Shown piece by piece: positions 1 through 64,000 of a stretch of DNA of 64,000 bases. Every line of letters starts with the position of its first letter. Positions within the stretch are counted from its first letter, which is position 1. The position numbers were made by a program, and so were the translations under genes. The notes under the pieces are model-generated. The model searched no databases. It was not told where the DNA came from and worked only from the letters and a program-made list of their open reading frames with translations. The stretch is from the NCBI GenBank assembly GCA_043228905.1, contig JBHGNT010000007.1, positions 14,198,001-14,262,000 of the forward strand, in the 5' to 3' direction. Source of the DNA: Azolla caroliniana. Taxonomy: Eukaryota; Plantae; Polypodiophyta.

Positions 1-2704
1 TCTTGTGTGGGGAGAGCACGGTAGAGTCTCCACTATTCTCCGGTTCTTTATCTGACTGGTCATTCCGACATAGCCGCTCAATTGGCCCACTTAGTCGGAA
101 TGAGATAAGACTCTCATCTAGAGTACCAAATCCTTCTTCATATTCTACCTGAACCTCTCTAGGTTCACTAGCCTCATCCTCCGGAATCAGGTCTTCGTCG
201 GGAGTTGGAGTCACGAGAGAGTACCATGATTCCGACTCATCAAACTCAACATCTTGACTGAGATAAGACTCTCATCTAGAATACCAAATCCTTCTTCATA
301 TTCTACCTGAACCTCTCCAGGTTCACTAGCCTCATCCTCCGGAATCGGGTCTTCGTCGGGAGTTGGAGTCGCGAGAGAGTACCATGATGCCGACTCATCA
401 AACTCGACATCTTGACTTATTCGGACCTGTTTAGTCCGGGGGTTATAACACTTATACCCCTTCTGTTCATGCGAGTGGCCGATGAGTATGCACTTCTCCA
501 ACTTCGGATCTAGCTTCCTCCACTTCTCATCCGGTACATGCACATATGCTATGCTACCGAATATCCGAAGGTGTCTCAAATTCGGCTTCTGCCCGAAATA
601 TAGCTCATGTGATGACACCTTATCTCTGATCCGGTTTTGGATGTAGACGATAGTCCGAACCGCCTCATCCCAGTAGAACTTGGGCATACTCTTCTCCTCT
701 AGCATTGCGCTTCCATCGACAATCGATCGGTTCTTCATTTCGGCCACACCATTTTGTTCCGGTGTGTATCGACAGCTAAATTCTCTCCGAATTCCTTTCT
801 GTTGCAGATAACTGTTGAATTGGCTGGAAAAATATTCTTTTCCACCATCCGACCGCAGGCACTTAATCTTTCTCTCTGTTTCCCATTGAACGAAGCTTTG
901 AAGGTTCCGGAAACATTCGAAAACTTCGCTTTTCCTCTCGATGAGGTAGATCCAAGTGTGCCCGCTGTAGTCGTCGATGAAGGAGACAAAGTACTGACTC
1001 CCGCCAAGACTAACTCTCTATGCCAGTCCCCATACATCTGAATGGATTAAGTTGAGCTTGTTACGGCTCCGGTTTTGTTCGGTGGGGAATGGAAGCCGGT
1101 GTCGCTTCCCGAGTTGGCAGGCTTCACATATTTGGGCCTTGTGGCCACTAAATGTCAGCAAACCGAAAACAACTTGTTTCGATTGCAGGTCCTGAAGCCT
1201 TCGGTAATTGACGTGACTGATCCACTTGTGCCAAAGATCGATGTTCCGATTTGATCTTTTGTTCTTTTGCAAACATAGAGGAGCCTACGTTGTTGATGTC
1301 GAGGATGAACATCCTCCCGTTGCGACGCCCTTGCGCGATTATTCGGCCTTCTTCTTCAATGAAGCACCTGAGGTGCGTAAACCGCACCTGCATTCCCTGG
1401 TCGATGATTTGTCTGACTGACACAGGTTCTTTATGATTGTCAGAACGGGTAGTATGTTCATCAACTTTAACTTTTGTCCAACATGGCTTAAAAGGGACTT
1501 CTCCGACATGCACAATTGGGTGAGGGGTGTCGTCTCTGATTTCGACAATTCCCAGTTGTTCCGGTTTCTCTACAAATGAGAACCACTCTTCATGGCTCAT
1601 CATGTGATTAGATGCTCCAAAATCAACGTACCACACTTCATCCAATCCGGAAGTGGTCTTCTTCATCGAGTTCGCCTTATGCTTCATCATGAAGGTTGGC
1701 CCCTTTACCGGTCTTCCCGGTTCCGGATCTTTCCAATCCTTCTGCGTAGTGCGAGCTTTGCTGGTTTCCTTGTTCAGACTTGTCGGATCCGGATTTGTTT
1801 GAATTGGTGCACTTTTTCCAACACTCGCTTTCTCTGTGGCCTTTCTTGCCACAAAACCAACATTCCGTGTCGGCCTTCCCATGTCGGTTTCCGGCACCGT
1901 TTTGACTCCCCCTGCTCGTAGAGGGTTCGGAACTACTGTCGGCACTATCTCAGTGCCTTCGATTCTACTCTTGTCGGACGCCTCCATTGCGTGCCGACCC
2001 ACCTTGTCCTCCACGCCCACAAGGCTGGTCTGCCTTCGTGTACAACATCCGATTGTCCAGTTGAGTGGTCCTCGACCCACTCGCGTGGTTTTCTTCGACC
2101 ATCAGCATTGATTGCAGGTCGAAGGACGGTGGCTTCTCTCAGGTGCAGATCGCCGTCCGGATTGGCCCGTACCGTTGTACTAGAACACCAAGGCAGATTT
2201 GTACCATTTCTTCTTCGTCCACTATCACATTGATGGACCCAAGCGCGTCACAAATCTCCTTTATTTTGGTGGTCTACTCCATAACCGATGTTGTTCAACC
2301 CTTGCCAGATGTTGTTCAGCTCTTGCCAAAACTGCAACTTATGGGTTGCGTTACTTGCAGTGAAAATATTCCAAAGATTTTCCCAAGCCTCCTCCGACAT
2401 TTTCGCATCCTTGATGTAGTCGAGCATCTAATCATGAACACGAGACGCGAGGCAATAAAGCACTCTACTAGCTCCTTGTTCCCATGCCGGGAAGTCCTTG
2501 TGTGCCGGCTCCGGTGCTACCTCCTTAGCTCCTTCCGCATAGCTCCAATATCCATGCCCCAACAAGTACTGGTGCATTTTATACGACCAGGACACATAGT
2601 TGCTCCGGTCAAATTTTTCTGTGGGAAGCGAACTTGCCATACCTTTTTCCATCTCGATCCTCTACTGTTCTTCATCGAGTGTTAGGGTTTGTCTTTGAAA
2701 GCAT
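1..2704 (-). mobile_element. Degenerate Ty1/copia element A, internal part (gag, protease, GAG-pre-integrase, integrase); continues past the left edge
   Basis: Minus ORFs 2428-2652 (gag, MHQYLLGHGYWSY), 1148-2080 (WYVDFGASNHM protease), 1018-1272 (LWHKWISH...CEAC), 211-747 (integrase C-term, KGYKCYNP); frameshifted. Confidence 0.92.
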
Positions 2705-4561
2705 TGTCGTGTGGTTTTTCACACACGATATGAAAACTAGTAAAATAATTATTTACGATTAGCTTAATATATGGATATAGAAAGATAGATGTGCTCAAGA
2801 GCTTCATAGCGTATTTTACTACGCATAAAACAAATAAACAAGTATCAAGTTATGTGAGTGTGAAGTTTTAAGAAAAGAAAAGAAAAGACAAAACTGTGAG
2901 ATATCCCACATAGATAGGACAACATTGGAACCCATAATATATAAGGGAAACCAAAACATATTCATTCTACCAATGTGTGGAGCATAGAATGTTCAAGGTG
3001 ACTTGGGCTACATTATGTGGTGTGCACGCTTCGGGCGTACGCGTGTGTGCATGGCTATGTGGATGTTTTCGGATGTATGCACGCATGAACGTCTTTGGAT
3101 GTATGCGCGTGTGCAAGTTTCGGGCGTACGCGTGGACGTTTCGGACGGACGCGTATGTGCAGACGAGCCCGCGCACGCGTGTGTGCGCACGCGCGCAAGC
3201 GTGGATGCGTACACTACGGCGCGGTCGAGACTTTTGCGCGCGGATTCGTACACAGTGCGGGTTGGATGTGCGCGCGCGTGGATGCGTACACTACGGTGCG
3301 GTCGGGACGCGCGCATGCGTGGATGCGTACACTACGGCGCGGTCGGGATGGGCGCGGTCAAGACGGGCGCATAGGGTTTAGGGCGCGCAAGCGTGGATGG
3401 GTACACTACGGCGCGGTCGAGACTTTTGCGCGCGGATTCGTACACAGTGCGGGTTGGATGTGCGCGCGCGTGGATGCGTACACTACGGCGCGGTCGGGAC
3501 GTGCGCATGCGTGGATGCATACACTACGGCGCGGTCGGGACGCACGCATGCGTGGATGTGTACACTACTACGCGGTTGGGACTTCTGCGCGCAAACGCGT
3601 CTATGGTTTGGTTGCGAAGCACGTACGGATTGCGCACGTGTGTGCACATGCGTGGATGCGTACACTACGGCGCGGTCGAGACTTTTGCGAGCGGATGCGT
3701 ACATGATGTGGGTTGGACGTGCGCGCACGTGGATGCTTACACTACGGCGCAGTCAAGACATTTGCGAGCGGATGCGTACACAATGTGGGTTGGACGCGCG
3801 CGCACGTGGATGCGTACACTACGGCGCGGTTGGGACGCGCGCATGCGTGGATGCGTACACTACTACGCGGTCGAGACTTCTGCTTGCGGACGCGTCTACG
3901 GTTTGGTTGCGACGCACGTACGGATTGCGCACGGGCTAAACTTTATGGATGATTGTGTCATTTGGCCGAATTATACGAACAATCGCATGCAACCAAAAGC
4001 CAAGGCCATGCAACTAAAAGTAAAAGGCATGCATCTAAAAATGGAAGCATGCAACTAAAAGGAGAGGCCAGGCAACTAAAAATAGAGGCCATCCAACTAA
4101 AAGTGGGCATGCAAAGTAACATTGGGGAGGAGGATCAACGAGGAGCTCGATATATATCCCATTTTTTCCCTCCTAGTTTTATTTTTTTCCCCTTCTTTCT
4201 TCTTCCCTCTCGGATTCGAGAAACAAATTATCTCACATATTGATATCAAACTCCTAGCTTTGTTTACTCGATCTTTCTGGTCAAAAATTATCTCTCGTAT
4301 TCTTATCGGACCACTCCTTGCATGGTTGTTGGCTCCTTTCTTTGAAAAATTAATCTCTCATTTCCATACCCAACCCATTGTAACACGATTCTCAAATTAT
4401 AAAGAATCGATTTTCTTTTGCAATAAACTAATGATTTGTCTCTCCCACTTGTCTTATGCTTAAAACTTGCTTTTGTTGTACATGTTGCTCTAAATCCTTC
4501 TAGTCCATAACCCCGGCGGTTCTACCTCACGATCCGCACATAGTGACGCATTTTCACGACA
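2705..4561 (+). repeat. 5' LTR of gypsy B (1857 bp) with GC-rich tandem array at ~3200-3870
   Basis: Direct repeat of 15896-17179; 11 copies of core GTGGATGCGTACACTACGGCGCGGTCG. Confidence 0.95.
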
Positions 4562-4569
4562 TAATTAAG

Positions 4570-4587
4570 TGGTGAACCCGACGTGAA
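4570..4587 (+). promoter_or_regulatory. Primer binding site complementary to tRNA-Trp 3' end (B)
   Basis: TGGTGAACCCGACGTGAA is the reverse complement of ...TTCACGTCGGGTTCACCA, the plant cytosolic tRNA-Trp 3' end as recalled from memory. Confidence 0.85.
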
Positions 4588-6089
4588 AGAGGCGGTAGGA
4601 AGGATATCAAGTGCAACAATGGCTTCAACAAGCGGAACTCAAGGAGAGAAATTAACGAAAGGTATGGTGTCCGTAGTGGAATACATGCTGAAGGTGAGAG
4701 ATCGAGAAGCTTTAATCGACAAAGCTGTTGATCGTACGGTCGAGATAGCTGGACAATTTGGTGGCAAGAACATCAGGGATTTTCTTGCTACCTATCGGAA
4801 CAAGATGCAACAAAGGGATGTCAACGATCTCAAACAAATTTCTAGCTTCAAACGCGTGGTGGAACCACGGATCCGTGAGCGCATCATGGAGATCCAAAGC
4901 GAGCATGCAACTTGGGCGGAGTTCGAAAAGGCACTTCTCGCCAAATACATGCTTGAAGACGCATCGCGGATGACTCGACATACGCTAATGTCTTGGATCG
5001 AGAAGAAAGGGAAGAATATGTGTGTGTCTGGAGTATATGCCGAATTTGACCAGAAGTATAACCGACTTCCGAGTGTTGATCAATGAGTTCTCGATGGAGA
5101 TAGAGTCCTACTATTCCTGAAGGCAGTGGATGCGAAAGATCGGCGTGAATTGGGTAACTTTTTGGAGGATGAAACACAACCAAATGGCTTGGTAGCGAAC
5201 TGGGTGGCAGTGAAGAAGACTTGTAGCCGTCTTGATAAGCGTCGACAATGGCAAGAGGAAACTGATATGGAGAATCCACAATCGTGGAGGAGGAATGCAC
5301 CTGTGACGATTGAGTCTAACAAGCCGATCAACAATTTTGACAAGAAAGTGATAGAGGAATCTATAATCGAAGAGCTCTCCAAGAAGTTTGAAGCGGTATT
5401 GCTGGCCAACTTAGGTCGACGCGGGCCGAAGGGAAAAGAAGCGTATAGATGTGTGTGGTGTGACCGTTTCGAACACTCGCGAAGGGAGTGCACTCCCTTG
5501 CAAGACGCAATTCGCAAGAATGTTGTCTATTTGGACAGCAACATGATCCACTTGAGTGAGACCCGAAACCCACTACGAGTGAACTTCGGAAGAGGCGGGC
5601 TGAAAAAGATTGTGGAAGAGGAAGATGCAAGGCATGTGGAAGCCATGCACTACGCCGCATCGGTGAGAATACGAGTTGGAAGAGAGAACCTAAAGACGAT
5701 CAAGCCAGGAGTTGGGTTTTGGCCAACGGTATTCGAGTGTGAAAAGAAAGGAAAAATAGATTTGGAGGATCTCAAACATGTTGATCGGAATGTGCAACGA
5801 GTAACCGGAATGTCGGATCCAGTCGACGATAACACAAGCTTTGCGGAGGTTATGTGTGACAACTATGAGGCTCTTGTCGAAAAGAAGAGGAAAAGAACCG
5901 GTGAAGAAGATGGCACCTCAAAGCGTCACAATACAAGGAATGCAAGGAAAGAAGGACAAGCCCAACCTACGCCACGAAAAGAGATAGGAGAAACAAGCAT
6001 GAAGCCTGGTGGATCGAGCCAACCTTCTCGGATGGAAGTCGATGAATCTGTGAAGAAAGGAAAGGAACGAGTGGCGTTGACTTACAAGC

Positions 6090-6847
6090 TGTTGGGATTT
6101 CGGTCCCTCCGGATGGGATGTCCGGAGATGAATGACGGCAAGCCCGGTTACGGTTACGGAACCGGATGAAGATACAGGTCCGGTGAGCGCACTCTCCGGA
6201 TGATGAAGAATACCCGGTATGAAGCCGGATGAAGAGTACCCGGATACGGATCCGGATGATGAAGTACCCGGATACGGATCCGGATGATGAAGACCCCGGC
6301 ATGAAGCCGGATGACGAAGACCTGGCTACGGAGCCGGATGACGAAGACCTGGCTACGGAGCCGGATGATGAATGTACCCGGAGAGAGATCCGGATGCGGG
6401 GACATATTTGTGAATATGTTTGCCAAGGGCCCTTGTGGCTATATTTGTAAATAGCCGGAAAGTCATATGTGTATAAATATGACTTAGGGCAAACAGTTTT
6501 AGTTGCTGCTCATTTTCTGTTTTCACTTAGAGGGAGCGAAGTGAGAGCAGCCGAGAGAGAGAGAGAGTGAGAGAAACGAGGAGGTCGTTGCCTCTGTGTA
6601 TTACCGCCGCCTGTGGCGAGGACAGCGAGCTCAAGGTCGTCGCCTTGCAGCTCGCCATTGTATACTTCTCTGTATAGTGTTGGTTTGGAGTCTTGTACTC
6701 CCGTGGTTTTTCCCGTTTAGGGTTTTCCACGTTAATCCCTGTGTTATCGTGTCTCTCTCTGTGTTTCCTATTTTCTACTGCATTGATTCGCGATTTCTCG
6801 GTTGTGGCCGGAACGACGAAGGCGAATCGGAGCGTTGATTCGCAACA
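6090..6847 (+). repeat. 5' LTR of D (758 bp)
   Basis: tgttggg...cgcaaca; U3 holds ccggatga-based short repeats; tataaata at ~6472. Confidence 0.97.
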
Positions 6848-6878
6848 AAGTGGTATCAGAGCGACGGCAGTGCAGAAA

Positions 6879-9800
6879 ATGGAAGGCGGCAGCAGCGGGC
6901 AGCCGGGGATGATGGTGCTGAATGCGCAGAACTACGCCGACTGGAAGATCAAGATGGAGGATCTTCTGATTGTTCGGGACCTGTACGAACCGATTGACAG
7001 GTCGGAAATACCGAAGGGGGTACTTGAGACGGAATGGAGGCTTCTGAACCGGAAAGCCGTTGCAACCATTCGGCAATACGTCGATGTAAGTGTTCTGCAA
7101 CATGTGGCGAACGACACCAACGCATACGAGATGTGGCGGAAGCTGTCGGGCCTCTACGAGAGGAAGAATGCGTTGAACCGGACCTCCCTGATGAGGAAGA
7201 TAGTGAACCTCAAGTACCGGGACGGCGAGAGCATGGTGGAACACGTAAGCACGTTCATGGGATTCGTGAACCAGCTTGCGGCAATCAAGTTCCCGCTGGA
7301 GGATGCAATGCAAGCCATCATTCTGATGTGTACATTGCCGGAAAGTTGGGAGAACTTGGTGGTGACTCTCAGCACCTCCTGCACCGAAGATAACTTGTCT
7401 TTACAAACGGTAAAGACAAGTATTTTGAACGAAGAAGCGCGTCGGAGAGATAAAGAACCGGCCTCCGACTCGAAGGCGCTGCTTACCGAATCGGAACGGG
7501 GAAGACAATGGAACCGGAGTCCGCAAAGACGGGAGAAGTCGGGGACCCAGTCGCAGTCAAGAGGAAGACCCACATGCTTCCACTGTGGGAAGCCGGGGCA
7601 CTTCCGGAAGAATTGTCGGCATTACCGAAAAGACAACGGAGCCGACGACACCGATTCGAAGAAGTCACCGGAGCGAAATGGTGCATACCGGGGAGCCACG
7701 GACCGGAGAGGTTCGGATCGGCGAGGGCAGGACCGGAAAGGAACGACGGCACTCACGGCAAGTGAAGAGGAGATCATGCTCATTACCGAAGAGAGGGAGC
7801 TGAACCTTGCCGGAGAAGAGATGACCTGGGTGGTCGATTCCGGAGCGTCGTTCCACCTGACCCCGGAGAAGAAATACTTCTCATCCTACACAGCCGGTGA
7901 GCATGGCTGTGTCCGGATGGGAAATGAAGGTACGTGCCGGATTGCCGGCATAGGAGACGTGTGGCTGATGACATCAACCGGATGCAAGATGCTGCTGAAG
8001 GATGTCCGGCACGTTCCGGAGGTTCGATTGAACCTGATTTCGGCCGGGAGTCTAGACGATGAAGGCTACACGGGTAGTATCCGGAACGGTGTCATGAAGT
8101 TCAGCAAAGGGAGCCTGATAGTGGCTCGGGCCCGGAAGGTCAACACACTGTACCTTATGAATGCCCGGTTGTGTCCGGAAGAGTTGAACGTGGCAGCCGA
8201 CACTGCCGGTGAGCTGTGGCACAAGAGACTGTGCCACATGAGTGAGAAGGGGATGAAGAGGCTTGCAGAAGACAACCTCATTCCAGTGAAGCATGTGCAC
8301 CTGGAGAAGTGCACCGATTGCCTGGCCGGTAAACAGAACCGAACCTCCTTCCACTCAAGGCCACCGACGAGACGTAGTGCACCATTGGAGTTGGTGCACA
8401 CTGATGTGTGTCAGGTAGAAACGAAGTCACATGGCGGAGCCCAGTACTTCGTAACATTCATAGATGACCACAGCCGGAAGCTGTGGACGGCACCGCTGAA
8501 GACAAAGGACCAAGTATTGTCCGTCTTCAAAGAACTCCACGCGAGAGTGGAAAGGGAATCCGGCAAGAAGCTGAAAGCGATACGAGCGGATAACGGAGGG
8601 GAATACCGGGGGCAGTTCCAGGAGTACTGTCGCTCGAAGGGAATCCGGCTCGAGTTTACTGTGCCGAAGACGCCGGAACTGAACGGGCTGGCCGAGAGGA
8701 TGAACCGGACCATAATGGAGAGGGTCCGGAGTATGCTAGCACATGCGAAACTACCCAAGGGATTTTGGGCCGAGGCAATGTCGACGGCGACATACGTGAT
8801 AAACAGATCACCCTCAGTACCTTTGGACGGGGACACGCCGCAGAAAGTGTGGACCGGTAAGGAAGTGTCCTACCGGCACCTGAAGGTGTTCGGGTGTCTC
8901 GCATACGTGCATGTGGCAAAGGACCGGAGAGGAAAGCTAGATCCAAAGACCCGGCCATGCATATTCCTCGGTTACGGCGACGACGAGTTCGGCTACCGAG
9001 TATGGGACCCGGTCGACAAGAAGATATTCAGGAGTAGAGATATCATCTTCATGGAGGACAAGACACTCGCCGACTGGGAGTCGGAGAAGAAGATGAAGAG
9101 CTCCAAGTCGACCGGTGAGGATCAACTCTACGAGGAGCAGTCCCGACCGGCAAGGGACCGGTTAGCACTCGAGGATCCGGCCGAAGACGGTGAAGAAATA
9201 GAACCGGCCGAAGAAGATGAAAATGATACCGGAACCGGCCCCGATCCCGAAATGGATTCGGATGAAGAAGAATCGGAAGAACCGTTTACCGAAGCTCCGG
9301 AACGGAGATATCCTCTAAGAGAGAGAAGGGCCCCCCGGAGATTTCCGGAACCAGAGCACGTGCTGCTAACCGACGAAGGGGAGCCGGAGAGCTTTGAAGA
9401 AGCAAAGCATGACACCCAGAGCCGCAGGTGGTTGAGTGCCATGCAGGACGAGATGGATTCCCTGCATGAGAACCACACATATGAACTTGTGGAGTTGCCG
9501 AAAGGAAAGTGGGCACTTCGAAACAAGTGGGTGTTCAAGCTGAAACCGGAAGATGCCGGAAACCCCCCGAGATACAAAGCCAGGATCGTGGTGAAGGGGC
9601 TCCAGCAGAAGAAGGGCGTCGACTTCGACGAGATATTTGCCCCGGTAGTGAAGATGACCTCCATCCGGACGGTGCTGAGCATAGCGGCAAGCATGGACCT
9701 CGAGGTAGAACAGATGGACGTGAAGACGGCATTCCTTCACGGTGACCTCGAAGAAGAGACCTACATGCAGCAACCGGAAGGATTCGAGAAGAAAGGGAAG

Positions 9801-10952
9801 GAGCACTTGGTATGCCGGTTGAAGAAGAGCCTTTACGGACTGAAGCAGGCTCCCTGGCAGTGGTACCGAAAGTTTGACTCCTTCATGACCGATGAAGGGT
9901 ACCACAAAACGCAGTCTGACCACTGCGTGTTTGTGAAGAAGTTCGACGGAGGAGACTCTCTAATACTCCTCCTGTACGTGGACGACATGTTGATCGTCGG
10001 ACGGGACCAGGTCAAGATACGGATGCTGAAGAAGGCTCTTCACCGAACCTTCTCAATGAAGGACCTGGGTCCGGCGAGGCAAATACTAGGGATGCACATC
10101 ATCCGGGACCGGAAGAAGAAGCAGTTGTGGCTGTCACAGGAGAAGTACGTGACAAAGGTGCTTCACCGGTTCAACATGTCGGAAGCAAGACCAGTCGGGT
10201 CGACTCTCCCGGCAAACTGCAAGCTGTCCAGCAAGCAAAGCCCCAAGACAAAGGCTGAGAAGGAGGACATGATGAAAGTACCGTATGCCTCTGCCGTCGG
10301 GAGCTTGATGTACGCGATGGTGTGTACCCGACCGGACATAGGATATGCAGTCGGAGTGGTGAGCCGGTACATGAGCAATCCCGGCAAAGAGCACTGGAAC
10401 GCGGTCAAGTGGATACTCCGATACCTGAAGGGCACAGCAAACGTGTGCCTCCGATTCGGCTCCGGTAAACCCGAACTCGACGGCTTCACCGATTCGGATA
10501 TGTCGGCTGATGCGGATACCAGCCGGTCCACATCAGGGTATGTGATGACGTATGCAGGGGGAGCTGTTTCGTGGCAGTCGAGGCTGCAGAAGACGGTTGC
10601 GTTGTCAACCACGGAGGCGGAGTACATGGCGGCTGTTGAAGCCGGCAAGGAAATAATATGGATGAAGGACTTCATTAGAGAGCTCGGTATCCGGCAGGAG
10701 GAGTACCGACTCTACTGCGACAGTCAGAGTGCAATCCACCTTGCGAAGAACGCGGCCTATCACTCCCGGACGAAGCACATCCAGCGAAGATATCACTGGA
10801 TCCGGGAAAGGATAGAAGACAAGGAGTTCGTGCTGACAAAGATCCACACAGACGAGAACGGGTCGGATTTGCTGACCAAGGTGCTCACACCCGACAAGCT
10901 GGAAGCATGCCGGAAGAGGATCGGATTGGAGAGACATCCCATGCCGAAGTGA
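6879..10952 (+). CDS. Uninterrupted Gag-Pol polyprotein of copia D (~1357 aa)
   Basis: First ATG after the PBS; CFHCGKPGHFRKNC knuckle, WVVDSGASFH protease, HHCC and DDE integrase, LYVDD RT, YCDSQSAI RNase H. Confidence 0.97.
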   Translation: MEGGSSGQPGMMVLNAQNYADWKIKMEDLLIVRDLYEPIDRSEIPKGVLETEWRLLNRKAVATIRQYVDVSVLQHVANDTNAYEMWRKLSGLYERKNALNRTSLMRKIVNLKYRDGESMVEHVSTFMGFVNQLAAIKFPLEDAMQAIILMCTLPESWENLVVTLSTSCTEDNLSLQTVKTSILNEEARRRDKEPASDSKALLTESERGRQWNRSPQRREKSGTQSQSRGRPTCFHCGKPGHFRKNCRHYRKDNGADDTDSKKSPERNGAYRGATDRRGSDRRGQDRKGTTALTASEEEIMLITEERELNLAGEEMTWVVDSGASFHLTPEKKYFSSYTAGEHGCVRMGNEGTCRIAGIGDVWLMTSTGCKMLLKDVRHVPEVRLNLISAGSLDDEGYTGSIRNGVMKFSKGSLIVARARKVNTLYLMNARLCPEELNVAADTAGELWHKRLCHMSEKGMKRLAEDNLIPVKHVHLEKCTDCLAGKQNRTSFHSRPPTRRSAPLELVHTDVCQVETKSHGGAQYFVTFIDDHSRKLWTAPLKTKDQVLSVFKELHARVERESGKKLKAIRADNGGEYRGQFQEYCRSKGIRLEFTVPKTPELNGLAERMNRTIMERVRSMLAHAKLPKGFWAEAMSTATYVINRSPSVPLDGDTPQKVWTGKEVSYRHLKVFGCLAYVHVAKDRRGKLDPKTRPCIFLGYGDDEFGYRVWDPVDKKIFRSRDIIFMEDKTLADWESEKKMKSSKSTGEDQLYEEQSRPARDRLALEDPAEDGEEIEPAEEDENDTGTGPDPEMDSDEEESEEPFTEAPERRYPLRERRAPRRFPEPEHVLLTDEGEPESFEEAKHDTQSRRWLSAMQDEMDSLHENHTYELVELPKGKWALRNKWVFKLKPEDAGNPPRYKARIVVKGLQQKKGVDFDEIFAPVVKMTSIRTVLSIAASMDLEVEQMDVKTAFLHGDLEEETYMQQPEGFEKKGKEHLVCRLKKSLYGLKQAPWQWYRKFDSFMTDEGYHKTQSDHCVFVKKFDGGDSLILLLYVDDMLIVGRDQVKIRMLKKALHRTFSMKDLGPARQILGMHIIRDRKKKQLWLSQEKYVTKVLHRFNMSEARPVGSTLPANCKLSSKQSPKTKAEKEDMMKVPYASAVGSLMYAMVCTRPDIGYAVGVVSRYMSNPGKEHWNAVKWILRYLKGTANVCLRFGSGKPELDGFTDSDMSADADTSRSTSGYVMTYAGGAVSWQSRLQKTVALSTTEAEYMAAVEAGKEIIWMKDFIRELGIRQEEYRLYCDSQSAIHLAKNAAYHSRTKHIQRRYHWIRERIEDKEFVLTKIHTDENGSDLLTKVLTPDKLEACRKRIGLERHPMPK

Positions 10953-10962
10953 AGGGGGAGTT

Positions 10963-11693
10963 TGTTGGGATTTCGGTCCCTCCGGATGGGATGTCCGGAG
11001 ATGAATGACGGCAAGCCCGGTTACGGTTACGGAACCGGATGAAGATACAGGTCCGGTGAGCGCACTCTCCGGATGATGAAGAATACCCGGTATGAAGCCG
11101 GATGAAGAGTACCCGGATACGGATCCGGATGATGAAGTACCCGGATACGGATCCGGATGATGAAGACCCCGGCATGAAGCCGGATGACGAAGACCTGGCT
11201 ACGGAGCCGGATGATGAATGTACCCGGAGAGAGATCCGGATGCGGGGACATATTTGTGAATATGTTTGCCAAGGGCCCTTGTGGCTATATTTGTAAATAG
11301 CCGGAAAGTCATATGTGTATAAATATGACTTAGGGCAAACAGTTTTAGTTGCTGCTCATTTTCTGTTTTCACTTAGAGGGAGCGAAGTGAGAGCAGCCGA
11401 GAGAGAGAGAGAGTGAGAGAAACGAGGAGGTCGTTGCCTCTGTGTATTACCGCCGCCTGTGGCGAGGACAGCGAGCTCAAGGTCGTCGCCTTGCAGCTCG
11501 CCATTGTATACTTCTCTGTATAGTGTTGGTTTGGAGTCTTGTACTCCCGTGGTTTTTCCCGTTTAGGGTTTTCCACGTTAATCCCTGTGTTATCGTGTCT
11601 CTCTCTGTGTTTCCTATTTTCTACTGCATTGATTCGCGATTTCTCGGTTGTGGCCGGAACGACGAAGGCGAATCGGAGCGTTGATTCGCAACA
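10963..11693 (+). repeat. 3' LTR of D (731 bp)
   Basis: Appears identical to the 5' LTR except for one missing 27-bp unit. Confidence 0.97.
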
Positions 11694-12398
11694 CAAGCTA
11701 AGGTTGGACATAGAACAAACATCCAACTTGCGGAAGGTCCTTGAGGAGAAGGTTTTAGACAATCATGTCGACCTTACTTTGAGAGAGCTACTTGGGATCG
11801 CTAAGAAGGAGTTCCACGATACTATCGTGGACTTGATTAAGCGGAAGTGGCAACAATCGGATGAAGAAGAGGTGAAAACAAGTGCCATAACCATGGCAAG
11901 ATCCGAAGAGGAGGAAGAAGAAGTGATGGCGGACAGCCATTACTCTCGGCCTCATTGGGCAAGAGCGACAACGGAGACGCCGGTGGAGATCGGAGAGAAG
12001 AAGGAGACCGTGGTAGCCTTGATTGACCATGGTTTGGAGATCAACCTCATGTCGACCGAATTCTACAAGAAAGGAAGATGGTTGATCAACACAAACCACG
12101 GATGGAAGATACGAGCGGCAACGAAGGCCACGGAAGATGTGTATGGAGCTTGCCCCAATGTTCAAGTCACAATCGGAGATGTGGAGATGGATCAACACTT
12201 CTTCGTGCAAGACTCGGCTTCACATCCCGTCATCCTAGGACAACCATATATCACGTCGTCCCGGATGGAGACTAAGGTGTTTGATAATGGAGCGGCCTTC
12301 GCGCGAGTCAAGAGCCTTGACAATCAAAGATCTGTTCAATTCCTTACAATGCGGGCTAATCACGAAAGGAACCGTGATAGCCTTGGAGGCGAATCCTC

Positions 12399-12462
12399 GG
12401 ATTTTTAGAGCGGACTATTGAAGCGTGGGGCACAACCAGTCCAAGCAATCATAAGTCCCCAC
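12399..12462 (+). promoter_or_regulatory. -1 programmed ribosomal frameshift signal (B)
   Basis: G GAT TTT TAG, 6-nt spacer, stem1 GGACT/AGTCC, stem2 GTGGGG/CCCCAC; -1 frame is open into pol. Confidence 0.8.
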
Positions 12463-15400
12463 AAGGAAGCGAAATAAGTGGATCGCAAGGAGAAGCAACA
12501 TGTGTGACACCTAGTGGCACATGTAAACTAACACTACTCAACAAGAAGGACAAGCGTCGGATACAAGACTTCGAGAAGATGCTGAAAGAAGAAAGCATAA
12601 TCAAAGAAGAAGAATTCGTGTCTCATAATCTAGAGGAAGCCTCATTTAACGACACCATCGGCGAAATCGAGGAAGTCGTGGACTTGAGCTACCCTCACGA
12701 TCAAAATGTGATTTCGGTTAACTCTGTCAACATGTACGCTATCATCGAGGCATCTTGATGGAGGAAGCTGAAGTCAACACAAAATATAAAACGGTGGATA
12801 AGAAGATCAAGCCAGTTGCGGTTCCGCTACCGGAAGATAGCTGGCAGAAGATGAAGGAAGTTGCTAATGATCCGAGCTTAAGGGATCCAAAGGCAATAGG
12901 TCATGTCTTCACCAAAGAGACAAAAGGAAAGCTACAAGTTGGAAGGGAAGATTTCCTTCTCCCCGAAGAGGAGAGAATGTTCCGCGGAATGCTTGAGAGA
13001 CATGGGAAAGCCTTTGCCTTCTCTCCACAAGAGATTGGATGTGCCGACCTGAAGATGGTAGAGCTGATGGTGATTTTTACGGTGCCGCATGTACCTTGGA
13101 ACCTCAAGCCGATACCGGTTCCAAGAGCTCACATTCCAAAGTTGATTGAGCTTCTAAAGGAGAAGGTTAGGATGGGAATTCTTGAGCCATCCAATGCTCC
13201 CTACTCTAATAGATGGTTTACGGTGCCGAAGAAGAACGGGTCCTTACGCTTTATACAAGTTCTCCAACCGGTCAACAAGGTGATGATCCGAAATTCCGGA
13301 ATTGGTCCAAGCGTGGATGAATTTGCCGAAGCCTTCGCGGGAATATCGATCTATTCCATTGGTGATCTCTACTCGGGTTATGATCAGTTTCAATTGGCCG
13401 TCGATAGTAGAGATATAACGACAATGAGGACGCCGATCGGGTTGGTAAGGATGTGCACCTTACCCCAAGGTGCGACAAATTCCGTAGCCCACATGGTGAA
13501 TGCCATGAACAAAGTGTTGAGGGATTGTATCCCTGATATCACAATGCCCTTCTTAGACGATATTCCAATCAAAGGATGCTTGGTGGAAGAAAAAGATGAA
13601 TCGAAAGATGACGATGGTTGCCGAAGATTCGTCATCAATCATATAAAGGATAGCAAGAAGGTGTTGCAAAAGCTTGAGGATGCGAATCTCACATTTTCGG
13701 GAGAGAAGTCTGCATTCGGTCAACCAGAAATATTGGTAGTAGGACACTTATGTGGGTCTTATGGCCGGAAGCCATCTCCATTCAAGGTGAACAGTATTCA
13801 AGATATGAAAGAAGAATGTGTGTCTCAAACGGAGGTGCGAAGATTCTTGGGAGCATGTGCATTCTATCACATATGGATTCCACATTATGCCCATGTGGTT
13901 GAACCATTGTATGGACTATTAAAGAAAAGGAAGAAGTTTGAATGGGAAGATGAGCATACCTACACGATTCGAAAGCTAAAGAAACTATTATTGGAAGCTC
14001 CGGCATTGCGCAAAGCTGACTACACTGATGGTACCCCGATATATGTGACGGTGGATACGAGCCCAACCGGAATTGGATGGGTGATAAACCAAGAAGACAA
14101 AGAAAAGAATCGGTATGCAATCCGATTCGGTGCGAAGGTGTTAACCAAAAGACAAAGGAAGTATGCTCAAGTAAAGAGAGAGCTATGGGGAATAGTATCC
14201 GCGGTTAAAACCGACCGTGACTACCTTATAGGAATAGAGGTCATAATCGAAACTGACTGTCTACCTATTCTTGGAATGATATCCGGTTGTGCTACACTGG
14301 ATATTGCTATGCTGTGATGGATTGTCTATATCAAGTCCCTCAACCCCGAGATTCGGCATATAAATGGGAAGCATAATGTGGTGGCCGATATGTTGTCATG
14401 GGCGAGGTATCAAGGTGAAGAAGATTTGCACTCCGACGAAGAGGATGTTGGCCTAAACTTCTTTACGGTTTCTTGTGCTCGGGTGCTAGTAGTGTTCAAA
14501 GTAGAAGATTATGAGGGTGAATTCATTGAAATTGGCAAATACTTAAGCTCTCTTACAAAAGATGAATCATGGTCAAAGGAAGACTTCTACCGAATTAGGA
14601 AGAAGGCCTACAAGTTCTTCCTCAAAGAAGGACATCTATGGAAGTTTCCGAAGAAGAAGAATGGAACTCCACTTCAAGTGGTGTGCAAGAAATAGGATCA
14701 ACAAACACTAATTGCTGAATTTCATGATAGTGTGTGGGCAGGTCATCGTGGTATATGGGCAACATTTACAAAGCTCAAGGAGAAGTATTGGTGGCCGGGT
14801 GTTTACAAAGATGTAGCAAGCTATGTTGAAACATGTGAGCAATGCCAATTATACTCGAATATTCAACATAGGGATGAACTTCATCCGACATATCCATTAT
14901 CAATGCACTTTAATGGTTGGTAGACATAGTGGTTATGCCAATGGGATTGGGGCAAATGAAATACCTCGTGCTAGCAAGAGAGAATCTCACCAACCAAGTA
15001 GAAGGACGGGCGCTAAGGAATAAAACAACTTCGGCGGTTTGTAGGTTTCTCCTTGAAGATGTTATTTGTCGATATGGATGTGTCGGCAAAATAGTGGCCG
15101 ATAGAGGAGAATTAGATGTGAATGAAGCTAAAGAGTTCTTTTCAAGAATAGGCATCAAATTATCACTCACCATGGCATACAACCCGAACGCAAATGGGAA
15201 GGTGGAATGAGGACATAGTCCAATTGTAAAAGCTCTAGCAAAGGCTTGCGACGGCAAGATGGGAAATTGGCCACGATTACTACCTTATGCATTGTGGGCA
15301 AATAGAACTACACATAGCACGACTACGGGATATATGCTCGCCAAACTCATATTAGGACAAAAACCAATAATGCCTTTTGAGCAAAGTGTTCCTTCGTGGG

Positions 15401-15829
15401 CGTCTCTGCCATGGCAAGAGGAAATGAGTTGAGAAGACTTGCTAGCCACGAGGATTCAACAATTAGAACGAAGGCCCGAAGATGTCGAGTTGGCAATAGA
15501 ACGGTTGCGCCAAGCTCAATTCAAGAACAATGAGAATTTTGATAGAAAGCATCGTCTTCGACAAAGAAAAATTGAAGAAGGTCTATGATAGTAGTCTCGA
15601 TAATCAATATAGCACTACTCGAAAGTTCGCAAAACGATGGTTTGGCCCGTATATGGTCAAGAAAATAGAAAGCAATGCAACCTATTTTTTAGTGGAGTTG
15701 GATGGAACTCGACTTGCTTTGCAAATAGCAGGGAAGAAGATCAAGATCTTTAAGAGAAGAGAAGCCCCAAATCTTGAGATCGAAGATCTAGATGATGTAT
15801 CCTCGAACATCAAGGTTGAAGAAGAGTAA
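12399..15829 (+). pseudogene. Pol ORF2 of B (linker, RT, RNase H, integrase), entered by -1 frameshift; several stops and frameshifts
   Basis: RT LPQGATNS...FLDD; RH VTVDTSPTGIG...IETDCLP; IN GHRG...CEQC, VADRGEL, WFGPY. Confidence 0.92.
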
Positions 15830-15895
15830 TTAAAAAAGAGGAACCTCACCACAATTGGCACATACTGGTGGATGTGCAGGTTTGGTGGGGGTGAA

Positions 15896-17179
15896 TGTCG
15901 TGTGGTTTTTCACACACGATATGAAAACTAGTAAAATAATTATTTACGATTAGCTTAATATATGGATATAGAAAGATAGATGTGTTCAAGAGCTTCATAG
16001 CGTATTTTACTACGCATAAAACGGATAAACAAGTATCAAGTTCTGTGAGTGTGAAGTTTTAAGAAAAGAAAAGAAAAGACAAAACTGTGAGATATACCAC
16101 ATAGATAGGACAACATTGAAACCCAGAATATATAAGAGAAACCAAAACATATTCATTCTATCAATGTGTGGAGCATATCTAACGTTCGAGGTGACTTGGG
16201 TTGCACTATGTGATGTGCATGCTTCGGGTGTAAGCACGTGTGCATGGCTGCGTGGACGTTTTCGAATGTACATGGGCATGGCCTTCTTCGGATATACGTG
16301 CGTGTGCAAATTTCGGACGGACACGTATCTGTGCACGCGCGCATGCGTGGATGCGTACACTACGGCGCGGTCGAGACTTTTGCGCGCTGATGCGTACACG
16401 ATGCGGATTGGACGCGCGCGCGCGTGGATGCGTACACTACGGCGCGGTTGGGAAGCGCGCATGCGTGGATGCGTACACTACTAAACGGTAGGGACTTCTG
16501 CTTGCGGACGCGTCTACGGTTTGGTTGCGACGCACGTACGGATTGCGCACGGGCTAAACTTTATGGATGATTGTGTCATTTGGCCGAATTATACGAACAA
16601 TCACATGCAACCAAAAGCCAAGGCCATGCAACTAAAAGTAAAAGGCATGCATCTAAAAATGGAAGCATGCAACTAAAAGGAGAGGCCATGCAACTAAAAA
16701 TAAAGGCCATCCAACTAAAAGTGGGCATGCAAATTAACATTAGGGAGGAGGATCAACGAGGAGCTCGATATATGTCCCATTTTTTCCCTACTAGTTTTTT
16801 TTTTCCCCCCTTCTTTCTTCTTCCCTCTCCGATTCGAGAAACAAATTATCTCACATATTGATATCAAACTCCTAGCTTTGTTTACTCGATCTTTCTGGTC
16901 AAAAATTATCTCTCGTATTCTTATCGGACCACTCCTTGCATGGTTGTTGGCTCCTTTCTTTGAAAAATTAATCTCTCATTTCCATACCCAACCCATTGTA
17001 ACACGATTCTCAAATTATAAAGAATCGATTTTCTTTTGCAATAAACTAATGATTTGTCTCTCCCACTTGTCTTATGCTTAAAACTTGCTTTTGTTGTACA
17101 TGTTATTCTAAATCCTTCTAGTCCAGAACCCCGACGGTTCCGTCTCGCGATCTGCACAAAGTGACGGATTTTCACGACA
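15896..17179 (+). repeat. 3' LTR of gypsy B (1284 bp)
   Basis: Follows G-rich tract ggtttggtgggggtgaa; only 3 copies of the array core. Confidence 0.95.
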
Positions 17180-20100
17180 GCATTATCGAGGAAATCCTCG
17201 CAGATGCGTAGAAGTTGGGCAAGACCACGGAGGTCTTTAACCAAGGAATCGAGAAGTGAGGAGGTAGAGTCTGTGGTTTATGTGAGCCCTGAGACCGCGG
17301 TTTAAATAGAAAGATTAGCAAAATAAGAGAGATAGTGTAAGAGGAACATGCGTAGATACAGGCGCAGACAGATATGCTAAGAATAGCTTGCGTTCGTTAG
17401 ATAAGCTTCTATTAATCAATATATGTGCGTCATGTTGTGGATGATTACAACCGGATCAGTGCTGGTGTTCGAGCGTAGGCTCTATAGTAGTCAAATACAG
17501 AGATGAGTGGCACACATAAGGTCGATCCCCTGGCTGGGAGCACTCAGGCGTCTTACGCGAGCAGGGGAAGCACCTTCCGGTGGCACGTCGTAGGACTCCT
17601 TGTCTTCTTTTCTCTCTGTTTCCCTTTCTCCTCTCTCTCAAATTGACATCCCCAAAAATAGTTGAGGGTCGCCCCTTTTATAGCACAAGGAGCGACCATT
17701 ACAGAGCATTCATGGCCTTATCGCTTTAACTCCCTAAATTCGCTCTCCTCGTAACTCTCCCTACTTAGGCGATGTCTAAATCCCTATTAATGCTTTAACT
17801 ACCTAGTACACCTCCTTTTTCCTATGCCTAGCCCTTAGACTATCTAATTCACTTAGGGTGTGCACACCAGTGCTCCCGCGTGTTTCACATTCTTTCTACC
17901 GATGGCCCAGAATCTTCACGACATCCACCCCCACTAAACTGCACATACGCCGTTATGTGTGAGACAGCGATTTTAGTGAGGGATTCTAGGCCATCTGCTA
18001 CTCGCCCTCCCCTTTGAACTAGTCCTTTTGGCTCCCGGGTCCGGTTCTGCCTCGCTCCGCCTTTTGAAGGCCTTTATCCGCTTCCTGGCCACCGGAGTTG
18101 TCATTCGAGTCCCGTCGAGCTCCGCGAGGTGATAAGTCACATTATTGTTGACACCGATCACTACATATGGCCCAAACCATCGCTTTGCGAACTTACGCGT
18201 AGACCTATGTTGGTTTTCGAGGCTGTTGTCGTAGACTAACACCCAATCGCCTTCCTCGATCTTCCTTGGCCGGAGCCGGTGTGTCCGATCGAACCGGGCC
18301 TTGATCCGGATTCTCGCTTCTTTCACCCTTGTCGTGGCCTGCTCCACGTCTTCTGGCCTTTGCTCGACTTGCCAGATCCGGGCCGCAAGCAATTCTTCTC
18401 AGCTCATTTTGTTGGCCCAATCGATGTCATCCACGAGGCGATCGTCCGCTCTACTGGCATGATGGGTTTCTATCCGAACATTAGTTCCGCCGACATGTAC
18501 CCTGTCACCGAACTATGGGTAGTCCAGTCTCCCCATAGCGCGTAAGGGAGCAACCTCAGCCAATCGCCAACTCACCCTTCGCATGCACGTACAATGACCG
18601 TGGCCCCACTCTATCTTTCCATTTGCCTCCGGGTTGTACGCCGTTGTGAGGGATAGTTTTACGCCTAGCCGATTGAACAGTTCTTCGGCCTCTTCCGCGT
18701 CTAGCTCTCCTTGGTCAGCTACGATTTTTCCGACGCACCCATATCGGCATATGACATCTTCTATCAGAAACTTATATACTACCGCGGTGATCTTGTTCAT
18801 TAGTGCTCGGCCCTCTACCTGGTTTGTTAGGGTTTCTCTGGCTAGCACCAGGTATCGCTTCTGACCCTCTCCCATTGGCATGGTTACTAAGTCTACCATC
18901 CATTTAAAATGCACGGCTGGGGGGTAGGTTAGGTGCAGCTCGTCGTGGTGTCGAATGACCGAGTGCATCTGGCAGCTTTCGCACGTGGACACGAAGTCGT
19001 GCACGCTCTTATACATACCCGGCCACCAGTATTTCTCCTTTATCTTCTCAAATGTGGCCCATGTGCCCCGGTGTCCAGACCAAGGGCTTTCATGGAACTC
19101 TGATATTAGCTTCTCTTGATCATCCCCCCGCTCTATTACCCGGAGCGGCGCGTCGTTTCGCCTTTCCGGGACCCTCCAGATTTTCCCGTTCCGTAAGAAG
19201 TACCAGTATGTCCTTTTTGGGAGTTGTCCCGCCTCCTTCCTAGTCATCATAGGGTTCGCCGTCATAGTTTTTAGAAACCTTCCGATTAGAAGCCACTCCC
19301 CGTCGTAGTCATCTTCGTCGAACTCGTTAAGGGGCGGAGCGCTTCTCCCTTTTATCCTCATCCTTGCTGATTCGAAGAAGTCTGCGCTGACTTCTTCGTT
19401 CTCTGATACCATGATGTCCTTGTCCTTGAACCTTGCTCTAGAAAGCATATTGGCCATGGCGTTGCCTTTACCTAAGATGTGTCGTATCTCTAGGTTCAGG
19501 GACTTGATGTATGCAATCCACCTAAGCATGGCCAGGTCGGGAGTTGCGCATCCGGAGACAATACTGAGAATCGGTAGGCAGTCTGTTTCTATAATCAGTT
19601 CTATCCCGATTAGATGTTCTTTGTCGACCTTAACCGCCGAAACGATACCCCATAGCTCGCGCTTGACTTGGGCGTATCCTCGTTGTCGCTCGCTCAGTAC
19701 CTTCACACCAAACCGGATAGGGAAACGCGTGCCATCTTCGTCCTCTTGATTTATGACCCATCCAATCCTGGTCGGGTTGGTGTCCACCGTGATGTAGAAC
19801 GGAGTTCCCGGTGCGTATACTGCTTTGCGTAAAGCTGGAGCCGTGGTGAGCATTCGTTTTAGCCTCCGGACCGCCTCGGTATGCTCCTTTGTCCATTCGA
19901 ATTTCCTGCTCTTTTTTAGCAAGCCGTAGAGTGGTTCAGCGACGTGCACGTAATGAGGGATCCATATGTGGTAAAAGGCACATGCTCCTAAGAATCGTCG
20001 AACCTCCATGACGGATCCGCACTCCTCCTTCATTGCCGAGATGGCCTCTACCTCAGTCGGCGATGGCTTCCATCCGTACGACCCACATAGATGGCCCACC

Positions 20101-21329
20101 ACTAAGATCTTTGGCTGTCCGAAGGCCGACTTTTCTCTCGAGAAGGTAAGTCGCGCGCCTTCGAGCCTCTGTATTATTTTCTCGCAGTCGGAGATATGGT
20201 CGGTGACAAACCTTCGGCACCCGTCCGCACCAATTGATTCATCCTTGGTGTCCTTTGGACACCCCTTGATAGGGATGTCATCCAGGAAAGGCATGGTGAT
20301 GTCCGGAATGCAGTCCCGCAAGACTCTGTTCATTGCATTTACCATGTGTACCACCCAGTTGGTCCCTCCCTATGGTACGGTAAACATTCGAACTAGGCCG
20401 ACAGGGGTTCGCATTGTTGTGATGTCCTTGCTTTCCATGGCCAGCTGGAACTGGTCGTACCCCGAGTATATGGGCCTTCGGGCCAAGGCTTCCGCGAACT
20501 CATCGATCGACGACCCAACTCCCGTATTGTGGATGGTCACCTTGTTGACTGGTTGTAAGTCCTAGATGAAGCGCAGCGTACCGTTCTTCTTTGGTACCGT
20601 AAACCACCGATTAGAGTAAGGGGCATTCGATGGTTTGAGGATGCCCAGCTCCACCATCTGCTTAAGAAGCTCCATCAACATGGGCATGTGAGCTAACGGC
20701 AATTGAATCGGTTTGAGGCTCCATGGCACGTGCGGCACGGTAAAGATCACCATTTGTTCGACATTGGTCGGGTCGATGCACCCGATCTCTCTCAGCGAGA
20801 ATGCGAAGGCTTTCCGTGCCTCTCGAGCATCCTTCTGAACCGGTCCTCTTCCGCCAGCAGTAGGAAGCTACCCCCACCGATCTTCAGTTCTCGTAACGTT
20901 TTGTCGGTAAAACGATGTCCTATGCCGGCCGGATCTCGCAAGCTCGAGTCGATAGCGACCCCCTTTATTAGTTCCCAGCTGCCCTCCGGTAAGGGAGCCA
21001 CGACGGGCTTCACCTTCCGGTCCACAATCTTGTACTTGGTGTCTACTCAAACGGCCCGATGCACCCTGGTTTTTCTTTCGAAGTCTGCAATGACTTCATA
21101 CATGTCGACCGAGTTGACCGGTATGACTCGGTCTTCGCTTAGGCCTCCTTCGACTACCTTCCCGATTTCTCCAAGGGTGTCATCAAACGAGACCGCCTCC
21201 ACGACTTCCCCAATTCCTTCGTCGTGACTCAAGGCTCCGCACGCCTTTAAGCGTATCTCGGCCACTGATGCTGGCTATGGTACATCCCTAGTTGTCGGAG
21301 AACAAAACTTTCCTCCCTATTTTACAAGA

Positions 21330-21395
21330 GTGGGGAATTTTCTGGCTATCCGGACTATCGTGGCCCCACGCCTTGATAGCCCTTTCTAAAAATCC
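21330..21395 (-). promoter_or_regulatory. -1 frameshift signal (C)
   Basis: Reverse complement: GGATTTT TAGAAA GGGCTATC aaggc GTGGGG ccac GATAGTCC ... CCCCAC. Confidence 0.8.
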
Positions 21396-23531
21396 GCCCT
21401 GTCGTTATTTCCAAGGGTGTACCGGTTCCGCTCGTGATTCTTCCGAACGGTCAAAAATTGGATGGAGTGACGGCCGTCCTAACTTTTTACCCTCGCATAG
21501 GCTGAACCATTGTCCAACACTTTCGTCTCCATTCTTGCCGCCGTGATGTATGGTTCGCCGAGGATAACCGGGTGAGAGGACGTCTCTTGCACGAAAAAGT
21601 GTTGGTTTATATCGACGTCTCCGACTCTCACCCTAACGTTCGGGCAAGGTCTATATAGTTCTTCCGTGGCTCTTGTAGCCACCCGTATCTTACACCCGTG
21701 TTTGGTGTTGATCGGCCAATTCCCCTTTTTGTAGAAGTCCATGGACATCAGGTTAATTTCGGACCCGTGGTCGATTAATGATACCACCAGTTCCTTCACG
21801 TCCCCAATACGAACAGGGGTTTTTGTAGTCGCTCTTGCCCAGTGCGGCCTAGTGTAGTGGCTTTCCCCAAGCTCGTCTTCCGCGGCCATCTCGTCGAGGA
21901 GTGTCGTCCTTACTTCAACCGGATTCTCGGGTTCCAGTTCCGTCAAGAGACACTTTCTCTTCACGAGGTCCATGATGTTGTCGTGGAATTCCCTTCTCGC
22001 TATGCCAAGCACTTCCCTAAGCGTGAGTTCTATGCGACTGTCGAGAACTCGCTCCTCTAAACCCTTCTGTAGGTTCGTTGTTTTCTCGATTTCCGAGCTT
22101 AAACGGAAGCTCAGATTCCTGCCCTTCTCCTTGTCCTGGGACCCGGTCGGAGTGGCCTCGTGCCCTTTCGCCATGCTTCAGGTGTCATACCTCCCCGAAG
22201 GGCCCTCTCCCTTGGTTTTCCCCGCTCGCCTTTCGTCGATCAGGGCCTCGTAGTTCCTACATGTGGCCTCCACAAAACCGGTGCTCTCCTCAACAGGGTC
22301 ACTCCAACCGGTAACTTCGCGCACACGCTCTTGCGCGCACTCCACTTCTCCTTTCCACAACCTTCCTCCAGACAAGGTCTCGAGAACAACCGGCCAGAAC
22401 CAAGGGTTTGAATCAGGTTTCTCCGCCCTTTCGCCTACGTGGATGCCAGCCGAAGCCAAGTAGTGGACGGCTTCAACGTGTTGTGTCGCGGCTTCTTCCA
22501 TTAGCCTCTTCATGCCACCTCGTCCGAAATTCGCGTCAAGCAATCTTCGCGTGTTGCTCGCATGTATCCTGCCATTCGAGAGATAGACTACATTACTTCT
22601 GAGCACTTCATCGAGGTCAACGCAATCTCTCCGAGAATGCCCGGTGGCATCACACCATATGCACCTCTGATTGGCCGGCGGTCGTCAGTCGCGCGGCTGA
22701 CCCTCGTCGCTTCGTCGGGCCTGGGCGATCTGGAGGTCGCGCACCATCCTTGTCAGTTCTTCTAGTCTTGTGCCACCTGTAGGCCCCGCGACTACGTTTG
22801 CCGGGGGTAGGCCTAGTTTGGGCCACCTCCTCGTTTCTTCCATTCGGGTTGGTGTCAGCTCGGCTCTGGTTTCAACAACTGGTTTGGCCGGTGAGGACTC
22901 CCTTTCTTTCCAATGTCGGCGTTTGTCAATCCTATTGCATACTTCTTTGACGGTCGCCCAGAAGAGTCGTGAGACCGCGGTTGGTTTCCAGAAGAAGACC
23001 CACGCTTTCCCGGACGTGCGAGTCAAACGACGTAACGAAAAACAGGATTTTGCTCGTTTTGAGCACGGTTCGGTCCAATCTAGAGAGCCACGTAAACCGT
23101 GACTCGAACTCCTAGAGGAGCGCCGAAGCGTTTTGACCCTTGTCAGGGCTGTTGACCCAATCCATAAAGTCCTTTCTCAATAGTCGGAGTGAGTCATCAT
23201 AGTTGTATCTTTCGAGAACTTCCTCCGCGAACTCCGCCCAATCACGGCAGCCCGCTTGTATTTCGGTCATCTCTGTATGGATGTCTAGCGTCACGACCCG
23301 GGGAAACCTTGTCAGTTGTCTATCCTCGGGTATATTCCTCATCTGCATCTCAGATTTGTAGGCCTCTAAGTAACTCATGGCGTCTTTTCCACTGAACCGG
23401 CCTATCTTGTCGACCGTTGCTTCTATGGCCTTGTCGAGGGCACTCGCGCCCTCGCGAGCGCTAACCAGGCGGTCTACCGCCATTGCTTCTACAAGTTCGC
23501 TCCCTCTCATTTTCAGATTCCTTTGCCGCCC

Positions 23532-23549
23532 TTCACGTCGGGTTCCCCA
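23532..23549 (-). promoter_or_regulatory. tRNA-Trp PBS of C (1 mismatch)
   Basis: Reverse complement TGGGGAACCCGACGTGAA, 4 nt from the LTR. Confidence 0.8.
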
Positions 23550-24302
23550 AATATGTCGAGGAAATCCTCGCAGATGTGTAGAAGTTGGATAGAACCACGG
23601 GGGTCTTGAACCAAGGAATCAAGAAGTGAGGAGGTAGAGTATGTGGTTTACGTGAGCCCTGAGACCACGGTTTAAACAGAAAGATTAGCAAAATGAGAGA
23701 GATAGTGTAAGAGGAACATGCGTAGACACAGGCGCAGACAGATATGCTAAGAATAGCTTGCGTTCGGTATATAAGCTTCTATTAATCAATATATGTGTGT
23801 GGTGTTGTGGGTGATTACAACTAGATCAATGCCGGTGTTCGAGCATAGGCTCTACAGTAGTCAGATACAGAGATGAGTGGGCACACAGAAGGTCGATCCC
23901 CTGGCTAGGAGCACTCGGGCGTCTGACGTGAGCAGGGGAAGTGCCTTCCGGTGGCACGTCATAGGACTCCTTGTCTTCTTTTCTCTCTATTTCCCTTTCT
24001 CCTCTCTCTCAAATTGACATCCCCAAAAACAGTCGAGGGTCGCCCCTTTTATAGCACAAGGAGCAACCGTTACAGAGCATTCATGGCCTTATCGCTTTAA
24101 CACCCTAAATTCGCTCTCCTCATAACTCTCCCTACTTAGGCGATGTCTAAATCCCTATTAATGCTTTAACTACCTAGTACACCTCTTTTTTCCTATGCCT
24201 AGCCCTTACACTATCTAATTCACTAGGGGTGTGCACTAGTGCACACCAATGCTCCCGCGCGTTTCACATTCTTTCTACCGATGGCCCGGAATCTTCACGA
24301 CA

Positions 24303-24783
24303 TTGTCTGTCGGCTGCAAAGGAGTTTCAACTCTCATGCTCTGATACAATGTGAAAGTTAGCATGCGGAAACTTTGACAAAACCGGTTTAGCCAGGTAGC
24401 GACAGAGAATAAACACAAGTTCAATGGAAGCTTGAGAGTACTTAGCATACACGGGAGAGACAGAGAGAGAGCAGAACATAAAACTCAATTAAGAAATAAC
24501 AATCCTCTGTCCATAGAATGTGCTCAGAGAGCCCTTTTATACAAGTCCATAAAGGACTGACAAAAGTACTAACAGGTACTTCAATGCTCATACGAGCAAC
24601 TAACACTAACTCCCAAAAATATGCCTACGTACTAGGCTGGATCCGTAGGCCTCTAACGGCCTACCAATTTCAATCCAATCTTGCTCTCTGATCCGGCTCC
24701 TAGTTCCGGATATCATCCGAACACCGATCCGGCTCTTGCTTATTCAGCCGATCCGGATCCCGGTTGAGCTTGCTCGCTCAACA
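24303..24783 (-). mobile_element. 5' end of copia A: 5'UTR, tRNA-iMet PBS (24338-24349, 1 mismatch) and 5' LTR (24350-24783)
   Basis: gctctgatacaa is the reverse complement of TGGTATCAGAGC with one change, next to a TG...CA LTR homologous to the LTRs at 26770 and 29636; separated from the gag start (2652) only by inserted B and C. Confidence 0.8.
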
Positions 24784-27216
24784 GTAAAGTACAATGTCAA
24801 TGATTTGGTCAACCAGTATAAAGCCTGGTTAATGGCGAAGGGATATGTGCAAACCCACGGAATCGACTATGACGAGACCTTCGCTCCGGTAGAGAAGATG
24901 GCAACGGTTCGTGTGGTGATGGTTGTTGTTGTGGCAAGGGGGTGGCATCTTCAACAGATGGATGTGAAAAATGCGTTTCTTCAACGTGGCCTTGAAGAAA
25001 AGGTCAGTATGATCCAACCCCCCGGATTTCAGTCAAAGGTGAACAAATCGGCAGTGTGTCAACTCAAGAAGTCACTTTGCGGTCTGAAGCAAGCCCCCCG
25101 AGTTTGGAATGCGAAAATGATGCACCGGTTGCGTAAGATGGGTTTTGTGGCCTCCAAAATTCGACTCTTCGTTGTTCATCCGGAAAGGTCCAGACAGTCC
25201 GATATGTATACTGCTTTATGTCGATGATCTAGTCATCACCGGACCCGGGCTTGATTAAATCAGCCAAGTGAAGTCCCAACTGTCAGACACATTTGAAATG
25301 AAGGACCTAGGGGACCTTCATTATTTCCTTGGGATTGAGGTGATCCGAACCCCCAACGGCATATTGCTCTCACAATGACAGTACGTGTTAAATATGTTGT
25401 AGAAGTTCAGCATGACTGAATGCTGACCAATCTCCACACCCCTCGACTGGAACCTGAAACTACGTCCCGACTTTGGACCAGCCTACAACGAGAAACGGTT
25501 CTGACAAATAGTAGGAAGCCTTATCTACTTAGCTATCACCCTACCCGACATCAATTATCTGGTCAAAGTGATTAGCCAATTCATGCAGAAACCGACCCTG
25601 GAGCACCTTTAGTGCGCACACGGATACTCCGGTATGTTAGCGGCACTAAAGATCGAGGATTGTTCTACCGACACGGTACAACTGTAGAGCTAGTTGGCTA
25701 TACTAATGTCGACTAGGTAGGAGATGCGATAGATCGTCGATCTACTTCCAGACACATGTTTTCTCCGGGTAGCACGGTTGTTGCATGAAGCAGCAAAAAG
25801 CAGCCAACAGTGGCTCTTTCGAGCACTAAGGCTAAGTATCGGGGCGCTACCATTGCCACCTGTGAAGCCATCTGGCTTTAGCGGTTGCTGCAATAGCTCC
25901 GCATCGAAGTCTTGACTCTGATCCCGATCTACTGCAACAACATGAGCAACATACAACTAGCCATGGACCCCGTGTTCCATGCTCGGACGAAACACATAGA
26001 AGTGCATTATCACTTTGTGCGCGAGTGGGTCCTCAGCGGTGGAGTCGAAGTCCGGTATGTCCAAACGGATCGGCAAGTTGCTGACATCTTCACCAAACCT
26101 CTCAGCCTAGAAAAGTTGTAGCATTTTTCAGAGATGCTTGGTCTTTAGCATGTTGACATTCCGCACTTGAGGGGGAGAAAACAGGTGATGGCACCAGACA
26201 AAGAGCCGGAGAGGCAAGGGGAGACAAGATGAAAAATCAAATTGAGTCAACTGAAGAAGTCGACACATCCGATAAAGTCGGAACAAGCGGGGATGGTGGT
26301 AAAGTTCATAAGGACAAAGCCGACCAGAAGAAGAAGACCACGACACAGACGTGGTCCGATGTCGTGACGGGTCTGAAGATGGAAGACGAGTTGGAGACTA
26401 CCAACTCGGACAAGAGCTAGAACGATTTAGAGACAACCGATTCAATTCAACAATTTGATTCGGATAAGTCGGATCTACTAAAGGCCAAGCAGACGAGGAG
26501 GCAACGGGAGTCGACGTCGATACAGAGGAGATGACGGGTTGACAAGCGCCGAAGTCACAACAGAGAGGGAGCTGAGATGGGCCTGTTGAGCAGACATGCG
26601 CAACCAAGGAGGTCGAGGAGCGCAGAACCCAACGGATCGCTGAAGGCAGAACCCGATCGGACGAGGAGTGCGAGTGAGGTAAGAGGACACCAGAAGGAGC
26701 CGGATGAAAGAACCGGGTGCCACAGACACTAACACCACGATCTGGCCTCAAGTTCAACTTGAGGGGGAATGTCGAGCGAACAAGCTCAACCGGATCCGGA
26801 TCGGCTGAACAAGCCTGATCCGGATCGGTGTCCGGATAAGTATCTAGAACAAATGGACCGGATCGGTATCCAGGACCAAGAGCCGGTCCTCAAATGTGGA
26901 CCAGTAAGCCATTTAGAAGCCTACACTTCTAGACTACTAGGTAGTCATGGTCCTCGTAGATAGTGTCAGTTACACGTTTGAGCATTGAAGTACATAATAC
27001 TTCTGTCAGTCCTTTGTGGACTTTTAAAAAAAGAGCTCATTGAGCACATCCTATGTAAAAAGTGTTATTATTTTTTAATTGAGTTTTTGTTATTCAGCTC
27101 CCTCTATCTCTCCCACTCTCTATCTGTGTCTTGTAAGGTTTCCACTAAACCTTTACTCTTTTTGTTGCTATCCGGTTGAACCGGTTTGTCAAAGCTTCCG
27201 CATATTAACTTTTACA
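24784..27216 (+). mobile_element. 3' part of degenerate copia F (RT, RNase H, 3' extension, 3' LTR 26770-27216)
   Basis: ORFs 24736-25227 (QMDVKNAFL), 25912-26121 (HARTKHIEVHYHF); PPT ttgagggggaa then TG...CA LTR. Confidence 0.9.
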
Positions 27217-28055
27217 ATGTCCGACTCGACCTTATGCCCTTTCGCAAACATAGTGGTGCCTACATCATTAGGTTCAAGGATGAACATTCTTCCATCCTAG
27301 TGCCCTTGCGCGATGATCCGGCCTTCCTCCTCGATGAAGCATCCATTGTGAGTGAACCGGACCTACCTACCTTGATCTACGATCTGACCGACCGACACCA
27401 AGTTCTTGGTGATTGTCGGTACATGCAGGATGTTTCTCATGATTCCCTTCTGCCCGACATGGCTCAAAAGGACATCTCTAATGTGCATGATGGGATGTGG
27501 GGTGTTGTCCCCGGGTTCGACTACCCCCGGCTTTTTCGGCTTCTCGAGAAAGGAGAACCACTCTTTGTGGTTCATCATGTGGTTTGAATCTCTAGAGTCC
27601 ATATACCAAACTTCTTCCGACTTCGAGTCGGATACTCCCATCCGGTTGGCATTATGCTTCATTACGAGGGCTGGTTCCAATCTGGCTCTCTCCGAGCCTC
27701 CAACGAAGTGCGATCGATGACGCCTGTCCACGTCTTTCCGGCTTGATCTGGCTTTGTCCAAATCAGCTCTCTTCTTCCAGCACTCGCTTTCTCTGTGACC
27801 CTTCCGGCCACAGTACCAGCATTCCGTTTCGGCCTTTCCTTGCCGGTTTCCAATTCTGCTTTGATTCCCCCTATTTCCGGAGGGTCCAGAATTGTTGTCG
27901 GCACCATCTTTGTGCCTCCTATTCTACTCTCATCGGCCGCCTGCATTGCACATCGATCCACCTCGACTGCCACCACCACAGGGGTCTCTCTACCTTTGTG
28001 TACAACATCTTGGTGTCGGTGTGCATGCTCATCGACGCACCCACTTGGTTCTCCT
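27217..28055 (-). mobile_element. Copia fragment J (gag end, protease)
   Basis: Minus ORF 27363-27761 (WYMDSRDSNHM...LHVPTITKNLVSVGQ), homologous to A and H. Confidence 0.85.
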
Positions 28056-30047
28056 CTACCTAGGGGACTTTCATTATTTCCTCGGGATCCATACTCCCGA
28101 CGGCATATTGCTCTCACAACAACACTATGTGTTACCGTACAGGATGTACGGGAGATGTAGAGTGTGATGAGCGAGGATCAAATGCTATAATGTTGTTATT
28201 GTGTATGTGTAAATGTGTAAGTGTAATTGTGAGTGTGAGTAGATGTGTATGTGTACACATGCACACGTGTGTGCATGTGGACGGATACGAGGAGGTGTAA
28301 GTGAGTGATTAGTGCGAATGGACAAGGGGTTTTATGACTGATTGCCAACCAGTGTCCACACCCCTAGATGAGAACCTGAAGGTTCGTCCGGACTCCAGAC
28401 CGGCCTACAACGAGAAACTGTTCCGACAAATTGTTAGAAGCCTCATCTATCTTACTATCACCCAACCCGACATCAGCTATCCGGTCGGGATGATAAGTCC
28501 GTTTATGCAAAAGCCGACCGTGGAGCACCTTCAGTTCAGGCACCAAATACTCAGGTATGTTAGCGACACTAAGGACCGGGGACTCTTATACCGACATGGC
28601 ATAACCGAAAAGCTAGTCGGATATACAGATGCCGACTGGGCCAGTGATGCGTCGGATGGACGGTCAACATCCAGATTTATGTTCTCTCTTGGTTGCACAG
28701 ATGTTGCGTGTAGCAACAAGAAGCAGCTGACAATAGCTCTGTTGAGGATTGAGGCTGAGTATCGGGGTGCTACTGTTGCCACTTGTGAAGCCATCTCATT
28801 ACGGCGGTTGCTACAAGACCTCCGGATCGAAGTACCAACTAAGATCAAGATCTACTGCGACAACATAAGTAGCATGCAGCTGGCCAAGAACCATGTGTTC
28901 CATGCTTGGATGAAGCACATAGAAATGCAATATCACTTTGTGCACGAGCGGGTCCTGAGCTGTGAAGTCGAACTTCGGTATGTTCAGCGAAATCGGCAGG
29001 TTGTTGACATCTTCACCAAGGCACTAAGAACAGAGAAGTTATAGCATCTCGACATGCCGCACTTGAGGGGGAGACCTGAAACAGAAACCAGGAAAACAAG
29101 CAAAGGCATCAAACAAGTAGTTGGAGAGAAGGAAACCGAAACAGGTGGAGACAAGAAGAAAGAGGAAGCCGAGTCAACTAAAGAAATCGGCACATCTAAA
29201 CAAGTTGGAACAAGCGACGATGGCGGCAGAGTCAAGAAGGACAGCAAGACCAGGACATGGTTTAATTTGGTGAAGGGCTTTAAGATTGAGGACGAATTGA
29301 AGATAGCCAATTCGGATACAAGCTGGAACGAATCGGAGGAGCCGAATCAACTCAAGCCCAAGTGGACAAGAAGGTTGTGTAAGTCAACACCGACATGGAG
29401 GAACTAATGGGTTGATAAGCGCCAAAGTCACAACAATGAAGGAGCTGAGATGGGCCTGTTGAACAAACAAGCCGACCGAAAAGGTCAAGGAGCACAAAAC
29501 CGGACGGGTCGTGGGAAGCGAGACCGAACGGGACGAGGAGCGCGGGCAAGGTGGGAAGACGTTAGGAGGAGCTAGAGGAAAGGATCGGTAGACACTAACA
29601 CCACGATCCGACCTCAAGTTGAGCTTGAGGGGGGGTGTTGAGTGGACAAGCTCAACTGGATCCGGATCGATATTCAAAACGGAGAACCGGATAGGTATCC
29701 AGATCCAGACCAGCTGAATAAGCCGGACCGGATTGTAATTGGTAGGCCGTTAGAGGCTCACGGTCCTAGCCTAGTATGTAGGCATATTTCTTGGAGTTAG
29801 TGGCAGTCGCTTGTGCGAGCATTGAAGTACATGTCGGTCATTTTATGAACTTGTATAAAAGTGTTCACTGAGCACATTGTATGTACATAGAGTGATATTT
29901 TTGAAATTAAGTTTTGCGGTTCTACTCTCTCTGTCTCTCCCGCTCTCTTTGTGTTCTGTGAAGTTTCCATTATACCTTAGTTCCAGTTTCTGTTGCTATC
30001 CGGTAGAGTCAGGTGTGTCTATGAGTTTCCGCATGCTATTCTTTTCA
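28056..30047 (+). mobile_element. 3' part of degenerate copia G (RT, RNase H, extension, 3' LTR 29636-30047)
   Basis: ORF 28334-29044 (GYTDADWA, YCDNISSM); PPT then tgttgagtgg...ttttca. Confidence 0.9.
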
Positions 30048-30697
30048 ATGAGCAACATCCACCTAGCCCACAACCCAATCTTCCACGCTCGGACCAAGCA
30101 CATTGAGGTGCACTACCACTTCATCTGAGAACGTGATGGTCGGAGATGTTCATCTACAACACATCAACACGAATCTTCAGACGACTGACATCTTCATGAA
30201 GGCCATGGGAGCCGACAAGCTACGACAGTTCACGATGAACCTCAGTCTCTCGATCACCGACCAACCAAGCTTGAGGAGGAGTATGGATAAGGAGCCGTCT
30301 GACACAGAGCAAACACATGAGTAAGCCGGCCATCCAAAGCTGAAGCTGGAGCTGACTCAACGCCGACCCGAAGACCAGTCTGAACCATCTTTTCGGCTAC
30401 TGGAAGTTGTGTTTGAAAGGGCGTGTTGAGAATCAAACTCAACTTCCCTAGTGGGGGAACACACCTTACATACCTTAGTGTGTGAACACTTCACGTCCTA
30501 ATATAGTAACTAGTGTGTCATACAACCTTAAAGTTCAATGGCACATATTTAGCGTAGTTAAGTCTCCACATGTCTTTAGTAAGTGGTGGTTGTAGAAAGA
30601 GAATATAGAGAGATGGTGACTACATAAGCACCTTTCTCCTCCTCCTTGTAACTGTTGGTTGTCTTATTCTTGTTAATACAATTTTCCGGGTTTTTTG

Positions 30698-30699
<2 letters not shown>
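30048..30699 (+). mobile_element. 3' end of copia I (RNase H end, PPT, LTR from 30424, interrupted at its (CT)n)
   Basis: NPIFHARTKHIEVHYHF; purine tract then tgttgagaatc. Confidence 0.75.

Positions 30700-30779
<80 letters not shown>
30700..30779. repeat. (CT)n microsatellite, ~40 units
   Basis: Directly visible. Confidence 0.99.
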
Positions 30780-30781
<2 letters not shown>

Positions 30782-33700
30782 GGAATTGCAATGGATACCC
30801 ATGGAATGTGGGATTCGGCATAGAGGAGTTCGTCGATGACTCAGATATCGCACTTCTTGTTGAAACATGGGAGCATGATACTCAAACGATTCAAGTTTTA
30901 GGAAACTATAATGTACACTCTTTGATATGGGAGAAAAATCCAAGACAAAGAAGAGGACAAGGAGGGGTGGTATGTTTGATTAAGAAGGAAATAGAGAATT
31001 ATGTGTCAATCGTAAAAAATGATGAACATAAATGCTACATATGGCTCAAAATAGAAACACTTAAGGATTTCCCCACTTTGGTCGTTGGATGTTACATTCC
31101 TCATCAGGATTCTAACTTCTATGCTTGTTTGGATAAAGATCAACCTTTTGCAAATCTAGAAGATGATATTGCTTATTTCAAATCCAAAGGGGAAGTTATT
31201 GTCTTTGGTGACATGAATGCTCATACAAAAAGTTTCCAACTTGATTCACAAGAATCTTTCATGTCACATATCTCGAGGATGCAAGAGGATATGCAAATGT
31301 ATAGTCGATCTTCTAGCGAAGAAAAAGATCTGGACCAATTTGGGAAACTACTCCTACAAATGTGCAATTGTACCGGATTGCTTATTGCTAATGGTGTTTC
31401 CTTATGGCCCAATACTAACGGCTTTACATGTACAAAACACAACGGAAATAGTGTGATTGACTATGTGCTACTTTCCGAAGGTATTTTGGATCATATACAT
31501 AAATTCTCATTGGGGGAATGGACACCGGAATCCGATCATAGGAATTTATGTATTGATCTCAAATGTATGCATAGGTTTGATTGCGAGAAGGATATTGAAG
31601 ATAGTAAACAAACATACTTGAGCATGAATCTTAAGCGAGCGCCCATGTATTCCAAGATGGTTGAGGAAATGTTACAAATGACAAAGACACAACATGGTGC
31701 CACACTAGAATGCAAATGGGAAGCTTTTAAGAATGTCATTCTCTCTTTTACAAAAACAAATGTTTTTCGACCAACCGCACATCATGGAAATGCACCAAGA
31801 AATGTAAGAAAAAATGGTTTGATAAAGAATGTCATGAAGCTCGAAACTGCCTTATGGTTTTGGATGTAGTTAAGGATAAAGAAAATTACCAAAAGCATTT
31901 GCATGACTATAAAAGGCTTATTCAAAGAAAGAGATGAATATGGGAAGTTACTCAACAACTTCTCCAAATGCAAGAGAAAGCACATGCATGTGCTAAATTT
32001 TGGGAAAATCTAAAGGGGAAACATGTTGATAGTTATGGTGACTTAACTCTTCATGACTTGTCTATGCATTGTAAGAATTTATATGAGTTATCTCTTGCTG
32101 GAAAGATGATGTGTTATGGTTCTCTTTCACATATGTCTCCCTTCTTTACAATTGAAGAAATATGCATAGGACTTAAGAAATTGGCCTCTTGAAAGGCAAG
32201 CGATCTTCAATGTATAAAAGCTGAAATGCTCATTTGGACGGGAAAGGAAGCACATACTTGGATATGCGATATGTTTAATGATGCATTGCAACATGGTATG
32301 TCATATGATTGGACTACAAATTGGATCAAACCTTTACATAAAGGCGAAGATGTAAATAATGTAAACAACTATCGAACCGTCATGGTTGGCTCATTAATGG
32401 CAAAACTATTTGGATGTATAATGGAATCAAAGATAAGTGTATGGGCAGAAAAAAATGGTAAGAGAGCTTATGGACAAGCTGGTTTTCGAAAACACCATAG
32501 CACCATTGATCATCTTGTCACTCTTTGAGTATTAATGGAGGAAAGTCGCCTTAGAGGTAAAGGTTTATATTGTTGCTTTGTAGACTTCAAGAAAGATTTT
32601 GATATGGTACCTTGTGAGCATCTTTGGAGGCGGATGGAAGAACTTGAGGTGCCAAGTGAATATATGCTTGCAATTTCCCGAATATATGAGAAGGTTATAT
32701 GTTGTGTGCGTATGAGAGATAGACTTTCATATTTTTTCAATAGCACTATTGGTGTTAAGCAAGGATGCCCACTCTCACCAACATTATTTGGTCTATGCAT
32801 TGATGAATTAGAAGAAATGGTTACCAAGTTTATAAAGGAAGAATGTATTGAAGAAGTTGCCATTGGGAATCTTGTGATTATGCTTTTGTTATATGCAGGT
32901 GATGTAGTGCTTTTTGCAAATACTTTAGGAGATGCACAAAAGCTTATGAAGGCATTGGAAAAAATTTGCATGCATACTAGATTAAGTGTCAATAGCTCTA
33001 AAACAAAGATTATGCTTGTGAAGAGTCAAAAAAGAGATAAACCATGCATTATGTACAACAATGAGCCACTTGAATGTGTGGAAAGCTTCAAATATCTTGG
33101 CCTTGAAGTTCCTTCAAATCATAAATGGAATGAATGTGTCACACGCCGCTTAGAGGCCGGTAAGCGAGCATATTATGTATTTGAGAACACATGCAATCTT
33201 GGAGATATTAAGTGTTGGGTCCTCAAGAAATATCTTTTTGACACTTTGGTGACCCCGGTTCTTCTATATGGGGTGGAAGTATGGGGCGGTAGCATCCCTA
33301 AATCTACGTGGAAAGAGTTTGAAAATGTCCAAAAACATTTTCTTACAAAGTTTCCACAAGTTAAGAAACAAACGCCCTACACCCTCCTCCTCCTTGAGAC
33401 GGGATCCCTTCCCATTGAGATCATGGCCATGGAAAGGGTTGTTGAATACATGCTTAAGGTTCAAAAAAGCCCCTCACATCGACTTCCTAGAATTGCATGG
33501 GAAGCAAGCAAAAAGATCCAAAAGACGTATAAAAACAAAATTTTGTGTTCGGGTTGGATGCAAGATTTAGAAAATGGTTTGGTAGATGGGATGCAAGACA
33601 CTTGCTTCATGATGCGTCACTACATTCCTCTGTAAATGAGGCCTTTTTGCAATGCCAATGTATCATGACATGGGACAAATGTGGTGGCTCACGCTTCACA

Positions 33701-34170
33701 CATTATACTACAAATGTTGCACCTAACTACAAAACCATATTCTTCACGGAACGGGGAAGCCATACACATCGATACATGTTAGAGCTCATCCCGATATCTA
33801 CCATTCAAACCATTGCTTCCATGCGACTTAGCTCGCACGCATTGAGATGTGAGACGGGGCGTTGGGGCACAAGTGATGAGAGTGGCCGACTATGCACACT
33901 TTGCCCTAAACAAGTTCGAGAGTCTGAGTATCACACTTTGATACATTGCTCTGCCTTTGATTATATTCGACCATGCTTTCCACATCGCTTCAATCGAGCC
34001 CGATCCTTGTAAAATTTTCTCTCACAAACATGATGTGCACTCTCGATTGCAACATTCATTGGTAATGTTCTTGAACATCGAGAGTCGCTACTCACCTTCA
34101 CACGTATCATGTGATATGTAATATTTTTGGTCTCATAGGTCATATTTGACCTCCGAAGATGATAATATAA
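30778..34170 (+). mobile_element. Non-LTR retrotransposon (APE endonuclease, RT, C-terminal CCHC), RTE/RTEX-like, 5' truncated and frameshifted
   Basis: SWNCNG, ETW, GDMNAH, IDY, SDH (APE); QAGFR, GVKQGCPLSPTLF, LLYAGD (RT); CTLC...HTLIHC; ends gataatataa followed by (TCTA)n(CT)n. Clade assignment is tentative. Confidence 0.88.
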
Positions 34171-34190
34171 TCTATCTATCTATCTATCTA

Positions 34191-34220
<30 letters not shown>
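34171..34220. repeat. (TCTA)n-(CT)n tract between the 3' ends of the two LINEs
   Basis: Directly visible. Confidence 0.95.
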
Positions 34221-34225
<5 letters not shown>

Positions 34226-37200
34226 AAATCAATGTTTGTTATTAAAACAATATGATAATACAACCCTTACTATCTTCAATACATTATGAATAGTGATAAT
34301 GCAAGGGAAACCCTCTCAAGTGTTGCAAAACTAGATGACATACCTAGACTATCTCCTCTTGGGACAACATCCCCAAACAACGTAGTTGCGAAAATCGTCA
34401 CATCAACTTCTCTTTCATCCTATGGATTTGTTGTGTTACCCCATGAAGGTCATCAAACAAGAACCCATTTCTCATGGTCCAATTAAACCACATCACCCAA
34501 TACCTAAAAAAGTCAAACACGACCTTATATGATGGTGCGGGCATGCCTTTATCATCATTAATAAAAACCCAGATAAAAGGTGACAGAATATTGCATGTTA
34601 TTGATGCCCAAATTTGTGATATAACAACCCAAATGGCTTTAGCAACCGGACATGTAATGAACCTATGTCTTGCATCTTCCTCAACCACTGTGCAAAAGAA
34701 ACATGTCCCATTTGAAATATTTCTACATTTTAAAGCCATCGTGAAAGGCAACCCACCAACAATCACACGCCAAAGAAACACCTTAGCACGGAATGAAAGA
34801 TGAGACAGCCATCCTACATCCAAAACTCTACACCACCACTTTACATGTTGAGTAATGTACATGTGTCTAAAACCTTAGTTGCTAACTAATGAAAAGAGAG
34901 AGAAAAAAGATAGAGAAGAGAAGAGGAAAAAATAATACTTCAATATACTATTAAGAAAAGAATACAATACTCTTATACTCCAAGAGTAACAACCCCAAAT
35001 AAGTATTGCAATATGCTATTACTAAAATAATCTTTCCGTCTTCTTCTACTAATCGTCTTCTCACTTATTCTACTCTTCTTCTTCTTCCTCCCTTCTTCTC
35101 CTCACTTCTTCTTGTAGATCTTCTATTCCTCCTTCCTTCGTAACTATTCTATTCCCCCGTCATCTTCCCAATTGCTAAGAATACCCTCCTACTTCTAGGT
35201 TTTTAGTTGCGTTATTCTTGTTTTTTCTTTTCTTTTCTTTTACATATCCTCGAGTTTGTGTGGTGCGTTTTTCATATCATTATTTCTGGTTTGTCATCAA
35301 AAGTTGTCATACAAGAAAGCTCTCTCTTTGTCAGCTTTCTTACAAATATTTTCTTTTGAAATTTAGATAAGAGATGAAGAAGTTATGAGCTTTTTTCTCT
35401 ACCTTGCTTTTTCTGCTTAATTTCCTGTGTTTTTCTTCTTTTTCTTTTTTTCTTCTTTTTCTACTTTTCAAAAACGCCTCTAACTTTATTTCTCTTCAAT
35501 TTCATTTATCTTTTAACTCTTGGACCTTTCATATTGTGCTTTATTCTTCTATACCTTCGCATCCAATGTATTTGTCATTGTCTTTTCCTATGAGCAAAAA
35601 TCGACTTCACACTAACCAAGCTCTATCTTCAACCAACTTACGGTATATATCATTAGTGTTCACCACAAAAATTGATTGTCCAATACCAAACGACCAATCT
35701 TTCCATGTGTCCTCAACCGCCAACTCTGGAAGCGGGAAAACTAATCCAAGCAATGCCAATATTGATTCCCAAATATACCCATATCCACTTGGTATACGAA
35801 ACTTATTTCTAACTGTACGAAAGGCCATCACTTTCCTGCATGACTCTAATATACCATCTTCCACTGTTACCAAGCCCAGCCTCGCCATTTGATTAAATTG
35901 TGTATTTAGGGTTTCTTTTCCATCCTAATATATTATCCTTGAAGATGCCAACACCTCTGCCGCCAAGGAATTTGTATCTTTTCTACACTCAAGGGGGCTC
36001 GAATGAAATAATTTCAAGCATCGCTGCCAAGAAACCACTAATTGTTGGACCATAATAGATTTTGAACATTTAAATGCATGAGTACTATTAACTGTGGAGA
36101 ATAGCGCGGAATATAGCTCGGCCACAACCGAGTCTTGAACACTTCCAACGAGAATCAAACACAGTAATGGGAAGTAGAGAGTGAACGCACATACACACAC
36201 GAGTCGATAGAGAGGACACACGATGTTTACGTGGAAAACCCTAATAGGGAAAAACCACGGGAGCCCACAAGCTTCGAACTATCACTATATGAGAAGGGTA
36301 CAATCAGAGACTCGGAGGCAATGACCTCGAGCTCTGTTTCTTCGCCAAGCGGCAGTTACAACAGAGTATATCGCTCTATATCTCCTCTCACTCTCTCTCT
36401 GTTCTCTCTATACAACAGTTATACACATACAACAATATGACAACAACCTTCCAAAGTGATTGCCCTAAGTCATATTTATACTTATATGAACTTAGGGCTA
36501 TTTAAAAATATAACCTCAATAGGCTTACTCAAAACATATTTACAAATATGTCTTCTCATCCGGTTCTCACCAGGTCTATTCTATCCAGTTTCCGGTCCAA
36601 TCCGGTTTCCGGATCTCTTCCGGTTCTCACCAGGTCCATCCCGTTCTCATCGAGTCCACTTCATTCATAATCGGATCCCATCCGGAGGGACCGATTTCCC
36701 AACAATCTCCCCCTTCACTCCGGCATGGGATGTCTCGTGAGCCTGATCCGCTTTCGGCACGCGTCCAACTTGTCGGTTGTCAACACCTTGGTTAGCATAT
36801 CTGACCCGTTCTCCTCCATTTGGATCTTTGTCAACATGAACTCTTGATCTTCTACTCTCTCCCGAATCCAGTGGAACCTCCATTGGATATGTTTCGTCCG
36901 AGAATGGTAGGTCGCGTTCTTTGCAAGGCGGATGGCACTTTGACTGTCGTAGTAAAGCCGGTATTCCTCTTGTTGGATCCCTAGCTCTTCGATGAAGTCC
37001 TCCCATCCAGATTATCTCCTTGTCGGCTTCCATAACTGCCATGTACTCCGCCTCTGTGGTTGACAACGCAACCGTCTTCTGCAGCCTCGAGTGCCACGAA
37101 ACAGCTCCCCTTGCATAAGTCATGACATATCCGGATGTAGACCGGTTGGTATCCGCATCAACTGACATATCCGAATCCGTGAATCTATCAAGTTGGGGAT

Positions 37201-38702
37201 TACCGGAGCCGAACAGGAGGCACATACTCGAGGTCCCTTTCAGATACCAGAGTATCCACTTGACCGTGTTCCAGTGCTCTCTTCCGGGATTGCTCATTGT
37301 TGAGATACAAGCTCAACATTGGCCAGATCAGCTATGCAAGCCGAGAACCGAATCGGTTGGGACCGATCGGTTAGGCTGGACCGGTGCGCAAACTGGTGCG
37401 CAACGAGAAGTCGTAGCGGTGCGTAAACAGCGAGGCCGTTGGAAAGATATTCCGCATAGGAATATATTTTGGGAGTTAGTGTAGAGCTCATTTATGAGCA
37501 TTGAAGTACGTGTCAATACTTCTGTTAGTCCGTCTGAACTTGTATAAAAGTGCTCACTGAGCACATCCTATGTACAGACTAAGCATTATTATTTTGAAAT
37601 AGAGTTGAGTGTATTGACTCTCTCTCTATCTATCTATCTATCTCTCCCGCGTACTGTGTGTCCAACCTTTCCATAAACCAGTGTTTTTTCCTACGTTCGG
37701 TTTTCTGTTGCTTCCACACATTGTTCTTTTTTCATGGTATCAGAGCGCAAGGGTTAAGAACCTCTACAACCGACCTTAGCTCGAGTAGAAAACGTAACCT
37801 TCGTAAAGAACATGAAAAACAGAATGGATAGAGGCATGGCTAGCTCGCTTCCGACTGAGAAGCTCGACAGAAACAACTACGCATTGTCGTAGTGTAATTT
37901 ACACACTACTTGGGAATTGCATTTTGTCCATCCGGATAGAGAATGACATACCCGGTGAGAACCGGACGAAGAGGAACCAGCAAGGAGGAATCGGCAAGGA
38001 AGAGCCGGATGAAGAAGGCCGGTGAGAGTCTCTTACGGGATGAAGAGACACAATTGTAAATAAAAGAAACATTAAAATTTCTATTACGTACATAGGGCAA
38101 GATTTGAACCCTACACCTCCACACAAACAAACTCTAGCCTTACCATTATACTAACTTATTCTAAGTGTTATAAATATAGATTTAATATGTATAAAACCTT
38201 TATTTTCGCCTACCTTTATTAAAAGGTAAGTCATGCATTTTTTAGAATGCGTGAAAAACTTTATTTATATGCACACTAATAAAATTACGCATGCACATCT
38301 AGCGGGCATGAATGCTAAATTTAGGAAATTGTAGTGGGAAAAGAAAAGCATGCAAATTTAGAGAGCATGAACACTTTAGAAAAGCAAGAAGCTATGCTTA
38401 GCCTCCTCCGTCCTTATATAAGGAGGAGAGAAAGATGTATAAGGGTTGGTTATTTTTGGATTAACTATTGATCAATATAAAAATTATTCGTGGGATTCAC
38501 GATTTATGCATCTACTTCTTTCTTAACAACCTAAGTACCAATTAATATAGTATACTCGTGTGATTCACGAGTTTCTTATCTTTCTCTTTGCTATCTACTC
38601 ATAATTAATCTCTATCTCTCGATCTCCTTTCTCCTAGTCCAAAACCCCAGCGGTTCCCACCCGACTCACGTAACGATCCGGTGCCGAGAGGCACAACACA
38701 AG

Positions 38703-38720
38703 TGGTGAACCCGACGTGAA
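38703..38720 (+). promoter_or_regulatory. tRNA-Trp PBS of E
   Basis: TGGTGAACCCGACGTGAA, 4 nt after the LTR. Confidence 0.85.
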
Positions 38721-40258
38721 GACGAGTGGCAAGGAGATGGAGAATCAACAAGCTAACAATATGATGGCGATGTTCGAGCGGATGCTACAAGAACAATGCG
38801 TGATGTCGGAGATTTCGGCAGCAGTAGAGTGGCCCGTGCAACGCAACGGGCAATTCAACGATAAGGATGTGTCGCGATATTTGCAGAACTACAAGGCAAA
38901 GATGCTCCGGTGCCGGATTTCGGAAGGACTGCAAGTGACATCCTTCAACCGGGTGGCGACCGACGGGCTTCAAGGGAATATCCATGGGTTACAACAGCAA
39001 AATCCAACGTGGGAAGCATTTGAAGAAGTGTTAAAGACCACGTTCGCCATCGAGGACTCCTCCAAGGCAACGCGGAGGGGATTCGAAGATTGGGTGGAAA
39101 TGCCAGGTAAGGGGCTAAAGGTCCTCGAAGTGTTTTCGTCATTCGAAAGTCGATTCGGGGGGTTGTCCGCGAGAGATCAAACTATTCTTGCACCGGACAA
39201 AGTCATCATGTTTTTGCAAGCTGTGGACGTCTAGGACCGGAAAGATCTCAGAGTGCTTCTGGAGGACACGACCACCGAAAGTGGCCTCACCGAAACGTGG
39301 GAAAGCGTGCGGGATATCGTCGCGCGATACATGAAGAGGGTGCAGTGGCTTGCTAACGAAGAGAAGAGTGTTTCGAAACCGATTCCGAAACCGAGATCCG
39401 GATTGGAGGACCATCAACTGCGGGCTTGGGAAGCTACGACTGAGAAGGGAATCGATGCAACTACAGTGGAGCAGTTGCTGAAAGATATGGAGAATCTGAA
39501 AATCACGATGGTGAAGAAGTAGGGAAACCGTCCCACAAACTCCAAGTATATGGACCGTCGATGTATATGGTGTGATAGCACCGAGCACGATCGGAGGGAT
39601 TGCGACGAGCACAAGGAGGCGTTACAACGGGATCTTATCTACTACGAGGGAAATCGGATTCATTCAATAGACTCTCGGAAGCCACTCCGACCGAACTTCC
39701 GGAAAGGCGACATGAAGAAGGTTCTAGAAGAGGAAATAGCGGCAAAAGGTAATTATGCGACAACTGTGGGAATAAGTGTGGGTGAGTCGTCAAGAGCAAA
39801 GGTGTCTTTTTGGCCGGATGTGCTAGAAAACCCTGAGAAAACCGACTCCAATGAGATCCGAAGCACCGCGGAAAGCATCTGTAAAGCTACAGGATGGGAG
39901 TGCCCCGTGGATAAGAATAGCGTGTTTGCTTTATGCCAATTGCATGAAGTGTATGTAGATGAGAAGCAACGGCGCACGGATGAGGCGGCTGGTCCATTGA
40001 AGACACCAGAAAGCTGGAACTCCGGAGGTAAGGGAAAAGAAAAGATGATTCCGGCATTCAAGCTCGCCTCGGACATCGAACAACAAACGGACATGAGAAA
40101 AGTGTTCAAGGAGAGAATCCTCGATAGCCGGGTAGATTTTTCGCTTCGAGAATTACTCGGAATAGCGAAGAAGGAGTTCCACGATCTTCTTGTGGATTTG
40201 TGAAGAGAAAAAGGCAAAGTACAGAGGAGAACGCTCCAAGGGTGAATGCAAATACCGT

Positions 40259-40957
40259 TGTCGTGCCCTTCGGCTCCGGATCGTTTCGTGAGTCGGGTGG
40301 GAACCGCCGAGGTTTTTGACTAGGAGGAAGAGGAATACAACTTAAGGCTAGTTATGAATAGTGGAAAGAGAAGTAAGATAGCAATCTCGTGAATCCCACG
40401 AGTTTAGTGTAATTAAAACAATATTTAGATTATAAGAGCAATTAGATGGCAAAATTCGAGAATCCCACGAATATATTAGATTGATCAAAACTTGTATATT
40501 AATCAACAACCTTATACATATTTCTCTCCTCCTTATATAAAGATGGAAGAGGCTAAGCATGGCTTCATGCTTTTTCACCTAAAGTGTCCATGCACACTAA
40601 ATGTGCATGTGATGCTTTGTCATTTCCTAAATATAGGGCTCATGCACGCTAGATGTGCATGAGTCACTTTTAATGGCATGTGTAAATAAAATATTTACAC
40701 TCTAAAGAATACATGATTTTTACCTTTTAATAAAGGTATGTGTAAGGCCTTATGCGTATTAAATCTATATTTATAATACTAGAGATAAGTTATTACAATG
40801 GTAAAGTTGGGATTTATTTACGTGGAGGTGCATGGATCGAATCTTGCCCTATGCACGTGATAAATTCTTTTGATATATTATTTATTTATTTATATGTATC
40901 TAAAATCGGATATATTATTTTATGGTTTTCACGTAGTGTGTGGAATACACTACGACA
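40259..40957 (-). mobile_element. Solo LTR M of an E-related family inside the gag of E; TSD CCGT
   Basis: Reverse complement begins tgtcgtagtgtattccacacactac (E LTR: tgtcgtagtgtaatttacacactac); CCGT at 40255-40258 and 40958-40961. Confidence 0.9.
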
Positions 40958-41614
40958 CCGTTCTAATGAATGACACCGAATTGGAGGATGAAATACCGAA
41001 TTCTCACTACGTTGATATATTATTTATTTATTTATTGATATGTATCTAAAATCGGATATATTATTTTATGGTTTTCACGTAGTGTGTGGAATACACTACG
41101 ACACCGTTCTAATGAATGACACCGAATTGGAGGATGAAATACCGAATTCTCACTACACAAAGCCACATTGGGCACGCACAACTACGGAGACTCCGGTCCG
41201 AATCGGTAACATCAAAGAACCTGTGCTAGCATTGATTGATCACGGATCGGAGATCAACTTGATGTCCAAGGAGTTCTACCGGAAGGGTAAGTGGCCTATT
41301 AACACAAATCATGGGTAGAAGATCCAGGCAGCCACTAAAGCAATAGAAGAACTATTTGCGGCTTGTCTGGATGTGACGGTGAAGATCGGGGATGTCGAGA
41401 TCGACCAAAATTTCTTCGTACAAGACGGGGTCTCACACTCCGTGATCCTTAGGCAACCCTTTATCACGGCATCACGGATGGAGACGAAGGTGCTCGATAG
41501 CGGTGCAGCTTTTGCACGAATTCGGAGCTAAAACGGAGGGAAATCCGTCCAATTCCTAACGGTGTCGGCAAATCATGAAAGGAACAAGAGAGAGCTCTTG
41601 TCCCAAACAAGAAT

Positions 41615-41678
41615 GGATTTTTAATGCGGACTGTTGCGGAGTGGGGAAGTGATAGTCTGAGAAGCCCTGATACCCCAC
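41615..41678 (+). promoter_or_regulatory. -1 frameshift signal (E)
   Basis: G GAT TTT TAA; stem1 CGGACTGTTGC/GTGATAGTCTG; stem2 GTGGGG/CCCCAC; -1 frame is ORF 41624. Confidence 0.8.
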
Positions 41679-44600
41679 ACAGGAAGAAACCTCTCGGTGC
41701 AAAACAAGTACGAATCGGTCCAAATGGGGCATCCACGTACATGAACGTAACCAGAGGAATGAAGAAAGAATACCGAAAAGTGGAGGATAAGTTACGATCG
41801 GCATCAATAATAAAAGAAGACGAAGAAATCGTGGGAATAGTCGAAGAAGTGTTCTATGGGAGCACACTACAACGGCTTGAAGAGCTCGCGGAAGATACAA
41901 GCTAGGGAAACCGGGTAATTCCGGTGGAGTCGGTCGAGATGTACGAGATCATTGTGAAAATGGGGTCGGATGCGCTCCGCAAAGAAGAAGCAATGGTAAG
42001 TACGAAATACAAGACCGTGGAGAAGAAAGTGAAACCGGCCGCAGGACCGTTACCCGTAGATAGCGAACAAAAGAAGAAAGAAGTATCGGGGGATCCGACA
42101 CTTCGGAAGTCCATGGATATCGGACATGCCTTCTCGGATGAGACCCAGAAGAAACTTTGAATCGGTGGAGGTGGTTTCCTCTCACAAAAAGAAGAAGAAC
42201 GGTTTCGTGAGATGCTGGAACAACATGGAAAAGCATTTGCATTCACATCGAAGGAGATAGGGTGCGTTGATCCGAAGATAGTGGAGCCGATGGTGATCTT
42301 CACGATTGACCATGTGTCGTGGAGCCTGAAGCCGATTCCGGTGCCACGGGCGCATATTCCGAAAATCATTGACTTGCTCAAGGAGAAGGTGGAGATGGGG
42401 ATTCTAGAGCCATCAAACGCTCTGTACTCTAATCAATGGTTTACGGTTCCGAAGAAGAATGGGTCACTCCGATTTATCCAAGACTTGCAACCGGTGAACA
42501 AGGTCACGATTTGGAACTCCAGAGTCGGTCCGATAGTGGACGAATTTGCGGAAGCATTTGCCGGACGCGCGATATACTCCATCGGAGACCTATACTCCGG
42601 ATATGACCAATTCCAACTACCCGTGGAGAGCCGAGACATCACTACCATGCAGACACCGATAGGATTAGTCCGGATGTGTACACTACCACAAGGCGCGACA
42701 AACTCAGTCGCACATATGATGAATGCGATGAACAAGGTGCTCCGGGATTGCATACCGGAGATAATGATGTCGTTCCTAGATGATATTCCGATGAAAGGGT
42801 GTGCGGTGGAAGAAAAAGATGAAGCTATGGATGAACAGGGATGCCGAAGGTTCATAGTCAACCATATCCGTGATTGTGAGAAAGTGTTATGGAAGTTAGA
42901 AGATGTGCATCTAACACTTTCCGGAGAGAAATCGGCATTCGGACAAGAAGAAATATTGGTAGTCAGACATCTATGTGGGCCCTACGGCCAAAGACCATCA
43001 CCAACCAAGATTGATGCGATTCAAGCTATGAAAGAAGTATGTGAGTCACAATCCGAAGTCCGAAGGTTTCTTGGAGCATGTGCATTCTATCACATATGGA
43101 TTCCGCACTACGCACATATTGCGGACCGCTCTATCACTTGTTGCGGAAGGGTAAGAAGTTTGAATGGAAACCGGAGCATACCAAAGCTGTGAAGAAGCTC
43201 AAGAAATCACTACGGAGGGCAAAAGCACTAAAGAAGCCGAACTATGACCAACCAATCATAGTAACGGTTGACACAAGTCCAACCGGAATCGGATGGGTCA
43301 TCAATCACGTCGATCCGGAAGGTTCGCGATATCTGATCCGATTCGGAGCAAAGGTTCTCAACGAAAGACAACGCGGATATGCACAAGTTAAAAGAGAATT
43401 ATCGAGAGTCGTGTCGGCAATCAAATCGGATCGAGATTATTTGATCGTAGCCGAAGTAGTGATCGAAACGGATTGTCTTCCGATACTTGGGATGATGCGG
43501 TGTTGCACGATACCGGATGTGGCTATGCTAAGATGGATTGCATATGTTAAGTCGCTTAATCCGGAGGTACGACAAATCTCCGGAAAAGACAACGCGGTAT
43601 CGGATATGTTATCAAGGGCGCGGTTCAGAGATAACATAACCGAATCCGATAATGAAGAATTTTCCGAAGACTACTTTGCTTCGGAACACATATGCCGGGT
43701 GGACGTAATCCAAGAATTCCGGGAAGAAGAATACGAGGGAGAAAGCTTGTTGATCAGGAAAATGCTACGAGAAATCGAGGAATCATTAGAAAATAAAGAG
43801 AAGAGAGTCGAGATCCGAAGTAAGAAACGGCAAGTCCGAAAGTTCTTCTTGGAAAATGGATTTTTATGGAGGGAGCCGAAAAGACCGGGTGGCATACCAC
43901 TTTGAGTAGTCGGGACAAAAGAGCAATGAAACCAGGTAATGTCCGAATTTCACGAATCTGATTGGGCTGGACATCGGGGAACATGGGCAACATTTGGGAA
44001 GATCAAGCAAAGATATTGGTGGAAGAATATGTACAAAGATGTCGCGGAGTTCACGGAAAGCTACGAGAAGTGTCAAATCTACTCCGGAGTTCGAGACAAA
44101 GATGAGTTACATCCGACATTCTCACCGGCAATCAACTTCAAATGGATGGTCGACATTGTAGCCATGACAACCGGGATCGGACAAAAGAAGTACTTGGTGT
44201 TAGCTCGGGAAGATCTCACAAATCAAGTAGAAGGTCGGGCGCTACGAAGAAAAACGTGTTCTGTGGTATGTCAATTTCTTTTGGAAGAAGTGTTTTGCAG
44301 GTATGGGTGCGTAGGACAAGTGATTGCGGATCGGGGAGAACTTGACTATGATAAAGCTAAGGAATTCTTCACTAAACATGGAGTTCGGTTAACACTGACA
44401 ACGGCATGCAATCCGGAAGCCAACGGGAAGATCGAACGAGGACATAGTCCGATTGTCAAAGCACTTGCGAAGGCATGCAATGGAAGGGTGAAGGATTGGC
44501 CGCAAATGCTTTCGTATGCACTATGGGCGGATCAAACGACGCATAGCTCCGTAACTGATTACATGCCGGCAGAACTCATGACCTAACAAGCACTGGTAAT

Positions 44601-47600
44601 GCCAACGGAAACCGCAATCGCGACATGGACAATGCTACCGTAGAAGGAAGAGATGAGCCGGGAAGAACTACTAGCGGTCCGGAGACGACAACTAGAGGGA
44701 AGCACGATTCCGGAATAAAAGCCGGTTCAACACAAAGCACCGACTACGACTGCGAAAGATTGAAGAAGGAGATTGGGTGATTGTCTACGACAGTAGTTTG
44801 GATCATCAACATACAACGATGCGGAAGTTCGCGAAAAGGTGGTTCGGGCCATATGAGGTTCGGAAAGTTTTCGACAATGGAACTTACCGACTAAGTGAGT
44901 TGGATGGAGCGATACTACGAGTGCCTATAGCAGGGAAACGGGTGAAGATCTTCAAGAAGCGGACTAACAACGAATCTTGTGTAGCCATAGACGAGATCAA
45001 CAATGAGGAGCAACCGGACAAAGATCGTGGTGATGCGGATAGCAAAGAAAGTGGACTTCAACTCGTAGTCGACATAAGGGAAGATTCGGAGAGCGATACG
45101 GATGGAGGCGAATATGGAACATCGAGAACTTCGGCACATACCGGAGGATGTGCGGGTTTAGAGGCGGTGAGTGTCGTAGTGTAATTTACACACTACATGG
45201 GAATTGCATTTTGTCCATCCGGATAGAGAATGAAATACCCGGTAAGAACCGGACGAAGAGGAACCGGCAAGGAAGAGCCGGATGAAGAAGGCCAGTGAGA
45301 GTCTCTTACGGGATGAAGAGACACAATTGTAAATATAAGAAACATTAAAATTTCTATTACGTGTATAAGGCAAGATTTGAACCCTACACCTCCACACGAA
45401 CAAACTCTAGCCTTACCATTATACTAACTTATTCTAAATGTTATAAATATAGATTTAATATGTATAAAACCTTTATTTTCGCCTACCTTTATTAAAAGGT
45501 AAGTCATGCATTTTTTAAAATGCGTGAAAAATTTTATTTATATGCACACTAATAAAATTACGCATGCACATCTAGTGGGCATGAATGCTAAATTTAGGAA
45601 ATTGTAGTGGGAAAAGAAAAGCATGCAAATTTAGAGAGCATGAACACTTTAGCAAAGCAAGAAGCTATGCTTAGCCTCTTCCGTCCTTATATAAGGAGGA
45701 GAGAAAGATGTATAAGGGTTGGTTATTTTTGGATTAACTATTGATCAATATAAAAATTATTCGTGGGATTCACGATTTATGCATCTACTTCTTTCTTAAC
45801 AACCTAAGTACCAATTAATATAGTATACTCGTGTGATTCACGAGTTTCTTATCTTTCTCTTTGCTATCTACTCATAATTAATCTCTATCTCACGATCTCC
45901 TTTCTCCTAGTCCAAAACCCCAACGGTTCCCACCCGACTCACGTAACGATCCGGCGCCGAGAGGCACGACAACGTCTTGGTCATAGAAGATGCACCAGTA
46001 CCTGCTCGGGCATGGATATTGGAGCTATGTCGACGAAGCAAATGACACATCACCTAATTCGACACACAGAGACTTCTCAGCTTGGGAACAGTCGGCGAGC
46101 AGAGTTCTCTATTGCTTCGCGTCTTGTGTGGGCGAACAACTTCTGAGCTATATTTGGGATGCGAAAATGCCGAAGGATGCTTGGGGAAATCTGAAAAAGA
46201 TTTTCGCCGCAAGCACCACAACTAGAAAGCTCTAACTCTGACAGGAGTTGAGCAACTTGCGACAACATGATTTGTCGGTGGCTGATTACACCTCGAAGAT
46301 CAAAGATATATGTGACTCCTTAGCCTCCATCAATGTGAACGTTAAGGAAGGCGAAATGGTGCAGATTTATCTCGGGGGACTGGCGTCGGAGTTCGAAGCG
46401 TTCCAAACTGTTGTGTGCACATGGGAGAATACGTCGTCGTTTTTCGACCTACAGTCAATGCTCCTTATAGAGGTGAACCACGCGGGTGCGTCGACTAGTA
46501 CGCACGCCGATTGCAAGATGTTGTACACTGAGGGAAATAGCCTCGTGGTCGTGGCGGACAAGGCGAGTCAGTGCGCAATGGAGGCGGCCGACACGATCAA
46601 GGAAGAAGCCACAGAAGTGATGCTGACAACAATTCCAGACCCTCCGAAAACAAGGGGAGTTGAGGTGGCGAGAACCAACAAGGGAAATCCGTCGCAAAAT
46701 GCTGGTATTGTGGCAAGAAAGGCCACAAAGAGAGCGAGTGTTGGAAGAAGCGCGCCAATTCGGAAAAAACTGGATCTGGATCCGAACAAACTGACAAAGG
46801 AAATCGGCAGTGATCGCACTACGTCGAAGGATCTGAAAAAGTCGGAAAGGGGGCAGCCTTCATGACGAGACACACTGCAAACTCGATGAAGAAGATCACC
46901 CCGAAATCGGAAGACGTGTGGTATGTTGACTCCAACACGTCAAACCGCATGATGAGCCATAAGGAGTGGTTCTCATACCTTGAGAAACCGATGCAATCGA
47001 GAGTAGTCGCAACAGGAGACGACACTCCGCATCCGATCGAGAATATCGGTGAAGTTCCCCTAAGCCATGTCAGGCAAAAAGGGAAACTCATGAACGTGTT
47101 ACATGTCCCGACAATTACGAAGAATCTGGTTTCGGTCAGGCAGATCGTCGACCAGGGGATGCAAGTCCGGTTCACGCATATCGGGTGCTTCATTGAGGAG
47201 GAAGGCCAAGTTATTGCACAAGGGTGCTGAGACGAGAGGATGTTTATCCTCGAGACCAATGACGTTGGCACCGCAATGTTCGCAAAAGGACAAAAAGTCG
47301 AGTCGGACATCGACTTGTGGCACAAGCGGATAGGCCACGTCAACTATCAAAGGCTTCAAGACATGCAATCGAAACAAGTTGTGTTCGGATTGCCCAAATT
47401 TAGTGGTCGGAAGGCCCAAATTTGTGAAGCCTGCCAGCTAGGGAAGCAACACCGACTTCCTTTCCCAAACGAGCGTAACCAGAGCCGGAACAAGCTCAAC
47501 TTGATACATTCGGATGTATGGGGGCTGGCACAGAACGTTAGTCTTGGCGGGAGTCGATATTTTGTCTCCTTCATCGACGACTACATGCGGCACACGTGGA

Positions 47601-50600
47601 TCTATCTCATTGAAAAGAAGAGTGAAGTCTTCGACTGTTTTCGGGACCTTAAAAGCTTCGTAGAAAGGGAAACAGGGAGAAAGATCATGTGCCTGCGGTC
47701 GGATGGCGGAAAAGAATACTTTTTCGGCCAATTCAACAGTTATCTGCAACAAATGGGAATTCGACGCAAATTCAGTTGCAGGTATACGCTACAGCAAAAC
47801 GGCGTAGCCGAAAGGAAAAATCGGTCGGTTGTGGAAGCGGCACGGGCAATGCTGGAAGAAAGGAGCTTGCCCAAGTTCTATTGGGCCGAATCGGTACAAA
47901 CTGCAGTCTACATCCAAAATCGAATCGGAGACAAGATGTCGGCGTATGGGCTGTATTTCGGAAGGAAGCTGAATCTACGACACTTGAGAGTTTTCAGTAG
48001 CATTGCGTATGTGCATGTGCCGAAGGAGAAACGGAGGAAGTTGGACGTGAAAGCCGAGAAGTGTATCTTGGTCGGCTAGTCAGACGAACAAAAGGGTTAT
48101 AAGTGTTATAACCCCTGAACAAAACAAGCTCGCGTGAGCCGCGATGTTGTATTTGACGAGTCCGCGTCCTAGTACTTGCCCCTGACTCTGGACCTCAACT
48201 CCAACTCCGGACCCGAGTTCTGACGATGAGGTCAGTGAGGCTGAAATGACTCCGGATGACCGCGAAATCAAGACCCTGGATGATAGTCCGATTTCATTTC
48301 AACTAAGTGGACCAAATGAGCGACCGGGTCGGTTTGACTAGTCCGAAGAAGAGTCGGCGAGTACTGGAGACTCGGTCGTGCATTCCCCACGCAGGAAGCC
48401 GAGGAAACGGTTTACGCACAAGGAAAAAGGGAAGAAGAAGATGTCGGAGTACGGCACAGATAAGGGCGAGTTGGATCGACATGAATCTGACTCCGAGAAG
48501 AGCGATGACGGGCCTTCGAGAGTGAAGTCCGTGTCAGCCAAGAAAGCCTCAACATCGGCTAATGAGAAATTATGCCGATCTACCCACCAGAAGAACCCTG
48601 TTGTGCAGTTCGGGTACAACGAGGACATGGCGCATCACTATGCGTACATGTCGCGTGTAGCGGAAGTGCGTGAGCCAGAGAGCTACGCAGAAGCGGCAAA
48701 GGACGCAAATTGGCATGCCGCAATGGAGGAAGAAATGCACGCATTGGCAGAGAATGAAACCTCGGACCTGGTTGACGCACCAAAGGGTGTGAAGCCGATC
48801 GGATGTAGGTGGGTGTACAAGGTCAAGTATAACACCGACGGCTCGGTCAACTGATACAAGGCCCGGTTAGTAGCGAAAGGCTATGCACAGCAACACGGCA
48901 TTGACTGTGATGAGACATTTGCATCGGTCGCAAACATGATGCCCATCCGTGTTCTGCTTGCGGTAGCTGCGGCGAAGGGGTGGCATTTACATCAAATGGA
49001 TGTCAAGAATGCGTTCCTGCAAGGCGAGCTTGAGGAACAGGTGTACATTATACAACCCCCCAGATTTCACTACAGAATGAACACCTCGGCAGTCTGCCAG
49101 TTGAAGAAGTCCCTTTACGGACTAAAGCAAGCCCCACGTTCTTGGAACGCGAAAATCACGCAGTGATTGCGTCGGATGGGATTTGCGACATCCAAATCGA
49201 ACTCTTCATTGTTCATTTGGAAAGGTCGCCTCGGGCTGGTTAGTATTTTACTTTATGCTGATTACTTGATCATCACCGGCATTGACCGAGGTGAAACTGA
49301 CCGCGTAAATCTCCAGCTTGCGAGATCATTTGACATGAAGGACCTGGGGGACCTTCATTACTTCCTCGGAATCAAAGTGATATGTACCCCTAAAGGCATA
49401 CTGATCAGCCAACGGCATTACGTGTTGTGTATGCTCTTCAAGTTGGATAGAACCGTCAAGCTTCGCCCCAACTCCGAAAAGGTTTGCAACCCGAAGAGGT
49501 TCTGACAGATTGTCGGAAGCCTCATATACTTGACTATCACTCGACCAGACGTCAGTTACCCAGTCAGTGTGATTAGTCAGTTCATGGCGCGGCCAACCAA
49601 GGAGCACCTTCAATGCACACAACGCGTACTCCGGTACGTCATTGGCACTATATCGGACCAATACTGTCGCGTAGTTAGTCGGCTACACCGTTGCTAATTG
49701 GGCCGGAAACACCAGCGATCGCCGATCCACATCCAAATTCGCGTTCTCTCTTGGGCGCGCCGCAATCGCGTGGAGTAGCAAGATGCAGCTGACAGTTGCA
49801 CTATCAAGCACCGAAGCCGAGTATAGAGGAGCGGTTGTCACCACATGCGAAGCCATCTGGCTAAAACGGCTACTTAAGGATCTGCAGGTGGAGGTGTCTG
49901 ATCCGACGACGATCTACTGTGACAACCTCGACAGCATCCAATTAGCGAAGAACCTTGTCTTCCATGCCCGGACTAAGCACATTGAGGTGCACTACCACTT
50001 TGTCCATGAGCGTGTCCTCCCCAGTGAAGTCGAACTTCAGTATGTTCCGACGGATTGGCAGACCACCGACATTTTCACCAAGCCCCTTGGTCTCGACAAG
50101 TTGCGGCAATTCTCAGGTGCGCTTGGGTTGCGACACCTCGATGTGCCGAACTTGAGGGGGAGAGAAGTCCCAGAAGACCACGGAACGGAGCAAGAAAGGA
50201 GCAGAAGAGACCGTGACGCCGAGTCGAATGATGAATTCGATTTCAGGTCAGCTGAAGAAGCCCAGGGTGGATCCGTGAAAGAGTCCAAAAGCGGGCGTGA
50301 GGGAAGCAGCCAAAAGAAAGAGCCGAAGCCAGCCAAGCATGGGGGAGATGAAGCCAACTTGGACAAGAGCGAAAACCGATCGAAGGAAGCTGATACAGTT
50401 CGGATGTTTGATTCGGAGACGTCGAATCAACCGAGGGCAGCCAAAGAGGTGCCAACATCGTGACAGCAAGGGAGCTGAGAAGGGCTGCACGAGCACACAC
50501 GCCGACCGGAAGGGTTGAGGCGCGCGGAATCGAACAAGACGAGGAGCGCAAGCGAGGCGTGAAGCCAGAAGAAACCGGAGTGGTGATCCGGAAGAACCAA

Positions 50601-50946
50601 AAGAGCCTCAAGTTGAACTTGAGGGGGAGTGTTGAGATTCAAGCTCAACATTGGCCGGATCGGCTATGCAAGCCGAGAACCGGATCGGTTAGGACCGATC
50701 AGTTAGGCCGGACCGGTGTGCAAACTGGTGTGCAACGAGAAGCCGTAGTGGTGCGTAAACCGCAAGGCCGTTGGAAAGATATTCCACGTAGGAATATATT
50801 TTGGGAGTTATTGTAGAGCTCATTTATGAGCCTTGAAGTACGTGTCAGTACTTTTGTCAGTTCGTATGGACTTGTATAAAATTTCTCACTGAGCACATCC
50901 TATGTACAGACTGAGCATTATTATTTTGAAATAGAGTTGTGTGTAT

Positions 50947-51016
<70 letters not shown>

Positions 51017-54000
51017 GCGTATTGTGTGTGTCCAACCTTTCCATTAAACCTTGTTTTTTCCTATGTTCGGTTTTTTGTTGATTCCGCACGTTGTTCTTTT
51101 TCACTCATGAACCGGTTGACTACTCCTACATCATAACCGATGTCCAGCCGGGTACACACCATCGCATACATCAAGCTCCCGACGGTAGAGGCATATGGTA
51201 TCTTCATCATATCCGTCTTCTCTGCCTTTGTCTTCGGGCTTTGCTTTTCGGCCAACTTGCAATTTGCCGGAAGTGTCAATCTGACCGGTTTCATCTCCAA
51301 CATGTTGAACCTTTGAATCACCTTTGTCACGTACTTGTCTTGTGACCCAGTTCTCACCAGGTCTATTCGATCCGGTTTCCGGATCTCTTCCGTTTCTCAC
51401 CGGGTCCATTTCATTCATAACCAGATCTCATCCGGAGGGACCGATTTCCCAACATTAACAACATGCCACCACGATGATGTAATTCTAGTTTTCCCATGGT
51501 ATATACCAACCTTTTCCACAAAATAAGGAATTATTTCTGCCCAAGGTTGGGTACCTATGCACATACCTTTCAACAAATTGAATCTTCGAGCCACAATATG
51601 ATTCTCCAAATTTAGTAATATAACTCCCCCTAACCGTTTTGGAGTACAGATATTGTTCCATGATACCCAACTCATACCTAGTTTTGATTCTTTCTTCCAC
51701 AATGTATATTTTTTATTTTTTGATCAAGTGATTTCTTTGTCCAAGGTAATAATGACAAAAAATAAAAAATCATTGGAATCATTATAGCTTGTACCACTTT
51801 GAGACAAGTACTAAACAGTCATGCTTGAGACTTCCAATACATAAATTTGTCTAAAATGGTCCCCGATATCCAATTCAAACTTTGAGACGTTGAGATATCA
51901 ACACCAATAGGATAACCTAAGTGCCGACACACATTGCCTTGATCCAATATTTGGCCACACCATCCAAGATCAACCAAATCACTCTTAGTGCATTTAATGA
52001 GCATCGACTTTCGCATATTTATATGTAATCCTGACGCCAATGCAAACACTTTCCACACATCCATGGCTTTTGCTATATTATCAGGTACCGCTTTAAGAAA
52101 TAAGAATGAATCATCGGCCAATGCCTGAGCTATCAATTGTTTCCCTAATGGTAGAGCTAGTCCAACTATTTCCCCACATGTTGCCAACTCATGCATCTTC
52201 ACCAAAATCGGGTGTGTAAGCAATTGCAAATAATAATGGACTCAATGGACATCCTTGTCTAAGTGATCTTGCCAATGGTATTGCCATAGTTACTCCAGCA
52301 TTTAACATAATGTCTGACACTACACCTAATCTCACCAACAACGGGATGAGAGACATCCTTTCCCCAAAACCCATATGGGACAAGAGTTGAGTAATAAAAG
52401 GCCAACTTACATGATCATATGCCTTCTCGATATCTAGTTATATAATTACAATTTGTTGTTTGGATTATTTTGCATAATGCATTGCCATTTGCACATTCAA
52501 AATATTATGCAAGTTATCCCTTCCCTTAATAAACCCATATTGCATTGGATGGACCACATACGACAATACCTTTTGAAGTCTATTTGCAATTACTTTGGCA
52601 AAAATCTTATACAACCCACCCATTAATGATATCGGTCTCCATTGACCAAAAGACATAGGAGATCCAACTTTTGGTATACGTTTAACCAGACCAATTTTCC
52701 ATGAATCAGGCATTTTACCAAAACTCCACACTTCTTGAAATAACATTGTTAGAGGTCCTTTGGGTTGTTGTACAAATGCTTTAAAACTTTCATTCGTAAT
52801 GCCATTCCAACCTGAACTTTTATCAACTGAGAGATGTGACAATACACATTCAACCTCCTCCTCCTTTATATCCTCCTCCAAGGCCAACATGACATGTTGC
52901 CCACCAATCGTTGTAACTTAGTTAAAGATCATTGATCTCGCTTGTGTTATGTCATCATTTCGATTACCTTCTTGCCCAAAAAGATTCGTGAAATGCTTAA
53001 CACACTCATCAAAAATCACTTGTGGGTTTGTATTTAAAGTTCCATCAATCTCTATGCATATCACATTCATCCTAGCATGAGATGCATGCAACCCATGGAA
53101 AAACTTATGTGAATGACAGTTGTGATCATGTACTTCATTTTTTATAGCCATCACCCGTGATTGTTGATAACTACAAACTCTAACACTTGTAAAGCGTGTG
53201 ACAATGCTTCTTGAATATCCAACAACACATCATCAAATGGACTTTTCACCAACAATGCATTACATCTGTCTAGAAATTGTTGGATTAAACTCATCTTTTG
53301 TTTACGGATGGATGCTTGATGAATTCCAAATATCATGTAAAGAGTTGAATATTAGAGAGACAAACATCCCATGACGAAAGACCATGAACATTAACTTGTC
53401 TAGTAAACTCTTCCACCAATTGTCCCATAGCATGTTTAAAGTTATTATGTCCAAGAAAAGATGAAGTAAACTGCAATGGTTATTTTCCCAATAATGATCT
53501 AAAATCATCCACAATTTGATGTGTGCATTCCAACACAATCTGGAAATGATCTAAAGATCCAATCCCCCTATACACTTGCATAGTCGGCGTTGGCAAGAAT
53601 GTCTCATCATGCATAATGTAAATTGATCCAATCTACTCCAAGTTTATCTATATTGTGCAGATTGAAATGTATAACCAACATCATGTCCATTGATCCAAGT
53701 CCATGCATCATACCTTAAGACATTCATCATAAACAAATCCCAAACCTCTCGTTCAGGAGCATCCATTAGGCCATGCATCGAAGTATATTGACCCACCTCT
53801 GAACACATATTAAAATCACCTAACAAAAAACCTGCTCTTCCATGACGTAAAACTTGATGTAAACCTCTCCAAAGATGGATATGTTGCCCTGCAACATTTG
53901 GTGCATAAATACCTACCACCCAAATCTTATTCCCTTCATCATTAACTTCAACCACCAAAAACCAACCATTAACATCTCTTTGAACCACTATTGGTTTCAA

Positions 54001-56024
54001 ATTGTCCCTTACAATAAGCATTACGCCTGAATACAACCCCCCAGTGACTCCGACATAAAACACATGATATTGCTTATACTAAAGAGAATACCCAGACTTA
54101 ACATGCTCCTTATGTTCTACTGCACATAATACATCCCATTGACTAATAAAAATAGTTTTCCACATTCCATATCGCTTAGAAGAAGAACTATTCCCCTTAC
54201 ATTCCATGTGACTATTTTCATCACTCACTAATTAGGATATTTGTTGGCTTGTTCACGTTCTTGTTGTGCCAATATCTTGGGTATATCCCTGAAATAATCA
54301 CTTAAGACTGCAAATGCATTTTGCACAGATGGTTGTTTATCGGTGGATATCATTGTACCCTATGAACTATTTCTTTTCCAATTTTGTTTGTCTAATGGTA
54401 AATTGATTTTACCATTCTTATCAAACCTAAGGTTGAAAGGTTTTGTCCCTTGATTAGATTGTTGATATGGTGAACCTTGCCACAGTTTTGACCTTCTTTT
54501 CAATTGATCATAATTAGGTGCATAAGACACCCCCGTAGGATCTTTAGAGGAACTACCCCTCTCTTGGCCATGATGTTCATGAACTTTCTCTTTTTGGTAC
54601 CTTGGATGATTAACTTTAGAGGCCACCTCAATCCAAGACCCATCCTCATCTATTCAATCTTGTCTTCTTTCTTCAATATATTTGTCTTTATGTTCCAAAA
54701 TAGTGACACCTTTACCTTTGTCGACATTTGCCTCCTTAGTTTTCGGCACCTCATTATCATTCGTGACAAACTCTAGAATTAACACATCACCATGGGAAGT
54801 ATTAGTCATCTCTACTACCAGTGTTTGTTGACATTCTGCCATGAAATGGCCCAAACCACCACATCAAAAGCAATGACCAGCAAACTCCCCAATGCAATTG
54901 GCAATAGAATGACCTCATCTCCTCAGTTTTTATGTTTCGCCACAAAGGTCTCTTTTTAGTTGTATTCCATAGCATACATAACTATATATCTATTATATGT
55001 TTTGGCATTTGGGGCTACTATCACCTTTCCCAATTGTTCCATTACACCTTGAATTATAGGCCATAAAAAAGAAAATTTACACTCTACTTCCACCCATATT
55101 GGACACTTGTTTTAAAATTTCTTGAAACTCAGCTAAGAGACAATATAGACTAAATTACTATTATAAAAGACCGGCACACGTGATAATAATCTATCTCCTT
55201 GTTCTTCAATTCGAAACACAACCTCAAAAAAACCTCGTGGGCCTTTATATACATCTTCCACATTGTTCCTACCTACCATTGCATTTAACCATTGCGCCAC
55301 CCAATGTACCAAAGGATTTTTTCCCGTAAAGAAGCAAATAATGCCTCTCTCATGAAACATGGGAAACACCTTTAAATTTTCCCTACACGGCATCTCCACC
55401 TCTACAATCATATCCTCTTCTATGTTGGCCATCATCTCTATATCATCCGGTAAAATCTCATGGAGTGCTTCATTAGCAACTACATGCATAACTTCCCAGT
55501 AATGATCATTCCTCTTCTCCTCACCTTCTCCCATAACATGTGCATAGGATGGTCTTGATATCATATCTATATCCTCATCATGCATATTATTAGTTCCAAT
55601 CTTTTGTTTTTTCACAATAACATCATCTTCTCCTTCTTTGCTTTGGCTCTGTATTTTGTCTTGCATTTATACATGCATCCATCCCTTCCAAAGATTCTAC
55701 GTTCTAATTATAAAGAAAAGGAAAATAATAGGATAATAATTAACCTGGAATCAACAAGATGACATCGGAACTGCTTGTTGAAGAAGAATGTTGCAACAAT
55801 CGCCCAATTTTGTTGATGTAGCCACATTGTCGTTATGTCTTCTTCGTAGTCTATTTATTTTTTTATTTCACTCCTCCTTTTCTTCTTCTTCTTCTTCTAC
55901 TTACATGGTGTAACTGTCACTCTCTCTCTCCCTCTGTCTCTTTTCTTCGTCTCCTTCCTCTCTCTCTCTTCTCTTCCTCCTTTGTTCTTCACGCAGAACA
56001 AAGCCTCCTCTCTTTGGTTTCGTT

Positions 56025-56025
<1 letters not shown>

Positions 56026-56092
<67 letters not shown>
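56026..56092. repeat. (CT)n microsatellite near the 5' end of LINE K
   Basis: Directly visible. Confidence 0.97.
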
Positions 56093-56093
<1 letters not shown>

Positions 56094-56139
56094 ACTACAC
56101 ACACCTTCTGCTACATAGAATCATTCTCGATTCTTTACA
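56093..56139 (+). repeat. Probable distal U5 end of the copia I LTR
   Basis: Short segment after (CT)n ending ...ttctttaca, similar to the ...cttttaca end of the F LTR; inference only. Confidence 0.5.
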
Positions 56140-57573
56140 AACATTACCAATTATTGTATAAATATCACAGAATGTAACAGAAAGAATATATAACTGAGAT
56201 GATTTAATGTGACTTTCCTTATAATATATTATTGCATCACCATTGAGTAAAGCTTTATTTTAATTCTATGCACGTAAGTTTCTTTAATTAAGTGTGGTTT
56301 AAGATATTAGATAGCGAGATATGTTGTTCAATAGTATATGTATATGATCTACATCATTGATCAACCTACATTGTTAGGATAAACTTACGTAATGTGCTTA
56401 TAATATTATCCCAACCTCACAAGACAACATGACATCAAACTAATGTTAAGTCTATGCCCGTGAAGTGGTGACCCAATGAAGCAAATGAGGCACAACGTTA
56501 CCCTATCACCACATTGATAAAAGTAAGTACATATGCCCAAATAAAATTGATTGATAGGTAGATAGATTGATGCGTCAATTTTACTATCATCCTTGGAGGG
56601 CAAATATGACCTACGAGACAAAAGTATAATGTTTTCATGTAATACACTTGATGTTCAAGAACTTTATTATGGTTTTTGGAAAGAAAAATAAAAGAACTTT
56701 ACTACGTTACAATGGTGAGTGCATAGTTAAATAAAAGCAAGGATTGGGTCAAGTTGAAGATGTGTGAAAACCATTGTTAAATAAAAGCGTTGTATAAATG
56801 TGTGCTACCTAGACTCTTGAACTTGTTGGCTAATCTCATCACCTATGCCAAGAAATTCTATCTCACATCGTAAATTGAGCTTGAACTAAACCATATGGAA
56901 ACAATGGTTCTTATGGTCAATAGCGGGATAGGGCTCCGAGTCGTTTCCCCATTCAACGAATAATATATTTTAGTCGTTAGGTGCGACATATACAATATCA
57001 TGTGTGAAATGCGAACCTCCACATTTTTACCCATGTCATGATGCATTGACATTGCAAAAAGGCCTCTTTCATAGAGGAATCTATTGATGCGTGAAGTAGT
57101 TGTGGTGCTTGCAACTTCCAAACACAATTAACTCTCCATATCTTGCATTCAACCAAAACACAAAAATACCTGCTTTATTGTGTCCTTTAGATCCGTTATA
57201 TTTCTTCCCAAGAAATTCTACGAAGGTGATGTGAGGGGCATTTCTGGAATCTTAAAGCAGGCACTCAATAGCCCATTCAATGGCCCTGATCTATCGGCAT
57301 GGGAAGTGGTCGAGTCTCAAGGAGCAGGTGGGTGTGTGGTCTCCGTTCCTCAACATGGAGAGAACGTTGTAAGAGAAGGATTTCCGGCATTTCGAAGGAT
57401 GTCTAAACACTATAGTAAAAAAAGAGTAGGCCAGGCAAGGGCCCAAGCAAACAAAAGTGTCTACATATATATAACATCATGGCAGAAGAGGCCATTTATG
57501 TAAATTGTGAGAACTAGAGCTCCAAGTATTTCAAATGTTTCAGCTGCAGCAGCAGAGCACACCGGCTGCAGCG

Positions 57574-59659
57574 ATGGCGTCGAAAAAACGCGGCGACGCT
57601 TTCCTTCTCTCTCTTCTGCGGGTATGATCTCCATTTCTCTATGTCGTGTGACACGTTGCTTTCTTTCGATTTCTTCTTCTTCTAAGGTAAGGTCCTCTCC
57701 GCCTCTCTCTTTCATTCTGAGTTTTTTTTTGCATGTTTATCGCAGTTGGAACGACGCTTGGCTTCTGAAGAATCTGTTTCCTCCAAGAAGAAATCCAGAT
57801 TAACTGTATCCGATGCGAATATAGGATCATCAGAAGGTAAAATTCCTACTTGCTCATCAGAAGGTGAGGCAAGACCTCAAAGTATTCATGCATGGACACG
57901 TTTTAAGGGCGATGACGTTTCTGTACATTCCATGCACGATCCATCCCAACTTAACAATGCTGCTGAAGCAAGAGCTCAAAGTATTCATGGCAAGAAGCAT
58001 GAAAGCAGTGAATGTCTCAAAAATGATGATGTATATTCCACGGATGATCCAAACCAAAGTAATAAAGTTGCTGAAGCAAGACTTCAAAGTATTCATGTCA
58101 AGGAACATGAGAGCAGTAAACGTTGCAAGGTGGATGATGTAAATTGCATGGATGATCCATGCCAACAGAACCATATTTCATGCATGCAGAACTTTGCTGA
58201 AGTTAAAAAAAAAGAATCAACAGAATTTGAAGAAAGATATCAAAGTATCCCTGTTGAGAAATGCAAGAATTGTAAATGCTTTGAGAAGGATGACATCTAT
58301 TCCATAAAGGATCGATCCCCAAGCAACAATGTTGTGTGCATAAGCAAAGGCTTACCAGAAGATGAAGCAATGTCTCAAAAACTTGATGTGACGGAACATG
58401 AAAGTTGTACACATTTTAAGGATGGTGTAGTATATTCTAGAAGTAATAGTATTGTGTGCATATCAGAACCTGAAACAAGATCTCAGTGTATTCCTGTCAA
58501 GGAGCATGAAAATTATACATGTGGCAAGGACGATGATGTGTATTCTATGGTTGATCCATCCCTAACTAACTATGTTAAGTGTATACAGAAGAGGCTTGGT
58601 GAAGTTAATAAATTTGCGAAGACACAAAATGCGGTTACAATATGTCAAAGTATTCATGTAAAGGAACATGAATGTAGTACATGTCTTAAGGACAATGATA
58701 TGTGCTCGAGGGATAATACATCCCAAGATGACAGTGTTATGTGTGTAAAGAACTGCGGTGAGCGTAAGTTTCACATGAGTTACTGTGCTCAGGAAGTTAA
58801 AACAGATCCCAGAGATGCTGAAATCCATGGTAAAGGTCACGATATGGCAAGCAAAGTTCAAGAATATTATGAACAAATGTGTCAGGTTCCTGCTGTACAA
58901 CCTCGTGATGGTTTTACACTCCCAAGCCATAACGTTCCGGGTGTTCATTCAGTTAGTGTCATTTGTGGTGTACATCAAATGCACACTCTTGTTCCTGTTA
59001 TGTTAAGTGAAGGTGAAGAACAAATTTATGATGCTATATTCTCAAACGATTCAGGAGAAGACAGTAGCAGTTGCTCACAGCTTGTGTTTCCTGGGCAATG
59101 GGATCCTTGGGATATAGGGGGAAATACAGGAGGGTCAGAAAGCGATCCACCATTGGGGTTTTTGCCATCACCTTCAATAAATGTTTTCTCAGATATGGTT
59201 GATGAGACTACTCATGAACTCGTTGGAAAAGACACTATTTCTGATCACCCAGAGTTTCACATGGATGCTTCAGAAGACTTGCATCGTCTGTGTGAATTAC
59301 TTGGTTTGGAAATGGATGCATTCTCTTATAATGATGAATCTAGAAAACATCTCCATGCTAAGCATGATGTTCTAAGACACAATGGTTCAGAATCTTCTTT
59401 GTACTCTAAGATTGATAGAGGAGATGAAAATGATTTCTCAGAATATGCTTCATGTCTAGATTCATGGATACAACAACTATTGAAAGAAGAGATAAATCCT
59501 TTCTGCTGTGCTATTCTTCTCATTGCAAAAGCATCTTTGCACAAGAGAACAGGTGGTATATTGAAAATCCCAAGCATGGTTTGTGAATGTCTGGTAAACA
59601 ATCATCCGAACCACACTAGAGGAAATGATTCTAGTGAGAGGAAAGTGTTGCTTCATTGA
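57574..59659 (+). CDS. Probable host gene: uncharacterised protein with ~7 imperfect His/Cys/Asp repeats; exon 1 57574-57621, exon 2 57746-59659
   Basis: 637-codon stop-free frame in AT-rich DNA with no TE motifs; its TTG 'start' directly follows a polypyrimidine tract and CAG acceptor; phase-0 GT donor at 57622. Confidence 0.7.
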
Positions 59660-59972
59660 AATTGGTTTACTACGTAAACACTAAATCAATCTCATTTGAA
59701 ACCAAGCATTTGGATTTGCAAAATGTATACATATGAGGATCCCTTTATATCTAAGCAAGTTTAATGCAATGGACCTAATTCTCATTCTGTCTAATAGACA
59801 TGATTTCGTGGTAATAGTGTTTTTGTCATCATATTAAATATGCCTTTGGTAGACATTAATAACAAATTGTGTGATGCATAGATGTAACCCCCTTATTAGA
59901 AAGGAGTCACATACAAGATGAGATCTTGATTTGGTCCCAAAGGTCAAATTTGGCCTCGTGGATGATAAAAAA

Positions 59973-59975
<3 letters not shown>

Positions 59976-60028
<53 letters not shown>
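59976..60028. repeat. (CT)n microsatellite
   Basis: Directly visible. Confidence 0.97.
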
Positions 60029-60033
<5 letters not shown>

Positions 60034-60330
60034 AGCTCATATGCATTGCGATGTGAGACAGGGCATTGCCCTAAACAAGTTCGAGAGTTTGGGTTTCACA
60101 CTTTGATACAATGCTCTGCCTTTGATCATATTTGACCATGTTTTCCACATATCTTTGACCAAGCCCAATCCTTGGACAAATTTCTCTCACAATCACAATG
60201 TGTACTCTTGATTGTAACATTCATTGGTAAAGTTCTTGAACATCGAGAGTCGTTACTCACTTTCACACGTATGAAATATAATTTTTTTGGTCTCAAAAAT
60301 CATAGTTGACCTCCGAAGACGATAATATAA
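60029..60330 (+). mobile_element. Short 3' fragment of the RTE/RTEX-like LINE family
   Basis: Homologous to ~33826-34170 (LSSYALRCETG..CPKQVRE..HTLIQCSAFD; same ttgacctccgaaga.gataatataa end). Confidence 0.9.
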
Positions 60331-60839
60331 TTTATTTTATTTTATTTTTTAGTGGTAAGTTGTTATACTATTAGAATTTAGCACTATGTCTTGGGTTCGA
60401 AACGCAATACCTCACCTCTCTCTCTCTTTCTTCGAGCATGAAGCATTATCATTGCTCAAATGTTATTTCTTCAAACCTACTCATATTATCTATCTCTCGA
60501 TTTGCCTTTTTATTGTCAATGGAACAATTCACTACAACATGGTGGTGTGATTATTCTTACATATGGTAAAACTAGAAATTGACACAATCACTTGGAGCAT
60601 TGCATGTTTGAATTTGACATGTGAGGTAAAAAATATGAGTAATGAAAATCAGGTTGTTTTCAAGTTGCTTAACTTCTTACTTATTGCTCAATTTATAGTA
60701 GATACAAAGGTACCCATTTGGGTTGGCTTAGCTATGTGCGTGCTAAAAGGGTGGCACAAAGGAACACATGTACACCACAACATGAAGGCATACACTTGCA
60801 CCAAAGGGACACCATAGTCCCTCCCCAAGTGGCACTATC

Positions 60840-62468
60840 TATGATGGTAGGTTTGGAATGGATGTCAATGGACGATTTAGGTGGGAGGTAAGGGTCACAC
60901 CCATAGAGTGCTCAAAAAGTGTTGATCCGTGTTGATGCATGTATGGATGTATTGTAGGCGTGGGTGATGAAAGGCAAGATTTTATCCTAGGTTTTGTGGC
61001 ATGGATCAATGTAAGCGGCAATCTCTTGCTTGAGGGTATTGTTGAGGCGTTCGGTGAGGCCATTTGTCTGCGGATGGTATGGGGACGTAAACACTTGTTG
61101 GACACCTAGTTGAGCTGCAACAACGTTGAGGACATCCTCATGAAACTAACAGCCTTGATTAGATAATAGTTGGACGGGGCAACCATGCTGAAATATTACC
61201 TTGTGCAAAAGTTGAGAGGCGATTATTGGCGCAATGACGTTAGGGATGGCAACGGTTTTAGCCTATTTGGTGAGGTATTCGATTATGACCAGGATATACT
61301 TGTTGCCCCCGGGGGTTTTGAGAAAAGGTCCCATGAAATCCCATCCGATGAGCTCGAAAGACAAGGTGACAATGACAGTGCCTATAGGTTTGATGTGTTG
61401 ACACAAAGCACATTGTTCAATGTAGGTAGACATAGAGTGCCACCTGTTGGGCTAGTAATACCTAAGGCGTAATTTTTCGACAACCTTGTGGAAACCCAAA
61501 TGGCCCGACAATGGGTGTTCGTGATAAAATTGGAGGTATGTTTGTTGTAGGGCACAAGGGATGTAGAGAAAAGGCTCATGATGGGCTTGAATGAAGAACA
61601 CAAAGTTATCGTGGAGCATGAACCCCCATTGTGAAGGAAATGGTTGGAGGGAGCGTAACTAATGGGGTATCTCTTGGATGGTTGGGTCGTGTTGCTGAAG
61701 TGTAGCGAGTTGTGGTAGTAGCAGCGGGAGACTTGATGACTCGGGGAGATTGGACAACCTAGAAATTGGCGTGAGAGACTATCAGCGACCAAATTGGTTA
61801 CACATTTCTGATAGGAGAGGGTAAATTGATAATCTTGGAGTGCCACTGTCCATTGCAACAAGTGACCCGAGGGGTGAGGTCGATTGATAATAGAAAGCTA
61901 GGGATGATGGTCAGTCTCAACCATAGCATGTCCGCCATGAAGGTTTGGGTGAAAACGTTGGAAAGACTAGACGATCGCAAGTAGTTCCTTCTCAGTGGTT
62001 GAGTAGTTGCATTCAGCCGGCGTGAGAGTTTGGCTAATGAAGGCGATTGCCTTTTCTTGCATGTGGCAATCGGCTTGTAGGAGGACGGCTCCTAACCCAT
62101 GGTTTGAGGCATCTATCTACAACGTGAACGACTTGTCAAAGTTTGGATGGGTGAGCAACCCCGATTCCTGGACCATTGTTTTGAGGCGATAAAAGTTGTC
62201 TTTGCGAGCAGGATCCCAAATGAATGACACATCTTTCTTCAAGAGCTTGTGAAGGGGGAAAGTGACAGAGGTGAGCTTCGGGATGAATCGAAGGGAAAAG
62301 GCGATCATGCCCAAAAAATGTTGCAATGTTTTTACTGAGGTGGGGTGGGGGTAGTGAATGATGACAACTACCTTTGCAAGGTCTATACAGATTCTGTCAC
62401 TAGAGATGATGAAGCTGAGAAAACGGAGGCTAGTGCTTCCCCATCGACACTTCTTCCATTGGAGTCGT
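60840..62468 (-). mobile_element. Old Ty3/gypsy pol fragment (RT end, RNase H, integrase); ends approximate
   Basis: QHFLGMIAFSLRFIP...LTHPNFDKSF (62117-62326); LQDYQFTLSY...NLVADSLSR (61382-61861). Confidence 0.8.
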
Positions 62469-62469
62469 T

Positions 62470-64000
62470 AGGATCTTGTCCCTCCTAATGGGAGAATTGG
62501 TTACCAAATGAGAGAAGTCAAAAGTCGAATTCTGGTCGGTTGACTAGATCGGTCAGCTAGTCAACTGATTGGAAGGAGTGGAGAGTCAACCATGGGGTTG
62601 ACCAGATCGACCAACGAGTCGACTTGTGGGTCAATTGAATCGATGATTTGTTGGCCAATGAGAGTATGAGTCAGAGGTGTGGACTGGAAAGAGTTAAGGA
62701 CGAACAATGTGTAAAAGCATCAACACTAGAGGAAGTAAACCTCTACACGATCAAGGAACCATGACCGGTGAACGGAGCTAAGGAGATGCCACCGGAGGAG
62801 AAGACGACAATGGTCGGTTTGCTAAAAGAATTCAAAGACATATTCACATGGCCGTACAAGGATATGCAGGGGATGGATCCGAAATTGTACCAATATCAGA
62901 TCCACCTTAATAAGGACGCAAAACCGGTAGCCCAGCACCGGCAACGTTCGAGAGAATCATAATGGAGATATTAAGGGATATATTCTAGCATTTATGCAAT
63001 TGTTCCTAGACGATTTCTCCGTATACAGCCATAAGGTGGACCATCTGGACCATCTCCGGATGTGTTTAGAGAAGTGTCGGACCGCCCGATTAAGCATGAA
63101 TCCCGCAAAGTGTGCATTTGGAGTCACAAGTGGAGCATTGTTGGGTCACATTGTCAGCAGGGACAGAATTGCGGTAGGTCCAAACAAGGTCAAGGCGATT
63201 TTAGAAGTATCGGTGCCAACAAATGCAAAAACATTAAGCCAATTTCTTGGACAAATCCAGTGGCATAACTGGATGCTCCGATATTTAGCAGACTTTGCCA
63301 CACCCCTACATGTTGTCGTGCACAGGTTGCCATTTAAATGGATGGAGCATGAAGACAAGCCGTACCAAGTAGAAGGTGATGTTATCGCAAGCTCCGGTAA
63401 TGCAGCCACCTGATTGGACGAAGGATTTCCACGTGTTTGTCGATGCATCGGATGTGGCGATCGGGAGTGTCTTGATGCAACTCACAGAGCCGAAATGGTA
63501 CCGGCTAGTGTATTACACAAGCCGGAACCTCTCGAAGGCCGAAAGAAATTATTCCACAGTGGAACGAGAAGCCCTAGGCATGGTATATAGTGTGGCCAAG
63601 TACTGACACTACATGTTAGGACGGAAGTTTTCGTTCCATGTCGATCATTCGACAGTGGTATGCCTGGTGTCCAAAGCTTCACTCATCGGGAAACTAGCCA
63701 GATGGACCTTATTGCGGCAAGAATTTGAGTTCGACATCTACCATCGACCCAGAGTGCAACATGTTGTTGCGTATTACTTACGCCGGTTGGAATCTGGCGA
63801 GTTCAGTGATGGTGTCTGGGATGAATTTTCACATGCACAATTGTTCAAAATCACCGTGGAAGAGTGTGGTATACATGGTGTCCAAAGCTTCACTCATCGG
63901 GAAACTAGCCAGATGAACCTTATTGCGGCAAGAATTTGAGTTCGACATCTACCATCGACCCAGAGTGCAACATGTTGTTGCGGATTACTTACGCCGGTTG
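62470..64000 (+). mobile_element. Old Ty3/gypsy pol fragment (RT, RNase H) from a different lineage; start approximate
   Basis: LLKEFKDIF, LFLDDFSVYS, FHVFVDASDVAIGSVL, AERNYSTVEREALG. Confidence 0.85.

Follow-up and report, generated by a model that had tools for sequence, protein, structure and literature searches.

In Rous sarcoma virus (RSV), an alpharetrovirus, the protease lies in the gag frame. Its -1 shift falls at the end of gag and comes with a pseudoknot (PMC5009743, PMC3542737), the protease is named among the GagPol products (PMC5009743), and G_GA and G_GU heptamer starts, spacers of 5-9 nt and H-type stimulators are established for -1 frameshifting (PMC5009743). On plant ribosomes, dianthoviruses and umbraviruses (for example PEMV RNA2) use the heptamer G_GAU_UUU with a stop close behind it, and their stimulator is a bulged hairpin plus long-range pairing (PMC5009743). 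Plant retrotransposons are described as mostly single-ORF, with the Gag:Pol ratio set by splicing (PMC5580714), and according to the 2003 survey by Gao et al., as reported in PMC5009743, plant elements with separate frames had pol only in +1. Overlapping plant gag-pol frames are also known from Tcn1, Selgy and the sireviruses, but there the overlap lies between GAG and PROT (PMC5009743, PMC6317226). The ORF order GAG-PROT followed by RT-RH-INT occurs in Ogre and Retand of the Tat clade, of which Ogre has a spliced spacer, Retand a single in-frame stop and both an aRH (PMC6317226). In the available part of the REXdb classification no lineage has GAG-PROT overlapping RT-RH-INT, and the ORF organisation of the lineage Phygy, known from P. 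patens only, is entered as ND (PMC6317226).

The gypsy lineage described here is represented by three copies in a window of 64,000 nucleotides, which is the whole stretch of Azolla caroliniana DNA that was analysed (contig JBHGNT010000007.1, positions 14,198,001 to 14,262,000, forward strand). It shares G_GAU_UUU and the nearby stop with the dianthoviruses and umbraviruses, but the stimulator predicted here is a local H-type pseudoknot. The likeness to RSV is one of analogy, not of membership: these are env-less plant Ty3/gypsy elements with G_GAU_UUU, a predicted two-stem pseudoknot of ~50 nt and a linker of ~130 residues. The ORF order is that of Ogre and Retand, but aRH, a spliced spacer and a single in-frame stop, the traits of those Tat elements, were not found in the lineage, which has a -1 overlap with a heptamer and a predicted pseudoknot; Pfam searches of five pol proteins gave neither a chromodomain nor an additional RNase H family. 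A first-pass annotation of the window had been aware of no description of such recoding for plant LTR elements. Gag-PR as an ORF of its own is already found in Ogre and Retand (PMC6317226), so that only the -1 overlap with heptamer and pseudoknot at the Gag-PR/pol junction appears to be new for plants. The available text of PMC12786077, PMC5580714, PMC7466625, PMC11963269, PMC3542737 and PMC3248453 mentions no such signal, and a full-text literature search found none described, an earlier mention being possible in subscription papers or Repbase, which lay outside its scope.

Three window copies and their protease-pol junctions

The window contains plant-type LTR elements nested in one another, among them three gypsy elements of one lineage (B, C and E) whose protease regions are 72-75% identical to one another. 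They show the LTRs, the primer binding site (PBS) and the domain order PR-RT-RH-IN of Ty3/gypsy elements, and all three are broken, decayed copies with the following features:

2705..17179, + strand: element B, gypsy LTR retrotransposon, LTRs ~2705-4561 and 15896-17179, with a nested copia in ORF1
4570..4585, + strand: PBS of B
11893..12405, + strand: 3' part of B ORF1, predicted retroviral-type aspartic protease with D-H-G motif and D-F end
12399..12408, + strand: B heptamer G_GAU_UUU and ORF1 stop UAG
12412..12462, + strand: B predicted pseudoknot, stem 1 12412-12419/12435-12442, stem 2 12425-12430/12457-12462
12722..14317, + strand: B pol fragment (RT, RNase H)
17186..24303, - strand: element C, gypsy LTR retrotransposon, LTR identity 93.4%, PBS 23534-23549
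21386..21395, - strand: C heptamer G_GAU_UUU and ORF1 stop UAG
21330..21382, - strand: C predicted pseudoknot, stem 1 21375-21382/21352-21359, stem 2 21364-21369/21330-21335
18513..20369, - strand: C pol fragment (RNase H, integrase)
37885..45971, + strand: element E, gypsy LTR retrotransposon, LTR identity 97.6%, PBS 38703-38718
41615..41624, + strand: E heptamer G_GAU_UUU and ORF1 stop UAA
41627..41678, + strand: E predicted pseudoknot, stem 1 41627-41637/41649-41659, stem 2 41641-41646/41673-41678
42161..43192, + strand: E pol fragment (RT), in the -1 frame at the E heptamer

The LTRs of B are 95.6% identical over their last 840 nt, its target site duplication (TSD) is 4 nt long (GCAT/GCAT), and its PBS is presumably of the tRNA-Trp type. 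The copia element nested in its ORF1 (6090-11692, +) is young, with an intact ORF of 1424 codons, a 5-nt TSD (CAAGC) and LTRs identical across 729 aligned bases. Element C starts four bases past the end of the B 3' LTR, directly after the B TSD (17179-17190), and its two flanks do not match each other. Within the ORF1 region of E, an inverted LTR-like piece (40256-40862) is 76% similar to the LTR of E.

Modelling indicates that the domain at the end of ORF1 is folded as a retroviral-type aspartic protease: its AlphaFold model (mean pLDDT 72.7) matches Ddi1 and retroviral proteases (best E 1.9e-6), and its ESM neighbours are Asp_protease_2 clusters (0.96), the nearest clusters including Basidiomycota proteases. 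A sequence search of the PDB gave only a weak match to Ty3 Gag-Pol in which the CCHC knuckle was aligned (E 0.14), and for the Gag-like region of ORF1 Pfam gives DUF4100 only; RT, RNase H and integrase lie downstream of the junction. The active-site motif of the protease is D-H-G, not D-T/S-G, in 111 of the 120 listed homologues and is invariant in alignment A1. It aligns with the D-S-G of Ty3 and is unusual for a retropepsin, the activity of this one being putative.

The first-pass annotation had placed a -1 heptamer, a spacer of 5-6 nt and a pseudoknot at the end of Gag-PR in all three copies, and at this level it was borne out. G_GAT_TTT is followed in the ORF1 frame by TAG, TAG and TAA in B, C and E, the spacers measure 6, 6 and 5 nt, and the CCCCAC that matches GTGGGG in the loop lies 14, 16 and 13 nt past stem 1. 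Out of 26 GGATTT[TC] sites on both strands of the window, these are the only ones with a stop directly after them and also the three with the highest pseudoknot scores, each above 40 of 40 dinucleotide shuffles. With nested pairs only, the window copies fold unremarkably (z -0.45 to -1.15), and Rfam at gathering thresholds gave no match within the window.

Several details had to be amended. The inner TTG/CAA pairing that had been read in B is not a family pairing, as B deviates at 12436-12437 from its closest relatives and from all nine covering contigs in run X1; these private changes indicate that stem 1 of B has decayed. The same run, probably DNA, contains neither a joint nor an indel at the junction and is uninformative on splicing. 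Stem 2 is identical in B, C and E, so that the window copies alone offer no stem-2 covariation. The -1 frame is indeed open from the heptamer, but for 119, 35 and 96 codons only in B, C and E, and at the DNA level the RT frame is -1 in E, as had been annotated, and in C, but +1 in B owing to an extra indel.

Reading frames and the predicted pseudoknot in relatives

Searching longer proteins with the B protease gave 218 matches. Among the 120 listed, ORF1 homologues end in D-F-stop (64), in G-F or N-F (4), in D/G-F plus five residues (24) or in V-F plus one residue (2), and the remaining 26 have other ends and include gene models fused to pol. Named matches come from Physcomitrium, Riccia and Adiantum, each genus with at least one protein stopping at this point; the viral contigs searched contained no relative.

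The DNA set consisted of the best 80 of 169 confirmed metagenome loci. Most of these are contigs in which high-copy repeats have collapsed, taken from a single group of metagenome assemblies, and they therefore amount to 24 distinct RT sequences (drawn from 42 loci with at least 560 open pol codons, two loci being dropped for a motif miss) and not to 80 independent loci. A slippery heptamer lies within the last six ORF1 codons in 72 of the 80. It abuts the stop in most of them (62 G_GAU_UUU, 3 G_GAU_UUC) and otherwise precedes it by one codon (1 G_GUU_UUC, 2 G_GUU_UUU) or by five (2 G_GAU_UUU, 2 G_GGU_UUU), its variation across the 80 loci being limited to slip-compatible forms. Among the remaining 8 loci, four keep the signal region with a broken ORF1, and the other four have neither that region nor a downstream RT.

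Pol is open for at least 900 codons in 34 loci, where it lies in -1 and is open from the heptamer in 32, lies in -2/+1 in two and is never in frame with ORF1; ORF1 is open for at least 600 codons as well in 29 of the 34. A single continuous ORF, which had been named in advance as evidence against recoding, was thus seen in none of these loci, and the covariation that was to be sought across relatives is present in both stems. Upstream of the heptamer, the -1 frame is blocked within a few codons in most loci. All three stop codons occur, in some families inside stem 1, and the distance from heptamer to stem is mostly 5-6 nt despite the shifting stop. Since the stop varies in identity and position and the heptamer-to-stem distance holds, the heptamer is the probable active site. 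In the pol search (120 listed of 372 matches), the only proteins joined to a protease by the motif test were Riccia gene models. One protein of 1374 aa (P0221), with DUF4100 and RT matches, was not placed by the motif test and is possibly a continuous ORF1-pol copy.

The RNA structure 3' of the heptamer, at a spacing within the canonical 5-9 nt, is a predicted and covarying one. A de novo H-type search of the 72 nt after the heptamer in 33 non-redundant sequences, with 40 shuffles each, returned the same H-type topology in 31, with 30 scoring above all 40 shuffles; the two that lacked it are decayed loci. Of 4886 other windows in 24 elements, no more than 16 reached such a score, and the first 44 columns of the junction alignment are nearly gap-free. 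With nested pairs only, folding regained stem 1 in five of six sequences and was significant for some only.

Stem 1 was scored on 32 hand-picked rows (alignment A2), from which the decayed loci L060, L071 and L072 and near-duplicates had been excluded. There, 92.7% of cells are paired, against 21-44% in slid registers, and double-sided changes occur at 7 of 9 pairs (9 of 500 shuffles) with 30 double-changed cells in total (0 of 500 shuffles). Several pairs have changed more than once when mapped on the RT tree, and 4 of 192 cells are unpaired at the eight core pairs. As stem 2 slides in register, each loop was scored against its own and other families' 3' segments: cognate arms gave -13.6 and swapped arms -11.4 kcal/mol (0 of 100000 permutations), where the shuffle and permutation controls for both stems ignore relatedness and the structure was derived from the same sequences. 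Clear sequence swaps of stem 2 are found in L025, L059, L061, L074 and L079, and in L051, L069, L078 and L017 this stem is just 4-5 bp long.

Selection was estimated from 11 element pairs with no member shared between pairs. Synonymous divergence (pS) is 0.20 over stem 1 and its loop versus 0.55-0.74 downstream, and dN/dS over the pseudoknot is about 0.84. The -1 peptide that had been noted behind the heptamer in the window is conserved, but with synonymous change suppressed in this way its conservation is mostly an RNA effect and does not count as independent evidence. Further downstream, codons 24-130 of the -1 frame have a dN/dS of 0.30-0.42 (RT: 0.01-0.10), which suggests that the linker is translated in the pol frame as soon as the pseudoknot has been passed and argues against an intron or reinitiation. 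This stretch of ~130 pol-frame residues before the RT-adjacent region (L001:3974-4370 and homologues) is under purifying selection without a Pfam match, and may be an uncharacterised transframe domain.

Probable frameshifting and its alternatives

From these data, pol is very probably made by pseudoknot-stimulated -1 frameshifting after the protease. ORF1, with its Gag-like region, zinc knuckle and protease, would end at the conserved slippery heptamer, and the H-type pseudoknot 5-6 nt downstream would cause a minority of ribosomes to slip back by one base into the pol frame. By tandem slippage, every ribosome would yield Gag-PR and the few shifting ones Gag-PR-linker-RT-RH-IN, and the protease would presumably release RT and IN. 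The division into Gag-PR and a recoded RT-RH-IN had been proposed from the window alone and is now supported by frames, covariation and selection in relatives; I infer structure formation, the ribosomal shift and its efficiency from sequence.

An Ogre-like intron over the junction could instead remove the stop and join Gag-PR to pol, with the structure modulating splicing. Gene models in Riccia and Physcomitrium do bridge the junction and place protease and pol in one protein, but their junctions disagree from model to model, in intact loci the -1 frame carries no stop between heptamer and RT, and protein selection acts on the linker from about codon 24 onwards. The sole conserved GT/YAG pair spanning the stop would cut out 163-190 nt, which is 1 mod 3 and leads into the wrong frame; this candidate intron would also delete the C-terminus of the protease, and its U content is only 21-28%. 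Splicing is therefore very improbable, and I hold it no more credible that a separate pol arises by termination-reinitiation or internal initiation, with the structure keeping the ribosome near the stop. An AUG does overlap the stop in E and L018, and a pol-frame AUG precedes the ORF1 stop by a few codons in L059 and L063, but the first pol-frame Met is unconserved (codon 3 to 111) and protein selection acts on the linker ahead of most such AUGs. Reinitiation would also leave both the conservation of the heptamer and its fixed spacing to the stem unexplained.

A stop followed by a compact pseudoknot is also the arrangement of MLV (PMC3542737), and the structure could stimulate a gammaretrovirus-like readthrough of the ORF1 stop. 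This can be practically discounted: the zero frame closes within 3-64 codons wherever enough sequence follows, none of the 34 long pol ORFs is in frame 0, and both identity and position of the stop vary. Readthrough was rejected on the frames, a conserved intron on the open, selected linker and the frame of the candidate intron, and a conserved AUG on the scattered first Met.

I take the conserved putative recoding signal at the protease/RT junction of this plant retrotransposon lineage to be real. With pseudoknot-stimulated -1 frameshifting, the lineage would provide a canonical -1 signal in an unusual place, the protease/RT junction, and fill an 'ND' entry in the classification of plant LTR elements, and the recoding junction would explain the introns that gene predictors have invented there. 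Dozens of natural pseudoknot variants that covary would further become available for work on plant ribosomes and could be tested in Physcomitrium.

A candidate -2 sub-clade and the place of the lineage

The two loci with pol in -2/+1, L059 and L063, represent sister families (100/100 support) whose RTs have diverged under purifying selection (pS 0.55, pN 0.063). At L059:2835-2907 and L063:2497-2569, AG_GUU_UUU is followed by one more codon and the stop, and the spacer of 5 nt is one nucleotide shorter than in the -1 relatives. This ORF1 ending is fixed in 6/6 and 2/2 listed cluster members that reach the C-terminus. The -1 frame meets a stop immediately or after at most seven codons, pol is open for at least 1100 codons in the -2/+1 frame, and the predicted pseudoknot is kept, with scores among the strongest.

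The arterivirus -2 site is RG_GUU_UUU (PMC5644247), and on engineered signals a shorter spacer favours -2 (PMC3458567). This motif of the nsp2 frameshift is thus common to arteriviruses and L059/L063, but the arterivirus shift is stimulated by nsp1beta/PCBP at a C-rich motif that lies 10 nt downstream and involves no RNA structure, whereas a pseudoknot is predicted 5 nt downstream here. I mildly favour the reading that in L059 and L063 the same pseudoknot drives a -2 shift on AG_GUU_UUU, and do not go further because the sequence cannot separate -2 from +1 and the nearby AUGs leave room for reinitiation. As the route to pol, a +1 shift on the U run or reinitiation is somewhat doubtful but a serious contender, since +1 and -2 yield an identical frame, P-site re-pairing after -2 is poor and a pol-frame AUG is nearby in both families. 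Against it stand the fit to the arterivirus site (PMC5644247), the spacer shortened by one nucleotide as -2 predicts (PMC3458567), the differing AUG positions in the two families and the retention of a high-scoring pseudoknot.

Taken as a whole, the lineage may be an old gypsy lineage of mosses, liverworts and ferns that has the first such -1 signal in a plant retrotransposon and a sub-clade that has switched to an RNA-structure-driven -2 shift for an essential gene, a combination that I put forward tentatively and that leans slightly towards doubt. The switch would have consisted of the loss of one base and the gain of AG_GUU_UUU and a 5-nt spacer, with the pseudoknot kept. If true, it would put the mRNA-tension model of spacer-dependent shift direction to the test in evolution, and the paired -1/-2 families would make a spacer-length rule so far based on engineered constructs (PMC3458567) testable on natural sequences.

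The lineage is probably the Phygy lineage of REXdb, to which it was likened by description and protein identity, the assignment following from the PBS, the element size, the absence of a chromodomain and the identity of L074 to P. patens proteins. A 16-nt PBS is common to B, E and many loci, with one mismatch in C, and I take it to be the tRNA-Trp site of the Phygy type. Without its insert, B measures ~8.9 kb, E 8.1 kb and C, which is slightly short, 7.1 kb, compared with 7.7-10 kb for Phygy. The protease region of L074 is 77-81% identical to P. patens proteins, and that of window-like loci about 50-68%. The Phygy TSD has the form NCGN, which B (GCAT/GCAT) does not show; E has GCAT/ACGT and C no match, and CpG decay could be the cause of these non-NCGN duplications. 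REXdb knows Phygy from P. patens only, whereas Riccia and Adiantum are among the sources of the relatives found here. No link to the fungal Ylt1 clade could be established, the literature look-up having given nothing on frameshifts, although Basidiomycota proteases are among the nearest ESM clusters. Elsewhere in the window, at 57686-59659 (+), there is an open frame of 657 codons without a Pfam match that features five 89-nt repeats.
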